From assembly GCA_963662455.3 (NCBI GenBank), contig OZ224042.1:1727234-1791233 (forward strand): a stretch of 64,000 nt of DNA, given 5' to 3'. Positions 1 to 64,000 of this stretch are shown one piece after another; within the stretch, counting starts at the first letter, position 1, and each line of letters starts with the position of its first letter. Source of the stretch: Acidimicrobiales bacterium. Its GTDB lineage: Bacteria; Actinomycetota; Acidimicrobiia; Acidimicrobiales; Aldehydirespiratoraceae. A program made the position numbers and the translations under genes. A model generated the notes under the pieces. The model was not told where the DNA came from. It saw only the letters and a program-made list of their open reading frames with translations, and ran no database searches.

Positions 1-261
1 GGTCAACTTCCACAGAGATCCTCCAGTTCCTCGGCTGCGGTCAGCACCGATTCTGGAGGATCTCCCGCGTTCAGCCGCGGACCCTCACCCCACCGACTCC
101 GACCTCAAACGCGAAGAGCCGCCAAAACGCGGCATGGCGCAGAGTGAGTCCGCGAGGGCTGTAGACTCCTGGTGTGCCTTTCGAGGCACCGAAGCAATCC
201 CGACCTCCACCACAAGAAGGTGCTGTCATCAGCTCCACACTCTGCCTTGGCGTGCGCTTGA

Positions 262-1095
262 ATGCGCAATACAATCCGCCTACCTATGGCTGACCAGAGT
301 CCGTTGCCAGAGTATGGCGAGCCCCCTGTTGTTGAGGTCGCCTTGGCGGTCGAATTCAAGCAGTCGGTCAACTTTACTGCTCTTGACTTGGGGCGACTTG
401 CCAAGGCATGGGAGGACATCCTCCCATGTGCCGAAGAGCGACCTCTCCTACCTCGGATGGGTCTACCTTCAGAGGATCTTCTTGACACCCTGTTTGAGAT
501 CGAAGAGACAGCGAGCAACCCGCCTCGTCTCTGGCTCCAAAACGACTCGGGCGACCGTGTCGTCCAGATTCAACACGACCGTCTAGTTGTCAATTGGCGA
601 AAAGGTGATCACGGAGGCGAGTATCCACGGTATGACACGATCCGCGAGTCGATGCAGGATTCTTGGTCACGACTGACAACTGTATGCGCCGAACTCGGCC
701 ATAATGAGCCCATACCGTTTCTGTGCGAAGTTCAATACATCAACCGATTAGGTGCAGAACAAGGGTGGTATTCGCCTCAAGACACTGCGCGTTTGATCGT
801 TCCGTGGCGAGGTATGGAAGACGATGATTTTCTACCCCAAGACTACCTTAACGGAATTAGCTTGCACTGTCACTTTCCGGAGGAACGGGATGGTTGGTTG
901 ACTATCGACGGATGGACCTCGGATGAATCCGGAACAAGGGTCATGACTTTAGGGTTAACATCTCGTGGGAGAGCGCTTTCAGACGATCTGGGTAGTGCCC
1001 TGGATTTCTTGGATACGGCACATGTCTGGATTGTTCGAGGTTTCACCGCAGTTACTACTTCAGAAGCACACAAGATTTGGAGGCGCACTCGATGA
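262..1095 (+). CDS. Uncharacterized protein, TIGR04255-like
   Basis: 277-aa ORF. N-terminus PLPEYGEPPVVEVALAVEF resembles the signature I associate with the uncharacterized TIGR04255 family. Alternative ATG at 286. The stop overlaps the next start in ATGA (1092-1095). Confidence 0.55.
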   Translation: MRNTIRLPMADQSPLPEYGEPPVVEVALAVEFKQSVNFTALDLGRLAKAWEDILPCAEERPLLPRMGLPSEDLLDTLFEIEETASNPPRLWLQNDSGDRVVQIQHDRLVVNWRKGDHGGEYPRYDTIRESMQDSWSRLTTVCAELGHNEPIPFLCEVQYINRLGAEQGWYSPQDTARLIVPWRGMEDDDFLPQDYLNGISLHCHFPEERDGWLTIDGWTSDESGTRVMTLGLTSRGRALSDDLGSALDFLDTAHVWIVRGFTAVTTSEAHKIWRRTR

Positions 1096-1640
1096 CCACT
1101 GTCTGTTGTCCCACAAGCCAAGGATGGTCTAGCGAGGGTTTAGGATGGTCACGTCACCTGAGGAAGGGCGCGTCCGAAACCGTTTCGCAACCCCTAACAC
1201 GCGTGCACCAGATACGAAGCAGTGTCCTAACGCAACCGATTTTTGATGATTTCTTGAAGCAACTCTATACGCAGACTTGGTTTGGTGAAGTTTATAGTCG
1301 GCTGTGCAGATTCCTCTCGTATAGTGAAGATTGGAATGGGTATGGGGAAAAAGCGATCAGCGAACGCTCTGCGATCGGCACAATAATCGTACTGCACCGA
1401 ATAGGCATAGGTGGACCAAGGCCGGTGGTTGTTCCAGTATATGACGGGGGTATCCAGATCGAGTGGTATCACAACGAGTTTGAAATCGAGGTTGAAATTC
1501 CACCTTATGGCCCCGCCTCCGTATACATTGCGCGCCCTGACGGCAGCAAGTTCGAAGAGGTCGTGCAACAGATGGACAACCCTATATGGGATGAATTGCA
1601 TGAAACCATCACAGAACTGAAGGCTGCTGGAGTTGGATGA
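1092..1640 (+). CDS. Hypothetical protein, middle gene of ATGA-coupled cassette
   Basis: ATG at 1092 overlaps the upstream TGA, and the stop overlaps the next ATG at 1637-1640. AT-richer codon usage than the rest of the window. No motif recognised. Confidence 0.5.
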   Translation: MTTVCCPTSQGWSSEGLGWSRHLRKGASETVSQPLTRVHQIRSSVLTQPIFDDFLKQLYTQTWFGEVYSRLCRFLSYSEDWNGYGEKAISERSAIGTIIVLHRIGIGGPRPVVVPVYDGGIQIEWYHNEFEIEVEIPPYGPASVYIARPDGSKFEEVVQQMDNPIWDELHETITELKAAGVG

Positions 1641-2005
1641 CAAATCAGCATGTCGGCCGAGATGAAATTCTCTGGCGCAGAATACACTCGGCTCATTTCG
1701 TAGACGGTCGAATCTCGACCGCTGCGTTCAAAGATCCTGAAATGTCGGTCGATATAGCTCGGCTCCGTCGATACATGTCATTGACGCTTGAGAATGGTGT
1801 TGGCGTTGCCTCATTTTGTAGCGCAGTTGCATACGACAATGGACAACTAGTCTCCAGTAACCCACTTGAAGACAATCAAGCTCATGCACTCGTCATTGGC
1901 AACAAACCGCGACGCGTGAGTCTAGAATTTTGTAACTCGTCAACATTTACTTCTCGCGAAACGATCAGACTGTTCGTTGTCGGCATCGTCACTCGCGATC
2001 GCTGA
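1637..2005 (+). CDS. Hypothetical small protein, third gene of cassette
   Basis: 122-aa ORF that is translationally coupled (ATGA). The 3' end overlaps the convergent gene by 66 nt. No motif recognised. Confidence 0.45.
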   Translation: MTNQHVGRDEILWRRIHSAHFVDGRISTAAFKDPEMSVDIARLRRYMSLTLENGVGVASFCSAVAYDNGQLVSSNPLEDNQAHALVIGNKPRRVSLEFCNSSTFTSRETIRLFVVGIVTRDR

Positions 2006-3304
2006 CTCCTCGCCAGACTGTGACGACTTGGGTGCGGCTATCGGCGGTGCTTTGGGGACGAACGCTTGGAGGTCTTGAACAACTTCGGCATAGTACACGA
2101 CGGTGGCCTCAACCACCGAGTCGATGAAGCCTGGTTTGCGTTTGCTCACTCGGCCCTCTCCCATCTGCGAATGGAGCCGCAAAACAAAGCGCGCTGGGGG
2201 TTTCTTGTCCGGGCCGATGCATGCCAGCGGATTTTCGCGAAGCTCGGCCAACGACGCGGTGACAGGGTTCTTGGTCGCTTTCGGGTATGCATCAATCAAC
2301 AGGGCCTCCGGGGCATGTTTCAGTTGCTTGACGAGCCAGACCACACGCGCTCGTGGAGTACGCTCGTCGGGAGCTTTGAGCCGTGTGCTCAGGGTGATCC
2401 TCCTCGCTCGCAGGTTGACCGCAAGTTCTATATCGCCGATGGTGTCCGGCACTCTCAGTTCACCGCTCAGAATCCCTGTCTCGCAAAGCGAGTCGATGAA
2501 GTCTTTGCTGCGAAGGCGCGGGTCGTGCTGATGCGTTCTTGGGATGACTTCGATCGCGTCGGCTCCGGTGTCAACGCTCAGCCTCATCGCCGCGACACTG
2601 AGCAGTTGATCCCAGCGTTGACACACATCGGCAACGTCGGGATCACGTTTTGACAGACGATCCTCGAACGCTCCGTCCCTGACAGACACCCAGCCCGTCC
2701 CCATGTCGGAGAACTCGACCACACCCGAGTTCGGATGCGTCAGATAGCGGATCAACTCTCCGAGGATCCATGCCTGCTCCGGGTCTTCGACGCCCCGATG
2801 ATGATGTTCCTTGATCGCCTTGGAGACGATTTTCGCCCACGAAACATGATGCAGATCGGGACCGGACCTGCCTCGCACCCGGACACCTTCAGTCGGATGC
2901 ACACCGGGCGACGGCGCAATCTCGTTGGAGATAGAGATCACAGCACCCACACCGTTGGCTTTCGCCGCTTCCATGTAGGCGCTCAACTGGTCTGCGCTCA
3001 GCGCGGCCGTCCCAGTCTTCACTTCAAGGTACGCCTCGAACAAAACGTTGTTGCCTTGCAGCACACGAATCAGGCCGTCGGGCCGCAACGAGGTTCCATC
3101 GGAGGTTTCGCAGGTCGGTTGTATGTACGCCTCAACCTGCGCACGTCTCCCAACTCTCGCGCCGAACATCCCCAACACCACAGTCGCGAACGGTCGCACG
3201 ACTGTCATTACCGCCAGCAACGCGGAGGTGGCACGGTCTTCAGCCTCCTGCCTACCTCTGATTCCCGCCACCGGAATCAGCCTCGCTTTCTCACCGTGAC
3301 TCAT
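1940..3304 (-). CDS. PD-(D/E)xK nuclease-fold domain protein, function unknown
   Basis: 454-aa ORF with GGAGG 6 nt upstream of the ATG. The N-terminal region RPDGLIRV...FEAYLEVKTG fits the D...ExK restriction-endonuclease-like motif. Confidence 0.6.
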   Translation of the reverse strand: MSHGEKARLIPVAGIRGRQEAEDRATSALLAVMTVVRPFATVVLGMFGARVGRRAQVEAYIQPTCETSDGTSLRPDGLIRVLQGNNVLFEAYLEVKTGTAALSADQLSAYMEAAKANGVGAVISISNEIAPSPGVHPTEGVRVRGRSGPDLHHVSWAKIVSKAIKEHHHRGVEDPEQAWILGELIRYLTHPNSGVVEFSDMGTGWVSVRDGAFEDRLSKRDPDVADVCQRWDQLLSVAAMRLSVDTGADAIEVIPRTHQHDPRLRSKDFIDSLCETGILSGELRVPDTIGDIELAVNLRARRITLSTRLKAPDERTPRARVVWLVKQLKHAPEALLIDAYPKATKNPVTASLAELRENPLACIGPDKKPPARFVLRLHSQMGEGRVSKRKPGFIDSVVEATVVYYAEVVQDLQAFVPKAPPIAAPKSSQSGEESAIASDDADNEQSDRFARSKC

Positions 3305-3674
3305 GACTTACCTCCAAGAAAGGGCGGGTCGCGCCACCAGATTTCTTGCAAGACCCCGCCTCGTTGATCCCCGCCACCGGCAAGGCCGCGTCGATCAGTT
3401 CGGCCGCACACACTCACGCCTGGTAGAGGCCCCGCTCAAGACCGCTCACCCTACCCACAACCCGGCACAATACTCCGCCGACATCGTCCGCCGTCCCCAC
3501 CCCTGTCAATCAGGAACTCGCGAGAAGGTCAAGTACACCGAAGCGAAGGCATCGGTCGGCCTCCGAGTCAACAAATTCGCCAACTCCGAGGGTACCCGCC
3601 TCGGTCACCGACAACAGCAGATCGGGGTCGAGGATGCCGCGGCCAGAAGTTCCGTGACGTTGGAAATTGATGGG

Positions 3675-4925
3675 CTAACCCTTCCAGAGGAAGCTGATCG
3701 GTAGTGCCCATATGCGGTCGGAGAGCACGAATGCTGAGGGCCCCGTGTGCAACACGACGCCGGCGAGCAACTGGTCACCGAGATGATCGCGCAGCCACAT
3801 GAGGTGACGTGCATCGTCGCGGGAGGGCGCGGCAGTGGCTTTGATCTCGAACGCCAGCAGATGCTGGGAGTCCAGTTCGGCGATCACATCTATCTCGTGG
3901 CGACCGTGGTGCTGTCGAAGGTGATACAGGCGACAACGGTGCTCGCTGACTGTTGCTTGTGCCCTCAGATGGGCCACCACCATGGTCTCAAGGAGACGCC
4001 CCAAAAGGTTGCCGTCTCTCATGGCCATCTGGCTGTTGGCACCGGTCACTGATGCCAGAAGCGACGGATCGACCAAGAACCGCTTGGGCGCCAGCGACAG
4101 TCTCTTGAGTCGGTTCGACGTCCAGGCAGGCAGCTCGTCAATGATGTGCAGTCGATCCAACAGATCCAAGTAGCGCAGCACAGTGCGACGGTTGATACCC
4201 GCCGCTTCGCACAGGGTTGCGTCGTCGGTGATACCGGCCGAGTTGAGCGCGTATGCCTCGAAGAACCGGGCCAACCGGGCATTGTCGTATCTGTCGCCGG
4301 CGATCTGGGAGTCGCGCGTAACGATCTCCTCGATGTAGGTGTCGAGCCAACTTCGGCGGGCTCGCTCTGAGAGATGCAGCGCGGCCTGAGGGAACCCGCC
4401 ACATACGGACTGCTCAATGTAGTAGCGAAGATTCGGGTTCGCCGTCACCGTTGAGCTCTGATCTGCGCCGACGGCCAACTCGCCTCGTGCGATCCGATCG
4501 ACTAGCGGCACCTCGGGCAGGCCGAGGCGCTCCCCGACTGTCATTGGATAAACCGCTGTCCGGGTGACCCTGCCAGTTCCGGGCCAGGTTTCGGTCTCAA
4601 CTTCAGCCCGGATTGATCCCGTCAAGATGAACCTGCCGGGTCTGGGCTCAGTGTCGCAGGCCCGTTTGACCGCACCCAGCACCTGGGGTACCTCTTGCCA
4701 CTCATCAAGCAGCACGGGCTCAACCAGGCCCTCAATCGCCGTGTCGGGGTCGGCCGCTACCGACAGCGCCTCAGCCGGGCGGTCCAACCGGATCACGGTT
4801 CGGGCATGACGCTGTGCGGTAGTCGTCTTACCCGAACCCCTCGGCCCGACCAGCGCCAGCGCGGGGAGCTCCTTGAGGAGATCGGACACAAGCGGATCGA
4901 CCAAACGATCGAGGTACTCAGCCAC
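3675..4925 (-). CDS. AAA+ ATPase with DUF4143-type C-terminal region
   Basis: Walker A GPRGSGKTT and Walker B-like LLDEWQ. The GTG at 4925 places Walker A about 25 aa from the N-terminus, as is usual for this family. The ORF track maximum start is 5000. Confidence 0.8.
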   Translation of the reverse strand: MAEYLDRLVDPLVSDLLKELPALALVGPRGSGKTTTAQRHARTVIRLDRPAEALSVAADPDTAIEGLVEPVLLDEWQEVPQVLGAVKRACDTEPRPGRFILTGSIRAEVETETWPGTGRVTRTAVYPMTVGERLGLPEVPLVDRIARGELAVGADQSSTVTANPNLRYYIEQSVCGGFPQAALHLSERARRSWLDTYIEEIVTRDSQIAGDRYDNARLARFFEAYALNSAGITDDATLCEAAGINRRTVLRYLDLLDRLHIIDELPAWTSNRLKRLSLAPKRFLVDPSLLASVTGANSQMAMRDGNLLGRLLETMVVAHLRAQATVSEHRCRLYHLRQHHGRHEIDVIAELDSQHLLAFEIKATAAPSRDDARHLMWLRDHLGDQLLAGVVLHTGPSAFVLSDRIWALPISFLWKG

Positions 4926-4935
4926 AGAACCAGAG

Positions 4936-4973
4936 TACCGATAATTGACAGGGTTTACTACCGATAATTGACA
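4936..4973. promoter_or_regulatory. Two 15-bp direct repeats TACCGATAATTGACA (period 23 bp) just upstream of the ATPase GTG start
   Basis: Exact copies at 4936-4950 and 4959-4973. They lie in the 5' region of gene 3675..4925. Confidence 0.4.
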
Positions 4974-5219
4974 TATATTTGTGCCTCTATTCGACACCAC
5001 GGCGAAATCCGAGCCGGACTGGATCTAGTCGATACATGAAGCAACCCCGAAGCGGAAGACCCCGCCGATCAGCCGGGAAACGAGACCAGCACCGAATCAT
5101 CCGAGTGCTCACCGAAGGAGCGGTCACCGAACCCGGCTGCCTCGCGCAGTGGGCCCGTCGCCACGGACACGCGACAACGTGTGCAGTCGGCAACCGGAAG
5201 GTGTTGTTCTTCAAGTTTC

Positions 5220-5483
5220 TCAGCTGGGTCGGTAAACGTCTCGGCGGTGCTGGATCCGGTGAATCACCACCATCTTGTCGTCTTCGGAGATTGTATAGAT
5301 GATGCGATAGTCGCCCCTCCGGGCAGACCAGAACCCCTCAAGCTCTCCAACGAGAGGTTTCCCCAGCCGGCGGGGGTTCTCGGTCAATGGCCCGGAGATT
5401 GCGGCCATTGCGGCGTCTTTCACCTTGTCTGGTACCCGAACCAGGTTGCGCATCGCCTCAGGCGTGATCCTCGCCTCATACAC
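5220..5483 (-). CDS. RelE/ParE-family type II toxin
   Basis: 87 aa. Ends in the typical pattern RRGDYRIIYTISEDDKMVVIHRIQHRRDVY. Lies directly downstream of a Phd/YefM gene. Confidence 0.85.
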   Translation of the reverse strand: MYEARITPEAMRNLVRVPDKVKDAAMAAISGPLTENPRRLGKPLVGELEGFWSARRGDYRIIYTISEDDKMVVIHRIQHRRDVYRPS

Positions 5484-5492
5484 GGGGTCGCC

Positions 5493-5759
5493 TCAGAACT
5501 CGTCGGGGAGCGGCAGATGCTTCCCTTCGGCGGCTTCTCGAAGCGACCTGCGCAGCGACTCGACCAGTTCCCCATCGCGCATTATGTCGAGAGTCTCCTC
5601 CAGCGATTCGAGATCGTCGGGACTGATGAGAACGAACGATGGGCGACCATTGCGGGTCACAAAGATGCGATCGTGCTGACGCTCGACGCGGTCGGCCATC
5701 TCAGAGAGATGCGCCTTTACTTCGGAGAACGGGAGTGTGTCTGTCACATGCATGAGCAT
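5493..5759 (-). CDS. Phd/YefM-family antitoxin
   Basis: 88 aa. Pattern FSEVKAHLSEMADRVERQHDRIFVTRNGRPSFVLISPDDLESLEETL is typical of Phd/YefM. Confidence 0.85.
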   Translation of the reverse strand: MLMHVTDTLPFSEVKAHLSEMADRVERQHDRIFVTRNGRPSFVLISPDDLESLEETLDIMRDGELVESLRRSLREAAEGKHLPLPDEF

Positions 5760-5863
5760 AGGTCATAATTCTGACCTGACAAACGGATCAGCTAGAAAAC
5801 CAGGTTGTTCCTTGCGGGTGTCGTCACTCCGTGCTGACGCTGGTGGATTCCTCGGCTGACCCT

Positions 5864-6259
5864 CTACTTTTCTTGAAGTTCGGGGAAGTAGGTGGCATAG
5901 AATCCCCGGTCCCGGGTCAAGAAGATGTCGGCATTCGCAAAGGCGTGAGCGCCGATCAGGAAGTCGGTGATGATGCGTTTCCTCGATCCGCCCGCCTGCC
6001 GGTACCGCTTCCACCGCAGTCCCGCTTCGTAGGCTACGGCCGTGTCAATCGGAGAGACCGTCGCATTGATCTCCCGCAGTGCCCTGTCCAGTGGGGAGCG
6101 GTCACCAAAAGCCGGCACAAGTTCTGAATAGACGACATCACAGACCAAGACGGCTCCTCTGTCGTAGGCACCGATGAGCCATTCAGAGGATTGAGAATGG
6201 TGTGGTGCGCCGGACACGAAAACATCTAGCAGGACGTTGGTGTCAACAGCCGTGATCAT
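5864..6259 (-). CDS. vapC: PIN-domain toxin VapC
   Basis: 131 aa. N-terminal ITAVDTNVLLD and C-terminal DFLIGAHA...LTRD acidic PIN residues. Overlaps the upstream antitoxin gene by 4 nt. Confidence 0.85.
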   Translation of the reverse strand: MITAVDTNVLLDVFVSGAPHHSQSSEWLIGAYDRGAVLVCDVVYSELVPAFGDRSPLDRALREINATVSPIDTAVAYEAGLRWKRYRQAGGSRKRIITDFLIGAHAFANADIFLTRDRGFYATYFPELQEK

Positions 6260-6477
6260 CCCCGAATCTCGTCGAGGTAGGAGTCGACGTCACCGACGTC
6301 GGCAACGCTGTCAAGTATTCCACTGACCCTCTCGACTGGATGCTGGGCGGCCGACCGCTTCTGGATCAGCAGGCCGTGTTCTGTCGGCGTTATCTCAACT
6401 TCGACATCCTTGTTCATACCGAAACGGTCCCTCAACCGCTTGGGGATGGTGATTTGTCCACGTTCGGATATACGCAT
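6256..6477 (-). CDS. vapB: AbrB/SpoVT-fold antitoxin VapB
   Basis: MRISERGQITIPKRLRDRFG is a SpoVT/AbrB-type DNA-binding motif. ATG at 6477 is preferred. The ORF track maximum start is 6519. Confidence 0.8.
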   Translation of the reverse strand: MRISERGQITIPKRLRDRFGMNKDVEVEITPTEHGLLIQKRSAAQHPVERVSGILDSVADVGDVDSYLDEIRG

Positions 6478-6553
6478 GTCTTGCCCCGTATGAATTTCAG
6501 TCAACAAATATCGTACCAAGTAGCAGAGCGTCGGGCTTGTTCCGTCACCCGGG

Positions 6554-9500
6554 TCAGTGCGGGGGCAGCGACTGGGCCAGGAGATCCGAGACGTTCAGGG
6601 GGATGCTGGTCTGGGCTTCGTGCATCGTCACGCCCTCGAAGGGCCTGACCAGGTAACGGACCTCGGGTTCGGCGTCGGGTTCGTCGGGGACTGACACAAC
6701 CGCCAACCGCCACACATCGGGACTGCACTGGGCCTGCCCGACCTGGGTCTTGCTGACGCTGATCTGCTCGGTGCCCGGCAGATGGCCCTTGACCTCGATC
6801 AGGTAATAGACCCCAGCCACGGGATCGAACGACAGCACGTCGTAACCGGGGTTGCTGTGCTCCTTTTGCTCAGGTCTGCGGCCCAGCGCCCTCTCAGCCT
6901 TCATCACCGCAGCGACGGCACGCCGGTCGGTCTCCATCTTGTCGGCGGTGGCGTCGAGAACAGGCGGACTCCCCTGCAGTTGATCGAGCAGGCCCTGCGG
7001 GACCACGAGCGCGGCCCCGACCACAGTCGGCGGGCCGTTGTGGAGGTTCTCCTCCAGCGCAAGATCGGCACGACGCTGCGCCAAACGAGCCTCCAGTTCC
7101 TCAGCCCTAGCCCGAGCCCTCCCCGAATTCAGACGAGGCTTGCCCCCAGCGAGTTCCTGGGCCTTGATCTCCTCGGCTCGCAGGTCCCAGTAGCGAATCT
7201 CAGCTTCCAGCCGCTCCCTCACCGCCTCTGCAACACGAGCAACCCGGCCGGTGACAACCGCACGAACCTCCTCGAAGTGTGGCGCCGCCATCTGCTCGAT
7301 CGCCCAATCACGCGCACCGACCTCAGCCGCGTGGCCGGCCCAATCGAGATCAACCCGCCCATCGAGCAGGCCCGCTTGCTCCTCGGCCAGAGGCGCATAG
7401 TTGAGATAAGGCTGACCGCCCGGGTCGCCGACGTTTCCGTACCGGTCGATCTCCACATACTGGACCCTCCGAGACACCACCTGACGACTCCCGTGAACGA
7501 GGCGTCCATCGGTGATGGAATGGTCGAGGAACACCAGCAAACGGGGCTCCACCGACGGATTCTTGGGGTCAACCAGAATCGCTCCCCGCTGAAGGGTCTC
7601 GCCGTGGTCGGCGGAAACCTTGCGAAGCACAGCGGTGAGCAGCGGACTCCCGGGCGACACGAGTTCAGCCGGGACTCCAATCCCTTGACGAGCACTCGAT
7701 TCACCAGAATCAGAACGAGACAGATCAGGCGCGATGTGGGCCTTGTCGAACGTCACCCGGTGGTAACGGTCGTGCACCGCCCCGAGCGAAGGGTCAGCGG
7801 CGGCACGCACCGCCACCGGCACGCGGGTGATCTCGAAGCGGCCGTGCTCACGGCCCGTGATCCGCCCGCCGTAGTGGCACAGCGCCGTCGAGAAGAACGT
7901 CTGCACGAACCACGGCGACAGCTTGCGGGCCTTCGCCTGCGCCATCGTTCGGCGGATCTCATCGTTGGCAGCCGCATCGGCAAGGCCCGACACCAGCGCC
8001 CGCTCTTCCAACACACCGTTGAGCTGGGTTCCGATGTCGCCGTCGATCACCTCGTCCATCCAGGCCCCGTGCGCCGGGTCAGCGTCAGAGCGAATGGCCC
8101 GCATCAACAAATCCCTCAGCGAGACATTGATCTGCGAGTCGCCGAGCACGTCGTAAACCTGATCGCCGAACACGCCGCGCTGCTGCTCGATCTTCTCGAA
8201 CAGGCGCTGGAACACCTGACCCTCCCGAGTCTCGTGAGCGACCAGGTTCCACATGTGGCAAGGCCGATTCTGGCCGATTCGATGGATCCGCCCGAAGCGC
8301 TGCTCAATACGGTTCGGGTTCCAGGGCAGGTCGTAGTTGACCATCAAGTTGGCGACCTGCAGATTGACACCCTCACCCGCCGCATCTGTGGCCACCATGA
8401 CCTGAGCCGTCGGGTCCACCCGGAAACGGTCCTGGATCGCCCTGCGATCATGGCGCTTGATCCCGCCGTGAATGACGACGACCGCCTCTGGGCGGCCCAA
8501 CTCAGCGGCGATCCGCTCCTCCAGATAGGTGAGCGTGTCCTTGTGTTCAGAGAACACGATCAACTTGGGAACGGTTCCACGCCCGACAGAGTCTTCCCCG
8601 TCAGCGCTGAGACCGGCCCCGACCGCGAAGCGACCGGAACGCAGCAAGTCCCGAAGCTGCACCCATTTGGTGTCCTCACGGCTTGTGCGGACTCCGTCGG
8701 CCAGCTCGACCAGCACTTCCAACTCCGCAACCTCCGCCGCAAGCTCATCAGCGGTCCCCGCAGCGGTGGCAGCGTCGATCACGATGCTCTCCAACTCCTC
8801 GAACTCATCGTCGCTGTAGTCGTCGAAATCAAAATCCTCCAGATCGCTGATCCGCACGCCACGGGGCAGATCAACCACAGGAACCGGATCGCCCGACGAA
8901 GCCAGACGACGCAGTTCGGACTCCTGTTCTGCCAAACGGTCCCGGCGGCGGCGCAACGAGTGATAGATCGCAGCCGGGGACGACGCCAACCGACGCTGGA
9001 GACCCGCCAGGGCGAACCCGACCATGATCCCACGACGGTCGCCCCCCTCCTGCATCCGCTGAGCCCGGTTCATACCGGTCCGCACATAGTTCGTAACCGA
9101 CTCATACAACTCGGCCTCAGGCGCCGACAGCTCGAAACTCAAACTGTGGGCATGGCGCTGAGGGAACAACCGACGGCCCTCGAAGGTACGCAGGTTCTCC
9201 TTCACTATCCGACGCATCACCTGTGACGTGTCAGGCATCTCCGGCCGTTCGTCGCCGTCGCCCTTGTTGCCGCGTCCTCGCAGCCGGCCTTCGAACATGT
9301 CCGGATCGACCAGAGTCATGAACGCCAGGAAGTCGTCGTCCTTGCCGTTGTGGGGAGTGGCCGTCAGCAACAGCAGATGCCGAGTGCGCTCCCGCAGCGC
9401 CTCACCGAGGATGAACCGCTTCGTGCGGCGCAACTCCCCGCTGTAACGGTTCGCCGACATCTTGTGGGCCTCATCAACAATCACCAGATCCCACTGCGAA

Positions 9501-10162
9501 CCCTTGACCCGCTCTGCCATGTCCTCAGACCGAGAGAGCTGATCCAGCCGGGCGATCAGAAGGTTCTTCTCCGCGAACGGGTTGCCCGTGCGGGAATCCT
9601 CGACCGCGGCACGCGACATCAACTCGAACGACAGTCCGAACCTCTGCCACAGCTCGTCCTGCCACTGCTCCACCAGGCTCCCCGGCGCCACGATCAGACA
9701 ACGGACCACGTCACCGCGCAACATCAACTCACGGATCAACAGCCCCGACATGATCGTCTTGCCCGCACCCGGATCGTCCGCCAGCACGAACCGCAACGGC
9801 CGCAGCTCGAGCATCCGGTTGTAGACCGCATCGATCTGGTGCGGGTAGGGCTCGATGTTGGACGTGTCGACCGCAGCGAACGGATCGGCGAGATGAGCCT
9901 GCTGCAACCGCTGTGCCTCCGCCGCGAGCTTGAACATCGCACCGTCGGCGTCGAAACTCCATCTCCGCTGCTCCGGCTCGGCGAAGCCCTCCAGATCGCC
10001 CTCCCCGATGATCCGGTCGCCCAACCGTCCGTCACCTGTGCGGTAGGTGAGGGTTGCCGAACCCGGCCCGTGCATCTCCACGGCCACCACCGTCACCTCG
10101 CCGTCGGCGACCACGCCCGCCAGTCGCATCCCCGCGACCAGACCGTCGAACGCAAGCGTCAC
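6554..10162 (-). CDS. SNF2-family helicase with C-terminal DUF3883/endonuclease-like module
   Basis: 1202 aa. Helicase motifs PHQ, DDPGAGKT, VIVDEAHKM and QRFGRIHRIGQ. The C-terminus GYDVLSFDP...YYLIEVKG is D...ExK-like. GTG start with GAGGTGG 7 nt upstream. Confidence 0.85.
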   Translation of the reverse strand: MTLAFDGLVAGMRLAGVVADGEVTVVAVEMHGPGSATLTYRTGDGRLGDRIIGEGDLEGFAEPEQRRWSFDADGAMFKLAAEAQRLQQAHLADPFAAVDTSNIEPYPHQIDAVYNRMLELRPLRFVLADDPGAGKTIMSGLLIRELMLRGDVVRCLIVAPGSLVEQWQDELWQRFGLSFELMSRAAVEDSRTGNPFAEKNLLIARLDQLSRSEDMAERVKGSQWDLVIVDEAHKMSANRYSGELRRTKRFILGEALRERTRHLLLLTATPHNGKDDDFLAFMTLVDPDMFEGRLRGRGNKGDGDERPEMPDTSQVMRRIVKENLRTFEGRRLFPQRHAHSLSFELSAPEAELYESVTNYVRTGMNRAQRMQEGGDRRGIMVGFALAGLQRRLASSPAAIYHSLRRRRDRLAEQESELRRLASSGDPVPVVDLPRGVRISDLEDFDFDDYSDDEFEELESIVIDAATAAGTADELAAEVAELEVLVELADGVRTSREDTKWVQLRDLLRSGRFAVGAGLSADGEDSVGRGTVPKLIVFSEHKDTLTYLEERIAAELGRPEAVVVIHGGIKRHDRRAIQDRFRVDPTAQVMVATDAAGEGVNLQVANLMVNYDLPWNPNRIEQRFGRIHRIGQNRPCHMWNLVAHETREGQVFQRLFEKIEQQRGVFGDQVYDVLGDSQINVSLRDLLMRAIRSDADPAHGAWMDEVIDGDIGTQLNGVLEERALVSGLADAAANDEIRRTMAQAKARKLSPWFVQTFFSTALCHYGGRITGREHGRFEITRVPVAVRAAADPSLGAVHDRYHRVTFDKAHIAPDLSRSDSGESSARQGIGVPAELVSPGSPLLTAVLRKVSADHGETLQRGAILVDPKNPSVEPRLLVFLDHSITDGRLVHGSRQVVSRRVQYVEIDRYGNVGDPGGQPYLNYAPLAEEQAGLLDGRVDLDWAGHAAEVGARDWAIEQMAAPHFEEVRAVVTGRVARVAEAVRERLEAEIRYWDLRAEEIKAQELAGGKPRLNSGRARARAEELEARLAQRRADLALEENLHNGPPTVVGAALVVPQGLLDQLQGSPPVLDATADKMETDRRAVAAVMKAERALGRRPEQKEHSNPGYDVLSFDPVAGVYYLIEVKGHLPGTEQISVSKTQVGQAQCSPDVWRLAVVSVPDEPDAEPEVRYLVRPFEGVTMHEAQTSIPLNVSDLLAQSLPPH

Positions 10163-10413
10163 CGGCTTGCCACCTCACCCTCGCCCTCAACCCATCCACG
10201 CATCGCTCAGCCTCTCATTCCGACCACCCCGAATCGTACACTTCCAGACGTACAAGGGCTTCTCCGCCTAGGCAGGTCACATTTCGGTCGGTAAGCGCAA
10301 GCGGCTGGTCCTGCCGATGGCCTACGGACATGACGGCGAGCATCTCAGGACTGCAACCCCCGGACAACCACCACACCACCGCTCCAAGAACGCGCGGCGG
10401 CTACGGTGAGAGC

Positions 10414-11067
10414 ATGGTTGCCGCAGCTCCAAGAGTCGTCATCGTTGATGACCATCGACTGTTTCGAAGCGGGGTGCGGGTCGAGCTCGGGGATCGAGTG
10501 AAAGTCGTTGCTGAGGCCGACGACGTGGCCTCGGCGGTAGCGGCCATTGAACAGTGGCGGCCCGATGTGGTGCTGCTCGACGTCCACCTGCCCTCGGGTT
10601 CGGGCCGGGAGGTCATCGAAGCGGTCGCCTCTGCCCAGATCGACACCCGCTTCCTGGCCCTGTCGGTGTCCGACGCGGCAACCGATGTGATCAACGTGGT
10701 ACGGGCGGGCGCCCGCGGCTACGTCACCAAGTCGATCTCGGGCGGCGATCTAGTCGAGGCGATCATCCGGGTGAGCAACGGCGATGCGGTCTTCTCGCCC
10801 CGTCTGGCAGGATTCGTGCTCGACGCCTTCAGCGCCGGCAGTGCCCCGGCCGACGAGGACGCCGATGATGACCTCGACCGGCTCACCCCACGGGAACAGG
10901 AGGTCCTCAGGCATCTGGCCCGCGGCTACACGTACAAAGAAATCGCCCGTCGGCTGTCGATCTCGATCAAGACGGTCGAGACGCACGCCTCGGCGGTGCT
11001 CCGCAAACTCCAGCTCTCAAACCGCAACGAACTCAGTCGCTGGGCTGCTGCCCGACGAATCTGGTAG
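10414..11067 (+). CDS. NarL/LuxR-family two-component response regulator (orphan)
   Basis: Receiver domain VVIVDDH...VVLLDVHLP, plus a C-terminal LuxR HTH LTPREQEVLRHLARGYTYKEIARRLSISIKTVETH. ATG at 10414 is preceded by GGTGAGAG. No kinase gene is adjacent. Confidence 0.9.
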   Translation: MVAAAPRVVIVDDHRLFRSGVRVELGDRVKVVAEADDVASAVAAIEQWRPDVVLLDVHLPSGSGREVIEAVASAQIDTRFLALSVSDAATDVINVVRAGARGYVTKSISGGDLVEAIIRVSNGDAVFSPRLAGFVLDAFSAGSAPADEDADDDLDRLTPREQEVLRHLARGYTYKEIARRLSISIKTVETHASAVLRKLQLSNRNELSRWAAARRIW

Positions 11068-11077
11068 TGCCGGCCGG

Positions 11078-11099
11078 TCGCTGGGGGACTGACCAGCGA
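11078..11099. terminator. Hairpin between convergent genes (7-bp stem TCGCTGG/CCAGCGA, 8-nt loop)
   Basis: Seen directly in the sequence 11 nt after the response-regulator stop. No U-tract. Confidence 0.35.
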
Positions 11100-11170
11100 G
11101 GCGACACCTTTGGTCGGCGATGGGAAGGGGGACCTTGCCTGCTGTATGGCGCAAGCTACCTCAGCGATCC

Positions 11171-12982
11171 TCAGATCTGCTGTCTTCTAGCGAACAGCAT
11201 GACGATGATGAGCGCCAGAATCAGCAGAGCCAACAGAGCTTGAAGCAGACCGACAAGAACACTCGTCGAACTGGGATCCACCGCCTCCGCAATGAAGTCC
11301 GAAACAACCTCTTCGGCTGCCCCGCCGGAATCGACAGCAGAGACCGTCAATGAACGAAGCGTCGTGGTCGGAACCACCACCTCCTCAGAGGAAGGCTCAT
11401 CAACGGCCGCCACCGGCGCTGGTGGGAGCGTCGTCACAGGTGTGTCCACTGACATCGAACCCTGCTGGCTCGGATCATTGTCGAGAACGACACACCTGAC
11501 CTTGGCCGGACCACTGATCACATAGTCTTCCGAGGGCTCGATGGTCAGAATCACTGCACCGTCCGGCTCGTCTCTGGGACCATCGAGCGTTGGCACCGCA
11601 TGGATCGCGGACGTTTCACCTGCGCGGATCCACACGGTCTTGGCGCCGCGGTCTGCTGACCCGACAAAGTCGCCGTCACGCTCAACCACAACCCCGACCG
11701 CCAAATCGGCTTCAGGGGCGCGGTCAGCGGCAATGCTGAACAGGGCGTCCTCACCCTCGACAACCGCATCGCACTCGACAACGCCATAAACACCGATCCG
11801 AACCGGATCAACGATCACATCGGTTGCCTCATCTTGAAGCGGAGGCGGCGTCGTGGTCGTTGTTGTCGTGGTCGTCGTCGTTGTCGTCGGAGGCAACGTT
11901 GTGGTCGTCGGAGGCAACGTTGTGGTCGTCGTGGTGGGTGTGGGTGGCACGACCAGCTCCCGCGGCTCATCGATTTGCTGAACCACAACCGGCGGCTGGA
12001 CAACCGGCGGCTGGACAACCGGCGGCTGGACAACGACCGGACGGACGGGCTGGTCGTCATCGTCAGCGACAGCCACCGTGGCTGCACCTCGTGTGGCAGA
12101 CACCGTGTAACCGCTGCCAGTACCGACGACAGTGGCAGTCACCGAACCGTCGGCTTCGTCGGTTCCGTCGTCGGCCGTGGAGACCGTGAGGGTTGCTCTA
12201 CCGCCGGTGGGAACCGTGACCCTGCGCAACCCAGTGACAGCACCGAAATCACCTGTGGCCGAAACCGTGACAGTGACATCGAGGTCCGCCGACGGAGCCG
12301 GGGCGGCGGTGATCGTATAGATCGCATCGCCACCCTCTGTCACATCGCCACCCGCGGTCACACTCACCTCCGGCGTTTCCCGCGGTGCAACCGTAGTAGT
12401 CGTAGTCGTAGTGGTTGTAGTGGTTGTAGTCGTGGTTGTAGTGGTCGTGGTCGGCACTGTCTGGCGCACCAACTCAGGAAGCGGCCGCTTGGTGCCATAC
12501 ACCAGAACCACCGGACGCCCTGCGTCCACCGCGCCGTCCTTGACCCACTGGAACGGGAAATCCGTGGTATAGGCGCTCAGGTGAACGTCGCCGAACCCTG
12601 AATCAGAAAGACACTTGGCCGGAGTCGCGGGGACGGCAAGGCACTCCACCGAGGTGGGGACCGAGAACCGCGTCGAACTGCTCCCCTTTCTTATGGTCGC
12701 CGACTGCCAAGCAAGATTTTTTTCTGCAACAATTCCGTAGTTCCGTGAGACGTAGAAGCCAAAGTTCAGATCAGCGGTCGCTGGTTCACTGAGCGAGAAG
12801 ACGAACACCGCCGGCTGGCCCACGACAATGTGGGTCCGCTCAACCGTGACCCAATACTTCACGTCAGTCTGTGCATCCGCCTGCCTGTGAGAGAACAATA
12901 CCGCCAAAAGAAAAACGCCCCAAACCAACATCACCACGAGCATGCTGCGAAGTACTTGGGCGACTCTCTCTGAGCTGACCAT
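11171..12982 (-). CDS. Membrane-anchored surface protein with Calx-beta-like modules and Thr/Pro-rich linkers
   Basis: N-terminal hydrophobic segment and a C-terminal TM (LLALLILALIIVMLF). A T21 run, (PPVVQ)3, and two modules of the same type as in the giant gene 43775..52090 (VTEGGDA...TVSTADDGTDEADGSVTATV...VADDDD). ATG at 12982 has GGAGGG 6 nt upstream. Confidence 0.7.
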   Translation of the reverse strand: MVSSERVAQVLRSMLVVMLVWGVFLLAVLFSHRQADAQTDVKYWVTVERTHIVVGQPAVFVFSLSEPATADLNFGFYVSRNYGIVAEKNLAWQSATIRKGSSSTRFSVPTSVECLAVPATPAKCLSDSGFGDVHLSAYTTDFPFQWVKDGAVDAGRPVVLVYGTKRPLPELVRQTVPTTTTTTTTTTTTTTTTTTTTVAPRETPEVSVTAGGDVTEGGDAIYTITAAPAPSADLDVTVTVSATGDFGAVTGLRRVTVPTGGRATLTVSTADDGTDEADGSVTATVVGTGSGYTVSATRGAATVAVADDDDQPVRPVVVQPPVVQPPVVQPPVVVQQIDEPRELVVPPTPTTTTTTLPPTTTTLPPTTTTTTTTTTTTTPPPLQDEATDVIVDPVRIGVYGVVECDAVVEGEDALFSIAADRAPEADLAVGVVVERDGDFVGSADRGAKTVWIRAGETSAIHAVPTLDGPRDEPDGAVILTIEPSEDYVISGPAKVRCVVLDNDPSQQGSMSVDTPVTTLPPAPVAAVDEPSSEEVVVPTTTLRSLTVSAVDSGGAAEEVVSDFIAEAVDPSSTSVLVGLLQALLALLILALIIVMLFARRQQI

Positions 12983-13417
12983 GGAGCGCCCTCCTAAAGG
13001 ACCTTCGGCCAAATAACCCTCGGTACTGAGTCATGCCCGTATGTGCTGATATTTCCGCAGGAAGTCTACTGAGAACCCTGAGAGAACCAACACCGACTGT
13101 AACGACCCCACGCTAGCCGCTACGGTGGGGGCCGCTACGGTGAGGGCATGGCCTGCCGCCAGCCCCCAAGGGCAGACAATCCACACCAGCAGTACAACGA
13201 TCATGCTGCGTAGTGCGGGAAGCAATTTGGCAGGAATGAGGATCAATATCAGACTTATTACGGACATTCAGCCCAAAAACTCCAATATTGAGGTGCTTTA
13301 GTATGTGGCATGATCAACGAGTCACCACATGAGCGGACCACTCGAAGACAAGGTCTCTATTGATCACGGGCGCTCGAACCCGTATCGAAGCCCGCCCCAA
13401 AACGAAACAGCCGATCT

Positions 13418-14416
13418 GTGATCCCTCTCGACGGCCCGTTCTATGACCAACTCGTTGTTGGACAGGAACTACCACTCCAACCGACGGTAACTATTGACGA
13501 AGGCAAAGCCGCTCTTTATCAATCGCTGGTCGGTGAACGCCTGTCCATGGTTCTCGACTCTGAAGTAAGCCGAACCGTCACTTCGCAGACATCGCGGCCG
13601 GCAAGTCCGGGTCTGGTGATGCAGTTCTCTATCGGCCAGAGCACCACGATCAGCCGTCGGGCCATAGCAAACCTGTTCTACCGCGACGTTCGACTGCTGC
13701 GGCCTGTGATGATCGGCGACTCGATCGAGACCAGGGTGACCGTTGCCGCTCTGGCCGACGGTTCGCACCAACCCGGGAGGGCACGGCGCGGCAAGGTGCT
13801 CATCGATGTTGTCACCTACGCCAACGGCGAACCCGCAGTGGTCTATCAACGCTGTCCGATGCTCCCCCAACTCGACGATGACACCGCGCCCGGCCACAAC
13901 GACGACTTGGGCACAAGCAGCGATCTCGACCTCGGGTCATACGTCGAGTTGGTACCGGAATGGAACTTCGCAGCCTTGGGACCGCCCAGCGAGTGGAGCG
14001 TCGGCGAGACGATCATTGATCCCACCCGAGACGTGATCGATGGAGCCACCTCCCTGGTGCGCCTGACCCACAACCTGGCGATGATCCATCGCGACGCCGA
14101 ACAGTCGCCCTACCCCCAGCGACTCGTCTACGGCGGACATGTCGTCGGACTCGCCCAAGCGTCGTTGTCGAGAGTGTTGCCGGGCATGGCCACCGTTGTC
14201 GGATGGCACCACTGCGACCACACCGGCCCGGTGTTCGAGGGCGACCTGCTGTCGTTTCGCCACACGCTGCTCGACTTGACACCCGCCTCGCAGGGCCGAG
14301 CCCTCGCAGTGCAGGTAGAGGGCTTCGCCCACCGCCCCGAAACCGACGGGTTGCCCGAAACCGGCAGCGAAGGCGTCAAAGTCCTCGACTGGACTCTGAT
14401 AGCCGCCGCACCCTGA
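13418..14416 (+). CDS. MaoC-like (double hotdog) acyl dehydratase family protein
   Basis: 332 aa with a GTG start. Its two halves resemble the hotdog-fold dehydratase pattern (VYGGHVVGLAQASL...GDLL). The call is based on general resemblance only. Confidence 0.6.
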   Translation: MIPLDGPFYDQLVVGQELPLQPTVTIDEGKAALYQSLVGERLSMVLDSEVSRTVTSQTSRPASPGLVMQFSIGQSTTISRRAIANLFYRDVRLLRPVMIGDSIETRVTVAALADGSHQPGRARRGKVLIDVVTYANGEPAVVYQRCPMLPQLDDDTAPGHNDDLGTSSDLDLGSYVELVPEWNFAALGPPSEWSVGETIIDPTRDVIDGATSLVRLTHNLAMIHRDAEQSPYPQRLVYGGHVVGLAQASLSRVLPGMATVVGWHHCDHTGPVFEGDLLSFRHTLLDLTPASQGRALAVQVEGFAHRPETDGLPETGSEGVKVLDWTLIAAAP

Positions 14417-14614
14417 AGCAGACCGAAAGCTGATCGATCCGTTCAGGCAAGCTCCCACTCAGCGTGTACATCACAGGCCGCAAGCAGATCCATGTCGGTT
14501 GCGACGCTAGTTCCGGCTGTGGTGGGTTGGCCATTGCGTCGACCATGCGGGCGACGAACCGCACACCCATTGGCGACAGCTCGTCGATTCGTCGTTTGAC
14601 GACTTCGCGATCAC

Positions 14615-15499
14615 TCACAAGGCCAAGCGATGCTCTATGAGGTCGACGAACGACGGGTTGAGTTCGATCCCGACCCAGCGGCGATTGAGGTTTCTTGCCG
14701 CTAACAGCGTCGTGCCTGATCCGGCGTAGGGGTCGAGCACGATGTCGCCGGGCTCGCTGGTGATGCTCACGCATTGATTGGCCAGCGTCATAGGCATCAC
14801 CGCAGGGTGGTCATCGACTCCGCTGTCGCTGCGCCGACGAGGCTCGGTATTGACATCCCATACCGTGCGCAGCCTGCGCCCGTTCGGTCCACGGACGGCG
14901 TCCGTGTCGTAATAATAGTTCTCGCTCTTGGACAGCAGGAAAACGGTCTCATGAGCCTTTGTCGGACGATCGCGCACCGACTCAGGATGCGCGTTGGGCT
15001 TGTTCCAGACCACCTCAGAACGCACCCACCACCCAGCGTCTTGCAACGCGAATGCCAGACGCCAGGGAACCCCGATCAGGTCCTTGGGTTTCAGACCCTC
15101 CGGGGTCGCCGGGCGCACGCTCATTGCCCGCGCCCTGTTCTTCCGGTCGGGCGCTCGATAACGGCGGTTGCCCGATGTATAGCTGTCGCCCACGTTGAGC
15201 CACACCGTGCCGTCGTCGCTGAGGACGCGGCGCAGTTTGTCGAAGGTCACGACGATGCTCTTGAGGTAGTCTCCCAACGCATCGTCGCGGCCGATCTGGT
15301 CCTTCATTTCGTAGTCGCGCAGCGACCAGTACGGCGGAGAAGTAACCACGGTGCGAATGCTGCGATCCGGCAGCAGATCGAGACCATCTGAAGCCGCCCC
15401 GCATATCAGCAGAGACTCAGTCAATTCAACCTGCGGCACTCCGTCGCTCGAGTTCACACGTCGATACGGGCACGCAGCAACAAGTCCAGGCAGGCGCAT
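14615..15499 (-). CDS. Beta-class N4-C/N6-A DNA methyltransferase (SPPY motif)
   Basis: Motif IV TSPPYW is N-terminal and motif I LDPYAGSGTT is C-terminal. GGAGGTG lies 5 nt upstream of the ATG at 15499. The ORF track maximum start is 15679. Confidence 0.85.
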   Translation of the reverse strand: MRLPGLVAACPYRRVNSSDGVPQVELTESLLICGAASDGLDLLPDRSIRTVVTSPPYWSLRDYEMKDQIGRDDALGDYLKSIVVTFDKLRRVLSDDGTVWLNVGDSYTSGNRRYRAPDRKNRARAMSVRPATPEGLKPKDLIGVPWRLAFALQDAGWWVRSEVVWNKPNAHPESVRDRPTKAHETVFLLSKSENYYYDTDAVRGPNGRRLRTVWDVNTEPRRRSDSGVDDHPAVMPMTLANQCVSITSEPGDIVLDPYAGSGTTLLAARNLNRRWVGIELNPSFVDLIEHRLAL

Positions 15500-15700
15500 C
15501 ATCACCTCCGACGGTACTTCGCGCCACACCCTATGCGGGCGACCCCCGTCAATTGATTGCAATAGTCGATCACTCACAATGACTGACGTTAATTGCGGAC
15601 TACGACAGCGCTGTACGCGCGGCACTGTCGATGGGTGACGGCTCTGACCCCCGCCCCCCTCGTTTACACTCGGGCTCAACCAACGACCAAACTCTGCAAG

Positions 15701-16441
15701 TCAACCCGCAGCAGGCGTCTCGGGCGAATCCTCGGGGCCGAAGGGCGCGAGACAAACCAGGGCCGCGGCGTCGCCGACGAGTTCAGACAGTTCATCGACG
15801 AAGCTCGAATGCGCCGGCAGGACCTTGTTGAGAACGATCACGAAACGAGCCGGCGGAGGACAGTCCTTGCGGGATCCCTGATCGCTCAACAGCACCGCTG
15901 ACAGACGAGCCGGCGTCAACACATCAGCAGTTGAGCACCCGGCGGCCTCCGCGACACGCTCCGGGCGATGACACCGCTCAGAGATCACCGCGCCGAGCGC
16001 CGCTGCACCCACACAGACAACCAGGGCCGTCGTCTTGGAGGGAACAACCGGCTCATAGTCGAGCGGGGCTTTGAATGGCATCCGCCGAGAACCGTCCGCT
16101 TCCACCACGACATGGTCGGCCAGACCGAACCATCTGTCACAGACCTGAGGTGCCACACCGAGTGCCTTGTGCCCGGCAACGGCCCGCCAAGCCAACACCA
16201 CCCGCCGACTTGCCAACGCGCGCTTCAGCACGTCGTCGGTGGGAGCCAACAGCGGCTCATGCCCACCGGTTCGGTCACACCCCATCTTGGTCGTGGTGGT
16301 CAGCACGACCGTGCCGGCGAGTTGCGCGCCGAGAGCGAACAGCACCGTCGTCTTGCCCCCTCCCCCGACGAGCGACACCAACTCGTGGTCACCCAGACCG
16401 AGAGCGTCCGCGATCTCGCCGATCATCACCGGTTCAGCCAT
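15701..16441 (-). CDS. yqeC: YqeC-like putative selenium-dependent hydroxylase accessory protein
   Basis: LVGGGGKTT P-loop followed by VVLTTTTKM, which I recall as characteristic of the YqeC family. ATG at 16441 is preceded by GGGTGGG. Confidence 0.6.
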   Translation of the reverse strand: MAEPVMIGEIADALGLGDHELVSLVGGGGKTTVLFALGAQLAGTVVLTTTTKMGCDRTGGHEPLLAPTDDVLKRALASRRVVLAWRAVAGHKALGVAPQVCDRWFGLADHVVVEADGSRRMPFKAPLDYEPVVPSKTTALVVCVGAAALGAVISERCHRPERVAEAAGCSTADVLTPARLSAVLLSDQGSRKDCPPPARFVIVLNKVLPAHSSFVDELSELVGDAAALVCLAPFGPEDSPETPAAG

Positions 16442-16540
16442 AACAGAGCCCACCCTACGACCCGTTCGTACGGTGGCCCAACAAACCTCAGGGATGGTCA
16501 CCGGGTTGAAGTGGTTATATCAAAGCCTTAAAGTGACTAC

Positions 16541-16795
16541 ATGAACGTAGGGATACGAGAACTCAAGGCACACCTCTCAGAGTACGTAGGCAAGGCCGCC
16601 AGAGGGGAGAACATAGTGGTCACAGACCGGGGAAAGCCCGTCGCTCAACTTGTCGGCCTCGGCGGATCGTCAATGCTCGACCGTGGAGTCGCCGAAGGCT
16701 GGATCACTCCCCCGTCGAGAACGCATCTGACTCCCGCGGTGCGTCATCCAGCACAGCGAAGCACCACCGACGTTCTCTACGAGGACCGCGGATGA
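16541..16795 (+). CDS. Phd/YefM-type antitoxin (VapB partner)
   Basis: IRELKAHLSEYVGKAARGENIVVTDRGKPVAQLV. Overlaps the downstream PIN gene by 4 nt. Confidence 0.8.
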   Translation: MNVGIRELKAHLSEYVGKAARGENIVVTDRGKPVAQLVGLGGSSMLDRGVAEGWITPPSRTHLTPAVRHPAQRSTTDVLYEDRG

Positions 16796-17193
16796 CACTG
16801 TACGTCGACACCAGCGCATTGCTGAAGCGCTATGTCTCCGAACACGACTCCGACGTAGCCGAACAATTCATGGCAGCGGATCCAACGCTCGTGACCTGCC
16901 GTCTCACCGAAGTAGAACTGCGGCGCAACCTCACACGGCTTCTCGACAAGGAAGCGCTTCTCAGCGCCCGCCGACAAGTCCAAGCCGACCTCAACGCTTT
17001 CGCACTCGTCGACATCGACGCCACCACCTGCAACGCCGCCGCCCTCATCGCCGAGCAGACCCTGTGCCGCTCGCTCGACGCGCTGCACGTAGCGGCAGCA
17101 AGACGAACCGGCGGTACAACCACGTTCCTCACATTCGACCAACGCCAAGCCCAAGCCGCTCGATCCGTGGGCCTTGTTGTCGTCGGCGCGTAG
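16792..17193 (+). CDS. vapC: PIN-domain toxin VapC
   Basis: MTLYVDTSALLKRY...SLDALHVAAA...LTFDQRQ PIN signature. Confidence 0.85.
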   Translation: MTLYVDTSALLKRYVSEHDSDVAEQFMAADPTLVTCRLTEVELRRNLTRLLDKEALLSARRQVQADLNAFALVDIDATTCNAAALIAEQTLCRSLDALHVAAARRTGGTTTFLTFDQRQAQAARSVGLVVVGA

Positions 17194-17281
17194 GAGAACC
17201 GCCCCATCAGAGCCTGCCCGAGGACGCTCCGAAGCTGTGCGAGGGTTGCAATTGGCGGGTGGATCTGGTTTCATTGAGGGC

Positions 17282-17343
17282 GTGAATCGCATCACCGCCC
17301 TGCTTCTTCTCATGTAGGCGAGCGCCACATACCGGCGCTCGCC
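17282..17343 (+). promoter_or_regulatory. leuA leader: 11-codon ORF with four consecutive Leu codons plus an adjacent 10-bp-stem hairpin
   Basis: GTG AAT CGC ATC ACC GCC CTG CTT CTT CTC ATG TAG (17282-17317). It is immediately followed by GGCGAGCGCC-acatacc-GGCGCTCGCC (17317-17343), upstream of leuA. Confidence 0.5.
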
Positions 17344-17505
17344 GAACCCCTCGTGCCTCGTGCCGGGGGGTTTCGTGCTTTTAAGGCACAGACTCGAGAC
17401 CAAGCAACAGACCCCCAACCACCCCTACAAAACAGCAGACGCAACCAACCGCAACCACAAACAACCGCAATGGCCGACTCACGGCCACCCACGATGGAGA
17501 CCATC

Positions 17506-19245
17506 ATGACCAGAATGCCGTTTGAGAAGTACCGTCCGTTCCCGACGGTTGAGCTTCTCGACCGCACCTGGCCGACTCGACGCATTGAGAAGGCCCCGGT
17601 GTGGTGCTCGGTCGACCTTCGTGACGGCAACCAGGCCCTCGTCGACCCCATGGACTCCAGCCGCAAGAGGCGGATGTGGGACCTGCTGGTACAGATGGGT
17701 TTCAAGGAGATCGAGGTCGGATTTCCGGCCGCCTCGCAGACCGACTTCGACTTCGTGCGTGAACTGATCGAAGGCGACGAGATCCCCGACGACGTCACCA
17801 TTCAGGTGTTGACCCAGGCCCGGGCCGACCTCATCAACCGCACATTCGAAGCGATCGAGGGTGCGCCGGCCGCGATCGTGCACCTCTACAACTCGACATC
17901 GACCACGCAGCGTCGTGTCGTGTTCGGAACCGACCGCTCGGGCATCATCGACATAGCCGTCAACGGCGCCGAAATCTGCCGACAGGGCCTTGAACGGTCG
18001 GGCAACCCCGAGTCGATCCGCTGGGAGTACAGCCCCGAGAGCTACACCGGCACCGAGCCGGACTTCGCCGTCGAGGTCTGCGAAGCGGTCATGGACGTCC
18101 TCAAACCGACCGAGGAGAACCCGCTGATCCTGAACCTCCCCGCGACCGTGGAGATGTCGACACCGAACCTCTACGCCGACATGATCGAGCAGTTCGACCG
18201 CATGATCCGAGACCGGTCCACAGTGCTGCTGTCACTGCATCCGCACAACGACCGGGGCACAGCCGTGGCCGCCGCGGAGATGGGCCTCATGGCCGGAGCC
18301 GACCGTATCGAGGGAACCCTGTTCGGCAACGGCGAACGGACCGGCAACGTCGACCTGATCACGATCGCCCTGAACCTGTTCACCCAGGGCGTCGACCCGA
18401 CGCTCGACATGAGCGACATCGACGAGATGCGCAGGGTGTACGAGTTCTCGAACCGGATGACCATCGATTCACGCCACCCGTACGTCGGCGACCTCGTCTA
18501 CACCGCCTTCTCGGGCAGTCACCAGGACGCCATCAAGAAAGGCATGGCAGACATCTACGACGTACGCCCCGGCGAGGAACTGAGGGGCGACTACGACACC
18601 TGGGACGTCCCCTACCTGCCGATCGACCCCCGCCACCTCGGCCGCTCCTACGAAGCCGTCATTAGAGTCAACAGCCAGTCCGGCAAAGCCGGAGCCGCCT
18701 ACGTGCTGTTGCACGAGTACGGGCTCGACCTGCCCCGGGACCTGCAGATCGATTTTTCGAACACCATCCAGCAGGTCACTGAAGACACCGGCACGGAGAT
18801 CACCTCCTATGAGATCCACCGCCGATTCATGTCCGACTACGTGGAACCCACCAGCCCCCGGGTCGAGATCATCGGTCACCGCGCCACCAGCGACACCATC
18901 GACAGTGGACTCACGACCCTGGAAGCGAAACTCATCGTTGACGGCACCGAGCGCATGGTCTCAGGAGAGGGAAACGGCCCGATCGACGCTTTCGTGAACG
19001 CTCTCAGTTCCGTCGGCCTGTTCAAAGGCAAGATCGCGGACTACACCGAGCACACACTCGGCCTCGGGTCCGACGCCACCGCGGCGGCCTACGTGGCAAT
19101 CGATACCGGCGCCAGGAACCTGGTGTGGGGTGTGGGGCTGCACGAGTCGATCGTCAGCGCCTCGCTGCGAGCCATCGTCTCCGCTGTCAACAGCAGTTTC
19201 AGGGAATACCCGAACCGGACTCACCATGTCGGCCGGCATGCTTGA
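17506..19245 (+). CDS. leuA: 2-isopropylmalate synthase (long actinobacterial type)
   Basis: KYRPF...WCSVDLRDGNQALVDPM...HPHNDRGTAVA...GNGERTGN. ATG at 17506 has GGAG 6 nt upstream. Alternative upstream starts at 17470 and 17494. Confidence 0.95.
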   Translation: MTRMPFEKYRPFPTVELLDRTWPTRRIEKAPVWCSVDLRDGNQALVDPMDSSRKRRMWDLLVQMGFKEIEVGFPAASQTDFDFVRELIEGDEIPDDVTIQVLTQARADLINRTFEAIEGAPAAIVHLYNSTSTTQRRVVFGTDRSGIIDIAVNGAEICRQGLERSGNPESIRWEYSPESYTGTEPDFAVEVCEAVMDVLKPTEENPLILNLPATVEMSTPNLYADMIEQFDRMIRDRSTVLLSLHPHNDRGTAVAAAEMGLMAGADRIEGTLFGNGERTGNVDLITIALNLFTQGVDPTLDMSDIDEMRRVYEFSNRMTIDSRHPYVGDLVYTAFSGSHQDAIKKGMADIYDVRPGEELRGDYDTWDVPYLPIDPRHLGRSYEAVIRVNSQSGKAGAAYVLLHEYGLDLPRDLQIDFSNTIQQVTEDTGTEITSYEIHRRFMSDYVEPTSPRVEIIGHRATSDTIDSGLTTLEAKLIVDGTERMVSGEGNGPIDAFVNALSSVGLFKGKIADYTEHTLGLGSDATAAAYVAIDTGARNLVWGVGLHESIVSASLRAIVSAVNSSFREYPNRTHHVGRHA

Positions 19246-20115
19246 GTGATGGAGCAACTCCTCTGGCACCACGACCCGCCAAGACTACTCCGCTCACCTG
19301 TCCTGGTCGCCGCTTGGGACGGCTGGTTTGATGTGGGTGGTGCCGCAACCGGTGCCGTGGAGGCGATGCGAGGCACTGATTCCATCCATCTCGGGAGCAT
19401 CGACGCTGACGAGTTCTTCGACTTCAACGAACACCGGCCCAACTTGCGAATCGGTCCGGACGGCCGACGAATCGTTGAGTGGCCTTCAAACGACGTGCAC
19501 TGTTCAACGCTCGACGACCGGGACAGGGACTTAGTGCTTATTGCCGGAGTCGAGCCCCATCTGCGTTGGCGAACTTTCGTCGACGCTGTCATCGAAATAA
19601 TCGAACGGCTCGACGTGAAGCTTGTGGTCACGCTCGGAGCCATGATCGCGGAAGTTCCCCACACTCGCCCGCCGACGATCACCGGCTCGACCACCGACAT
19701 CGAACTCGGCGAGCTGCTGCGCCTGGATCAACCTTCGTATCAGGGTCCGACTGGGATTGTGGGAGCCCTCCACCAACGCCTCGATGCGGCGGACGTACGC
19801 GCGGTGTCGCTGCGAGCGAGCGTTCCCCACTACGTGTCGGGCGCTCCCAACCCCAAAGCGTCTCGTGCCTTGCTCGAACGTTTCGAGCGGGTGACCGGCT
19901 TGCCGACACATTGGGCGAAGTTCGACCAAGAAACCTTCGATTGGGAGTCGCGGGTCGACGAAGCGATGCAAGGAAACGACGAGATCGTGCAGTACGTCCG
20001 CGCTCTCGAGCAGCGTTACGACGACCAGGCAGAGTCGAGCCTCCCGACTTCTGAGGACCTCGCAGCCGAGTTTGAGCGCATTCTTCGGCGACACGACAAC
20101 GAATCACCAAGCTGA
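19246..20115 (+). CDS. PAC2 (proteasome assembly chaperone 2-like) family protein
   Basis: [22 protein letters not shown] and overall length are typical of actinobacterial PAC2-family proteins. Confidence 0.7.
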
Positions 20116-20239
20116 ACCACACGAACCGAGATGTCGCATCACCGGTGCCCTGACTGAATCAAATACCCGAACTAGTTGGACAACTGCACACAAACGCGGC
20201 AGTATTCCGGTTTCAACGGTCCACTTTCAGGGGAAGCGC

Positions 20240-20716
20240 ATGAAGTCAATTACCTTGGCCGTCAACGGCACCGAACGAAACCTCGAAGTGGAGCCGCGCA
20301 CCTTGCTGGTGCATGCGCTACGCGACGAGTTGCGGCTGACTGGAACCAACATCGGATGCGACTCAAGCAGTTGTGGCGCCTGCACCGTGCTGCTCGACGG
20401 TCGGTCGGTCAAGTCCTGCACGATGTTTGCAGTGCAAGCCGACGGGGCCGACATCACCACCATCGAGGGCGTCGCAGACGCCGACGGCACGATGAATCCG
20501 ATGCAGCAGGCGTTCCATGAACACCACGCTCTGCAATGCGGTTACTGCACACCCGGAATGGTGATGGCGGCGATTTCTTTGGTCGACGAGTACCCCGACC
20601 TTGACGAAGGGGGCGTGCGCCACGGGCTTGAGGGGAACCTGTGCCGCTGCACCGGCTACCAGAACATTGTGAACGCTGTGCTCGCTGTGGCCGGCGCGGG
20701 TTCCAAAGAGGAGTGA
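20240..20716 (+). CDS. (2Fe-2S)-binding small subunit of a molybdenum hydroxylase (CoxS-like)
   Basis: [11 protein letters not shown] and CGYCTPG...CRCTGY cluster motifs. ATG at 20240. Confidence 0.9.
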
Positions 20717-20719
20717 ATC

Positions 20720-23104
20720 ATGACCATGACCGATGATCATGCGACCCACATGGGAAACCCGCGGCTGCGACGTGAAGACCCGGCTCTGCTAACCGGCGAA
20801 GCACGATTCATAGACGACATGAGCTTCCATGGCGAGGTTTGGGTCGGGATTGTGCGCTCCAGCGAAGCTCACGCCAGGATTCTCGGCGTCGACGGCAGTG
20901 CAGCGCTCGGGATCGAGGGTGTGGCCGAAGTGCTTTCGGGTGCTGATCTCGCGCCGTTGTGGGGTGATGGTGCATTGCCGTGTGCTTGGCCCGTCACCGA
21001 CGACATGCGCAACCCCACTCACCTGCCGGTTGCCACCAGCGTCGCTAAGTATGTGGGCGACGCGGTGGCTGTGGTGCTCGCTGACTCGCGTTACGCTGCC
21101 GCCGACGGTGCGGCTGCTGTACTGGTCGACTATGACCCGTTGCCCGCGGTTGTCGACATCGAAGCTGCGGTCGCGGCCGATGCCCCGCTGGTGCATGAAG
21201 ATCTTGGCACCAATGAGAGTTACACTTGGCCGTTGATACCCGACGCCGACGCCGTGAACGAGGCTTTCGCCAACGCTGTCCACGTGGTGAGCGAACGTTA
21301 TGTTCAACAACGGTTGATACCAGCGCCGATGGAACCTCGCGGAGTGATTGCTGCGCCAGGAGTGGCCAACGGCGAACTCACCCTGTACTCAGCCACGCAG
21401 ATCCCGCACATTCTCAAAGTGATGACTGCGTTGACTCTAGGCATCCCCGAGCACAAGGTTCGAGTCGTCGCTCCCTGGGTCGGTGGCGGGTTCGGTTGCA
21501 AGCTCAACGTCTATGCCGAAGAGATTCTGTGCTGCGCGTTGGCGATGGACAGAGGCGTGCCAATGCGTTGGACCGAAAGCCGCAGCGAAGCCGCAACCGC
21601 CACGATTCAGGGCCGCGGCCAAGTACAGCACATTGAACTCGCCGCCGATGCCAACGGCAAGGTGCAGGCGGTGCGGGTCAAGCTGTTGGCCGACATGGGC
21701 GCATATCTGCAGTTGGTGACGCCCGGTGTGCCGCTGCTGGGCGGGTTCTTGTATCACGGCTGTTACGACATCGCCCACTATTCGTTCGAATGCACTTCGG
21801 TGTTCACCAACAAGACGCCTACTGATGCCTACCGAGGAGCTGGACGCCCCGAAGCCACTTACGCGATTGAACGGGCTATGGATTCTTTGGCGGTTGCCGT
21901 GGGCGTTGCCCCCGAGGAGATCCGGTCCCGCAACTTCATCGGAGCCGATGCTTTCCCGTACGAGTCCTGCGCCGGGCTCACCTTCGACAGCGGCGACTAC
22001 CAGGCGGTGCTCGACAAAGCTGTGGAGATGGCAGGTCTCGAGGGCGTGCGTGCAGATCAAGCACTTCGACGAGCGGAGGGCTCCAACCGTCAGATCGGCG
22101 TCGGGTTCTCAAGTTACGTGGAGATGTGCGGTCTCGCTCCGAGCCGAGTGCTGGCGTCGCTCAACTACGGTGCGGGCGGGTGGGAGGCAGCGACCGTGAG
22201 AGTGTTGCCGACCGCCAAAGTACAGGTGATCACCGGTTCGACGCCTCATGGTCAAGGCCATGAGACGTCCTGGTCGATGATCGTCGCCGACAAGCTCGGC
22301 ATCGACCCCGACGACGTCGACGTGCTGCACTCCGACACCGCGATCAGCCCCACCGGTCTCGACACCTACGGCTCCCGGTCACTCTCGGTCGGCGGAACCG
22401 CGGTGTTCATGGCGACCGACAAGGTGCTCGACAAGGCCCGGCTGATAGCCGCTCACCAGCTCGAAGCCAACGAGGACGACCTCGAGTATGTCGACGGGGC
22501 GTTCCAGGTCAAGGGCACACCGACCGCAGCGGTTCCCTTCGCAGCGATCGCCTTCGCGGCCTTCACCGCCCACGACCTGCCCGACGGCATGGAACCCAAC
22601 CTTGAAGCTCACGCCACCTATGACCCGCCGAATTTCACGTTCCCCAACGGAACCCACATCGCTGTGGTGGAGGTCGACACCGAGACCGGCGACGTCGACA
22701 TTGTCGACTATGTAGCTGTTGATGACTGCGGCAACCAGGTCAACCCGATGATCGTCGAGGGGCAAGTACACGGAGGCGTACTGCAAGGTGCTGCCCAGGC
22801 ACTGTATGAAGACGCTGTTTACACCGAAGACGGCCAGATCGTTACCGTCAACCTGGGCGACTATCTGGTGCCGTCAGCTGTTGAAGCGCCTGTTTATCGG
22901 CTGGCCAGCCATGTGACGCCGAGCCCTACCAACCCGATGGGGGTCAAGGGCATCGGCGAAGCGGGCACGATCGCCGCCACACCAGCGGTGATCAACGCCG
23001 TGGTCGACGCTCTGCGACCGATGGGCGTCACCGATATGGCGATGCCCGCTTCACCCCAAACTGTTTGGAGAACTATTGACGAGGCCCAAGGAGGTGCGTC
23101 GTGA
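20720..23104 (+). CDS. Molybdopterin-binding large subunit, xanthine dehydrogenase/CoxL family, form-II-type motif
   Basis: 794 aa. AYRGAGR at 21827-21847 rather than the AYxCSFR motif of genuine CO dehydrogenases. Confidence 0.9.
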   Translation: MTMTDDHATHMGNPRLRREDPALLTGEARFIDDMSFHGEVWVGIVRSSEAHARILGVDGSAALGIEGVAEVLSGADLAPLWGDGALPCAWPVTDDMRNPTHLPVATSVAKYVGDAVAVVLADSRYAAADGAAAVLVDYDPLPAVVDIEAAVAADAPLVHEDLGTNESYTWPLIPDADAVNEAFANAVHVVSERYVQQRLIPAPMEPRGVIAAPGVANGELTLYSATQIPHILKVMTALTLGIPEHKVRVVAPWVGGGFGCKLNVYAEEILCCALAMDRGVPMRWTESRSEAATATIQGRGQVQHIELAADANGKVQAVRVKLLADMGAYLQLVTPGVPLLGGFLYHGCYDIAHYSFECTSVFTNKTPTDAYRGAGRPEATYAIERAMDSLAVAVGVAPEEIRSRNFIGADAFPYESCAGLTFDSGDYQAVLDKAVEMAGLEGVRADQALRRAEGSNRQIGVGFSSYVEMCGLAPSRVLASLNYGAGGWEAATVRVLPTAKVQVITGSTPHGQGHETSWSMIVADKLGIDPDDVDVLHSDTAISPTGLDTYGSRSLSVGGTAVFMATDKVLDKARLIAAHQLEANEDDLEYVDGAFQVKGTPTAAVPFAAIAFAAFTAHDLPDGMEPNLEAHATYDPPNFTFPNGTHIAVVEVDTETGDVDIVDYVAVDDCGNQVNPMIVEGQVHGGVLQGAAQALYEDAVYTEDGQIVTVNLGDYLVPSAVEAPVYRLASHVTPSPTNPMGVKGIGEAGTIAATPAVINAVVDALRPMGVTDMAMPASPQTVWRTIDEAQGGAS

Positions 23105-23919
23105 TTCCCGCAAGTTTCGACTATGAGGTGGCCGAATCGGCCGAACACGCTGTTTCGCTGCTCACCGAGCACGGCGACGAAGCCAAGCTCCTGGCCGGTG
23201 GACACAGCCTCATCCCGATGATGCGCTTCCGTCTTGCCACACCGACGGTGCTTGTTGATGTGGGGCGACTGGACGATCTGCGTTACATCAACTCCGACAA
23301 CGGAACCATCTCGATCGGTGCGCTGACCCGCCACAGCGAACTCGAGCATTCGGCTTTGCTGGCGGAGTCGTGTCCATTGCTGGCGTCGGTGGCGGCTCTT
23401 GTCGGTGACCCGTCGGTGCGTCATCGCGGCACCTTGGGCGGGACTTTGGCCCACTCTGATCCGGCTTCTGATCTGCCTGCCGCGGTGCTGGCGTTAGGAG
23501 GAGTGATAGTGGCTCGCGGTCCCGGTGGTGATCGTGAGATCGCCGCCACTGACTTCTTCGCCGGTTATTTCGAGTCGGCGCTCGCCGATGACGAGATGAT
23601 CGTCGAGGTGAGAGTCGCGGCAAGCCCCGGCGGTTGGAACTATCAGAAGTTCAACCGTCGAGCGCAGGACTGGGCGATCGTGGGCGTAGCGGTGGCCGAG
23701 GAGGGCGCCGGGGTGAGCCTGGTCAACATGGGTTCGACCCCGGTGCGCGCATCAGCAGTCGAAGCCGCGGTCGCAGCAGGCGCCTCAGCCGCCGATGCCG
23801 CAGCGGTGGCAGCCGACGGACTGCAACCACCGTCCGATCTCAACGCCGATGCAGACTATCGCCGACATCTGGCGCGGGTCTTCACACAACGAGCCCTCAA
23901 CGCAGCAGGCGTCGCCTAG
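23101..23919 (+). CDS. FAD-binding medium subunit (CoxM-like)
   Basis: 272 aa. KLLAGGHSLIPMMRFR and GTLGG motifs. 4-nt overlap with the large-subunit gene. Confidence 0.85.
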   Translation: MIPASFDYEVAESAEHAVSLLTEHGDEAKLLAGGHSLIPMMRFRLATPTVLVDVGRLDDLRYINSDNGTISIGALTRHSELEHSALLAESCPLLASVAALVGDPSVRHRGTLGGTLAHSDPASDLPAAVLALGGVIVARGPGGDREIAATDFFAGYFESALADDEMIVEVRVAASPGGWNYQKFNRRAQDWAIVGVAVAEEGAGVSLVNMGSTPVRASAVEAAVAAGASAADAAAVAADGLQPPSDLNADADYRRHLARVFTQRALNAAGVA

Positions 23920-23963
23920 CTTCAGCGTCTCTGCCTCTGTGCCGCTCAGGTTCAGCCGTTTTG

Positions 23964-24103
23964 GAGGCCGAGCGGGTTGATCCCGCACACGGTCTCGTGA
24001 CTGAACGGGGCCGCGGCCCGAGCAGCCCGTGATCGCAGCGAGCAAAAGCGGGAGTGACTCGCTTCGACGCGACGTGCTTGCCACCTGTTCACGCCCGTTC
24101 TTG
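23964..24103. repeat. Intergenic repeat family, copy A
   Basis: GAGGCCGAGCGGgTTGAtCCCGCACACGGTC...GGCCGCGGCCCGAGC...AGCGGGAG is shared with copies at 34149-34378 and 57250-57380. Lies directly after the coxM-like stop. Confidence 0.6.
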
Positions 24104-24138
24104 GCCAAGCGGCGAGCGGCGATCTACGCTGACGTTCC

Positions 24139-24585
24139 ATGACAGAGGCATTCCATCTGGGCGAAGAGGAGATCCCCTGGATCAACACCGGCACAGGCGT
24201 TGAACTCAAACTCGTGCAGGCCGATATCGAGGCAGGTCTCTGGATCGTGCGCAACCGTTTCGTGCCCGGGGTGGTCGTCCAGAAGCACAGACACACCGGT
24301 CAGGTGTACGGCTACACGTTGACCGGCGCCTGGAAGTACGCCGAATACGACTACACCAACCGTGCCGGTTCGTTCCTGTATGAGCCCGCCGGGTCTGAGC
24401 ACACACTCACAGTGCTCGACGACAACTCCGAACCGACCGACGTGTGGTTCCAGATCTACGGCTCCAACCTCAACCTCGACGCCGACGGCAACGTCGAGTC
24501 GATCACCGACGCCGAGGGCATCTATGCCGCATACATGACCATGTGCGAAGCCCAGGGCCTGCACCGACCCAACGTGCTCACATGA
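24139..24585 (+). CDS. Cupin-fold protein (2,4'-dihydroxyacetophenone dioxygenase-like)
   Basis: 148 aa. HRHTGQVYGYTLTGAW...YEPAGSEHTL is a cupin metal-site pattern. Confidence 0.6.
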   Translation: MTEAFHLGEEEIPWINTGTGVELKLVQADIEAGLWIVRNRFVPGVVVQKHRHTGQVYGYTLTGAWKYAEYDYTNRAGSFLYEPAGSEHTLTVLDDNSEPTDVWFQIYGSNLNLDADGNVESITDAEGIYAAYMTMCEAQGLHRPNVLT

Positions 24586-24621
24586 GTCTGAGCCCCACCT
24601 CCGCCCTCATAGGATTGACCA

Positions 24622-25140
24622 ATGGCACGAATTGATGTTGTAGACGGCGAAGGGCTCGAGCGGGAACGGTTGCTGATGATGCAGCCCGACGTGGCCAAAG
24701 GCATGTGGGTGTTCGCCAACGCGGTGTATGAGAAGACCTCGCTGCCCGCTCGGCTGCGCGAGATCGCCCGACTCCGTGTCGCGGTCGCCAACGGCTGTGG
24801 AGTGTGCCTCAACACCCGCTCGCCGAGAGCCGCCGAGCAGGGCCTCGACGAGGACGCTGTGCAGGAGGTGATGTCGTGCTCCATCGGCACGCCGCCGGCA
24901 ATCGAGGGGTTGACCGAGCGTGAACGGCTCGCCGGTGAGTTCGCGGACCGGTTCGCCAGAGACCACCACTCGATCGACGACGAGTTCATGGCCGAGGTCC
25001 GCAAGCACTTCTCAGACGTGGAAGTCATCGAGTTGACCGCCCTGTGCGCCATGACAGTCGGCAACGGACGGTTCTTGGCGGTGCTCGACATCGCCGTGGA
25101 CGACGACGGTTTCTATCTGCTGCCCGAGGGCGCCGGCTGA
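24622..25140 (+). CDS. Carboxymuconolactone decarboxylase/AhpD-like family protein
   Basis: REIARLRVAVANGCGVCLNTR contains the CxxC of AhpD-like CMD proteins. Confidence 0.7.
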   Translation: MARIDVVDGEGLERERLLMMQPDVAKGMWVFANAVYEKTSLPARLREIARLRVAVANGCGVCLNTRSPRAAEQGLDEDAVQEVMSCSIGTPPAIEGLTERERLAGEFADRFARDHHSIDDEFMAEVRKHFSDVEVIELTALCAMTVGNGRFLAVLDIAVDDDGFYLLPEGAG

Positions 25141-25146
25141 ACCACC

Positions 25147-25971
25147 GTGCCAACCTTGATCGAATCCAGCGACGGCGTCCAGGTTGCGCTGCATGACCTC
25201 GGCGGCAACGGCAAACCGCTGCTGATGCTGCACGCCACCGGTTTCCACGGTCGCTGCTACCGCGCCGTCGCCGAACACCTCACAGACCACTTCCACGTCT
25301 GGGCTCCGGACCTGCGCGGCCACGGGGACTCGATCACGCCGGCCGACACAGACCTCGGTTGGGCTTCGATGGCAGACGATGTGCGGGCGGTCAGCGAACA
25401 CCTGGGAGTTGGTTCATGGGCGGTCGCCGGCCATTCAATGGGCGGTGCAGTGGCCGCCAAGACCGCCCTGCTGCATCCCGGCCTGGTCTCGGCGGCCTGG
25501 GTGTTCGAACCGGTGATCTTCCCGCCGGGCGCGGTGACCGCGGCTGACCGCGGCAACAGGCTCGCGGAGACTGCACGGCTTCGTCGACACGACTTCGATT
25601 CGTACGACCAGGCCGTCGAGCGCTACACGAAAGCCGCCCCGTTCGCGCTGGTCAGCCGCAGCGTCATCAGAGACTACGTGGTCGACGGCTTCTTCGAGAC
25701 CGACAGCGGTATAACCCTGAAGACCTCCGGGGAGACCGAGGCGCGCCTCTTCGAAGGGGTCGACCTTGATCTGTTCGAGCAACTCCGGTCTGTGGACGCC
25801 CCGTTCACGGTGGCCGTGTCCCGAGACGGTGGCCCCCCCTCGAGTGTCGCCGAGCAGATAACCGATCAGTTGCCCAACGCCCGCAGCGTTACTTGGCCCG
25901 ACAACACCCACTTCGGTCCCTTCGAGGACCCCCGGCGCGCCGCCATCGAAATCCTCGCCGCGGTGGCCTGA
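25147..25971 (+). CDS. Alpha/beta-fold hydrolase
   Basis: Nucleophile elbow GHSMGG and an N-terminal HATGFHG oxyanion region. Confidence 0.8.
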   Translation: MPTLIESSDGVQVALHDLGGNGKPLLMLHATGFHGRCYRAVAEHLTDHFHVWAPDLRGHGDSITPADTDLGWASMADDVRAVSEHLGVGSWAVAGHSMGGAVAAKTALLHPGLVSAAWVFEPVIFPPGAVTAADRGNRLAETARLRRHDFDSYDQAVERYTKAAPFALVSRSVIRDYVVDGFFETDSGITLKTSGETEARLFEGVDLDLFEQLRSVDAPFTVAVSRDGGPPSSVAEQITDQLPNARSVTWPDNTHFGPFEDPRRAAIEILAAVA

Positions 25972-26022
25972 ACTGCAAGACGTCCTCGGTGCGTCCTCGG
26001 TGCGTTCCGGCAGCACCGGCGT

Positions 26023-26195
26023 TCACATGGCGAAGGAGCCGTCGTCTCGGACTTTCCAGGCTGCCGCCGCGATCGTGCCGCCGTCGACAGGGATCGATGA
26101 TCCGGTGACGAAACTCGCCATATCGGAAGCCAGGAAGACGACCACCGCAGCATTCTCGTCGGTGGACCCCATACGGCGCAGCTGCGTCGGCTCCA
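26023..26195 (-). pseudogene. 3' fragment of SDR oxidoreductase gene (copy of 31734..31906)
   Basis: Near-identical nucleotide match to the 3' end of the intact SDR gene ([29 protein letters not shown]). No 5' part is present. Confidence 0.75.
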
Positions 26196-26226
26196 ACTAG
26201 ACCTCGGTCAGCAAACGGCACTCGCT

Positions 26227-26412
26227 GTGCGCATCAACCTGTTGGAGAGCCGCGGACCAGACCTCGGCAGGCCGGCAGTGGATCGCATCATCGGCTCACG
26301 CCACCACAACATGAAAGAACTCCGGGCCAGCGAGGGTGGAGCGTTGCGGGTGCTGTTCGCCTTCGATCCGCGGCGTCAGGCTATTCTGTTGCTCGCCATC
26401 TCCCAGGGCTGA
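26227..26412 (+). pseudogene. Truncated HigB/Gp49-like toxin remnant
   Basis: MKELRASEGGALRVLFAFDPRRQAILLL resembles the core of RelE/HigB-like (DUF891-type) toxins. The fragment is only 61 aa and has no antitoxin partner. Confidence 0.45.
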
Positions 26413-26419
26413 GATCCCG

Positions 26420-26884
26420 CTACTCCATACAGTGTTCGAGCAGCTCCGACAACTGTTCAAGCTGCGCGTCGTCCAGTGAGGCGAGGAATGACTCGTGGAC
26501 CCCGATCATCGCCTGGACCATCTCGTCGACAAGTTCCGTTCCTTGTGGCGTGAACTTGATCCGGTGTGAACGGCGGTCCCGGTCATGGGGGACCCGGACC
26601 AGGTGGCCCTCGTTGTGCAGACGGTCAACCCGGTTCGAGATCGTTCCCGGACTCGAACGTAGCGCTTCAGCGATCTCGGTGATCGAGGCGCCCCGCTCAC
26701 CGAACCGGCGGATCACCGCCAGCGTCCGAAAATCGTCACGGTTGGCGATGCCCTGAGCGGTGTAGGGGCGCAAGGCCCTCTGCTGGCGCGCCGCCAAGGC
26801 ATCGGACACGAACTCGAGTTGGACACCGACGCGAATTCGTACGCCGTCGATCTCGGCGCTCAGACTCTCCCATGTGTGGTGCAT
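26420..26884 (-). CDS. MarR-family transcriptional regulator
   Basis: Winged-HTH ITEIAEALRSSPGTISNRVDRLHNEGHLVRVPHDRDRRS. RBS GGGAGGGAGAGG. Paralog of 56404..56889. Confidence 0.85.
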   Translation of the reverse strand: MHHTWESLSAEIDGVRIRVGVQLEFVSDALAARQQRALRPYTAQGIANRDDFRTLAVIRRFGERGASITEIAEALRSSPGTISNRVDRLHNEGHLVRVPHDRDRRSHRIKFTPQGTELVDEMVQAMIGVHESFLASLDDAQLEQLSELLEHCME

Positions 26885-26911
26885 CTTCCTCTCCCTCCCG
26901 TTGGAGCTCAG

Positions 26912-26960
26912 GTCAAGAATACTGATTTGCTCTTGACAACCCTATCTTACATGGTACGTT
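26912..26960. promoter_or_regulatory. Inverted repeat GTCAAGA-N12-TCTTGAC overlapping a TTGACA-N16-TACGTT promoter for a leaderless lipoprotein mRNA
   Basis: Inverted repeat at 26912-26918 and 26931-26937. -35 at 26933-26938 and -10 at 26955-26960. The ATG at 26967 lies 7 nt after the -10. Confidence 0.4.
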
Positions 26961-26966
26961 ATTCGT

Positions 26967-27647
26967 ATGTACAACATTATTCAGACCTCAAGGCACTTTG
27001 CGGTGACACCCATCGTGCTCGCGCTCGTTGTCGCAGCCCTCCTCGTCGCCGGATGCGGTTCAGACGACGAAGCACTCTACGAAGAGACCTACGACTCGTA
27101 CTTCAGGTCCTTCTCGAGCGACTACGACCCAGCCGACTCACTCGCTGACCTGGCCGAACAGTCCGAAGTCGTGACGAAGGCCACTCTCATCGACGTCGAG
27201 GAGGGCCGCCTCTTCGCTGTAGCTGATCAGAAGCCCGAACTGGAACCGAACAAACCAGTACCTGCCGAATTCAGCGTACAAGTCAACATGGTGTTTGAGG
27301 CCGACGACGGGACCCGTTACTTCGTTCAGTTACCTAGGCCCAACGATTCATCAGTCGCCCAAATCCGTTCGGTGATGCCGATCGGTGCCACCAGCGTCAT
27401 CTATCTGCAGCCTAACAACGATCCCATCGTTGACGGGAAAGGCAGATGGTTCAATGTTCGTGAGGACGGCAACGAATGGTTCTTCACTACCCCGCAGGGT
27501 TGGATCCTCGACCATCCCGAACGCGGAATCGATTTCCCCCTAGAAGGAGCCCACCACATGTTCGCCGAGATGCCGGCACCGACCGACCCCCTTGACGACT
27601 GGCTCCCCGAACAGACGACCCAGCAAACCCAAGACCTCCTCGAATAA
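26967..27647 (+). CDS. Lipoprotein of unknown function
   Basis: Lipobox LLVAGC after a hydrophobic signal. Two degraded paralogs at 30238..30659 and 57029..57250. Confidence 0.7.
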   Translation: MYNIIQTSRHFAVTPIVLALVVAALLVAGCGSDDEALYEETYDSYFRSFSSDYDPADSLADLAEQSEVVTKATLIDVEEGRLFAVADQKPELEPNKPVPAEFSVQVNMVFEADDGTRYFVQLPRPNDSSVAQIRSVMPIGATSVIYLQPNNDPIVDGKGRWFNVREDGNEWFFTTPQGWILDHPERGIDFPLEGAHHMFAEMPAPTDPLDDWLPEQTTQQTQDLLE

Positions 27648-27662
27648 CCCTGGGTCGTCGAT

Positions 27663-27926
27663 TCAGTCGTCGCGGAGGACGTCTACGTCGTGGGGGTGGC
27701 TCTCGCGCAGGCCGGCGCCGGTGATCCGCACGAGGCGCGTGCGGTGCTGCAAGTCTGCGAGGCCAGCAGCGCCTGCGTAACCCATACCGGAGCGCAGACC
27801 TCCGGTCAGTTGGCCGACGAGTTCTGAGAGAGGCCCGGCGTAACGCACGCGGGCCTCCACTCCCTCGGCCACATGCTTGCTGCCGGCCTGCCCGGTCCCG
27901 TAGCGGTCGCTTGCACGTCCGCGCAT
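27663..27926 (-). pseudogene. 3' fragment of guaB (copy of 57418..57681)
   Basis: The 87 encoded aa differ at only a few positions from the GuaB C-terminus (...GLRESHPHD[V/I]DVLRDD). No upstream part is present. Confidence 0.8.
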
Positions 27927-27941
27927 CGCACCTGCCGAGGC

Positions 27942-28177
27942 CCGAGGCGCGCCTCTTCGAAGGGGTCGACCTTGAACTGTTCGAGCAACTCCGGTCTGTG
28001 GACGCCCCGTTCACGGTGGCCGTGTCCCGAGACGGTGGCCCCCCCTCGAGTGTCGCCGGGCAGACAACCGATCAGTTGCCCAACGCCCGCAGCGTGGTCT
28101 GGCCCGACAACACCCACTTCGGACCCTTCGAGGACCCCCGGCGCGCCGCCACCGAAATCCTCGCCGCGGTGGCCTGA
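27942..28177 (+). pseudogene. 3' fragment of alpha/beta hydrolase gene (copy of 25736..25971)
   Basis: EARLFEGVDLELFEQLRSVDAPFTVAVSRDGGPPSSVAGQ...EILAAVA is near-identical to the C-terminus of 25147..25971. It abuts the guaB fragment. Confidence 0.8.
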
Positions 28178-28228
28178 ACTGCAAGACGTCCTCGGTGCGT
28201 CCTCGGTGCGTTCCGGCAGCACCGGCGT

Positions 28229-28435
28229 TCACATGGCGAAGGAGCCGTCGTCTCGGACTTTCCAGGCTGCCGCCGCGATCGTGCCGCCGTCGACAGGGAT
28301 CGATGATCCGGTGACGAAACTCGCCATATCAGACGCCAGGAAGACGACCACCGCAGCATTCTCGTCGGGGGACCCCATACGGCGCAGCGGTGTCGGTTCC
28401 ATGCCGTCGATCATGGCGCCGCTGGCCTCAGACAG
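28229..28435 (-). pseudogene. 3' fragment of SDR oxidoreductase gene (second copy)
   Basis: [61 protein letters not shown] matches the C-terminus of 31734..32537. Confidence 0.8.
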
Positions 28436-28493
28436 AGCGCGGTCGGGTGGCGCGCGTCCTCGATGTGATAGGTGCCCGCAGGCGTGGGGCTCA

Positions 28494-30158
28494 CTAGTTC
28501 ACCTGCGGGCAGATCGGGATCAGCACGTTCTGCGACCCGTGGAACCGATGCAGACGATCGGGGAACGTCTCACCGTCTACCAGCACGATCCAACGCCAGT
28601 GCGGATTCACATTGTCGGCGTTGCGGACAGACACCCTGAGGATTATCTCTTCACCCTTACATGAGTATTTGGTGAAGTTGAAGGTGACGCTCTCGTTAGC
28701 GGAGTACGACCGCTCATCGTTGGAGTTGTTGTCTCCCACGATAAGCGGTAGGCCGTCGCTGACACCCTTCTGGGTAAACGTAAGCATCTCGACCCTGACC
28801 TGCAACCCGCCTGCCACCTGTCTGCCCGCCCGGATGGTCACTCCGGCGTGTTGGAACGGGATACCGTCTTCGATGGTCGCACCACTATTCGACGGAACCT
28901 CGGTAGCTTCCAGGAAACCGAAACCGCCGTTGGCTTTCATCCAGTGGGGCGGTATGGGCGTGCCTATCGCTTCGACCGTGACCGGCCAGATGTCACCCCG
29001 ACCGGCTGCTGCTGCTTTCGCCTCGTTGAACTGGTCGGCGGTGCGGTGGAACAGCACCTGGCCGTCGCCGCGGTCGCGGTAGATCGGTACCGACACGTAG
29101 TCCTGGGTGCCTCCCGACGACTCCTTCGACAGGAAGTTCGGCGCGGAGGCGGTGGCTATCAATGTGGGCTCCTCGACGGTGACGATCAGCGACCGGCAGC
29201 CGAAATGGATGTTGTAGGCCGCGTACTGGTAGCAGACCCGTTCTACCCACCTGGCGGGTTGCGCGGCCCGCTGAGGATGGTATGTGACGTAGACGTAGGA
29301 GATGTCGTCCTCGGCCACACGGGCGAACACGATGTCGTCTTTGCCGTCCACCTCGAAGGTGATGTTGCGGTCGCCGGACACCACGTTGTCGTCGATGCTG
29401 GACCCGCCCCAGGCGAGCGTGCCCCCGCCGAGACCCCAGAAGAATCCGTCCGCCGTCTGGGAGTGGGCGGTCACCGACGAATAGTCCTTGGCCCCGGTAC
29501 CGGCGGGCATGACACACACCCCGCCGCTGTGGTCGATGTTGTCGCCCTCTGTCAGCGGGAACGGGTCCCCCGTGCAGGGCGACTCGTCGGACACGATCCG
29601 GATCTCGCGGGTGAGCGACGCCCCACCGCCCGTCAGGGGGCTGATCGTCGCCCGGATGAACTCGTCGCCCTCGACCACCTCGTCACCGATCACAGTTATC
29701 ACGACGCTCAGATGGCTGGGAGGCCCGTTGAGGGGGTTGACTTCGATGCATCCCGTACGATTGAACGACGACCAATTGTTATAGCCGGGACCGAACGGTA
29801 GCCCGGTCGGTGGCTGCTTGGGCGGATCGTAGGTGGCCGCCGTGCCGGTCCAGTCCTGACCGTACGTGGCCGTCCCGGAGAAGCACACCTTATAGTTGGT
29901 GCCCGGATAGTGGGCTTCCACCGCGACCTGATAGTCGGTGCCGGTGTCGCCCTCGGTGACCGTGGAATAGTCGGCGGAGATCCGCGGGCCGCTGGGCTGC
30001 GCTTGCACCGCGGCCGGTGTCGCCAGCGCCGCCACGCAGGCCACGGCTGCGATCCGTCCGAGCCGCGTCAGTTTGCGCCAACCCGCCCCCCCCCCCCCCT
30101 TTGCGCAGCCGGAAGTTCCTTCCAGCGGTCCGGCGACGGGGCGGTGGTCAGTACCCAT
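28494..30158 (-). CDS. Secreted protein with an N-terminal Calx-beta-like domain, function unknown
   Basis: Signal-like [22 protein letters not shown], then [14 protein letters not shown]...[20 protein letters not shown] at 30158. A G14 tract lies between the start and the signal peptide. Confidence 0.65.
30086..30099. repeat. Homopolymer C14 (G14 on the coding strand)
   Basis: Counted directly in the sequence. Encodes K-GGGG-A within the 5' end of CDS 28494..30158. Confidence 0.9.
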
Positions 30159-30237
30159 GGGTTCACATATACCACACCACCAGAAATTATGCAAGGGAAA
30201 TCATGCAAGACGGCGCGTAAGAACGAGGACGGGACAG

Positions 30238-30659
30238 AGGCACTCTTGACCTACCACTCATACTTCCGATCGTTCTCAAGCGACTACGACTCCGCCGACT
30301 CGCTCGCTGATCTGGCCGAAGATTCCGATGTCGCGACGAAAGCCACCCTCGCAGACGTCGAGGAGGGTCGAATCTAGGCGGAATCCAACACGAAGCCAGA
30401 ACTCGACCCCGACAAACCAGTGCCCGCCGACATTCATGTTGAGATCAACCTGGTCTTCGAGACGGCCGACGGTACCCGTCACTACATGGGACTCTTCCGA
30501 CCGAACGACTCCTCGGTCGCGCGAATCCGCTCGGTGATGCCCACCGGCGCAACAAGCATCATCTATTCGGCACCCAGATCCAGACCTACCGAACACAACA
30601 GCGGCAGAACATTCAACGTTCGCGAGGACGCCAACGAAACCCTCGCCGCGGTGCTCTGA
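30238..30659 (+). pseudogene. Degraded paralog of lipoprotein 26967..27647
   Basis: YFRSFSSDYDSADSLADLAEDSDVATKATLADVEEGRI-stop. In another frame it reads VEINLVFETADGTRHYMGLFRPNDSSVARIRSVMPTGATSIIY. No signal peptide, and there is a frame break. Confidence 0.6.
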
Positions 30660-30673
30660 GGCGAGCCGAGCAC

Positions 30674-31633
30674 TCAGAGAAGCTGTCGGTGGAACTCGAG
30701 CATGTCTGCTCTGAACAGTTCAGGTTGGCCCTCAAGACTGCCGATGGTGGCTCCGGTGGTACCGAATCCCTGTTTCAGGGCGAACACGAACAGGTCAAAG
30801 TCGACCAGTGACGGGTCCGGCTGACCGGTCCTCGGGTCGAACATCGCACCGTCGTCGTCGAGCATCACGGTCGGCGCGCTCCGAGCGACCCGCGCCTCGG
30901 AGATGACATTGGGTTCTTCGATCCGGTCGAAGCTGTGATGGGCGCCTGGGACGACTCGGACCTCGGCGTCGGCGCCACCCATCCGCATGGCGTTGATGTG
31001 TCCCTGAACCTCCTGGACTGAGCACCACTCATCGCGGTCACCGACAATCGCCCGTATCCGCGTCCTTCCGACCCGCGGCTCGCGGAGCTGGTGCCCGCAC
31101 CACGGATACACCGCATAGACCGACGCTAAGGAAGCATCGGGTGAACCCACCGCATCGGCGAACTGGCGGCACGCCGCGGTCAGCACGGCCGAACCTCCCC
31201 GGCTGTGCCCCTGTGCGGTGATTCGCTCCGGATCGATCTCCGAACGCTGCTGCAGCGCTACCAGGGTCGCGACCACGTCGAACGCGCTCGCCGCGAAACT
31301 GAACTGAGTCTGGTTGGCAACGGTCGATGAGACGGTCCGAACGCCGAACGGGTCGATCACGCAAACCGCGAAACCCTCGTTGAGCAGCGTCGCAGCATGG
31401 GCTTCTATGTTCTCTCCGACGCCCAGGCTGCCCGGCGCCAAGATGACCGCAGGCGACAATCCTTGTGCGGCAGGCAGAAAGAGCTTTGCGTCGATGTCGA
31501 TCGGTTCGCAGGATTCGGGTGCGGTGACTGCCTGGTAATAGTTGGTCGGGTTCGCCGACCTGACAACCATGTTCTCGCCGGGTCGTCCGGAGTAGGTCAC
31601 ATTACGGTCCCGATATCGATCCGTTTCGGTCAT
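30674..31633 (-). CDS. Dienelactone hydrolase-like alpha/beta hydrolase
   Basis: 319 aa. Nucleophile elbow GHSRGG and a C-terminal GAHHSF. Confidence 0.65.
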   Translation of the reverse strand: MTETDRYRDRNVTYSGRPGENMVVRSANPTNYYQAVTAPESCEPIDIDAKLFLPAAQGLSPAVILAPGSLGVGENIEAHAATLLNEGFAVCVIDPFGVRTVSSTVANQTQFSFAASAFDVVATLVALQQRSEIDPERITAQGHSRGGSAVLTAACRQFADAVGSPDASLASVYAVYPWCGHQLREPRVGRTRIRAIVGDRDEWCSVQEVQGHINAMRMGGADAEVRVVPGAHHSFDRIEEPNVISEARVARSAPTVMLDDDGAMFDPRTGQPDPSLVDFDLFVFALKQGFGTTGATIGSLEGQPELFRADMLEFHRQLL

Positions 31634-31692
31634 CTCCAGCCTTCCTGCTGATCCTGAACCGCCAACGCTATGGCGCGCTCGCCGCTATGGCA

Positions 31693-31743
31693 CCTCGAAT
31701 CACATGGCGCCTCGAATCACATGGCGCCTTGAATCACATGGCG
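31693..31743. repeat. 17-bp tandem repeat x3 (CCTCGAATCACATGGCG) spanning the SDR stop codon
   Basis: Copies at 31693-31709, 31710-31726 and 31727-31743 (one mismatch). Each copy carries the reverse complement of ATG-TGA. Confidence 0.85.
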
Positions 31744-32537
31744 AAGGAGCCGTCGTCTCGGACTTTCCAGGCTGCGGCCGCGATCGTGCCGCCGTCGACA
31801 GGGATGGATGATCCGGTGACGAAACTCGCCATATCAGAAGCCAGGAAGACGACCACCGCAGCGTTCTCGTCGGTGGACCCCATACGACGCAGCGGCGTCG
31901 GCTCCATCCCGTCGATCATGGCGCCACTGGCCTCAGACAGGCTCCGGTCGCCTGGAGTCGGGGTCATGTCCGGGGCGATGCAGTTGACCCGGATGCCGCG
32001 CCCGCCCAGTTCAAGGGCCAGAGACTTGGTGAACTGCTCGACGGCCGCCTTCATCGCCGCGTAGACCGCGAATCCGGGGGCGGCGTGGTATGCCTCCACG
32101 GAGGTCACGTTGATTATCGAGGCGCCATCGTTCATCCGGTCGACTCCGTAACGCACACAGTTGGTGACGGTGGAGAAGTTCTCGGCGATCAGGACACCCT
32201 CCCCCTTCGGCGACACCCCCGAATACAGCGAGTGGAACCCTCCCCCGGCATTGTTGACCAGCACGTCTATTGCCCCGAGCTCGGTGACGACACTGCCGAG
32301 CCAGCGGTCGACGCCCGGGGCGTCGCGCACGTCGAGTTCGGTGGCGTGGCAGCGGCGGCCGGTCGCCTCGATGGCTGCGGCCACCGACGGCAGCCTGTCG
32401 CCGTGCATGTCGCAGATCGCGACGTCGGCACCGAACCGTGCCAGCGCCACTGCGGCAGCTTCCCCGATGCCCTGCCCGGCACCGGTCACAACCGCGACTC
32501 GATCCGTCAACAACACACTTTGAGGGGTAACGGTCAT
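31734..32537 (-). CDS. SDR-family oxidoreductase
   Basis: VAVVTGAGQGIG Rossmann motif, NNAG, and YAAMKAAV (YxxxK). ATG at 32537. Confidence 0.9.
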   Translation of the reverse strand: MTVTPQSVLLTDRVAVVTGAGQGIGEAAAVALARFGADVAICDMHGDRLPSVAAAIEATGRRCHATELDVRDAPGVDRWLGSVVTELGAIDVLVNNAGGGFHSLYSGVSPKGEGVLIAENFSTVTNCVRYGVDRMNDGASIINVTSVEAYHAAPGFAVYAAMKAAVEQFTKSLALELGGRGIRVNCIAPDMTPTPGDRSLSEASGAMIDGMEPTPLRRMGSTDENAAVVVFLASDMASFVTGSSIPVDGGTIAAAAWKVRDDGSFAM

Positions 32538-32585
32538 GGAGATCACACCTTTCACGAAGCACCGACCGACACCAGACAACACGCA

Positions 32586-34133
32586 ATGCCGACGATCCGC
32601 CAAAGCCTAGAATCAGAACCAGTGAAACTCGATCCTCGTACACCAGTGATTGTCGGGGTTGGGCAGATCACGCGCTCCTTCGCAAACGACGACGAGGTCG
32701 CTCAAGCGGCAGACTCGGTGGCGTTGATGGCGCAGGCAACCGAAGTTGCGTTGGCCGATTGCGGAGCAGGCCCGACGACGGTCGGCGCGAGCGGAACGGG
32801 AGATTGGCGCTCAGCGATTGACACCATGGCTGTGGTGGGCGGACTGTGGCGTTACCGCGACCCTGCCGCGTTGGTTGCAGCCGAGTGCGGTATCGAACCC
32901 TCACGGACCATGCACTCCTCATTCGGCGGCCAGATGCCGATTCATTTGCTCGGCGCGCTCAGCGATCTCATTCGCATCGGCGAAATCGATGTCGCAGTGG
33001 TGACGTGCGGGGAGAACAACCTGTCGCGACGAGCCCGAAGGAGGCTGGGAATCAACGTTGTTCGGCGAATCGAAACCGACACCGGCGGACTGGCGGGTGG
33101 AGTGGAGAGCTTCGGGGCTCCTCTCGCCATGGGCGACGCCGCGGCGATTGAACGGGGCGCCGATCTGCCTCGCAACAGCTACGCGGTTCTCGACAGCGCC
33201 CTGCGCTGCGCCAGAGGCGAGACTCTTGACGGATCCCGAGACAGGTCTGCGTCGCTTTGGGCCGGGTATGCCGCCGTTGCCATCGACAATCCTCACGCCG
33301 CTGATCGCCGAGGCATGGACGCGGCACAGATCCGTGAACCCAGCGACGACAACCGTTTCGTGAGTTGGCCTTACACGAAAGCGATGTGCGCAAACAACAA
33401 CGTCGACCACGGCGGTGCCATCGTGATCGCCAGCACCGAAGCCGCCGACAGCTTCAGCGTCAGCGTCGATAAACGGGTTTACCCCCGCCAGTGTGTGCTC
33501 GGCAGCGACACCGACAGCCTGATCAGCCGTTATGGAGCCTCTACCGCCCCCGGCCTTGCCGCTGCGGGTGCAGCGTTGAAGACAATGGTCGGCGACCTCG
33601 ACGAAATCGAGCACCTCGACCTCTACTCATGTTTTCCGTCGATGGTGGCGCTCACGGCAGAACTGCTTCAGATCAGCACTGATCGTGCGCTCACGGTGAC
33701 CGGAGGGCTGGCCTTTGCCGGCGCTCCGCTCAACTTCGCCGCAGGTGAAAGCGTCATCGGCATGGTCGATCGGCTGCGCGACGACGCCGGTTCAGTGGGC
33801 CTGGTGCAGGGCAACGGCGGTCACGCATCCAAACACGCACTCGCCACCTACTCGACGACGCCACCTCGCCAACCACACCAAACCATCGTCGTTGAGCACA
33901 ATGCGCCTGTCCGGCAACCCGCCGACCCGGACACAAGCGGCGTGGCGACACTCGACGGAGTAACCGTCGAATACGAACGCGAAGGCCCCACGCGAGCCAT
34001 CGGTCTGATCCGCTTCGCCAACGGCGCCCGGACCTGGGCCACAAGCACCGACCCGAGCCTCATGCGCACCTGCACCGAGGTCGAATGCGTCGGCAAGCCG
34101 ATCGAAGTCGCCTCCGGAACATTCAGCCTCTGA
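32586..34133 (+). CDS. Thiolase-like protein (type-1 thiolase-like with extra C-terminal domain)
   Basis: PVIVGVGQ N-terminus, DLYSCFP and GGLAFAGAP thiolase C-terminal patterns, plus a roughly 110-aa C-terminal extension. The start is uncertain (ATG 32586 or GTG 32621). Confidence 0.7.
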   Translation: MPTIRQSLESEPVKLDPRTPVIVGVGQITRSFANDDEVAQAADSVALMAQATEVALADCGAGPTTVGASGTGDWRSAIDTMAVVGGLWRYRDPAALVAAECGIEPSRTMHSSFGGQMPIHLLGALSDLIRIGEIDVAVVTCGENNLSRRARRRLGINVVRRIETDTGGLAGGVESFGAPLAMGDAAAIERGADLPRNSYAVLDSALRCARGETLDGSRDRSASLWAGYAAVAIDNPHAADRRGMDAAQIREPSDDNRFVSWPYTKAMCANNNVDHGGAIVIASTEAADSFSVSVDKRVYPRQCVLGSDTDSLISRYGASTAPGLAAAGAALKTMVGDLDEIEHLDLYSCFPSMVALTAELLQISTDRALTVTGGLAFAGAPLNFAAGESVIGMVDRLRDDAGSVGLVQGNGGHASKHALATYSTTPPRQPHQTIVVEHNAPVRQPADPDTSGVATLDGVTVEYEREGPTRAIGLIRFANGARTWATSTDPSLMRTCTEVECVGKPIEVASGTFSL

Positions 34134-34148
34134 CGCCCATGCCGCTGA

Positions 34149-34378
34149 GAGGCCGAGCGGATTGACCCCGCACACGGTCGCGACAGAACGAGGCCGTGGC
34201 CCGAGCGGCCCGTGAGCGCAGCGAACAAGAGCGGGAGACGACAGGTCTCGACGCACCCGCGATGGTCAATCCGCGCACGTTCTGAGGGGTTGCGCGGATG
34301 GGTGACAAGTACGTCGCGTCGAAGCGGGAGACAACAGGTCTCGGCGCATCCACGATGTTCAATCCGCGCACGTTCTAG
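34149..34378. repeat. Intergenic repeat family, copy B (with duplicated 3' sub-module)
   Basis: Shares its 5' part with copies A and C. The sub-module AGCGGGAGAC.ACAGGTCTC...CGATG.TCAATCCGCGCACGTTCT occurs twice (34230-34286 and 34323-34378). A 9-bp hairpin ATCCGCGCA/TGCGCGGAT is at 34269-34299. Confidence 0.7.
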
Positions 34379-35391
34379 CTGCGGGGGATGCCGTGGTAGG
34401 GACGGCCGGCGTCCTTCCACTCGGCGTAGAGCTCGAAGAACTGCTCACCGAACGGACTGAGGTCTTGCAGGGGCATAGCCGCACGGCGCACGGTGAAGTC
34501 CATGGGGGCGAGCTCGGCGGCGGTCGCGAACCAGTCGACCGCTGACGGCTCACCGCAGCGACGCAGATGAACTGCAATCCGAAAAGCCAGCCGAGCCTCG
34601 ATCTCGCCGGCGTCGAGATCGGGAATCTCCGTGGCGGCGTCTGCGGGAAGCTTCCCGGAACGGACCCACTCCCGAACTCGGTCCAGGTGCTCATCGGGGC
34701 GCACACCCGTGAATTCGAAGAACTTGTCGGTGCCGACCTCAGCTGAGTTCGGCCGGGCGATGGCGCCGTCCTCATCGATCCAGACCACCGTGGGCACATT
34801 GCTGACCGCATACAACTCGGCGAGCACATGGTCCCGATCAAGCAGAACAGGAAACGAAATGCCCTCGGTGAGGGGCCGAACATCGTCGGCCGACTCGTCG
34901 AGCGCCACCCCGATCACCATGAAACCGCTGTCGCTCAGTTCATCGTTGAGTGCCTGCCACCCGGGCAGTTCAAATCCGCAGCCTCACCAGCTTGCGAAGG
35001 CCACCAACAGCCTCTTGCGGCCCGCGAACTGCTCCAGCGAGTGATCCTCCCCGTCGAGGTCGGGAAGCACGAAATTGGGGGCACGACGCCGGCTGAGCGC
35101 ATCGCTGCGAGTCTGGGACGGCACGCTCAAAGCCACGAGATCGGTGTCGTCTACAAGCATGGAACTGACGCCGACGGCCGTCGCAGCGGCGCGAAGATCA
35201 ACGCAGTCACCGTGCAGCAGGTCGGTCTCGGTGACCGGTATGCACTCGCTCTCTCGACACAGACCCTGCGGTTTCAGTTCCCAACCGAGAACCTCTTGCA
35301 GCGATGTTCGGTCGACAAGCACCAGGTCATCGACACAATGGCCTTCTACTTCAAGCGATTCATGCGGCATGAGAACCGTAACCGTCGACAT
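34375..35391 (-). CDS. Thioredoxin-fold (TlpA/ResA-like) protein with in-frame TGA at the redox-Cys position; candidate selenoprotein
   Basis: ORFs 34984..35556 and 34375..34920 are in the same frame and are separated by only one TGA (34984-34986). Read-through gives ...RKRLLVAFASW-U-GCGFELPGWQALNDELSDSGFMVIGVALDES..., which aligns with the FWASWCGPCxxExP consensus. Confidence 0.55.
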
Positions 35392-35504
35392 TGAATCCCC
35401 CAGCGGCTGATTGATTGGCTCAGGGCTGGGAGTCTTGCAGCTTCGCGCCCCGAACGCCCCATCGGACGCCTCACGAATCTGGATCGCCGGATAGGGTTCG
35501 GAAC

Positions 35505-36287
35505 ATGTCATCCGTAGTCCAACTTGAACGCAACACCACCACCGGAGTCGCCACAATCCGGCTCGACCGACCCAAAGTGAACGCCGTCAACGAAGCGATG
35601 CTCGACGAACTCGACGCTGTCTGCAACGCCCTGGCCGACGACCGCGGGATCCGGGCCGTCGTGTTGACCGGAGGATCCCGACACTTCGCAGCGGGCGCCG
35701 ACATAGAACGGTTCCCGACCTTCGACCGCGACGCCGCACTCTCCTTCTCACAGCAGTTCAACAACACCACGCTGAGCATCGAGGCGCTGCCGCAGATCAC
35801 CGTCAGCGCAATCAACGGCTACGCCCTCGGAGGCGGCCTTGAACTCGCTCTCGCCACCGACTTCCGTGTGGCTGCGCGCAACGCACAACTCGGGAACCCC
35901 GAAGTTCTGCTGGGGATCATCCCAGGCGGCGGGGCGACGCAACGGCTCGCCCGGTTGGCCGGCGTCACCAAGGCCAAGGACCTGGTGTACTCGGGCCGTG
36001 CGATCGGCGCCGAAGAGGCCCTGGCCTGCAACCTGATCTCAGCGATCTTCGAGCCCGACGAAGTACAGGCCGAGGCGACCAGGATGGCCGAGGGCTATGC
36101 CTTTGGCCCAGCGTCGCTGCGACTCGCCAAGGCAGCCGTGCTGAGCGGCTACCACCTGCCGCTCGACGAAGCCGTCAAGATCGAGTCGGAACTGTTCGCG
36201 GACTGCTTCAACACCGAAGACTGCGCCACAGGCGTGCAGAGCTTCCTGCAGAACGGACCCGGCAAGGCCTCCTTCACCGGTCGCTGA
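35505..36287 (+). CDS. Enoyl-CoA hydratase/isomerase (crotonase) family
   Basis: ATIRLDRPKVNAVNEAM...GGSRHFAAGADI...NGYALGGGLELALATD. Confidence 0.9.
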   Translation: MSSVVQLERNTTTGVATIRLDRPKVNAVNEAMLDELDAVCNALADDRGIRAVVLTGGSRHFAAGADIERFPTFDRDAALSFSQQFNNTTLSIEALPQITVSAINGYALGGGLELALATDFRVAARNAQLGNPEVLLGIIPGGGATQRLARLAGVTKAKDLVYSGRAIGAEEALACNLISAIFEPDEVQAEATRMAEGYAFGPASLRLAKAAVLSGYHLPLDEAVKIESELFADCFNTEDCATGVQSFLQNGPGKASFTGR

Positions 36288-36336
36288 GCGGCCCATCGGG
36301 TTGCGTTCCGGTAATTCACAACGAGTCCGGAGAGGG

Positions 36337-37086
36337 TCAGGCGACGTCCATCGACCGCAGACGCAGGGTGGACAGCACGAACGCAACGAGCACCACGAGC
36401 GTCAGTACAACAACAGCGGCAGTCGACGAAAGGTTGCCGAGATACAGGTCGACGCCTGTCTGCTCAGCCATGATCGACCGGGTGTAACCGCGGATGGCGA
36501 GCCTCTCGCTCACACTGCCGAGTCCCGCCACCAAGCCCTCCCATATGAGGATGTACCCGATACCCCACACCACGGAGTTCTTCAACAGCAGACCAAGCAG
36601 CATGAACACCGCGGAGTAGGCGAGACTTCCCACTGCACAAGCCAGAATCGTGGCCCACACCAATTCAGACCCGACATTGGCGATGAACGCCGCCGCCGTC
36701 AAGGGAACGAGAGTCAAAGGCAGGCTGACCGTCACCGAGGCCAGCCAGGCCCCGACAACCATCGGCCAACGGTCGATCGGACGCAACCACAGATAAACCA
36801 GTGTGCTGTCCTCTCTGAGGTCGCCGAATGCCGCTGAAGCGAACACCAGAGCAACGATCGGAACCACGATCGTGAAGCCCAGATTGGCCATCAACTCGGT
36901 TCCCAGTTCGAGAGCTGACTCGACCGGCTCGTCGTCGCGGACGGTGCGTGAGACCAGCGCCACAACCAACGAGACAACGGCCCCGACACCGAGCAGAGCC
37001 GCGACTCGCCCCTTCGAGAGCAACTGACGGACAAGCAGACGATGCGTGATCACGATGGCTCGCGGAGCAGGGACGTAGGTGTTCAT
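36337..37086 (-). CDS. ABC-2-type transporter permease
   Basis: 249 aa with multiple hydrophobic segments. 4-nt overlap with the upstream ATPase gene. Confidence 0.7.
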   Translation of the reverse strand: MNTYVPAPRAIVITHRLLVRQLLSKGRVAALLGVGAVVSLVVALVSRTVRDDEPVESALELGTELMANLGFTIVVPIVALVFASAAFGDLREDSTLVYLWLRPIDRWPMVVGAWLASVTVSLPLTLVPLTAAAFIANVGSELVWATILACAVGSLAYSAVFMLLGLLLKNSVVWGIGYILIWEGLVAGLGSVSERLAIRGYTRSIMAEQTGVDLYLGNLSSTAAVVVLTLVVLVAFVLSTLRLRSMDVA

Positions 37087-38060
37087 CGCCGCTCCACCAG
37101 ATACCTGAAGACAGATTCGAGGTCGTCGTCTGTCGGGACCAGCTCCCGGAGCCGGATTCCGAGTTCAGCCGATACCGCAGCGATGTTCCGGCCGAACTGA
37201 TCGACGTCGAGCGTGTCGATCAACAGGGTGTTCTGCCGCACGGAGGCCCCGTCGACCAGGCCGCGCCCGATGAGCTCTGAGGCGAGCCTGCGCGCATCGT
37301 CTGACAGCACCCTGATGCGGTGGGGACGGTCGTCCATCAGGTCCCGCAGGCGCCGGTAGTCGCCGGACGCAACCAGTCGCCCCTGCGCGATCACGAGCAC
37401 CCTGGAACCGATCCGTGCGACCTCGTCGAGTACATGGCTTGAAACCAGCAGGCACTTGCCGCTGTTGCCGAGGTCGTGGAACAGGCCGATCATGCGGTTG
37501 CGCTGAACCGGATCGAGGCCGGTGAGCGGTTCATCGAGGATCAGCAGGTCAGGATCGTTGACCAACGCTGCGGCCAGCTTCACCCGCTGCCTCATTCCCT
37601 TGGAGTAGTCGCCTATCCGTTTGGGGTCCTCAGGATCCAGGTCAACGTAGGCCAGGCTCTGGCGGGCCTGGGCCGCAGCGTCGGCGACGCCGTGCGTCCT
37701 GCCGGCGAACTCGACGAACTCGAATGCGGAGAACCGCTCCAGCAAGGCGTCCTGCTGGGGAGCGAGCCCGATCGTGCCGCGCACGTTGCGATGCTCACGT
37801 GCATTCTCACCAAGCACCCTCACGGTGCCCCGAGACGGGGCGGTAAGGCCGCACAGGATGCGAAACAGCGTCGACTTGCCGGCACCGTTGAGTCCCAGCA
37901 GGGCGGTCACGCCGGGACCCACCGTGAAACTCACGTCGGAGACCGCGATCACATCACCGAATGCCTTGGTGACGTTCTGCACGTCAACGATCGGAGCGAC
38001 AGGCCGGGGGGGGGGCGGTGGAACCGGTGACGTAGCCGGAGAAGACTCGGACACAGCCAT
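37083..38060 (-). CDS. ABC transporter ATP-binding protein
   Basis: Walker A GLNGAGKST, signature YSKGMRQR, Walker B LLILDEP. The ATG at 38060 shares TGATG with the upstream stop. The N-terminal PPPPP is encoded by a C10 tract (38006-38015). Confidence 0.9.
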   Translation of the reverse strand: MAVSESSPATSPVPPPPPRPVAPIVDVQNVTKAFGDVIAVSDVSFTVGPGVTALLGLNGAGKSTLFRILCGLTAPSRGTVRVLGENAREHRNVRGTIGLAPQQDALLERFSAFEFVEFAGRTHGVADAAAQARQSLAYVDLDPEDPKRIGDYSKGMRQRVKLAAALVNDPDLLILDEPLTGLDPVQRNRMIGLFHDLGNSGKCLLVSSHVLDEVARIGSRVLVIAQGRLVASGDYRRLRDLMDDRPHRIRVLSDDARRLASELIGRGLVDGASVRQNTLLIDTLDVDQFGRNIAAVSAELGIRLRELVPTDDDLESVFRYLVERR

Positions 38061-38935
38061 CAGGTCGCCTTGAGCGTTCGGTACTTGTACCCCACAATGC
38101 AGGCACCAGCCGCGAACCAAGCCGCGGCACCGAGAGCCACCACTGCCGTGTCAATCTCCAACACCGACTGGCCTTCCCCGAGGATCCAAGTCGCCATTTG
38201 AGCCGCCGTGCCCAGAGGATCAAGAAGTCCGTATACGTCTGAGAACTCTGCTGTGTCTACGAGGATGCCACTGACGATCGCCCCGCCGAAGATAACCAGA
38301 ACAACTGTGACACTCGCGAAAGCCCGGCGATCAGTCACGCTGGAACCCGCCATTGAAACCGCCGCCATGACAACCGATATCACCAGGCTGCCCGCAGTCA
38401 ACTGCAAGAATACTCTGAACCATTCCACAACTCCATCGGGTCCGAGACCCACCACCGTGTATCCCAGCAAGGCGATCAGCACCGGCCCGAGCGCAATGAT
38501 CATCATCACTGCCAGCACAGCCAAGACTTTGGCGCCCACATACGAAACCCGAGTCAGTGGTGTCGACAGGTACAACGAGAACATGCCGTCGCGGCGGTCG
38601 CGAACCAGAGCCTCGGGAGCCACCATCGCCGTAAATACCAGAATCGCAGTAACCGAGTAGCCGAACAGATCCGAATAGTGGGCCGGCGGTCCCAGATCAC
38701 GGGCCAGTACGGCGAAGCCCACGAAGACCACAGCCGGCACAACCGCAATCACCACCATGATCACCGGGAAGACCTTGTGACGGGCGGGGCGACCCAAGCC
38801 CAAGATGCTGCGGATCGTCTGCCAAGTCAACGAACGGACTGCACCGGCCACACCGGATCGGGCACCTTCGTACTTGCGGTAACCCCGGTCGTAGATCTCG
38901 GCGCCGTCCGAACTCGACTTTGCGTTGCTGTTCAC
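38060..38935 (-). CDS. ABC-2-type transporter permease
   Basis: 291 aa with six or more hydrophobic segments. Overlaps the neighbouring genes at both ends. Confidence 0.7.
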   Translation of the reverse strand: MNSNAKSSSDGAEIYDRGYRKYEGARSGVAGAVRSLTWQTIRSILGLGRPARHKVFPVIMVVIAVVPAVVFVGFAVLARDLGPPAHYSDLFGYSVTAILVFTAMVAPEALVRDRRDGMFSLYLSTPLTRVSYVGAKVLAVLAVMMIIALGPVLIALLGYTVVGLGPDGVVEWFRVFLQLTAGSLVISVVMAAVSMAGSSVTDRRAFASVTVVLVIFGGAIVSGILVDTAEFSDVYGLLDPLGTAAQMATWILGEGQSVLEIDTAVVALGAAAWFAAGACIVGYKYRTLKAT

Positions 38936-39861
38936 GACGTCCCCAACGAGAAGAGATCTTCGAGACGACGCCGGCGACGCTCGATACGAATGACTCTGGC
39001 GTTCGCATCGGCAACTGCGTCACGCACCAGGTCGGCGACCAGATCGGCGTCGGGTCCTATTACTTCCACGCGAGACGCCACTTCGCCGTGACGGACGTCG
39101 AGGCCGGACTCAGACAACTGGCTCACCACATCGTTGAAGGCATCAGGCCGATCAGCAATCTCTACCAGTTCGATCACTACGCCCTGCTCATCTCCGATGA
39201 GGTCGGTGAGCCGCCCCTGAGCGACGAGTTGGCCGGCGTCGAGGGCCACGATGTGGTCGCAGATCCGTTCGACCTCTTCAAGCAGGTGCGATGAGAGCAT
39301 CACATCGATTCCGTATTCACGGCTGACCTGACGGATCAGCGACAGCATCTCGTCGCGCTGTACCGGGTCGAGCCCGTCGGTCGGCTCGTCCAACAGCAAC
39401 AGTGAGGGATCGGAGGCAATGGCCTGAGCAAGCTTCACTCGCTGGCGTTGACCAGTAGACATGGTTCCCAGGGCCCTCGCCCGCTCCTCCCCCAGCCCGA
39501 CCAGCCAAAGCGCATCGCTGGCACGGCCCCTGGCTTCGTTGCGAGGCATGCCTCGTACTTCAGCCATGTGCTTCACAAAGTCCGAGGCGGGCATGTCCTC
39601 CGGTACAACATTGCGCTCCGGCCCGTAGCCGATCTGCGCACGCAACTCTGCGCCGTCGGTTCGCGGATCAAGTCCGAGGACCCGTGTTTGCCCTGCGGTC
39701 GGCGTTCGCAGACCCAACACCAGGCTCATCAGTGTGGTCTTGCCTGCGCCGTTGGCCCCCACCAGGCCGGTCACGCCGCTGTGCACGTCAACGTTGAGCG
39801 AGTCGAGCGCACGATATTCACCGAACTTCATCGTCAGACCGTTCGTCGTGATAATGCTCAT
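38932..39861 (-). CDS. ABC transporter ATP-binding protein
   Basis: Walker A GANGAGKTT, signature MSTGQRQR, Walker B LLLLDEP. Confidence 0.9.
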   Translation of the reverse strand: MSIITTNGLTMKFGEYRALDSLNVDVHSGVTGLVGANGAGKTTLMSLVLGLRTPTAGQTRVLGLDPRTDGAELRAQIGYGPERNVVPEDMPASDFVKHMAEVRGMPRNEARGRASDALWLVGLGEERARALGTMSTGQRQRVKLAQAIASDPSLLLLDEPTDGLDPVQRDEMLSLIRQVSREYGIDVMLSSHLLEEVERICDHIVALDAGQLVAQGRLTDLIGDEQGVVIELVEIADRPDAFNDVVSQLSESGLDVRHGEVASRVEVIGPDADLVADLVRDAVADANARVIRIERRRRRLEDLFSLGTS

Positions 39862-39934
39862 CGGACCTTCACTATACGTTATTTGACGGGCAGTACGCGG
39901 ATTGACTGTAGCACGCTGATTGGACGGGCGAGGA

Positions 39935-41971
39935 TCAGACGAGCAACGCGTCAGTCATGACTTCAACGACCGCTGGTCCTTCGTAGGCTATTGACTCAGC
40001 AATCGCCGAGGGCAACTCTTCGAGTTCGGTGACCCGAATGCCCTTGGCCCCGCAGAGTTCAGCTAATTGCCCAAAGTCCGGATTGTGCAGCGACGTCTGC
40101 CAGACATCGAAATCGGCTGCTCGCTGCTCTTTGGAGATCTTGCCGAGTTCGTTGTTGTTCATCAGCACATGGGTGATGTTCATGCCGTACTTCACCGCGG
40201 TGGTCAGTTCCATGGCGTACTGTCCGAAACCCCCGTCGCCGGAAACGGACACAACCGGCCGGTCTGCGTATTCCTGCCGGCTTCGGGTAGCAGCCCAACA
40301 GCCCATAGCTGCGGGCAACGAAAAGCCGATCGATCCGAGGTAACCCGACATCAACACGGTTTGTGCCTGCACTTCGAAGTAGCGGCCGAAAGAGTAGGTG
40401 TTGTTTCCGACGTCCACCGGCATGATGGCGTTGGCCGGCACACATCTGCTGAGTGCATCGAACAACGCTGCCGCGTTGATCCCTGCACCGCGGTCGTCTC
40501 GGCGACGGCCGGCCTTCTCGTTGCGCCAAATCTCCCAGCGTTGTGCAACTTCTGCTGCAGCACCGCTACGGGTGGTCCCTTCTGCGGAGAGTCCCGAAGC
40601 CGACCCTTCCAGTCTTTCACGCAGAGCTTCGGCGACCACCCCGACATGTCCCTGCACCGGAACCGTCACTGGATGGAAGCGGCCCAGGGCCATGGGATCG
40701 AAATCAACCTGCACGATCGGTTTGTAGTCGGCGATTCCTGTGTGATTCGCGAACGACACCCCGAACGCCACGATCATGTCGGACTCGTTCATGAACCAAC
40801 TCGCCACGGGAGTACCGGATCGGCCGAGGACTCCTACCGCGAGGTGATGCCGATCTGATATCAAGCCTTTTGCTTTGAAGGTGGTGGCGACCGGCGCATC
40901 GACGGCTTCAGCAAAAGCGACGATCTCGTTGATACCGTCGCGCGCACCGTTGCCGAGGATTACCAGGGGCCGGTCAGCGGCTGAAACCGCTTCGGCGGCT
41001 GAGCGCAACGCCTGTGTCGGCGGGGCTATTCCACGATCACCGCTACGACCCTGCGGAGATCCCGCACGGGCGGTCTGTGGAGCTGCAAGCACCTGTACCT
41101 CGTCGGGCAGCACCAAATGAGCCACGTCGCGTTCAACTATCGCCGTTTTGCATGCCAAGGTCATCAACTCACCATGGTCAGAGGTCGCCTGCACAGTTTG
41201 GGAATAGCGGGCGACGTCAGCGAACGCCGCGGCGAGGTCGGTGTCTTGAAAAGCGCCTCGCCCGCGGACTCTGCTGGGAACTTGACCGCATATCGCAAGC
41301 ACCGGCGCCCGATCTGTCTTGGCGTCGTACAGTCCGGTCATGAGGTTGGTCGATCCAGGGCCGGCGATCGCGAAACAGCATGCGAGCCCGCCGGTGAGCT
41401 TGCCGTAGGCGACCGCCGCGAACGAGGCCGCTCCCTCATGGCGGACACCGATGAAGGAGACGTCTCCACGCTCCTCGGCAGCACGTAACGCATCGGCAAA
41501 TCCGAGATTCGAATGTCCGACCATCCCAAAGACGTGTGTAACGCCCCAGTTGACCATCGTTTCAACCATCACATCAGAGACACTTCGCGGACGCACTGTT
41601 TCGACGGGCAACGCAACATACACAGCGTCGTCGCGGACCTCTGTGCGAAACGCAGCAGGGGCGTCGGAGAATGCGCCGGGTGGTTTTCCGTTCTTGGGCG
41701 AGTAGTCGTAACCGTGCCAGGGACAGCGGAGCCATCCCCCCTCGATGGATCCTTCGCCGAGCGGACCGGCCTGGTGCGGGCAGGCGTTGGCCAAACAGCC
41801 GTAGCCGCCTTCGGGGGTGCGGGTTACACAGAGGCTCTCGTGACCGACAGTGACCGTGGAGACCCGGTCTTGGGGCAACTCTTCAAGACCCATGAGCCGG
41901 TGCCACGAGAACTCGCCTTGTGGTAGAGGAGGTTCCTCGATCGACGGTCGCTCTGCAGTCGGATCGTTCAC
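39935..41971 (-). CDS. Rieske [2Fe-2S] domain fused to a thiamine-diphosphate enzyme (acetolactate synthase/pyruvate oxidase-like)
   Basis: CPH-x16-CPWH in the first 120 aa. This is followed by TPP-enzyme N, central and C domains, with GDGGFGQY...NNNELG. The GTG start overlaps the upstream stop (GTGA). Confidence 0.85.
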   Translation of the reverse strand: MNDPTAERPSIEEPPLPQGEFSWHRLMGLEELPQDRVSTVTVGHESLCVTRTPEGGYGCLANACPHQAGPLGEGSIEGGWLRCPWHGYDYSPKNGKPPGAFSDAPAAFRTEVRDDAVYVALPVETVRPRSVSDVMVETMVNWGVTHVFGMVGHSNLGFADALRAAEERGDVSFIGVRHEGAASFAAVAYGKLTGGLACCFAIAGPGSTNLMTGLYDAKTDRAPVLAICGQVPSRVRGRGAFQDTDLAAAFADVARYSQTVQATSDHGELMTLACKTAIVERDVAHLVLPDEVQVLAAPQTARAGSPQGRSGDRGIAPPTQALRSAAEAVSAADRPLVILGNGARDGINEIVAFAEAVDAPVATTFKAKGLISDRHHLAVGVLGRSGTPVASWFMNESDMIVAFGVSFANHTGIADYKPIVQVDFDPMALGRFHPVTVPVQGHVGVVAEALRERLEGSASGLSAEGTTRSGAAAEVAQRWEIWRNEKAGRRRDDRGAGINAAALFDALSRCVPANAIMPVDVGNNTYSFGRYFEVQAQTVLMSGYLGSIGFSLPAAMGCWAATRSRQEYADRPVVSVSGDGGFGQYAMELTTAVKYGMNITHVLMNNNELGKISKEQRAADFDVWQTSLHNPDFGQLAELCGAKGIRVTELEELPSAIAESIAYEGPAVVEVMTDALLV

Positions 41972-43578
41972 TTTGCTGCTCCTCCGTAGGCGATTCCGGT
42001 GAGTTGGGCCATGTCCGAGTCGAAGGTGGTGAGATCGTCGGTGCAGAACTCACTGAGGTGGGTGTGTCCGCACGCGCGCGCCAGTACTCCCATGAGTTCG
42101 GTGCTCGCAGAAAAAAACCGTTCGAGGCGGTGCGCTGCCTCTTCTACGGGAAGGCGGGCCTGCAGTTCAGGTTTTTGAGTGGCGATCCCCACCGGACAGT
42201 TGTTCGTCGAGCATGCTCGCATGCCGATGCAACCAATGGCTTGCATGGCCGAGTTGGAGACGGCCACTGCGTCAGCGCCAAGCGCCAGCGCTTTTGCGAA
42301 GTCGGTGTGGGTCCTGAGCCCACCTGTTACGACCAGGGTGACGTCTCGGCGGCCCCGAGAGTCGAGATGTCGTCGTGCCCGTGCCAGAGCTGGAATCGTC
42401 GGCACTGAAATATGGTCGCGGAAGACCACCGGTGCGGCGCCGGTTCCCCCGCCTCGGCCGTCGAGGATTATGTAGTCGACCCCGATCCGGAGTGCCGCGT
42501 CGATGTCGTCCTCGATGTGTTGGGCCGACATCTTCACCCCGATCGGTATGCCACCGCTGACTTCCCTGACTTGTTCGGCGAACCGTCGATAATCGTCTTC
42601 GCACTCGAACTCCACGAACGTGGACGGGGAGACGGCATCGGTGCCCGGTGTCAGGCCCCGGACCTCGGCGATTCTGCCTTGGACTTTGATTCCCGGCAGA
42701 TGCCCCCCTGTGCCTGTTTTGGCGCCTTGGCCGACTTTGAAGTGAAAGGCCTGCACATCGGCGACCTTGTCGATCGACCAGCCGAACTTCCCGCTCGCCA
42801 ACTCGTAGAAATAGCGCGAGTTCTCAGCCTTCTCCTCGGGCAGCATTCCGCCTTCCCCTGAGCAGATCCCGGTTCCTGCCAGTTCTGCCCCGCGTGCCAG
42901 CGCCACTTTGGCTTGTTGCGACAGTGCTCCGAAGCTCATGTCGCTGACAAACATCGGGATTTCGAGGTGCAGCGGTTTGTCTGCGTTCCTGCCGATGGTC
43001 ACCCCAGTTCCCACTTCCACATCATCGAGCAGGGGTTTGCGTGCCAGTTGGGCTGTCACGATCTGGATGTCATCCCATTTTGGGAGCAGGTTTCGCTCTA
43101 CACCCATGGACACGACTGGTCCGTGGTGGCCGAGGTAGTCCAACCCTTCGTTGGCCAACCTTCTGATCAGCCCCACATGAGGTTCAGCCGGTTCTCCGTG
43201 GGGATCTTGGTATACGCCTTGGTAGGAGTCCCTGTCGAAAGGTTGAGGATGTTCTTTTGCCCAGGCTTGGATCTCGTCGAGGTCGACCAATAGATCATCG
43301 CCTTCAACCCACGACGCGAACTTGGCGAGCCGCTCGGTGTTGTCGTAACTCGACACGCCTGTATGGAAGACATAATCCCATCCATGGAGTCCGCAGACCA
43401 GGTTGTCACCGCTGACCGAACCGTCTGCCATCAACGCGCCCCGGTGCAGACAGCGCCCGTACAGCACCGAGTGGTTGTCGTCGAAACGTACGATCACCAG
43501 ATCCACCTCGTCGACCAGGGCCCCGACCGGTTCACGATCAGGTACCTCTGACCAAGTAGCGATCTTCACAGGGCGCAT
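41968..43578 (-). CDS. Rieske-like domain fused to a glutamate-synthase-type FMN domain (GltS domain 2-like)
   Basis: CLH-x16-CGLH N-terminal. This is followed by GEGGMLPEE...GAKTGTGGHLPG...DGRGGGTGAAP, typical of FMN-binding glutamate synthase family proteins. ATG at 43578 has GGAGGAG 6 nt upstream. Confidence 0.85.
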   Translation of the reverse strand: MRPVKIATWSEVPDREPVGALVDEVDLVIVRFDDNHSVLYGRCLHRGALMADGSVSGDNLVCGLHGWDYVFHTGVSSYDNTERLAKFASWVEGDDLLVDLDEIQAWAKEHPQPFDRDSYQGVYQDPHGEPAEPHVGLIRRLANEGLDYLGHHGPVVSMGVERNLLPKWDDIQIVTAQLARKPLLDDVEVGTGVTIGRNADKPLHLEIPMFVSDMSFGALSQQAKVALARGAELAGTGICSGEGGMLPEEKAENSRYFYELASGKFGWSIDKVADVQAFHFKVGQGAKTGTGGHLPGIKVQGRIAEVRGLTPGTDAVSPSTFVEFECEDDYRRFAEQVREVSGGIPIGVKMSAQHIEDDIDAALRIGVDYIILDGRGGGTGAAPVVFRDHISVPTIPALARARRHLDSRGRRDVTLVVTGGLRTHTDFAKALALGADAVAVSNSAMQAIGCIGMRACSTNNCPVGIATQKPELQARLPVEEAAHRLERFFSASTELMGVLARACGHTHLSEFCTDDLTTFDSDMAQLTGIAYGGAAK

Positions 43579-43774
43579 ATCTGCTCCTCCATCGTCCAAT
43601 CCAATTCTAGTCCCACAGAATCGCACCACTCTGTCACGTTCTGCTCCGGAACTCGCACAAACTCGAGTAGCCGCTCAATCTCCCGAGACGGCCGGTCGTG
43701 CTTGGCTTGGGCACGGCGGGGACAGAACTTCCCACTGCGGACAGCCTCAGATGGCATCGCTTGAGATGTCCGGG

Positions 43775-46700
43775 TTAGTCGTCGTCGGTGATGGTTCCGG
43801 TGGCGGTGCCTTTGCCGTCTTCGATGGTGGCGCCTCGGGGGTTGGTGAGCTCGACGGTGAAGTACTCGTCTGGCTCTGAGCGGTAGTCGTCGATGAGCCA
43901 CACGGTCACGGTCTGTTCGGTCTGGCCGGGCGTGAACACTACTGTGTAGTCGCGGGTCTGGTAGTCGAGCCACATGTGGGCGCGGCCTGTCAGGCCCCGC
44001 CAGTTCCAGGTCGTGAACCGGACCCGCACCTCCTCGCTCGAAGCCTCTGACAACCTCACCGTGAAATCAACGGCCCATGACCCTTCAGAACCTGCAGCGT
44101 CCTCGACTGACACTGTCACCGAACTCACCGGGGGCGGATCGTCGTTGTCGGCGACATTCACGGTGCCTGTTCCCTGCGTATTAGACACCGTGTAACCACC
44201 ACCGCCGGTGTTCACCGTCACAGTCACCGAACCGTCCAACTCGTCAACCGAATCATCAGAAGTCCCGATCGTCAAGGTGACCGAGCCTGTAGTCGGGACT
44301 GTGACCGTGCGACTGCCCGTGACAGCCCCGAACGCGCCGCTCTGGGAGACTGTGACCGTCACCGGCAGGTCAGCTGTCGGCGCGGGGGCCGCGGTGAGCG
44401 TGAACGAAGCGCTGGTGCCTTCGGTCACGCCTGGCCCGGCGGTGATGCTCACCACCGGTATCGGCGGATCGTCGTCGTCGGACACCGCGACGGTGCCCGC
44501 ACCCTGTGTGTTGGACACGGTGTAGCCGCTGCCGGTATTGACCGTGGCGGTGACCGAACCGTCCAACTCGTCAACTGAGTCGTCGGTAGTGGCGACGGTG
44601 AACGACACGCTGCCGCCCGACGGGACCGTGACCGTCCGGGAGCCCGTGACAGCCCCGAACGCTCCGCTCTGGGAGACTGTGACCGTCACCGGCAAGTCCG
44701 CTGCCGGCGCGGGGGCCGCGGTGAGCGTGAACGAAGCAGCACCGCCTTCGGTGACGCCTAGCCCGGCGGTGATGCTCACCACCGGTATCGGCGGATCGTC
44801 ATCGTCAGACACATTCACGGTGCCCGCACCCTGAGTGTTCGACACGGTGTAGCCGCTGCCGGTATTGACCGTGACGGTGACCGAACCGTCCAACTCGTCA
44901 ACTGAGTCGTCGGTAGTGGCGACGGTGAACGACACGCTGCCGCCCGACGGGACAGTGACCGTCCGACTGCCCGTGACAGCACCGTAATCACCGTCGGCGC
45001 CGACGGTCACGGTCACCGGCAGATCCGCTGCCGGCGCAGGGACCGCGGTGAGCGTGAACGAAGCGTTGGTGCCTTCGGTGACGCCTGGCCCGGCGGTGAT
45101 GCTCACCACCGGTATCGGCGGATCGTCATCGTCGGACACCGCGACCGTGCCTGTTCCCTGTGTGTTGGACACGGTGTAGCCGCTGCCGGTATTGACCGTG
45201 GCGGTGACCGAACCGTCCAACTCGTCAACTGAGTCGTCGGTAGTGGCGACGGTGAACGACACGCTGCCGCCCGACGGGACCGTGACCGTCCGGGAGCCCG
45301 TGACAGCCCCGAACGCTCCGCTCTGGGAGACTGTGACCGTCACCGGCAAGTCCGCTGCCGGCGCAGGGACCGCGGTGAGCGTGAAGCTGGCAGCACCGCC
45401 CTCGGTGACGCCTGGCCCGGCGGTGATGCTCACCTGCGGGACATCATTGTCCGCAACCGCGACCGTGCCCGCCCCCTGAGTGTTGGACACGGTGTAGCCG
45501 CTGCCGGTATTGACCGTGACGGTGACCGAACCGTCGGTTTCGTCTGCGGAGTCGTCGGTAGTGGCGACGGTGAACGACACGCTGCCGCCCGACGGGACCG
45601 TGACCGTCCGGGGGCCTGTGGGCGCACCGAACGCGCCGTTCTGGGAGACTGTGACCGTCACCGGCAAGTCCGCTGCGGGCGCAGGGACCGCGGTGAGCGT
45701 GAAGCTGGCAGCACCGCCCTCGGTCACGCCTGGCCCGGCGGTGATGCTCACCTGCGGGTCCGGTATGACGACGGGCGCGACCGGGTCGTCGTCGTCGGTC
45801 ACGTCCACGGATCCTGACGCGTTCGCGCCGACCGTGTAACCGCTGCCCGCGTCGACCGTGAGTGTCACTGTCCCGTCGGGCTCATCGGTCGAGTCGCCCG
45901 TCGTGGCGATGCTCACCGTCGCGGTGCCGCCTGTAGGGATCGTCACCGTGACCGGCGTCGGGCCGTAACCGAAATCACCCGACGTGACCACGCTGACGTC
46001 CACGTCCAGATCCGCTGCGGGGGCGGGAGCGGCGGTCAGCGTGAAACTGACCGTAGTACCCTCGGTCCCGCCGGCCGAACTCAAAATACTCACCACAGGC
46101 ACCACCGGCGGCGGATCAGCCGTCGCGGCGGCTTCGATCAGCCTCAACTGCGCGGCGACCTGATCCCAACCCGACCAGACATTGGCATACACCTGCGCCC
46201 CCGCAGCCGTCAACGGCTCCAGATTGGGGTAGTCCCCGTCGCCGAACGCCTCCAACACACGCTTCCAACGGTTCACGTGCTTCACACCCCGATACGTCTC
46301 GGCGGCCTTGCTGCGCGCCGTCGCCAAAACCTGCGCATCGACCTGCACGCTCCCCCGCGCCGGCGGCGGCTGCGGGTTCACCGCGTCCAACGCCACCATA
46401 TGGGCCAGCACCGGAACCCACCGCGGCCGCCCGATGTCCACATGCACCCTCGCCTCGTCGAGCGTCGTCGGCACCAAACCCGCATAATCCTCCAACCCGA
46501 ACGCCTCCAAAACACGCTTCCAACGCGTCACGTGCAACACCCCGTGATGAACCTCCGCCGCATAACTGCGCACATCAGCCTCCAACTGCGCACCCAGCAC
46601 CGGCCCGGTCGGCGCATCATTGTCGGCAACCGCGACTGTGCCCGTCCCGTGCGTGTTCGACACCGTGTAGCCGCTGCCGGTATTGACCGTGGCGGTGACC

Positions 46701-49700
46701 GAACCGTCAGACTCGTCAACCGAATCATCAGAAGTGCCGATCGTCAAGGTGGCGCTGCCGCTGGTGGGAATGGTCACTGTCCGCGTCCCTGTGGCGGCCC
46801 CGTAGTCACCGTCGGCGCTGACAGTCACGCTGACCGGCAGATCAGACGCCGGTACGGGGCTGGCGGTGAGGGTGAATCCGGCATTGGCGCCCTCGGTGAC
46901 ATCCCCGTCAGCCGCGATGCTGACCACCGGCGCGTCATCGTCGTCTGACACCGTCACCTTGGCAGCGCCCTGAGTATTCGACACTGTGTAACCGCTGCCG
47001 TTCATCAGCGTCACCGCGGCGAAGCCGTCGACCTCGCTGACCGAGTCGCCGGTCGTGGCGACGCTGAGCGTCACACTGCCAGACGTCGGCACGGACACCG
47101 ACCTGAAACCGGACGCGACCCCGAAATCGCCGTCAGCCGAGACCAGCACACTGACGCTCAGGTCAGATGTCGGCGCGGGGGCCGCGGTGAGCGTGAACGA
47201 AGCGCTGGTGCCTTCGGTGACGCCTGGCCCGGCGGTGATGCTCACCACCGGTATCGGCGGATCGTCATCGTCAGACACATTCACGGTGCCCGTCCCGTGC
47301 GTGTTCGACACGGTGTAGCCGCTGCCGGTATTGACCGTGACGGTGACCGAACCGTCCAACTCGTCTGTGGAGTCGTCGGTAGTGGCGACGGTGAACGACA
47401 CGCTGCCGCCCGACGGGACCGTGACCGTCCGGGGGCCTGTGGGCGCACCGAACGCGCCGTTCTGGGAGACTGTGACCGTCACCGGCAAGTCCGCTGCGGG
47501 CGCAGGGACCGCGGTGAGCGTGAAGCTGGCAGCACCGCCCTCGGTCACGCCTGGCCCGGCGGTGATGCTCACCTGCGGGTCCGGTATGACGACGGGCGCG
47601 ACCGGGTCGTCGTCGTCGGTCACGTCCACGGATCCTGACGCGTTCGCGCCGACCGTGTAACCGCTGCCCGCGTCGACCGTGAGTGTCACTGTCCCGTCGG
47701 GCTCATCGGTCGAGTCGCCCGTCGTGGCGATGCTCACCGTCGCGGTGCCGCCTGTAGGGATCGTCACCGTGACCGGCGTCGGGCCGTAACCGAAATCACC
47801 CGACGTGACCACGCTGACGTCCACGTCCAGATCCGCTGCGGGGGCGGGAGCGGCGGTCAGCGTGAAACTGACCGTAGTACCCTCGGTCCCGCCGGCCGAA
47901 CTCAAAATACTCACCACAGGCACCACCGGCGGCGGATCAGCCGTCGCGGCGGCTTCGATCAGCCTCAACTGCGCGGCGACCTGATCCCAACCCGACCAGA
48001 CATTGGCATACACCTGCGCCCCCGCAGCCGTCAACGGCTCCAGATTGGGGTAGTCCCCGTCGCCGAACGCCTCCAACACACGCTTCCAACGGTTCACGTG
48101 CTTCACACCCCGATACGTCTCGGCGGCCTTGCTGCGCGCCGTCGCCAAAACCTGCGCATCCACCTGCACGCTCCCCCGCGCCGGCGGCGGCTGCGGGTTC
48201 ACCGCGTCCAACGCCACCATATGGGCCAGCACCGGAACCCACCGCGGCCGCCCGATGTCCACATGCACCCTCGCCTCGTCGAGCGTCGTCGGCACCAAAC
48301 CCGCATAATCCTCCAACCCGAACGCCTCCAAAACACGCTTCCAACGCGTCACGTGCAACGCCCCGTGATGAACCTCCGCCGCATAACTGCGCACATCAGC
48401 CTCCAACTGCGCACCCAACACCGGCCCGGTCGGCGCATCGTCGTCATCAGACACATTCACCGTGCCTGTCCCCTGAGTGGCCGACACGGTATAGCCGCTA
48501 CCGCCGTTGACTGTGGCGGTGACCGAACCGTCCAACTCGTCAACCGAGTCGTCAGAAGTGCCGATCGTCAAGGTGGCGCTGCCGCTGGTGGGAATGGTCA
48601 CTGTCCGCGTCCCTGTGGCGGCCCCGTAGTCACCGTCGGCGCTGACAGTCACGCTGACCGGCAGATCAGACGCCGGTACGGGGCTGGCGGTGAGGGTGAA
48701 TCCGGCATTGGCGCCCTCGGTGACATCCCCGTCAGCCGCGATGCTGACCACGGGCGCGTCGTCGTCGTCTGACACCGTCACCTTGGCAGCGCCCTGAGTA
48801 TTCGACACTGTGTAACCGCTGCCGTTCATCAGCGTCGCCGCGGCGAAGCCGTCGACCTCGCTGACCGAGTCGCCGGTCGTGGCGACGCTGAGCGTCACAC
48901 TGCCAGACGTCGGCACGGTCACCGACCTGAAACCGGACGCGACCCCGAAATCGCCGTCAGCCGAGACCAGCACACTGACGCTCAAACCGGCCGGCGGCAG
49001 CGGAGCAGCCGAAACCGTGAAACTCGCAGCAGCCCCCTCGGTGACACCGATGCCGCCGCTGATGCTGACCTCCGGCGTCACGGCCTGTTCCTGGACAACG
49101 ACCGTGACAGAACCACCGGGCGCGACACCCTCGGACACCCCCGTGGCGCCCGGCGCCCGGCTGCCCGTCCCGAAAGAGATCGTGATCGGCGTATGCACAT
49201 GGTCTGAGTCGGCGCGACCCCAGAAGACCAGCTCGGCGACCTGACCGCCGGCGCCGATCGTGACCTCCGACTCCGCGCCGTACGCCGTGCGCGACACCGC
49301 CGTCCCCAAATCGGCCGCGTCGGCAAGATTCCAGCTCTCATCGACCGGCCCGCCCGAGACCGTGACCGGCACACGGACGAACTCACCGGCCCTGAGCCTG
49401 CGGCTCAAACCGATCCGCAGCACCGTCTGTCCGTCGTCCTCAGAAACAGCGCCGTCATCGACCGACAGCGACAGACCCACCGGCAAAGCCCCGTCGTCGT
49501 CCGCGACAGCCACAACAGCCGAGCTAGCGTTGCTGTCCACTGTGTAGGCGGCATCCGCAGCGGGCGCGTCGAACGTCGCGGTGATGCTGCCGTCGCCCTC
49601 GTTGACTGCGTCGCCCTCGGTGCCCACGGTCAACGCCGCCGTGGCCGCGCCGGCGGGGACCGTCACCGTCCGCGCGCCGACGTCGCCGCTGACCGCGAAC

Positions 49701-52012
49701 GCGCCGCTGTCCACCACAGTCACCCCAACCGGCAGATCAGCCGTCGGAGTGGGGCTGACGCTGAGCGTGAAACCCGCGGCAGCGCCCTCAGTGACATCGC
49801 CGTCAGCCGAGATGCCGACGACGTACTTGCTGTCTGCGACAACCACAGACGCCGACGCCGTTGACGCCGGGGTGTAACCGGTGCCGGCCACGACCGTGAC
49901 AGTGACCGAACCATCAGGCTCGACCACCGTGTCGCCGACAGTCGCGACCGACAGCGTGGCGCTGCCGCTGACCGGAACCGTCACTGTCCGCGTGCCCACA
50001 ACAGCACCAAAATCACCGACCTGGGCCACACTGACGGCAACAGGCAAACCAGCAGACGGCTTCGGATCAGCTGTGAGCGTGAACTCAGCCGCCGACCCCT
50101 CAACCACACCGGCGCCACCGCTGATGCTGATCGTCGGTGTCAGGCCGTCGGAGGGCAGCAGGGCCAGTCCGTGGCCCCAGGTGTTGTCAGCGCCTGCGGC
50201 GCCGAGGTCTGCTGCGTTGGTCTTGAGATAGTCGGCCACCTGCTGGGGGGTGTAGGCGGGGTAGCGCTCGCGCACCAGCGCGGCGAGGCCCGCGACGAAC
50301 GGCGCCGACTGGCTCGTCCCGCAGAAGCTCCTGATCTCGCTCTCGCCCCTGGCAGGCTCGCAATCGAGGGCGACGATGTCGGGCTTGGTGCGTCCGTCGG
50401 GGGTGGGCCCGCGGCTGCTGTACGACTTGATGGCGAAGATGCCGTACCGTGTCTTGCCCGCGGCGCCGACCGCCAGCAGCCCCGGACTCGAGCTGTCGGC
50501 AGGGCTCGCGATGCTGCCGCCCGCGGTGTAGTGGTCGATCTGGCTCGAGGATCCGAAGACTATGAACTGCACCCACGAGGGCGCTGCGCTCGCGGCCTTC
50601 TTCTTCACGTGGACCCAGTAATACCCAGTCTTCGCCGCAGTCAGGGGCAAGCCCTCCCATGGGTAGTCCTTCGAGCCGCCGTTCTGAACGTCGGCGGCTG
50701 TGGCGACGACGGACTGAGCCCCGTCGACGGTGGCCGAGTATCTGACCTCGATATCGAGGTCCTTGGTCGAACCGCCCCAAGCATCGTCCCAACGCATGTT
50801 GATATAGATGTAGCGCGATGCGGGCAACCAGAACCTCTGGGCCTCGTCGGCGCTGCTCCCCGTGCCGTCCCACTCGTGGTAGCCGTCGTTGTCGGAGTCG
50901 GCGAACGCGCCCTTCCACGCCCTCTTTGCATAGTTGCCGGCTGAGTTGACCCAAATGATCCCGTTGTCGGCAGCCCACTTCGCCGTGTTCAGCGGACTCG
51001 GCGTGATCGGCGACGTGCCATTGGCAGCACCGTGAAACGACCAGCTCACCGAGTAAACGATGACTGTGACCCCTTGGCTGTGCATCCACTCCACAGCGCT
51101 CTGGAGATCGGCCCACGTCTTCGGATTGGAGACGTACAGTTCGGCGTCGGGGGCAATGTCCATGAGCGACCCGGCAACCACTGTGCCGTGGTCGTTGCCG
51201 CCTGCGGCGTCGCAGTTCGCCAAGTCGCTGGTGGGCCTGCCGACATCGGTGTAGCAGCGGCCGACCACCGTCGACGGCAGTTCCGTGCCGCGCAGGGCGC
51301 GCAGACCGGTGAAACCGTCCTTGGAGGTGACAGCGGTGGGTATATCGACGACGCCGACCTTCACCCCGTCGCCGGTGAAGCCGCTCCTGTGCCAAGCCGC
51401 GGCACCGTGATCACGGACGGCACCGGAGGCGACTGTGGACTGGTTCTTGAACGGCTGGGGCATCTCGCGCACGCGGGACACGCCGGTCTGCTGCGCCAGC
51501 GAGCCGAGCAGCCCGGGCGGCACGTACACCTCGAGGTAATCGCCCACCACGTTCGACGGCGACACGCCGTTGTCCGCCAAGAAGTCCACAACGTCGGCGC
51601 GGTTGCCGTCCAACTGGACCGTTAGCAGCACGGGCTCGCCGCCCAATGTGGAGTTCGCACCGCCGAGCGCAGACCCGCCGAGCGCAGACTCGCCGCCCGC
51701 AGCGCTCGCCACCGCCAACGCGCTGAGTTGCGAACCCAGATTCGGATACACCACCCCCGCCGCGAGCGACCCGTCACCAAGATCAGGGTCCAGGCCCAAC
51801 GCGCCGCCAGGCCCCAGCGAATCCGGCGGCAAACCCTCGGTGACGTCGGGACTCTGCCGGTCCGACGGAGCCGACGGATCACCGCCGGAGCCCTGCGCGG
51901 CCGCGGGCGACACCGCAACCGCCAGCACAGCCAACGACAAGCCGACCGCGACCGCGGACCGGGCCACGGCGCGCCGCCCGCACCTCATCGCGTCAAGAGA
52001 TTTCTGGAACAT
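43775..52012 (-). CDS. Giant secreted subtilisin-like (S8) protease fused to about 15 Calx-beta-like modules and two helical inserts
   Basis: Signal RRAVARSAVAVGLSLAVLAVAVSPAAA. Catalytic VGVVD, NDHGTVVAG and GTSQSAPFVAG (about 50170-51400). Repeated roughly 106-110-aa modules (SITAGPGVTEG..FTLTA.PAP.ADLPVTVTV...DDSVDELDGSVT..V...GYTVS....TV.VSDDDD). A canonical Calx-beta domain at the C-terminus. The start is uncertain (51988, 52012, 52039 or the ORF maximum 52090). Confidence 0.85.
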   Translation of the reverse strand: MFQKSLDAMRCGRRAVARSAVAVGLSLAVLAVAVSPAAAQGSGGDPSAPSDRQSPDVTEGLPPDSLGPGGALGLDPDLGDGSLAAGVVYPNLGSQLSALAVASAAGGESALGGSALGGANSTLGGEPVLLTVQLDGNRADVVDFLADNGVSPSNVVGDYLEVYVPPGLLGSLAQQTGVSRVREMPQPFKNQSTVASGAVRDHGAAAWHRSGFTGDGVKVGVVDIPTAVTSKDGFTGLRALRGTELPSTVVGRCYTDVGRPTSDLANCDAAGGNDHGTVVAGSLMDIAPDAELYVSNPKTWADLQSAVEWMHSQGVTVIVYSVSWSFHGAANGTSPITPSPLNTAKWAADNGIIWVNSAGNYAKRAWKGAFADSDNDGYHEWDGTGSSADEAQRFWLPASRYIYINMRWDDAWGGSTKDLDIEVRYSATVDGAQSVVATAADVQNGGSKDYPWEGLPLTAAKTGYYWVHVKKKAASAAPSWVQFIVFGSSSQIDHYTAGGSIASPADSSSPGLLAVGAAGKTRYGIFAIKSYSSRGPTPDGRTKPDIVALDCEPARGESEIRSFCGTSQSAPFVAGLAALVRERYPAYTPQQVADYLKTNAADLGAAGADNTWGHGLALLPSDGLTPTISISGGAGVVEGSAAEFTLTADPKPSAGLPVAVSVAQVGDFGAVVGTRTVTVPVSGSATLSVATVGDTVVEPDGSVTVTVVAGTGYTPASTASASVVVADSKYVVGISADGDVTEGAAAGFTLSVSPTPTADLPVGVTVVDSGAFAVSGDVGARTVTVPAGAATAALTVGTEGDAVNEGDGSITATFDAPAADAAYTVDSNASSAVVAVADDDGALPVGLSLSVDDGAVSEDDGQTVLRIGLSRRLRAGEFVRVPVTVSGGPVDESWNLADAADLGTAVSRTAYGAESEVTIGAGGQVAELVFWGRADSDHVHTPITISFGTGSRAPGATGVSEGVAPGGSVTVVVQEQAVTPEVSISGGIGVTEGAAASFTVSAAPLPPAGLSVSVLVSADGDFGVASGFRSVTVPTSGSVTLSVATTGDSVSEVDGFAAATLMNGSGYTVSNTQGAAKVTVSDDDDAPVVSIAADGDVTEGANAGFTLTASPVPASDLPVSVTVSADGDYGAATGTRTVTIPTSGSATLTIGTSDDSVDELDGSVTATVNGGSGYTVSATQGTGTVNVSDDDDAPTGPVLGAQLEADVRSYAAEVHHGALHVTRWKRVLEAFGLEDYAGLVPTTLDEARVHVDIGRPRWVPVLAHMVALDAVNPQPPPARGSVQVDAQVLATARSKAAETYRGVKHVNRWKRVLEAFGDGDYPNLEPLTAAGAQVYANVWSGWDQVAAQLRLIEAAATADPPPVVPVVSILSSAGGTEGTTVSFTLTAAPAPAADLDVDVSVVTSGDFGYGPTPVTVTIPTGGTATVSIATTGDSTDEPDGTVTLTVDAGSGYTVGANASGSVDVTDDDDPVAPVVIPDPQVSITAGPGVTEGGAASFTLTAVPAPAADLPVTVTVSQNGAFGAPTGPRTVTVPSGGSVSFTVATTDDSTDELDGSVTVTVNTGSGYTVSNTHGTGTVNVSDDDDPPIPVVSITAGPGVTEGTSASFTLTAAPAPTSDLSVSVLVSADGDFGVASGFRSVSVPTSGSVTLSVATTGDSVSEVDGFAAVTLMNGSGYTVSNTQGAAKVTVSDDDDAPVVSIAADGDVTEGANAGFTLTASPVPASDLPVSVTVSADGDYGAATGTRTVTIPTSGSATLTIGTSDDSVDESDGSVTATVNTGSGYTVSNTHGTGTVAVADNDAPTGPVLGAQLEADVRSYAAEVHHGVLHVTRWKRVLEAFGLEDYAGLVPTTLDEARVHVDIGRPRWVPVLAHMVALDAVNPQPPPARGSVQVDAQVLATARSKAAETYRGVKHVNRWKRVLEAFGDGDYPNLEPLTAAGAQVYANVWSGWDQVAAQLRLIEAAATADPPPVVPVVSILSSAGGTEGTTVSFTLTAAPAPAADLDVDVSVVTSGDFGYGPTPVTVTIPTGGTATVSIATTGDSTDEPDGTVTLTVDAGSGYTVGANASGSVDVTDDDDPVAPVVIPDPQVSITAGPGVTEGGAASFTLTAVPAPAADLPVTVTVSQNGAFGAPTGPRTVTVPSGGSVSFTVATTDDSADETDGSVTVTVNTGSGYTVSNTQGAGTVAVADNDVPQVSITAGPGVTEGGAASFTLTAVPAPAADLPVTVTVSQSGAFGAVTGSRTVTVPSGGSVSFTVATTDDSVDELDGSVTATVNTGSGYTVSNTQGTGTVAVSDDDDPPIPVVSITAGPGVTEGTNASFTLTAVPAPAADLPVTVTVGADGDYGAVTGSRTVTVPSGGSVSFTVATTDDSVDELDGSVTVTVNTGSGYTVSNTQGAGTVNVSDDDDPPIPVVSITAGLGVTEGGAASFTLTAAPAPAADLPVTVTVSQSGAFGAVTGSRTVTVPSGGSVSFTVATTDDSVDELDGSVTATVNTGSGYTVSNTQGAGTVAVSDDDDPPIPVVSITAGPGVTEGTSASFTLTAAPAPTADLPVTVTVSQSGAFGAVTGSRTVTVPTTGSVTLTIGTSDDSVDELDGSVTVTVNTGGGGYTVSNTQGTGTVNVADNDDPPPVSSVTVSVEDAAGSEGSWAVDFTVRLSEASSEEVRVRFTTWNWRGLTGRAHMWLDYQTRDYTVVFTPGQTEQTVTVWLIDDYRSEPDEYFTVELTNPRGATIEDGKGTATGTITDDD
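45510..48984. repeat. Internal tandem duplication of the giant gene, period 1821-1824 bp
   Basis: 45510-47160 and 47331-48984 are near-identical. For example, shadow ORFs 46116..46523 and 47937..48344 differ by 1 aa. One divergent patch of about 100 bp lies near 46615/48436. Confidence 0.85.
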
Positions 52013-52532
52013 CGAAGCGTCAAGAAGCCCCCGAAACATCCGCAATCGAATCACCGCTCCATTACATGATCCAACAGGTACACGCCGCAATTATATATTG
52101 GGCTGCCCCGGTCCATCAACCCCAGAAACAATCTCACACACCACACGACAAGGGAACGTCCAAATGTCCCGCTGTGGCCTCCTCCCGCCTCGCGTTGTGG
52201 AACGGTCAGGACTTGGCCGCAGACTTGGAGGTAAAGGCTTGCGGCGACTACCCCGACGCCCAATGATCGCTCATGACTCGACATGCTCGACCTCGGCCGT
52301 CTGCGTGCTCCTGAGCCCGTTGGCCGCCTTCGGACACCACCGAACCCTCGACTGTGACTCGTCTGCATGCTCCGGGTCGGCTCCGGAGGCTGCTGGTACT
52401 CGGTCTTGCGCTTGCTGTGCGATGTCGTGATATGGCTTGGGAGCGTCAGTGAGGCAACAAGACGAACACGCACGCGCAGCGATAGCCTCGTTGGAGCCTT
52501 GCGAATCCTCTCCCTAGTGAACTGGAGCCTTC

Positions 52533-53276
52533 ATGAGCGATTCACCCGTTTCTTCTCAAACCGCGGCTCTCGCCGTTGAAGCCACGAAGATCTACGGGGA
52601 GGGAGACACCGAGGTTCGAGCCCTCGACGGAATCGACGCGCACTTTGAGCGGGGCAAGTTCACAGCCATTATGGGGCCTTCGGGTTCGGGCAAGTCCACG
52701 CTCATGCACTGCCTGGCAGGTCTGGACACTTTGAGCGACGGGCAGATATTCATTGGTGCTACCGATCTGTCGACGTTGAGCGAACGGGATCTGACCCTGC
52801 TGCGCCGTGACGAAGTTGGATTCGTTTTTCAGGCGTTCAACCTGGTGCCGACTCTCTCGGCGCTGGAGAACATCACTTTGCCGATGGACCTCGCCGGAAC
52901 CGACCCCGACCAAGCCTGGTTGGACGAGATCGTCGACACCGTGGGGATGTCCAACCGTTTGACCCACCTGCCGAGCGAACTGTCCGGTGGACAGCAGCAG
53001 CGGGTGGCGGTGAGCCGGGCTTTGGCTAGTCGGCCTGAGATCATTTTCGCCGATGAGCCCACCGGCAACCTTGATTCCACATCCGGCACAGAAATTCTGC
53101 AGTTCATGCGAAGTGCGGTTGATGACTTCGGGCAGACCATTGTGATGGTCACCCATGACCCACTCGCTGCGGCTTACGCGGATCGGGTGATTTTCTTGGC
53201 CGACGGCAAGGTCGTCGACGAACTGCTCGACCCGACCGCCGAGCAGGTTCTCGACCAGATGAAACAGCTTCACTGA
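52533..53276 (+). CDS. ABC transporter ATP-binding protein (MacB/LolD-type)
   Basis: GPSGSGKST, LSGGQQQRVAVSRAL, IIFADEPTGNLD. Confidence 0.9.
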   Translation: MSDSPVSSQTAALAVEATKIYGEGDTEVRALDGIDAHFERGKFTAIMGPSGSGKSTLMHCLAGLDTLSDGQIFIGATDLSTLSERDLTLLRRDEVGFVFQAFNLVPTLSALENITLPMDLAGTDPDQAWLDEIVDTVGMSNRLTHLPSELSGGQQQRVAVSRALASRPEIIFADEPTGNLDSTSGTEILQFMRSAVDDFGQTIVMVTHDPLAAAYADRVIFLADGKVVDELLDPTAEQVLDQMKQLH

Positions 53277-56200
53277 TGATCTTCACGCTTATCCGACGCA
53301 ATATCTCAGGTAAGCCTTTCCGCTTCCTGCTCACCTGTTCCGCGGTCACGCTCGGGGTGATGTTCACGGTCGGGGTTTTTGTCTTCACGGACGGGTTGCG
53401 CGCCACTTTTGGAAATATCGCCGAGGACATCGGCGGGGAGACCGAGTACGCAGTTCGATCCGAGGTGGATTTCGGCGATCGTGAACTCGTCGGCGCGCCG
53501 CTCGGTGACGACATCGTGGAGTTGCTCAACAGCATCGATGGTGTCGTTGGTGTGCAACCTCAGATTCTCAAGCTTGCGTCGATCCCAATCGACGGCAACG
53601 GCGAAGCCGCCAACACCGGGGGTGCTCCCAATATCGGGGTGAATTGGCCTGATCACGGTTCTGGTTCCCAGTTGTATCTGCAAGCAGGCCGCCGACCCCA
53701 GGGTCCTGGAGAGTTCGCTCTCGACACCGACTCCCTTGATGCGGGCCACTTTGTCATCGGTGAAACTTACACTGTCGTGAACCCAGCAGGACCGGGGGAC
53801 TTCAAGCTTGTAGGTACCTTCAATTTTGCTTCACCGGACGAGAACGCTCTTGTGGGAGCAAGCCTCGTGGCTTACGAAACAGCCACTGCGCTCAAGGTCA
53901 TCAACCTCGGAACCGGCTACGACCAGATCACCTTCGAGACTCGCGGTGCAGATGCGGTCGCCAATTCGGTGGCCGCTGCTCTGCCAGCCGGGGTCGAACT
54001 CGTCACCGGTGAACAACTCGTCGAGGAGCAGACCGAGGAGTTCGAAGACTTCATCGGCACTTTCCAAACTGTCATGTTGGTGTTCGCCTTCATCATTTTG
54101 GCGGTTTCGGCCTTTGTGATCTTCAACGTCTTCACAATCCTTATCGGTCAGCGCATACGAGAACTCGGTTTGTTGCGGGCGATCGGCGCTAGTGGACCCC
54201 AGGTCACCCAGGCTTTACTCGGGGAGGCACTGTTGGTCGGTATCTTCTCAACCGTGGTCGGCACCGCTCTCGGGATCGGCTTCGGTTGGGGTTTGCGCTG
54301 GGTTTTGGGGCTGCTCGACTTCGGTCCCAGCGGAAACGAACTCCTGCTTGAACCATCAACATTCGTGTGGGGTGTTGTAGTGGGGATCGGTGTGACTATG
54401 GCCAGTGCCATCGCCCCGTCGTTGCGGGCCCGCCGAATCAGCCCGATGGCTGCACTGCGTGAAGACGCCAGACTGTCTCGTCACGTTCCCGAAGCAAACT
54501 TGGCGGCAGGCGGGTTGGCAACGATCGTCTCGTGGATGGTGGTGCTGATCGCCATCGTCAGCGACGAGTGGACGTGGATCCTCGTTCTGGGCGCGATCGG
54601 GGCTGTCGGCAACGCCTTCGGTGTTCGACGACTGGTGCCGGCCCTCGGGCGTTACGCAACTCTCGGGTTTGGTCTAGTGCTCATGCTGCTGGCGCTCGTA
54701 CTTGATCTGGGGACCACCGCCGTATTGGCTCTGGTGGGTGTCGCGGCGCTCACAATTTTCTTGGGCGTCAATAGTGTCACCCCGATCCTGGCTCGGCCTA
54801 TGAGCCATTTCATTGGACGCTGGCCGTTGGCGATCCTGTTGGGGATAGCCGGTGTTGTGACTGTTCTGGGGGGAATTGGTGCAACACTCGTTGCTCTGTT
54901 TCTGGTGCTCTTATCGGTGATTGATCTGGTGTCTGATTTCGATGGTGCCGGCATCGGCGCGTTGCTCGGTTCGCTGGCGTTGGTTCCGTTGGCATTATTG
55001 GTCGTCATGGTTGGTGTGCGCGGGGTCGACGCGGCGTTCATTATGGGTTGGAAGTTCCGTTCGGTCGCTGCGGGGGTCTTGCTGTTCTGTATGGGTGCGG
55101 TCGGCACGATCATGTTGCTGACCGGTTTGGTTGCGATTATGACCGCTGATTGGTCTTCGGTGATTTCTGTGCCTGTCGGTGCTGCGGTTCTGGTGGCAGT
55201 TGCCTGGTTGCGGCGTTGGCTGCCTAGGACGCTCAAGTCAAACGCTCGCATGGCCCGCGAGAACGCTGGCCGCAACCCGAGACGTAGCGCTTCAGCCGCC
55301 GCGGCTTTGATGATCGGCCTGGCTCTAGTCAGCACGGCCGCTGTTGTCGCGGCTTCATTCAAAGCTACTTTCGCTGATGTTCTAGAGGAGTCAGTTACTT
55401 CTGACTGGTTTGTGTCGCCTGCCGGCGGTGGGGGCCCGGATTCGTCGATCAGCCCTGCATTGGCCGACAATCTTGAACAACTTGAAGAGGTTGGGACTGT
55501 GGTCCGATACCGATTTGCGTTTGAGGCGTACCGGACAGTGTTCGACGACAGCATCCGAGATTCTTCGGCTACTGATCTGGCGACCTCGATCGATCATGTC
55601 GACCCCGATTTTGTTTCCCTTGATGAATCGCTGCTCAACAGCAACAGCATTTGGATCCATCAGGACATGGCCAACGACAACGGCTTCAACATCGGCTCCA
55701 CATTCGATATTGAGTTTCCTGACCTGAGCACCGAGACCGTTACCGTAGCCGGGATATTTACCGATTCGAGCATTTACGGCAACCGGGTGATCTCTTTGGA
55801 GTTGTGGGAGGACAAGTTCCCCACCAGCCAGGACCAGTTCATTTCGATCACTGTTCCAGACGGTGTTGATGAAGAACGAGCCCGAGCGGCGTTGCAGACT
55901 TACACTGACGACTATCCAACGCTGAACGTCGACACCCGCGATGAGTTTCAGGATCGCCAATCAAACCAGATCGATCAGGCTCTATTGGTGATCAATGTGT
56001 TGTTGGGCGTTGCGATAGTGATCGCCCTGCTTGGAATTGCGATCACTTTGGCGTTGTCTGTGTTTGAACGGACCCGTGAGCTCGGGCTGGTACGCGCGGT
56101 TGGTATGACCACCCGGCAGATGCTGCGCATGGTGCTCTTCGAGGGCGCGATCATCGCGGCTTTCGGTGGGGTTCTGGGCATCTTGTTGGGGACGGCCTTC

Positions 56201-56374
56201 GGCAGCGCCGCGGTGTCGGTCATGCCCGACGATTTCATACGCGCGCTCGACATACCGGTCGTCAATCTGTTGTTGTATCTGGTCGTCGCCGCCGTTGCGG
56301 GCATCGCCGCGGCGATCGTTCCGGCCCGCCGCGCGGCCCGTCTCAACGTCTTGGACGCCATCGCCCAAGGCTGA
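53276..56374 (+). CDS. FtsX-family ABC permease with two FtsX modules
   Basis: 1032 aa. Two copies of the RELGLLRAIGA / RELGLVRAVGM FtsX motif, and large extracytoplasmic segments. The ATG overlaps the ATPase stop. Confidence 0.85.
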   Translation: MIFTLIRRNISGKPFRFLLTCSAVTLGVMFTVGVFVFTDGLRATFGNIAEDIGGETEYAVRSEVDFGDRELVGAPLGDDIVELLNSIDGVVGVQPQILKLASIPIDGNGEAANTGGAPNIGVNWPDHGSGSQLYLQAGRRPQGPGEFALDTDSLDAGHFVIGETYTVVNPAGPGDFKLVGTFNFASPDENALVGASLVAYETATALKVINLGTGYDQITFETRGADAVANSVAAALPAGVELVTGEQLVEEQTEEFEDFIGTFQTVMLVFAFIILAVSAFVIFNVFTILIGQRIRELGLLRAIGASGPQVTQALLGEALLVGIFSTVVGTALGIGFGWGLRWVLGLLDFGPSGNELLLEPSTFVWGVVVGIGVTMASAIAPSLRARRISPMAALREDARLSRHVPEANLAAGGLATIVSWMVVLIAIVSDEWTWILVLGAIGAVGNAFGVRRLVPALGRYATLGFGLVLMLLALVLDLGTTAVLALVGVAALTIFLGVNSVTPILARPMSHFIGRWPLAILLGIAGVVTVLGGIGATLVALFLVLLSVIDLVSDFDGAGIGALLGSLALVPLALLVVMVGVRGVDAAFIMGWKFRSVAAGVLLFCMGAVGTIMLLTGLVAIMTADWSSVISVPVGAAVLVAVAWLRRWLPRTLKSNARMARENAGRNPRRSASAAAALMIGLALVSTAAVVAASFKATFADVLEESVTSDWFVSPAGGGGPDSSISPALADNLEQLEEVGTVVRYRFAFEAYRTVFDDSIRDSSATDLATSIDHVDPDFVSLDESLLNSNSIWIHQDMANDNGFNIGSTFDIEFPDLSTETVTVAGIFTDSSIYGNRVISLELWEDKFPTSQDQFISITVPDGVDEERARAALQTYTDDYPTLNVDTRDEFQDRQSNQIDQALLVINVLLGVAIVIALLGIAITLALSVFERTRELGLVRAVGMTTRQMLRMVLFEGAIIAAFGGVLGILLGTAFGSAAVSVMPDDFIRALDIPVVNLLLYLVVAAVAGIAAAIVPARRAARLNVLDAIAQG

Positions 56375-56403
56375 CCGGTTCCACTGCGGAGTTTGCATGC
56401 TCC

Positions 56404-56889
56404 TCAGTTCATGCAGTGCTCCAATAGCACCGACAACGTCTCGCATTGCGATTCATCAAGCGCCTTGAAAAACGAGTTGTAAACCTCAATCATCGCTTGG
56501 GTCGTCTCTACTACCAGCTCTTCGCCCTGCGCTGTGAGAGTGATTCGGCGCGAGCGGAGATCGCGCGCGTCGGGAATCCGTGTCAGATGTCCCTCATTGT
56601 GCAGACGATTGACACGATGCGAGATCGTGCCGGGGATTGCTTGCAGAGTTTGAGCGATCTCGGTGATGCTGGTACCGTGAACTCCGAATCTTTGGATCAC
56701 CACCAGCGTACGATAATCGTCACGACTAGTGATTCCTTGGTATAGGAATCGATTCAAGACTTGTTGCTGGCGCAAAGCGAACGCCTCGGACACGAATTCC
56801 ATTTGGACACCGACACGAACCCGTGGGTCGGTTATATCGGCGCTGAGTGTCTCCCAGTCGATCCCCTTCTGTTCGTTCATTCCGCTCAT
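56404..56889 (-). CDS. MarR-family transcriptional regulator (paralog of 26420..26884)
   Basis: ITEIAQTLQAIPGTISHRVNRLHNEGHLTRIPDARDLRS. GGAGG lies 5 nt upstream of the ATG at 56889. Confidence 0.85.
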   Translation of the reverse strand: MSGMNEQKGIDWETLSADITDPRVRVGVQMEFVSEAFALRQQQVLNRFLYQGITSRDDYRTLVVIQRFGVHGTSITEIAQTLQAIPGTISHRVNRLHNEGHLTRIPDARDLRSRRITLTAQGEELVVETTQAMIEVYNSFFKALDESQCETLSVLLEHCMN

Positions 56890-57028
56890 AAAACCTCCAC
56901 GAGGATCGTACGTCAAGACGAAAGTTAGACATGAATCACTTGACGACTGCATTGTTGTTTGTGCGAATTATCTACTATAACCCATCAGTTATAGCCCATT
57001 TTCACCCAACCAACCGTCCAAGCAACAC

Positions 57029-57250
57029 TTGACACTCATACTGCTCACGCTCGCAGCCGTGGCCGTCCTGGTTGCCGGATGCGCTTCAGAGGACGAGGGA
57101 CTCTACGAAGAGACCTACGACTCGTACTTCGGATCGTTTTAAGCGAGTACGAACCAGCCGACTCGCTCGCCGACCTGGCCGCTCAGTCCGAAGTCGTAAC
57201 GAAGGCCACGCTCGTGGACGTTGAGGAAGGGCGACTGTACACAGAAGCTG
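57029..57250 (+). pseudogene. Frameshifted and truncated lipoprotein paralog
   Basis: TTG..LTLAAVAVLVAGCASEDEGLYEETYDSYFGSF-stop (57140). The homology continues in another frame (SEYEPADSLADLAAQSEVVTKATLVDVEEGRLY). It ends at repeat copy C. Confidence 0.6.
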
Positions 57251-57380
57251 AGCGGATTGATCCCGCACACGGTCGCGACCCAGCGAGGCCGCGGCCCGAG
57301 CGGCCCGTACACGCAGTACACAAGAGCGGGAGACAACAGGTCTCAGCGCATTCACGATGTTCAATCCATGCACGTTCTAG
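57250..57380. repeat. Intergenic repeat family, copy C
   Basis: GAGCGGATTGATCCCGCACACGGTCGCGAC...GGCCGCGGCCCGAGCGGCCCGT...AGCGGGAGACAACAGGTCTC...TCAATCCaTGCACGTTCTAG. Lies between the lipoprotein remnant and the guaB stop. Confidence 0.7.
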
Positions 57381-57417
57381 ACGCCAAACGAGCGGACTGC
57401 GGGGCTGGGTGGGCGGC

Positions 57418-58866
57418 TCAGTCGTCGCGGAGCACATCTATGTCGTGGGGGTGACTCTCGCGCAGACCGGCACCGGTGATCCGCACGAGGCGGGTGCGAT
57501 GCTGCAGGTCGGCGAGGTCAGCAGCGCCTGCGTAGCCCATACCGGAACGCAGGCCACCGGTCAACTGACCAACCAACTCAGCGAGCGGCCCGGCGTAGCG
57601 CACGCGGGCCTCCACTCCCTCGGCCACATGCTTGCCTGCGGCCTGCCCGGTTCCGTAACGGTCGCCGGCACGCCCGCGCATGGCCCCGGCAGAACCCATG
57701 CCGCGGTACGTCTTCCACATGGCGCCATCGACCAGTTCAAGCTCCCCCGGCGCCTCGTCCACCCCGGCCAGCAGGTTGCCGAGCATCACCGCGTCGGCAC
57801 CGGCGACAAAGGCCTTGACGATGTCGCCGGACGCCACGACCCCACCATCGGCGATCAGTGGAACCGAGCGCTCACGGGCAACCTGAGCGCAGTCATGAAT
57901 AGCAGTCATCTGCGGCATTCCGGCGCCGGAGACGACCCGAGTGGTGCAGATGCTGCCCGCTCCGACTCCGACCTTGACTACATCGGCACCGGCATCCGCC
58001 AATACTTCCACGCCCTCGGCAGTGACCACGTTCCCGCCCACAACTACCACGTCCGGCCAGCCTGACTTGATTGTCGCTACCGCATTGACGACGCCCGCGG
58101 TGTGTCCATGGGCAGTGTCGACGACCAGCATGTCGACACCGGCAGCAACCAGAGCCTCGGCCCTTTCGTTGGTGTCATTGACCCCGATCGCCGCGGCCAC
58201 CCTGAGCCGCCCGGCGTCGTCGAGGGCGCTGTCGGGATACTCGATTCGCTTGGCGATGTCCTTAACGGTGATCAAGCCTGCGAGGACCCCGTCGTCGTCG
58301 ACCAATGGGAGTTTCTCGATCCGGTGACGGTGCAGTACAGCCACCGCTTCTTCGAGATCGGTTCCGACGGGGGCAGTGACCAGCGGTTCGGCTGTCATGA
58401 AGTCGGTCACTGGTTTCGAGTACTCGTCCGCGGTGCAGAAACGCACGTCCCGGTTGGTCAGGATGCCGACCAAACGCCCGCCCGGTTCGCATATCGGCAC
58501 TCCGCTGATCTTGTGGCTCGCCATCAACTCCTCGGCGTCGTTGAGCGTGGCATCGGGAGAGAGGCTGATAGGCGAGCCGATCATTCCGGCCTGGGCCAGT
58601 TTCACCCGTTCGACCTGGTGGGCCTGCTCCTCGACAGTGAGGTTCCGGTGCAGCACACCGATCCCACCTGCTCGTGCAATGGCGACAGCAAGGGGCGCTT
58701 CAGTGACCGTGTCCATGGCCGCGGACATCAGCGGCGCTCGCAGTTCGATTCCCGCGAGCATGGTGGTCAAGTCCACGTCAGCGGGAAGCACTTCACTCCA
58801 ACCAGGCACGATCAGCAGATCGTCGAAGGTGAGGGCTTCGTGACCAGCGAACACCTCGTCGTTCAT
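57418..58866 (-). CDS. guaB: IMP dehydrogenase
   Basis: 482 aa. An internal CBS pair, catalytic-loop [13 protein letters not shown], and C-terminal GLRESHPHD. Confidence 0.95.
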
Positions 58867-58956
58867 CGTTCAACAATAGACGCCCAGCACGCCGAAACGC
58901 ACTTTAACCACCAGTGCTGAACGACGGAAGTCCTCAGCATCGGCAATACTGCTCCA

Positions 58957-60276
58957 GTGGATGGGATCATCGGGAAGAGAACGACCACCCAAACCCTCGT
59001 GCGAATCCTTCAGCACACGATCCTCGTAGTCGTTCTAGCAGCCTTGTCGGCCTGTGGAGACGACAGCTCCAGCAGTTCACCAACCACCAGCGACGACTCG
59101 CTCGGGACCGTGACCGTGGCTCCCGGGGACGCTGTACAGATTCGCTCGCTCAATTCCATTACTGGCGATGTTGCTTACCTGGGTATTTCTAATCAGCGGG
59201 GTGTCGAGTTGGCGATCACTGACTTCGGCCAGGTTCACGGCTTTGATGTGAACCTGGGCGCGGGACTCGACGAGTTCTGCTCCAGTGACGGCGGGCAGGC
59301 CGCGGCTCAAACCATCGTCGCGGACCAGGACGTGGTCGGTGTGATCGGCACAACCTGTTCCGCTGCGGCTACCGCAGCAGCACCGTTGATCACCAGCGCG
59401 GGGATTGCGATGATCGCCCCGTCGAACACTTCCCCGTTGCTCACCTCAGACCTGGCAGGCAATCCCGGTCCCAACTACAACCCCGGCTACTACCGCACCT
59501 CGAACAACGGCCTGCACGTGGGCGAGGCGATGGCTCGTATGGTCTACGAACAGCTCGGGTTGACGACGGCTGCCGCTATGCATGACGGCGATCCTTACAC
59601 TCAGTCGATAGCCAAAGCCTTCGCTGAGAGCTACGAGGGTCTCGGCGGATCGATCACAGCTCTCAGCGCCATAAACAAAGACGACACCGACATGGTGTCG
59701 ATCCTCATTGAGATCGCTTCGGGAAACCCCCAAGCACTGTTCTTCCCCATATTTCAGCCTGCCGGAGACTTGGTCGCCGACCAGGCGCCAAGAGTATCGG
59801 GTCTCGAGAACGTGACATTGCTAACCGACGCGGCGCTGCTCATTGACGGTTTCATGTCTTTGCCACAGTCAGAAGGGGTTTATATATCAGGTCCGGACAC
59901 GAGGTTCGGCAGCAAACCCAACCAAAGCACAGGCAAAACAGCCACCGAGATCCTTGCGGTTTATCACGACACTTACGGAGAAGCACCCAGTGGCGCCTAC
60001 TGGGCTCATGCATACGACGCCACCACTCTGCTCCTCGAAGCTGTCGTCGCAGCCTCAGAAGTCGTCGACGGCGCCCTGGTGATCGACCGAGCAGCCATTC
60101 GGACCCATCTCAACGCTGTGAATGGCTATCAAGGCGTGATCGGCTCAATCGAGTGCGATGATTTCGGAGACTGCGGTGTCCAAGAAATCACTGTCATCCA
60201 CCACCTGGACCGTAACGATATTGAGGCCAGCAAGGACAACGTCGTGTTTGAGTTCTCGGCCCAGAGCTCGGGTTGA
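58957..60276 (+). CDS. ABC transporter substrate-binding lipoprotein (branched-chain amino acid/LivJ-like)
   Basis: Lipobox LSAC followed by a Ser/Thr linker. The overall pattern resembles type-I periplasmic binding proteins (VVGVIGTTCSAAA...). GTG start. Confidence 0.7.
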   Translation: MDGIIGKRTTTQTLVRILQHTILVVVLAALSACGDDSSSSSPTTSDDSLGTVTVAPGDAVQIRSLNSITGDVAYLGISNQRGVELAITDFGQVHGFDVNLGAGLDEFCSSDGGQAAAQTIVADQDVVGVIGTTCSAAATAAAPLITSAGIAMIAPSNTSPLLTSDLAGNPGPNYNPGYYRTSNNGLHVGEAMARMVYEQLGLTTAAAMHDGDPYTQSIAKAFAESYEGLGGSITALSAINKDDTDMVSILIEIASGNPQALFFPIFQPAGDLVADQAPRVSGLENVTLLTDAALLIDGFMSLPQSEGVYISGPDTRFGSKPNQSTGKTATEILAVYHDTYGEAPSGAYWAHAYDATTLLLEAVVAASEVVDGALVIDRAAIRTHLNAVNGYQGVIGSIECDDFGDCGVQEITVIHHLDRNDIEASKDNVVFEFSAQSSG

Positions 60277-60292
60277 CTCCCCAGGGTTCGGG

Positions 60293-61516
60293 TCAACTCG
60301 CTGATGGTGTGTCGGCTACGGCGTCGCTGATGGCGTCGAGGATGGTGTCGACCTCGCCTGAGGAGACGACGAGAGGCGGGCATATACCCAGCGCAGTGCC
60401 CATGGGGCGGACGATCACCCCGCGTTCCAGCAGGCCGTTCCAGACGGCCATCGTGTCGTAGCCGAGTTCGGCCGCCCACACTGCCCCGATCCCACGGCAG
60501 CTCTCGATGGTGCCGTCGTCGGCAAGGGCTTTCAGACCCGTTTCCAGCTGAGCGCCGATATCGGTCGCCCTTGCCAAGAGGCCTTCGCTGTCGATCAGAT
60601 CGATGTTGGCGACAGCCGCCGCGCACGACGCCGGATGACCCGAATAGGTGTACCCGGTGCGCAGAATGAAGTCTGGGTCCTCCATCTCGGCGCACAACTC
60701 ACGAGACACGATCACGCCCGACAACGGCTGATAGCCCGAGGTCACCCCCTTGGCGAAAGTCATCATGTCGGGGACGACCCCGAACCGCTGCGCGCCGAAC
60801 CACTCGCCAGTCCGCCCGAATCCGCAGATGACCTCATCGAATATCAGCAGCGAACCGTGGAGGTCGCAGAGTCTCCGAAGCGCCGGCAGATACCCCTCGG
60901 GAGGTGGCCACACCCCTCCGGCGCCCTGCACGGGCTCGGTGATCACCGCGGCGATGCGCTCTTTATGGTCCGAGAACACCCGAGCCACCGCCTCGATGTC
61001 GTCTCGGGGCACCTCCACAAAATGGGGGACCAGGTCGCCCCATCCCTCTCGGTTCAAAGCGATGCCCTGAGCGCTCGTGCCTCCCATATTGGTTCCGTGA
61101 TACCCGCCCTCACGGCGGATTATCACCTGACGGTCGGCGTCGCCTCGGCGCTGCATCGTCAGGCGTGCCAATTTGAGGGCGGTGTCCACGGCGTCGGATC
61201 CACCGAGTCCGAAGAAGACGCGGCCATCGGGATGTGGTGAGCGCACCCTGACCGATTCTGCTGCGGCATCAGCGGCCGGGTTCGTGAACGGGTTGAAGGT
61301 GTTGTAGCACTCGAGCTCGCCCATCTGGGCGACTACGGCATCAATGATCTCGCGGCGTCCGTGACCTGCCTGGCACAACCAGAGGTTGGCGAGACCGTCG
61401 ATGTAGGACTTGCCGTTGCTGTCAAAGACACGCGCCCCCTCGCCGCGCACGATCGAGATGTAGTCCCCTGCGGCCTTGGCCGGTGAGGCAAACGGGTGGA
61501 GCAGTGCTGGAGTCAT
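60293..61516 (-). CDS. Class-III (omega) PLP-dependent aminotransferase
   Basis: GGSDAVDTALK...FDEVICGFGRTGEWF...TFAKGVTSGY (the PLP lysine is in FAKG). GGGGA lies 5 nt upstream of the ATG. Confidence 0.9.
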   Translation of the reverse strand: MTPALLHPFASPAKAAGDYISIVRGEGARVFDSNGKSYIDGLANLWLCQAGHGRREIIDAVVAQMGELECYNTFNPFTNPAADAAAESVRVRSPHPDGRVFFGLGGSDAVDTALKLARLTMQRRGDADRQVIIRREGGYHGTNMGGTSAQGIALNREGWGDLVPHFVEVPRDDIEAVARVFSDHKERIAAVITEPVQGAGGVWPPPEGYLPALRRLCDLHGSLLIFDEVICGFGRTGEWFGAQRFGVVPDMMTFAKGVTSGYQPLSGVIVSRELCAEMEDPDFILRTGYTYSGHPASCAAAVANIDLIDSEGLLARATDIGAQLETGLKALADDGTIESCRGIGAVWAAELGYDTMAVWNGLLERGVIVRPMGTALGICPPLVVSSGEVDTILDAISDAVADTPSAS

Positions 61517-61534
61517 TCGGTTCCCCTATCGGCT

Positions 61535-61684
61535 GGGCGGGCGGGACGGCGGGCGGGCGGGACGGCGGGTTGTTGGGCGGGACGGCGGGTTGTTGGGCGG
61601 GACGGCGGGCGGGCGGGACGGCGGGTTGTTGGGCGGGACGGCGGGCGGGCGGGCGGGCGGGACGGCGGGTTGTTGGGACGGCGG
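61535..61684. repeat. G-rich compound tandem repeat (core GGGCGGGACGGCGGG with TTGTT or C spacers)
   Basis: More than 25 GGG runs in 150 nt on the + strand. It lies between the EamA stop (61721) and the aminotransferase start (61516), and ends 19 nt from that start codon. Confidence 0.9.
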
Positions 61685-61720
61685 TTTGGCGCTCGGCCAA
61701 AGATAACGCAAGCTCGCCGC

Positions 61721-62578
61721 TCATTGGGCGACGGCGAACAACAAGATTGAGGCGGTGGCCAACCCGGCGCCGACCCACTGCCAACGCCAGACCTTCTCGC
61801 CGAACACCCGCCAAGCCAGAGTGATCGTCACCACTGGTGCGAAACCGATGATCGCCGCGACCACCGCTACATTGCCCCGTTGATACGCGATCACGCTGCC
61901 GATGATGGCGCCCGCATCAACAAATCCGACCAGCAGACCGAAACGGAGAACATCGGCCCGCAGAGGCGCCATGGGCCTGAACGTTCTGGCAACAAGCGGG
62001 ATCAATAGCACTGCGCCAGCTTGAACTATGAAGGCCGGCATGGCGCCGGCGTCCGGATCGATCTGACCGAAACACAGGCTGGTGGCGCCGATCAGGGCAC
62101 CCGTGACCACCCCCAGGCCCAACGCCGGGCTATGGCGGACGGAGTCGATGGACGGAAACTTGCCCTCGGCTACGACCAGCACCACCGCCGGAACAGCCAC
62201 CAGCACTCCCAGCAGTTCCAAACCGGCTAGAGCCTGACCCGTCAAGGGTCCGACAAGTGCCGGCACGACCAGTCCGACCACCCCGATGACCGGTGCGAAA
62301 ATCGACATCGGCCCCCGCTCCATGCCCAGGTACAGCAGCGGGCGCGCCAACGAGAAGAACAAGATCGCTGCAAGCGTCCAGAGCAGGTCGTCGACGCTGA
62401 CTGCTTTCGGCTGAAAGATCAGCACATAGACGCCGGCCACGATTCCGCCGACGAGCGAAGCCACCCAGGCAATCGCTATCGCCGCACCCGTGTGGCCCGT
62501 TCGACGTCCGCCGACACCCGCGAAGAAGTCACCGAAACCCAACAGAGCCGATGCCATACCGGCGAGCAGAACAGACAA
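61721..62578 (-). CDS. DMT-superfamily (EamA-like) transporter
   Basis: 285 aa with about 10 hydrophobic segments and an internal two-fold repeat typical of DMT transporters. Confidence 0.75.
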   Translation of the reverse strand: MSVLLAGMASALLGFGDFFAGVGGRRTGHTGAAIAIAWVASLVGGIVAGVYVLIFQPKAVSVDDLLWTLAAILFFSLARPLLYLGMERGPMSIFAPVIGVVGLVVPALVGPLTGQALAGLELLGVLVAVPAVVLVVAEGKFPSIDSVRHSPALGLGVVTGALIGATSLCFGQIDPDAGAMPAFIVQAGAVLLIPLVARTFRPMAPLRADVLRFGLLVGFVDAGAIIGSVIAYQRGNVAVVAAIIGFAPVVTITLAWRVFGEKVWRWQWVGAGLATASILLFAVAQ

Positions 62579-62587
62579 GCTCTCAGC

Positions 62588-62848
62588 CTAGGTCTCCTGA
62601 CAGGTGCGGGCAGGTCGGTGTCTTACCGCTGACGTGGCAGAGACGGTTATCAGTGTGCCGGAGCCGGGTTCGCCCTCGACGATCGCTGTGCCGTCGGCGA
62701 TCAGGCTGAACCCGTCGGGGGCAGCAGGCCACAACACGCAGACATTGGGGCGGGCGATCGCATTGGCGGCCGCGCTCCGTCCCACAACGGCGGAGATGGT
62801 GCCGTCGTGGGCGACATCGACCGCTACATGAAGGCTTGGTGCGGTCAC
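62588..62848 (-). CDS. Hypothetical small protein (possibly a truncated split-barrel remnant)
   Basis: 86-aa ORF with a GTG start. An in-frame stop lies 87 nt upstream. Weak resemblance to the C-terminal half of PPOX-like FMN-binding barrels. Confidence 0.3.
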   Translation of the reverse strand: MTAPSLHVAVDVAHDGTISAVVGRSAAANAIARPNVCVLWPAAPDGFSLIADGTAIVEGEPGSGTLITVSATSAVRHRPARTCQET

Positions 62849-62959
62849 CCCACCAAGCAGGACAGAGGTAGTGCAGGTCCGCTGGAGATCCGTCCTGTTC
62901 GCGAGTCCGTTGTTTACACTCGTGACTGAGTTCTCAAGTCAACCGATCGGAAGATACCT

Positions 62960-63610
62960 ATGGTCGTCGTAGGGAATGAGGAGGTCCTAACCAAGATCGA
63001 TTACATCGCGGCAGCGAGGGCACTACCGCCCTCGCTCAAGAAAAAGTGTGAATCGCTGCGTCCGATCTCGTACGAGTCACCCGCATTAGCCGACGACAAC
63101 CTGCAGGAGGTCCTCGAAACCTACGTCAATGGTCTGTCGTACGCCTTGCCGCCCGGTGTGCTCTACCGGGCCTCGTCTCTCCAGACGTTTCAGGATCACT
63201 GCGTAGTCCCAGCATGGGACTCGACTGCGATAGACCACTTGACGTTCGCCCAGACGGTCGCCACTTCAGCGAACCCTTCGTCCTTCCTCCACGGAGTAAT
63301 GAGGAAAGACGCCGTGTTCCCCGCGATCCACTCGTGGCTGGTGCATCCAGTCACCGCGATCGAGAAGTTGTCTGGCAGGGAACTCGCGGATGTTCTGAAG
63401 ATCCAACAAGATCCACCGTTCGCGCTGGCTCGGATTTCACGAGCGGGTGCAGCGTCTTTCGGTGTTGAGGTTCGAGTTCCAACAGCCGCCGATGCCGTGC
63501 TTGGCAATCACATGCGCGATTGGAACGCGGCTGGAATTCCGGCAGGTCAGGAGTACCTGGATCGAGATGTACCCGGAGCCGCGGTGGAGGCAGTCCTGTG
63601 GGTCCGGTAA
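62960..63610 (+). CDS. Hypothetical protein
   Basis: 216-aa ORF with somewhat lower GC. No motif recognised. Confidence 0.5.
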   Translation: MVVVGNEEVLTKIDYIAAARALPPSLKKKCESLRPISYESPALADDNLQEVLETYVNGLSYALPPGVLYRASSLQTFQDHCVVPAWDSTAIDHLTFAQTVATSANPSSFLHGVMRKDAVFPAIHSWLVHPVTAIEKLSGRELADVLKIQQDPPFALARISRAGAASFGVEVRVPTAADAVLGNHMRDWNAAGIPAGQEYLDRDVPGAAVEAVLWVR

Positions 63611-64000
63611 CTTCTTTCGACTCAGCCTCTCGGCCCGCTCTAGTCCACCACGTCCTCGGGCGGATTCTGGCAGCGCGAACTTGGGAGGGGGATGCGACAA
63701 CGGACCTCGCCCAACAACTCATCGACTCCATCAAACCCACTGATGCCGCAGAGCTTGGTGGAGCTGTCGGGTCCGCTATCGCACCGCTGCGCGGCTCAAT
63801 CGAAAACTTGAAGCAAGCGATGGTGGTTATTGAGGCACTCGACCTTTACGAGGCAATGCCCTTCATCGTGGAACACCTGGAGGGAGGGCGACCCCCGGTA
63901 AGGGAGCCCGCGCTACTAGCGGCAAGATATGCAGCTCACCCCGGGTCCTTGCCGGGATTGCAAGCGCTCATCCAAGCGGGACTCCCGTATGCGGGCTTGA
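63598..64000 (+). CDS. Hypothetical protein, 5' partial view (runs off the window)
   Basis: A frame that stays open to the window end (…DLAQQLIDSIKPTDAAELGGAV…LDLYEAMPFIVEHLEGG…). A candidate GTG at 63598 overlaps the preceding stop by 13 nt. The start is not established. Confidence 0.3.
   Translation, partial: MGPVTSFDSASRPALVHHVLGRILAARTWEGDATTDLAQQLIDSIKPTDAAELGGAVGSAIAPLRGSIENLKQAMVVIEALDLYEAMPFIVEHLEGGRPPVREPALLAARYAAHPGSLPGLQALIQAGLPYAGL

What the first reader, a model, noticed from the sequence alone, without database searches (positions are those of the whole stretch)
34375..35391. Candidate selenoprotein: thioredoxin-fold gene with in-frame UGA at the redox cysteine position (W-U-G-C)
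Seen in the sequence:
- Two minus-strand ORFs (34984..35556 and 34375..34920) share one reading frame. They are interrupted only by TGA at 34984-34986.
- Read-through restores a complete TlpA/ResA-like thioredoxin fold: APNFVLPDLDGEDHSLEQFAGRKRLLVAFASW-[TGA]-GCGFELPGW...GFMVIGVALDES...FPVLLD...VPTVVWIDEDG.
- The TGA falls exactly where the first Cys of the WCxxC redox motif sits. The downstream C-x-x-E-x-P spacing is kept.
- 15 nt after the UGA the mRNA can form CUGCC-CGGGU-GGCAG (34954-34968). This is a small GC-rich hairpin with G and U in the loop, at a position compatible with a bacterial SECIS element.

From memory only: I recall a curated family name along the lines of ResA-like WAxxUGC-motif protein. 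I cannot verify that here.

Context: a YqeC-like selenium-trait marker lies at 15701..16441 in the same window.
Basis: partly seen in the sequence, partly recalled or inferred. Interest (0 to 1): 0.75.

Follow-up and report, generated by a model that had tools for sequence, protein, structure and literature searches.

The report
Selenocysteine gene of known UGC family

Summary
One minus-strand gene (35391..34375, 338 codons) has a single in-frame TGA at 34984-34986, in the context FASW-U-GC. The same TGA is kept in 13 orthologues (78-94% identity, Acidimicrobiales / Ca. Aldehydirespiratoraceae MAGs). It is also kept in all 120 metagenome loci returned by a motif scan. More distant homologues (36-54% identity) carry TGC there. 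dN/dS is 0.1-0.2 on both sides of the TGA. The 5-bp, 5-nt-loop hairpin 15 nt downstream fits the published bacterial SECIS rules. Across 126 Sec forms it shows RNA-level selection: the Leu codon is always NTG, and CUG/CAG swaps to UUG/CAA at synonymous sites.

The family is already known. [quoted passage not shown] The window protein scores 193.5 bits against a 300-bit cutoff, so it sits in a divergent Acidimicrobiia clade. GenBank annotates that clade as two genes.

The Sec machinery (selA, selB, selC, selD) could not be checked. None is in the window. Only the selenium marker YqeC is present. The biochemical function is unknown.

The parts
34375..35391 (-). Complete selenoprotein coding sequence: 338 codons including Sec136, TAG stop at 34375-34377
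   Evidence: Orthologues have the same start (MSTVTV) and the same architecture. dN/dS is 0.1-0.2 along the whole gene.
35396..35401 (-). Shine-Dalgarno-like GGGGGA, 4 nt upstream of the ATG
   Evidence: Read directly from the sequence. Not tested further.
35095..35391 (-). N-terminal domain of about 99 residues with invariant W37, G43, C45 and C50 (GLCxxxxC). Fold family unknown.
   Evidence: Invariant columns. AlphaFold pLDDT is above 90. There is no Pfam hit, no PDB sequence hit and no Foldseek hit.
34708..35094 (-). ResA/TlpA-like thioredoxin-fold domain (residues about 100-228) carrying W-U-G-C, E141, P143 and the cis-Pro loop NVPT
   Evidence: Pfam AhpC-TSA and Redoxin. Foldseek best matches are ResA structures, rmsd 1.5-1.8 A over 112 columns.
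34984..34986 (-). UGA codon 136, read as selenocysteine
   Evidence: TGA at the same column in 13 orthologues and 120 metagenome loci; TGC in 8 distinct more distant homologues.
34954..34968 (-). SECIS-like hairpin CUGCC-CGGGU-GGCAG (5 bp, 5-nt loop), 15 nt after the UGA, encoded by the Leu-Pro-Gly-Trp-Gln codons
   Evidence: RNAalifold consensus of 127 Sec forms. Synonymous-site covariation and invariance statistics. It meets the published bSECIS constraints. Free energy is -7.6 kcal/mol.
34378..34707 (-). C-terminal helical domain (residues about 229-338), ending in the clade-specific PFGxxFFELYxEWxxAGxPYHGIP
   Evidence: AlphaFold secondary structure. Invariant columns. No Pfam family. This part diverges from the NF041054 profile.
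15701..16501 (-). Context only: YqeC, a marker of the selenium-cofactor trait, which implies selenophosphate supply (SelD) in this genome
   Evidence: TIGR03172, 168.4 bits against a cutoff of 73.05. The link to SelD is established knowledge and was not tested here.

Best explanation
The gene encodes a 338-residue, probably cytoplasmic, three-domain thiol/selenol-disulfide oxidoreductase. UGA codon 136 is recoded to selenocysteine.

How the recoding would work: SelB carrying Sec-tRNA(Sec) is recruited by a small hairpin that starts 15 nt downstream of the UGA and lies inside the coding sequence for L-P-G-W-Q.

How the enzyme would work: Sec136 sits at the N-terminus of helix alpha-1 of a ResA/TlpA-like thioredoxin fold, in the position of the attacking Cys. 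Cys138, two residues on, would act as the resolving residue by forming a selenenylsulfide (U-G-C).

Shown here: the conserved UGA, the Cys/Sec pairing, purifying selection on both sides, hairpin covariation, and the fold.

Inferred: actual Sec insertion, SelB binding, the redox chemistry, the substrate, and the roles of the N-terminal CX4C domain and the C-terminal helical domain.
For: (1) There is a single in-frame TGA, in the context FASW-U-GC.
(2) The same TGA is present in L001-L013 (78-94% identity; Acidimicrobiales and Ca. Aldehydirespiratoraceae MAGs).
(4) About 300 full-length homologues carry WCGC, and their DNA has TGC at that codon.
(5) dN/dS is 0.1-0.2 upstream and downstream of the TGA. 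It is at most 0.36 in the 21 codons between the UGA and the first internal Met.
(6) UGA is the ordinary stop codon here: 12 of 15 checked genes end in it. This is therefore site-specific recoding, not a reassigned code.
(7) Hairpin. RNAalifold gives a 6-bp stem and a 5-nt loop. The hairpin Leu codon is NTG in 126 of 126 Sec forms, against 48% G-ending at other Leu codons of the same sequences. The CUG/CAG versus UUG/CAA table is [[105,1],[5,13]], p = 8e-13, with little difference in base composition between the two groups. Pair 17:33 is C:G 84, U:A 25, p = 4e-18. The loop has G at position 2 in 126 of 126. The stem is intact in 125 of 126 Sec forms but in only 4 of 8 Cys forms.
(8) The hairpin meets the published bSECIS model: loop 3-9 nt, stem at least 4 bp, G in the first two loop positions, 16-37 nt from UGA to loop (here 20), free energy at most -7.5 kcal/mol (here -7.6).
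(9) The fold is ResA-like, with U aligned to the first active-site Cys and C138 to the second.
(10) The best family hit is NF041054, 'ResA-like WAxxUGC motif-containing protein', E = 6e-57.
(11) YqeC is in the window.
(12) A preprint reports the Sec trait in another Acidimicrobiia order, Actinomarinales.
Against: No selA, selB, selD or tRNA-Sec lies in the window or in the 717 kb of held loci, and the rest of the genome could not be read.

The window's hairpin is short. Its sixth pair is an A.G mismatch, and on its own it does not fold better than shuffles.

The stem is partly forced by the conserved peptide L-P-x-W-Q in a GC-rich genome, and half of the Cys forms also have it.

There is no Rfam SECIS hit, although Rfam covers bacterial SECIS elements poorly.

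There is no experimental evidence for this protein, or for the family, in the papers I read.
Confidence: 0.9

Rival explanations
1. The gene is a pseudogene. A nonsense mutation truncated a Cys-type TlpA-like gene, and the downstream part is decaying.
For: In GenBank the orthologues are annotated as two separate ORFs: a 136-aa 'hypothetical protein' and a 197-aa 'TlpA disulfide reductase family protein'. No Sec machinery is seen in the window.
Against: The identical TGA is kept in 13 orthologues down to 78% identity and in 120 distant family members. Downstream dN/dS is 0.12-0.16, the same as upstream. There are no frameshifts or further stops.
Confidence: 0.01
2. These are two real, separately translated genes. 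One is a 135-residue N-terminal protein ending at UGA. The other is a C-terminal protein started at an internal codon such as Met158. They might assemble non-covalently.
For: Gene callers predict exactly this, using several different internal starts. An ATG exists at 34920.
Against: The split would cut the thioredoxin fold at its active site, separating strand beta-1 and the W from the GC...E.P helix. The 21 codons between the UGA and Met158 are conserved as protein, including invariant G137, C138, L142, P143, G144 and W145, although no gene call covers all of them. The predicted internal starts differ between orthologues. All Cys homologues are single fused proteins.
Confidence: 0.03
3. The UGA is read through, but not as selenocysteine. 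Possibilities are near-cognate Trp or Cys insertion, or low-level leaky termination stimulated by the hairpin.
For: Sequence alone cannot tell which amino acid is inserted. The Sec machinery is unverified for this genome. The hairpin is small.
Against: The UGA aligns with a catalytic Cys, which is the classical Sec/Cys signature. The hairpin matches the SelB-type bSECIS rules, including the loop G[G/U] and the spacing. The family is listed as a selenoprotein family in curated resources and reviews. A Trp at the nucleophile position would inactivate the enzyme, yet the gene is under purifying selection.
Confidence: 0.05

Closest known systems
[quoted passage not shown]
   Same: Both have a thioredoxin/AhpC-TSA-type fold, a U-G-C redox motif with one Sec, many Cys-containing homologues, and an occurrence biased to non-marine and soil metagenomes. 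The window gene has all the sequence features.
   Different: The papers give only a name, a motif and counts, so I could not align the window protein to their exemplar (MDE0950781.1). The window clade has F rather than W four residues before the Sec, and a different C-terminal tail.
NCBIfam NF041054 (WAxxUGC_long), 'ResA-like WAxxUGC motif-containing protein', an equivalog model of 354 positions
   Same: It is the best NCBIfam hit (E = 6e-57). The length and three-domain layout match. The Sec position is the same, and the motif is x-A-S-W-U-G-C. Metagenome relatives found by the TGA motif score up to 549 bits.
   Different: The window protein scores 193.5 bits against a curated cutoff of 300, mainly because the C-terminal third diverges. 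W is replaced by F at the first motif position. Five of the 8 Sec-containing metagenome relatives that were scored are also below the cutoff, so the model covers only the core of a wider Sec family.
Bacillus subtilis ResA and Bradyrhizobium TlpA (PDB 1ST9, 1SU9, 2H1B, 1JFU): extracytoplasmic CxxC thiol-disulfide reductases of cytochrome c and cytochrome oxidase maturation
   Same: The thioredoxin-fold core superposes at rmsd 1.5-1.8 A. Both have W before the first Cys, the E-x-P after the second Cys (ResA Glu80 equivalent), and the cis-Pro loop.
   Different: The active site is U-G-C, one residue shorter than C-x-x-C. No N-terminal membrane anchor or signal peptide is visible. There are extra N-terminal (about 100 aa, CX4C) and C-terminal (about 110 aa, helical) domains. 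The ResA model NF002854 scores 62 bits against a cutoff of 170. No cytochrome-maturation genes are adjacent.
Bacterial SECIS elements (consensus model of Zhang & Gladyshev as summarised in PMC13188914; prototype E. coli fdhF)
   Same: It is a stem-loop inside the coding sequence just 3' of the UGA. The loop is 5 nt with G at position 2 followed by G or U. The spacing from UGA to loop is 20 nt. The free energy is -7.6 kcal/mol.
   Different: It is at the minimal end of the model: 5 bp in the window and 6 bp in the family consensus. No bulged U or lower stem is conserved. The stem is largely fixed by the conserved peptide LPxWQ. SelB binding is untested.

Membership tests
UGC-containing Prx-like/TlpA-like selenoprotein family (GOS 2008; 2026 review) | Thioredoxin-like (AhpC-TSA / TlpA, cd02966-type) fold | tested here: met
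   Pfam AhpC-TSA E = 3.6e-15 and Redoxin E = 6.7e-13. Foldseek top hits are ResA, TlpA and DsbE structures.
UGC-containing Prx-like/TlpA-like selenoprotein family (GOS 2008; 2026 review) | U-G-C motif with the Sec encoded by an in-frame TGA that aligns with Cys in homologues | tested here: met
   W-[TGA]-G-C at 34984-34986. TGC in Cys homologues. TGA in 133 relatives.
UGC-containing Prx-like/TlpA-like selenoprotein family (GOS 2008; 2026 review) | Bacterial SECIS-like stem-loop downstream of the TGA | tested here: met
NCBIfam NF041054 ResA-like WAxxUGC motif-containing protein (equivalog) | Whole-protein HMM score at or above the curated cutoff of 300 bits | tested here: not met
   193.5 bits. 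Close orthologue L001 scores 187.6 and Cys homologues 178-214. Core members score 315-549.
NCBIfam NF041054 ResA-like WAxxUGC motif-containing protein (equivalog) | Motif W-A-x-x-U-G-C | tested here: inconclusive
   The window has F-A-S-W-U-G-C: A, U, G and C are kept, and the first W is replaced by F. 111 of the 120 metagenome members have W-A-x-W-U-G-C. 4 have F at the first motif position, and the other 5 have Y or H.
NCBIfam NF041054 ResA-like WAxxUGC motif-containing protein (equivalog) | Long (about 350 aa) architecture: N-terminal domain + thioredoxin fold + C-terminal helical domain | tested here: met
   The profile is 354 positions. The window's best matched stretch covers positions 8-226, with one further matched stretch whose coordinates were not reported. 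In the Cys homologue P0042 the match runs over positions 8-333. The AlphaFold model shows three domains.
Bacterial SECIS (bSECIS consensus model) | [quoted passage not shown] | tested here: met
   The loop is CGGGU. Family-wide it is N-G-[G/U]-N-U in 126 of 126.
Bacterial SECIS (bSECIS consensus model) | Upper stem of 4-16 bp, 16-37 nt between the UGA and the apical loop, free energy at most -7.5 kcal/mol | tested here: met
   5 bp, 20 nt and -7.6 kcal/mol. The energy is borderline; the family consensus hairpin gives -9.8.
Bacterial SECIS (bSECIS consensus model) | Binds SelB and directs Sec insertion | not testable with these tools
   This needs a reporter assay or a SelB binding assay.
Sec-decoding trait of the host genome | selA, selB, selD and tRNA-Sec present in the same genome | not testable with these tools
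   None is in the window or in the held loci. Only YqeC is present.
ResA/TlpA proper (cytochrome-maturation thiol-disulfide reductases) | C-x-x-C active site | tested here: not met
   The site is U-G-C, with a one-residue deletion relative to ResA CEPC.
ResA/TlpA proper (cytochrome-maturation thiol-disulfide reductases) | Family HMM above cutoff | tested here: not met
   NF002854 scores 62.2 against 170. TlpA NF047696 scores 35 against 230.
Peroxiredoxin (the name JGI gives the Cys homologues) | P-x-x-x-T/S-x-x-C(U) peroxidatic motif | tested here: not met
   The sequence before the Sec is L-V-A-F-A-S-W-U. There is no Pro at -7 and no Thr or Ser at -3. The motif definition comes from the review. 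The PrxQ/BCP models score far below their cutoffs.

The most novel reading that the evidence does not exclude
The Aldehydirespiratoraceae Sec clade is nearest to Cys forms (50-54% identity) and farther from every other Sec form (at most 47%). It may therefore be an independent Cys-to-Sec conversion. Such a conversion would be easy here, because the conserved peptide L-P-x-W-Q in a GC-rich genome already encodes a near-complete SECIS hairpin. The protein would then be a cytoplasmic three-domain selenoenzyme with a strained U-x-C centre and an N-terminal CX4C domain of unrecognised fold. It may act with the enoyl-CoA hydratase gene that neighbours it in the window clade and in two of three Cys-homologue contexts examined.
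Probability: 0.15. Interest if true: 0.5.

Novelty: new member of a known kind. Interest (0 to 1): 0.3.

Why it matters
There are practical gains. This clade falls below the NCBIfam cutoff and is deposited in GenBank as two genes, a 136-aa 'hypothetical protein' and a 197-aa 'TlpA family' protein. That hides a selenoprotein and a selenium requirement in a group of Acidimicrobiales MAGs.

The comparative data set assembled here (126 distinct Sec forms) gives clean synonymous-site covariation for a minimal bacterial SECIS. It could be used to widen the family model.

It does not change what is known about selenoproteins. The family, its UGC motif and its Cys/Sec duality have been in the literature since at least 2008. 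Its biochemical function remains unknown.

Tried and rejected
- **Rfam**, at gathering threshold on the whole window and at E <= 10 on 34860-35040: no SECIS model hit, only a chance sRNA match.
- **ARAGORN** on the window and on all 144 loci: no tRNA-Sec.
- **NCBIfam** scan of 20 window ORFs: no sel genes.
- **Single-sequence folding** of the region after the UGA: z-scores of +0.3 to +1.0, so not informative.
- **A lower stem** (UUGA/UCAA) considered for the window clade: not conserved in L001 or L003, so dropped.
- **My scan for other in-frame TGA candidates** in the window: it flagged only 25138(+), which is an ordinary stop between two adjacent genes. With its GC3/GC2 thresholds the scan did not flag the target gene itself, so it is a weak negative.
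- **N-terminal domain**: no Pfam, PDB-sequence or Foldseek match. The best Foldseek E-value was 0.8, with scattered low-probability beta-grasp and ferredoxin hits.
- **Conserved-neighbour search** over all loci: only antisense shadow ORFs of the gene itself and close-clade synteny clustered. There is no family-wide partner gene.
I therefore modelled the Cys homologue P0001 (54% identity) and the exact 135-residue N-terminal window fragment instead.
- **Paper search** for 'WAxxUGC': no paper.

Full report
**1. Observation.** The minus strand between 35391 and 34375 reads as one frame of 339 codons, including the final stop, with a single internal stop. That stop is TGA at 34984-34986, codon 136. 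The real start is ATG 35391. A GGGGGA sits 4 nt upstream, and every orthologue starts MSTVTV. The local context is LLVAFASW-[UGA]-GCGFELPGWQ. The hairpin CUGCC-CGGGU-GGCAG occupies 34968..34954, 15 nt after the UGA. The window has 62.5% G+C. It uses TGA as the normal stop in 12 of 15 checked genes, so the code is not reassigned.

**2. Is the TGA a mutation or a codon?** A protein search with U replaced by C found about 300 relatives. The full-length ones (about 345 aa, 48-54% identity, mostly Acidimicrobiia MAGs) all carry W-C-G-C. The closest hits (80-83% identity) were only C-terminal fragments. Their contigs (L001-L003) have a 136-aa ORF directly upstream. Reading through gives the same protein, with TGA at the same codon.

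A scan of one genome per species found 10 more orthologues (80-94% identity; Acidimicrobiales and Ca. Aldehydirespiratoraceae MAGs, several of them complete chromosomes). All have TGA there. Five more distant relatives (36-53% identity) have TGC.

Nei-Gojobori dN/dS between the window and seven orthologues is 0.10-0.20 upstream of the TGA and 0.12-0.16 downstream. It is at most 0.36 in the 21 codons between the UGA and the first internal Met.

A pseudogene, a sequencing error and a pair of independent genes are therefore all excluded for practical purposes.

**3. The hairpin.** Folded alone, the window's hairpin is unremarkable: -7.6 kcal/mol, with 48 of 200 shuffles folding as well. Longer stretches fold no better than shuffles. 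The evidence for the hairpin is comparative.

- RNAalifold on 127 distinct Sec forms predicts only one structure: a 6-bp stem (positions 17-22 and 28-33, counting the U of UGA as 0) and a 5-nt loop.
- The only wobble position inside the 5-bp core is the third base of the Leu codon. It is G in 126 of 126 Sec forms. At other Leu codons of the same sequences only 48% end in G (CTG 106, CTC 105, others 40).
- The closing pair covaries through two synonymous changes, Leu CUG with Gln CAG versus Leu UUG with Gln CAA. The table is [[105,1],[5,13]], p = 8e-13. A-ending two-fold codons are 41% and 34% in the two groups, so base composition does not explain the association.
- The sixth pair (Asp/Glu wobble base with the first base of the codon after Gln) is C:G in 84 and U:A in 25, p = 4e-18. 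In the window's subclade it is an A.G mismatch.
- The loop is N-G-[G/U]-N-U in every sequence.
- The core stem is intact in 125 of 126 Sec forms but in only 4 of 8 distinct Cys forms (p = 3e-5).

These values meet the published bacterial SECIS model: loop 3-9 nt, G in the first two loop positions followed by G or U, upper stem at least 4 bp, 16-37 nt from the UGA (here 20), and free energy at most -7.5 kcal/mol.

One caveat remains. The sequences are related, so the p-values overstate independence. Also, much of the stem is fixed by the conserved peptide LPxWQ.

**4. The protein.** Pfam sees AhpC-TSA and Redoxin at residues 102-213. An AlphaFold model of the Cys homologue P0001 (54% identity; mean pLDDT 93, pTM 0.90) shows three domains.

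- **Central domain.** Its best structural matches are B. subtilis ResA and relatives (rmsd 1.5-1.8 A over about 112 columns), followed by TlpA, DsbE and StoA. HMMER alignments to ResA put Sec136 on the first, attacking Cys and C138 on the second Cys, with a one-residue deletion between them (WCG-C against WCEPC). E141 and P143 fall on the ResA E-x-P, and NVPT falls on the cis-Pro loop. The centre is therefore U-x-C, not U-x-x-C.
- **N-terminal domain** (about 100 residues). W37, G43, C45 and C50 are invariant. The exact window fragment also models confidently. It has no Pfam match, no PDB sequence match and no structural match.
- **C-terminal domain** (about 110 residues). It is helical and has no family.

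No signal peptide or membrane anchor is apparent in the sequence. This rests on reading only and was not tested with a tool.

**5. Context.** The close orthologue contig L001 is syntenic with the window. On one side lie ABC-transporter genes, Rieske/TPP genes and a divergently transcribed enoyl-CoA hydratase. On the other lie a thiolase-like gene, an SDR and hydrolases. An enoyl-CoA hydratase is also adjacent to two of three Cys homologues examined in other Acidimicrobiia. Across the 120 diverse metagenome loci, no neighbouring gene is conserved. Context therefore gives at most a weak lead.

**6. Selenium machinery.** No tRNA is found in the window. The 144 held loci contain no tRNA-Sec. No sel genes appear among 20 scanned window ORFs. 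tblastn with SelA, SelB and SelD gave no hit. YqeC, the marker of the selenium-cofactor trait, is present and above its cutoff. By established knowledge this implies SelD, but not SelA, SelB or tRNA-Sec. A 2026 preprint reports complete Sec machinery in another Acidimicrobiia order, Actinomarinales. The decisive genome-wide check could not be run with the tools available.

**7. Comparison with what is known.** It is the best hit, at 193.5 bits against a cutoff of 300. Cys homologues and the close orthologue score alike, 178-214 bits. Eight Sec-containing metagenome members scored 549, 347, 315, 285, 254, 249, 177 and 153. The curated model therefore covers the core of a broader Sec family, and the window's FASW-U-GC clade lies outside its cutoff.

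In the literature the family appears as 'Prx-like (UGC-containing)', with pfam00578, the UGC motif, 46 Sec sequences and 855 Cys homologues. It is counted among the previously known families in the 2008 GOS study. [quoted passage not shown] No paper contains the string 'WAxxUGC'.

It is not ResA or TlpA proper: it lacks CxxC, scores below both models, and has extra domains. It is not a peroxiredoxin either, because it lacks the PxxxTxxC motif.

GenBank records for this clade split the gene into a 136-aa hypothetical protein and a 197-aa TlpA-family protein.

**8. Verdict.** The gene is a genuine, conserved selenoprotein gene with a minimal in-frame SECIS (confidence 0.9). It is a new, currently mis-annotated member of a known selenoprotein family, not a new kind of system.

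The window clade is closest to Cys forms (50-54% identity) and farther from all other Sec forms (at most 47%). This leaves open whether Sec was gained here independently or lost repeatedly elsewhere. That question, together with the unknown N-terminal domain and the unknown substrate, is the only part with some novelty potential. Interest: 0.3.

Noticed in passing
window 15701-16501 (-), with 20072-23919 (+): YqeC (TIGR03172, 168 bits against a cutoff of 73) lies about 4 kb from a three-gene molybdenum-hydroxylase set: a Fer2 small subunit, a 794-aa large subunit and an FAD-binding subunit. The large subunit's best NCBIfam hits are glyceraldehyde dehydrogenase alpha and aerobic CO-dehydrogenase large subunit, both below cutoff. 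This may be a selenium-dependent molybdenum hydroxylase trait.
   Followed up: partly
window 6554-10162 (-) and 14615-15679 (-): A 1202-aa SNF2 helicase has DISARM DrmD as its best hit (348 bits, cutoff 610). A 354-aa protein has a CcrM-like adenine methyltransferase domain. Together they may mark a defence or restriction-modification island.
   Followed up: no
window 43775-52090 (-): A 2771-aa ORF sits where the syntenic contig L001 has only about 160 bp between the ABC-transporter ATPase gene and the Rieske/glutamate-synthase-like gene. It is an insertion in the window or a deletion in L001.
   Followed up: no
L143 5001-6068 (Cys homologue P0116): This TGC (Cys) form keeps a perfect copy of the SECIS-like hairpin, including the sixth pair and the CGGGU loop (GAC CUGCC CGGGU GGCAG G). 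This fits a recent Sec-to-Cys switch, or a hairpin that pre-exists in Cys forms.
   Followed up: partly
L004 3001-4300: The closest relative (94% identity, uncultured Acidimicrobiales MAG) lacks the window's TAG stop. Its frame stays open for about 100 more codons after ...YHGIPAS.
   Followed up: no
window 35095-35391 (-), residues 1-99: The N-terminal domain, with invariant W37, G43, C45 and C50 (GLCxxxxC), models confidently but has no Pfam, PDB-sequence or Foldseek match. It may be a second redox site of unknown fold family.
   Followed up: yes
window 35415-36287 (+); L139 4173-4952; L142 6115-6915: An enoyl-CoA hydratase gene lies next to the thioredoxin-fold gene in the window clade (divergent orientation) and next to two of three Cys homologues examined (same strand). 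It is not conserved across the wider family.
   Followed up: partly
window 25138-25140 (+): My scan for same-frame ORF pairs split by TGA flagged this site. It is the ordinary stop of a CMD-like gene, followed 6 nt later by the GTG start of an alpha/beta-hydrolase gene. L001 has the same two genes annotated separately.
   Followed up: yes
L139 1-778 (-): A gene with the Pfam UGSC domain, the family of the 'UGSC-containing' selenoproteins, lies about 4 kb from the Cys-type homologue P0042. I did not check whether it carries Sec or Cys.
   Followed up: no

Follow-up and report, generated by a model that had tools for sequence, protein, structure and literature searches.

Two neighbouring genes on the minus strand of the 64-kb window analysed here, by which we mean the whole stretch of DNA taken from a sponge-associated Acidimicrobiia bacterium, each encode an N-terminal Rieske [2Fe-2S] domain fused to a different catalytic scaffold. 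Gene A (41968..43578, 536 aa; open reading frame and translation) joins its Rieske domain to a GltS 'synthase'-type FMN/[3Fe-4S] TIM-barrel, and gene B (39935..41971, 678 aa; Pfam, NCBIfam, PDB and fold comparisons) to a PoxB/PQO-like three-domain ThDP enzyme; all features below share their strand. Gene A most plausibly starts at the ATG at 43578-43576, with a Shine-Dalgarno-like GGAGGAG upstream (43584..43590), and ends with a TGA at 41968-41970. This stop overlaps the GTG start of gene B (41971-41969) in the tetranucleotide GTGA (41968..41971), and a second Shine-Dalgarno-like site, GGAGG, lies within the 3' end of A, 9 nt before that GTG (41981..41985). The overlap, the complete Rieske motif at the start of each protein and the two distinct scaffolds had been described in an earlier note on this DNA, and all three are borne out by the sequence and by Pfam matches with conserved ligands. 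The same overlap geometry recurs in the relatives at loci L001-L009, where the match to B starts at the last sense base of A. Unitigs from four sponge runs belonging to three studies span 39028-43638, junction included, with 0-1 letters differing, and hence the A-B arrangement is not an assembly artefact. The flanking genes (an ABC-2 exporter operon, an enoyl-CoA hydratase and an S8 protease) offer no substrate clue, as the earlier note had observed; no MgsA/MgsB-type partners flank A, and no oxygenase component is found near the pair.

The Rieske domain of A (approximately residues 1-100, 43276..43578; Pfam 1.4e-11, 44.6 bits against a gathering score of 20.3) presents its ligands C43, H45, C62 and H65 in the boxes C43-L-H45 and C62-G-L-H65, 16 residues apart, and on reading the sequence shows none of the extra disulfide cysteines of bc1-type domains. 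The remainder of the protein matches Glu_synthase (PF01645, 8.1e-91) and carries a GGGTGAAP motif; Pfam finds no Ntn glutamine amidotransferase, central or GXGXG domain in its 536 residues, and the NCBIfam model for the GltS large subunit reaches only 137 bits where its cut-off is 1047. By sequence and by fold (TMq 0.56-0.58; 1OFD, 1EA0 and 7MFM) the closest PDB entries are GltS alpha subunits; the AF2 model has a pLDDT of 86.4 and a pTM of 0.75. A [3Fe-4S] motif, C450-IGMRA-C456-STNN-C461-P (42193..42231), aligns with those of the B. subtilis, A. brasilense and Synechocystis GltS; the earlier note does not mention it. Its cysteines and the Rieske ligands are invariant in 127/127 homologues. 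Residues E242, Q284, K287 and R307 of A, all four also invariant, align with E903, Q969, K972 and R992 of the Synechocystis Fd-GltS, which together with Q978 are reported for the 1LM1/1OFD structures to line the 2-oxoglutarate/2-iminoglutarate site. At the Q978 position A has His293, and this position is variable across the wider family. It is on a handful of residues that a putative assignment of substrates would rest.

In gene B the Rieske domain (approximately residues 20-125, 41597..41914; Pfam 5.7e-15, 55.4 bits against the same gathering score of 20.3) has its ligands C64, H66, C83 and H86 in the boxes C64-P-H66 and C83-P-W-H86. They are kept in 119-120 of 120 homologues, and the domain is only 25% identical to that of A. 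Matches to TPP_enzyme_N (4.5e-34), TPP_enzyme_M (1.5e-29) and TPP_enzyme_C (1.2e-33) follow, and the catalytic Glu E179 and the ThDP/Mg motif G578-D-G ... N605-N606 (40151..40240) are conserved among the 120 homologues. The earlier note had read B as a ThDP-dependent C-C bond enzyme; its sequence and fold matches fit an oxidative 2-oxoacid decarboxylase of the PoxB/PQO-like kind better. The best NCBIfam match is the pyruvate oxidase model PRK08611 (374 bits, under its cut-off of 742), the best PDB sequence matches are PoxB (3eya/3ey9) and the L. plantarum POX, and the AF2 model (pLDDT 87.3, pTM 0.83) lies nearest to PoxB and PQO in their protease-activated or truncated states, with TMt of 0.89-0.90 to the C-terminally truncated PoxB 3eya. 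The alignment to PoxB stops at residue 526 of 572, and in 120/120 homologues the chain ends 7 residues past the PP domain, so that the lipid-activation and membrane-binding helix of PoxB (residues 558-568; PMC7245740) is missing.

The middle-domain motifs LGNGA, FGVSF and VQVDFDP of B align with the nucleotide-binding motifs of PoxB, and B probably has an FAD in this domain, which hydroxyethyl-ThDP would reduce. In PoxB and POX, Phe465 and Phe479 respectively sit between ThDP and FAD and mediate electron transfer (for the role of Phe465, see PMC7245740). The residue of B that aligns with Phe465 is K611, which belongs to a family signature, N605-N-x-E-L-G-K611-I-S-K-E-Q-R617 (40121..40159), and is, like most of that signature, invariant in 120 homologues; with Lys in place of Phe, FAD-dependent redox chemistry in B is putative only. 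This substitution lends some weight to the proposal that A is a redox-neutral amine exchanger like MgsC (N-methylglutamate synthase), or B a non-redox carboligase with a vestigial FAD similar to AHAS or glyoxylate carboligase, the Rieske domains then being structural or regulatory. AHAS and 2-hydroxyacyl-CoA lyases are good fold matches to B as well, and one JGI annotation names a homologue 'methylamine-glutamate N-methyltransferase subunit C'. We regard this proposal as very improbable: the eight Rieske ligands and three [3Fe-4S] cysteines are invariant or nearly so across the 120-127 homologues, A lacks the adjacent partners that MgsC would call for, and pyruvate oxidase and PoxB models (374, 291 and 289 bits) outscore the AHAS models (at most 280 bits) on B.

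Searches return thousands of relatives for A and for B. A close relative of A occurs in 281 species-level genomes, all of them Acidimicrobiia-like MAGs and including sponge symbionts, and more distant A-B pairs are present in other lineages. Among species-level genomes, both genes are found in 36 of the 61 decidable A-centred loci and A alone in the other 25 (that is, with B absent within at least 4 kb on each side). Of 80 loci centred on B, at least 32 have no A nearby. Where the two occur together, 44 pairs are in the same-strand order A>B (38 directly adjacent), 3 are convergent and 4 are in the order B>A. Mapped on the A tree, the paired state requires 10 changes, compared with 21 in shuffles, and is found on both sides of the tree, which indicates an old linkage with several later losses. 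Over 57-93% identity and several gene orders A and B are each other's sole conserved neighbour, no other being detected in 160 loci. The neighbour conservation that the earlier note had proposed to check is therefore real, and a functional link between A and B is supported. Literature searches found no published characterisation of the pair or its pathway, in agreement with that note.

It could still be argued that A and B are independent enzymes acting on unrelated substrates, brought together by a common redox partner or by shared regulation or cofactor supply (Fe-S, flavin), with no metabolic hand-over. The frequency with which they are encoded apart speaks for this, as do their variable order and a spacing of up to 6.5 kb with unrelated genes between them; at one locus (L169) a riboflavin operon separates B from A. 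We nevertheless consider it unlikely, since the pairing is spread over the A tree as a whole and has persisted through large divergence, the most frequent layout is a direct overlap or a spacer of less than 100 nt, and the product class expected of A, a 2-oxo acid, is the substrate class expected of B.

Further evidence comes from relatives of A and from the more distant pairs. In relatives that are 60-65% identical to A, a CDGSH, Fer4_19 or rubredoxin head replaces the Rieske domain, and at L084, the one CDGSH-headed locus examined, no ThDP partner is found. Taken together, the separate head on each enzyme, the frequent solitary occurrence of both genes and the swappable heads among A relatives suggest that the head is a generic port instead of a private connector. 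At L165 and L171, where A and B are 65% and 59% identical to those of the window, the genes form a tightly overlapping operon, x-A-B-s87-s160-FRD::Rieske-p251, in which the FRD::Rieske protein is a fusion of a membrane di-haem ferric-reductase domain (Ferric_reduct, PF01794) with a third Rieske domain. A adjoins an FRD::Rieske gene at L129, L160 and L169 too, with B adjacent at the first two and about 8 kb off at L169. This third Rieske protein points to a shared outside partner for A and B. No FRD::Rieske gene is present in the 64-kb window or at any Acidimicrobiia locus examined, and a tblastn search of the window with the L165 cassette proteins had no matches beyond the Rieske domains that A and B carry.

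These observations bear directly on the dedicated electron relay between A and B that the earlier note had envisaged. Its premise of a linked pair stands. The private wire itself is disfavoured by the solitary occurrences of A and of B, by the swappable heads and by the third Rieske protein. In its most explicit form, B would oxidise pyruvate or another 2-oxo acid and A would reductively aminate 2-oxoglutarate with free ammonia, electrons passing from FAD to the Rieske cluster of B, to that of A, to [3Fe-4S] and to FMN, and the pair would amount to a 2-oxoacid-driven glutamate synthase independent of NAD(P)H and ferredoxin. PoxB-type enzymes do donate electrons, and GltS-type FMN/[3Fe-4S] domains normally take them to reduce 2-iminoglutarate, with four of the five site residues conserved in A; the 4-nt overlap with its Shine-Dalgarno site implies 1:1 synthesis, and the only conserved neighbour of A is B. 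Against this, two Rieske heads exceed the needs of a private wire, A without B accounts for 25/61 loci and B without A for at least 32/80, no ThDP partner accompanies the CDGSH-headed relative of A at L084, and the orthologous pairs are co-operonic with a membrane haem conduit. We judge such a closed relay to be rather unlikely.

We favour instead a model, to which we would give a probability of about 0.4, in which A and B are two Rieske-ported dehydrogenases acting on consecutive metabolites and sharing an electron acceptor. Both would be cytoplasmic flavoenzymes synthesised in fixed proportion, the N-terminal Rieske cluster of each serving as a single-electron port. A would be a stand-alone GltS 'synthase'-domain enzyme that converts an amino acid, most likely glutamate, to the matching 2-imino/2-oxo acid, most likely 2-oxoglutarate, and back, with an internal chain of Rieske, [3Fe-4S] and FMN. 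B, a PoxB/PQO-type ThDP enzyme probably containing FAD, would carry out the oxidative decarboxylation of a 2-oxo acid, its Rieske head replacing, as electron exit, the membrane- and quinone-targeting C-terminus that it has lost. The consecutive steps would lead from amino acid to 2-oxo acid to carboxylate and CO2, and electrons from both enzymes would move from Rieske to Rieske onto the common acceptor; the direction of this flow and the physical docking it involves are what we infer. In other lineages the acceptor may be the FRD::Rieske di-haem protein of the same operon, with its small partner proteins. By analogy with NOX and MsrQ, this di-haem protein would conduct electrons from the cytoplasm across the membrane; the cytoplasmic side is where electrons enter proteins of the FRD families (PMC3591440). 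In the genome studied here the acceptor would be encoded outside the window. The pair would thereby probably wire amino-acid and 2-oxoacid oxidation into a common electron-transfer route. Translational coupling fits a 1:1 relay complex from B to A equally well. GltS usually works reductively, which counts against a dehydrogenase role for A; the Lys of B in place of Phe465, and the absence of an FRD::Rieske gene from the window and from the Acidimicrobiia loci examined, also speak against the model.

GltS belongs to nitrogen assimilation and PoxB/PQO to overflow metabolism, and both are textbook families. Their Rieske-headed versions have no assigned reaction. Should the heads be electron ports, the pair would link the central metabolism of amino acids and 2-oxoacids to an electron-transfer chain in a new way, with no need for NAD(P)H, ferredoxin or the binding of quinone, and would provide a function for the large 'GltS-domain-only' superfamily, type 5 CDGSH proteins included. 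A broader and more doubtful proposal, which we offer tentatively, is a 'Rieske plug-in' network, in which cytoplasmic dehydrogenases of unrelated folds would pass single electrons through their Rieske heads to a Rieske-fused di-haem membrane conduit, so that the oxidation of amino acids and 2-oxoacids would be coupled to the export of electrons or to a new point of entry into respiration; its alternative version is a pyruvate-driven glutamate synthase without NAD(P)H or ferredoxin.

Among characterised enzymes, GltS (1EA0, 1OFD, 1LLW, 7MFM) shares with A the TIM-barrel FMN domain, the [3Fe-4S] motif C-x5-C-x4-CP, the motifs GEGG, QGAK.G.GG.LPG.KV and GGTGA.P, the Arg of 'VRG' and the equivalents of E903, Q969, K972 and R992. 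A is distinct in being about 28% identical over the domain, in its lack of the other GltS domains, in the Q978 to His293 replacement, in reading SPSTFVEFECEDDY for the GltS motif SPPPHHDIYSIEDL and in having a Rieske head as electron port in place of a beta subunit or ferredoxin. In N-methylglutamate synthase (MgsABC) the FMN subunit C is encoded together with MgsA, which is GATase-like, and MgsB, a GXGXG protein, whereas the neighbours of A are B, the S8 protease and the ABC-2 operon. Type 5 CDGSH proteins, which combine CDGSH with a GltS FMN domain (Lin et al. 2011, PMC3174974; Sengupta et al. 2018, PMC5859297), are closer to A: they have the same GltS-type FMN/[3Fe-4S] core (60-65% identity) and an N-terminal [2Fe-2S] head, and are likewise uncharacterised, but their head is CDGSH, sometimes with Fer4_19, and not Rieske.

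For B, the PoxB of E. coli, PQO of C. glutamicum, CidC of S. aureus and POX of L. plantarum have in common with it the three-domain ThDP fold, the catalytic Glu, FQ(E/D), GDG...NN and the middle-domain nucleotide-binding motifs. B differs in its additional N-terminal Rieske domain, in its missing C-terminal helix, in Lys611 and in an identity of about 26-30%, with scores under every NCBIfam equivalog cut-off. The heads themselves resemble Rieske ferredoxins and the Rieske-fused reductases of oxygenase systems (for example HcaC, AndAb, NirD-type domains) in their small fold, CxH-x16-CxxH pattern and absence of a bc1-type disulfide, and NCBIfam gives weak matches to HcaC and AndAb; in A and B, unlike these proteins, they are fused to FMN/[3Fe-4S] and ThDP enzymes. 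Lastly, an FRD+Rieske architecture has been catalogued among the FRD 'long forms' (NOX/FRE) and MsrQ/YedZ (Zhang et al. 2013, PMC3591440). Such a protein accompanies the pair at L165, L171, L160 and L129, all outside the window, and its donors there would be separate Rieske-headed dehydrogenases, in contrast to a fused FAD/NADPH domain or quinol.

The two genes under study are long minus-strand ORFs, at 41968-43629 (gene A) and 39935-41971 (gene B). The most plausible start of A is the ATG at 43578, with GGAGGAG upstream at 43584-43590, giving a 536-aa product; B starts at the GTG at 41971-41969, within a GTGA shared with the stop of A, and the 3' end of A contains a GGAGG 9 nt ahead of that GTG. 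Pfam matches A to Rieske (1.4e-11) and Glu_synthase (8.1e-91), and B to Rieske (5.7e-15) and TPP_enzyme_N, M and C (1e-29 to 1e-34). An earlier note, made from the sequence alone, had read the genes as Rieske-FMN and Rieske-ThDP fusions; every motif that it named is present, and its observation is confirmed. It did not mention the [3Fe-4S] motif of glutamate synthase (GltS), C450-x5-C456-x4-C461-P, which in A aligns with the solved GltS structures. Across 127 A homologues no variation occurs in the four ligands of the Rieske cluster, in the three cysteines of the [3Fe-4S] motif or in E242, Q284, K287 and R307. Across 120 B homologues the same is true of C83, H86, the catalytic Glu179, G578, D579 and N606, with C64, H66 and G580 present in 119 and N605 in 110. 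The Rieske heads of A and B share only 25% identity, so a recent duplication that placed the same head on each gene was rejected.

The stretch 39028-43638, including the A/B junction, is covered by unitigs from four sponge-derived runs of three studies with 0-1 differing letters. The nearest loci belong to “Candidatus Aldehydirespiratoraceae” and Acidimicrobiaceae MAGs, and the source organism is a sponge-associated Acidimicrobiia bacterium. Unitigs inspected for RNA evidence of the pair were exclusively DNA-like and of flat depth, and a promoter/terminator scan gave no signal above shuffled background.

The C-terminal 400 residues of A constitute a GltS “synthase” domain. Among solved structures, sequence places the GltS alpha subunits and Fd-GltS closest to it (E 2.5e-40 to 3.6e-31), and these are also the top fold matches (TMq 0.56-0.58, 360-413 columns) of an AF2 model with a pLDDT of 86.4. 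Residues E242, Q284, K287 and R307 align on E903, Q969, K972 and R992 of Synechocystis Fd-GltS (1LLW), which line the 2-oxoglutarate/2-iminoglutarate site in the 1LM1/1OFD structures; a literature search for these residue numbers gave no match. Q978 of GltS is His293 in A, at a position that varies across the wider family. In contrast to GltS, A lacks the amidotransferase, central and GXGXG domains, and it scores 137 bits on the NCBIfam GltS large-subunit model against a cut-off of 1047; it is hence a stand-alone synthase-domain protein, outside the glutamate synthase family proper.

A search of 1.84 billion cluster representatives returned several proteins that bear the A core with other N-terminal modules (P0244-P0246, P0264, P0270, P0275, P0277 and P0301). 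At 59-65% identity the core bears two CDGSH motifs, Fer4_19 plus CDGSH, or no head at all, and at 37-42% identity CDGSH plus Fer4_19 plus Rieske, rubredoxin plus CCG, or GXGXG plus Fer4. As various iron-sulfur heads occur on the same core, the head of A looks like a swappable electron port. The CDGSH-headed version has been catalogued as “type 5 CISD”, with no function given (PMC3174974, PMC5859297). Proteins built on this GltS-type FMN/[3Fe-4S] core make up a large superfamily, as yet uncharacterised, whose electron ports are modular. Three distant Rieske-GltS proteins (P0251, P0252 and P0259) lie on contigs too short to show their context; P0252 is overlapped by a gene with neither a Rieske nor a ThDP domain.

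The nearest relatives of the B core are in the pyruvate oxidase group. Among NCBIfam models, pyruvate oxidase PRK08611 scores 374 bits and the PoxB-type pyruvate dehydrogenase models 291 and 289, against at most 280 for acetolactate synthase models, all of these scores falling below the respective cut-offs; the best PDB matches by sequence are PoxB (3EYA/3EY9) and L. plantarum POX (E ~1e-58). The middle-domain nucleotide motifs align with those of PoxB, and FAD in B is predicted. In each of the 120 B homologues the chain stops 7 residues past the PP domain, and the family therefore lacks the PoxB lipid-activation helix (residues 558-568). In agreement with this short C-terminus, the AF2 model of B (pLDDT 87.3, pTM 0.83) superposes better on C-terminally truncated PoxB 3EYA (TMt 0.89-0.90) than on full-length 3EY9 (0.80), and better on truncated PQO 9EV6 (0.85-0.86) than on the full-length enzyme (0.78-0.79). 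In PoxB, helix 558-568 directs the enzyme to the membrane quinone and controls Phe465 (PMC7245740); the corresponding position in B is Lys611, which is invariant and lies within the family signature NNxELGKISKEQR.

Our search found 281 relatives of A, all Acidimicrobiia-like, and 80 A-centred loci were fetched from species-representative genomes: B is present in 36, mostly directly downstream and, in nine of them (L001-L009), with a 4-nt overlap identical to that of the window, but is missing from 25 in which A has 4 kb or more of sequence to either side, 19 being undecidable. A further 80 B-centred loci from metagenomes contain A in 28 cases and lack it in 32 with at least 1.7 kb present upstream of B and in 20 with less than that. 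In the 51 pairs whose loci are also in the A tree (partial A copies left out), A precedes B on the same strand in direct adjacency in 38 and at 0.3-6.5 kb in six, three pairs are convergent, and B precedes A in four. When 96 A sequences are placed on a midpoint-rooted tree, the paired state occurs on both sides of the root and requires 10 changes (at least six forced), where shuffling gives 21 on average. The pairing is therefore ancient, with several losses or breaks along the way, and it outlasts rearrangement. This history argues for a functional, though not obligate, tie between A and B.

When all ORFs of both locus sets were clustered, no other conserved neighbour of A or B emerged, and conserved neighbours gave no substrate clue beyond B, the remainder being lineage-specific. 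The window flanks (an ABC-2 exporter operon, an enoyl-CoA hydratase, a MacB-type ABC transporter and a giant S8 protease) likewise offer none, just as the earlier note had stated. In L001 and similar close relatives, MacB-type ABC genes (ABC_tran and FtsX/MacB_PCD) lie directly upstream of A, divergently; in the window the same two genes, at 52533-56374, are separated from A by an 8.3-kb S8-protease/Calx-beta gene (43775-52090) that looks like a lineage-specific insertion or expansion. Over its repeat modules (43682-46000), summed unitig depth rises 10- to 50-fold in all four runs, with several “skip” joints, which fits Calx-beta-like repeats so nearly identical that unitigs multi-map, rather than a change in copy number. 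Of the 160 loci, about 11 (L028:6625-8025, L154:4087-5349, L149, L152, L086 and others) have a Na+/H+-exchanger-family (PF00999) membrane gene beside A or B; in L154 this gene sits between B and A. In L149 and L152 it directly follows B, and the other strand carries, at 4-5 kb from B, a second GltS-domain gene that is 33-35% identical to A and headless as regards Rieske (L149:10505-12019, L152:13730-14677).

When the loci were scanned for motifs, L129 and L160, in the deepest clade of the A tree, proved to encode a third Rieske protein besides A and B, consisting by Pfam of Ferric_reduct (PF01794) and a C-terminal Rieske domain. This FRD::Rieske architecture is listed as an electron-transfer variant in a survey of the FRD superfamily (PMC3591440); it has thousands of homologues, those with a named source being from Planctomycetota and Acidobacteriota MAGs, and no FRD domain occurs in the 64-kb window or in the Acidimicrobiia loci examined. 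Six FRD::Rieske proteins were looked up on longer contigs. Two (L165 and L171) lie in a seven-gene operon, x-A-B-s87-s160-FRD::Rieske-p251, with overlapping junctions, whose A and B in L165, at 65% and 59% identity, are orthologues of the window's; L167/L168 and L170 have neither A nor B, and L166 is undecidable. In L169 the cassette is divergent from A, and B is 8 kb off. We note that a four-gene cassette recurs (L165:7268-9805, L171:7250-9811, L160:10007-12559, L167:7241-9991), encoding an 87-aa protein, a 150-166-aa protein, Ferric_reduct::Rieske and a 251-281-aa protein without a Pfam match, and that it is found both with and without the A-B pair. In L169 (1-7201), a riboflavin operon (ribD-ribE-ribBA-ribH, ribE being riboflavin synthase) and a phosphodiesterase-family gene separate the B and A orthologues, so that flavin supply is encoded alongside two flavoenzymes.

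A and B are co-encoded, and in each the cofactor chain is complete and terminates at a Rieske head (FAD in B being predicted); orthologous pairs share an operon with a membrane di-haem protein bearing a third Rieske domain. We tentatively propose, at a probability of about 0.4, that both are dehydrogenases delivering to a shared Rieske-bearing acceptor. Electrons would pass in A from an amino acid through FMN and [3Fe-4S] to the Rieske head, and in B from a 2-oxo acid through ThDP and FAD to its own, both reaching the common acceptor; the product class of A would be the substrate class of B. Non-redox roles for the two proteins seem very improbable, and it is unlikely that they are unrelated enzymes that merely have a partner in common. 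A serious rival, if a doubtful one, is a closed relay in which a 2-oxoacid drives reductive amination: translational coupling of A and B and the usual direction of GltS chemistry speak for it, but A and B are often encoded apart, the iron-sulfur head of the A core is swappable, and a third Rieske partner exists.

For either fusion, our literature searches found only domain-architecture catalogues (PMC3174974, PMC5859297, PMC3591440) and no characterised Rieske-GltS or Rieske-ThDP enzyme; with no assigned reaction or study found, the earlier note's statement that it knew of no characterised pathway holds. The domains and fusion architectures of A and B are already in databases, and the enzyme cores are of known kinds, not a new kind of system. 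What the window contributes is an intact, translationally coupled Acidimicrobiia copy of the pair; to this we add a neighbourhood census, a tree on which the A-B linkage proves old, a separate check of the association with FRD::Rieske, and the features that set B apart from PoxB, namely Lys611 and the absent C-terminal tail.
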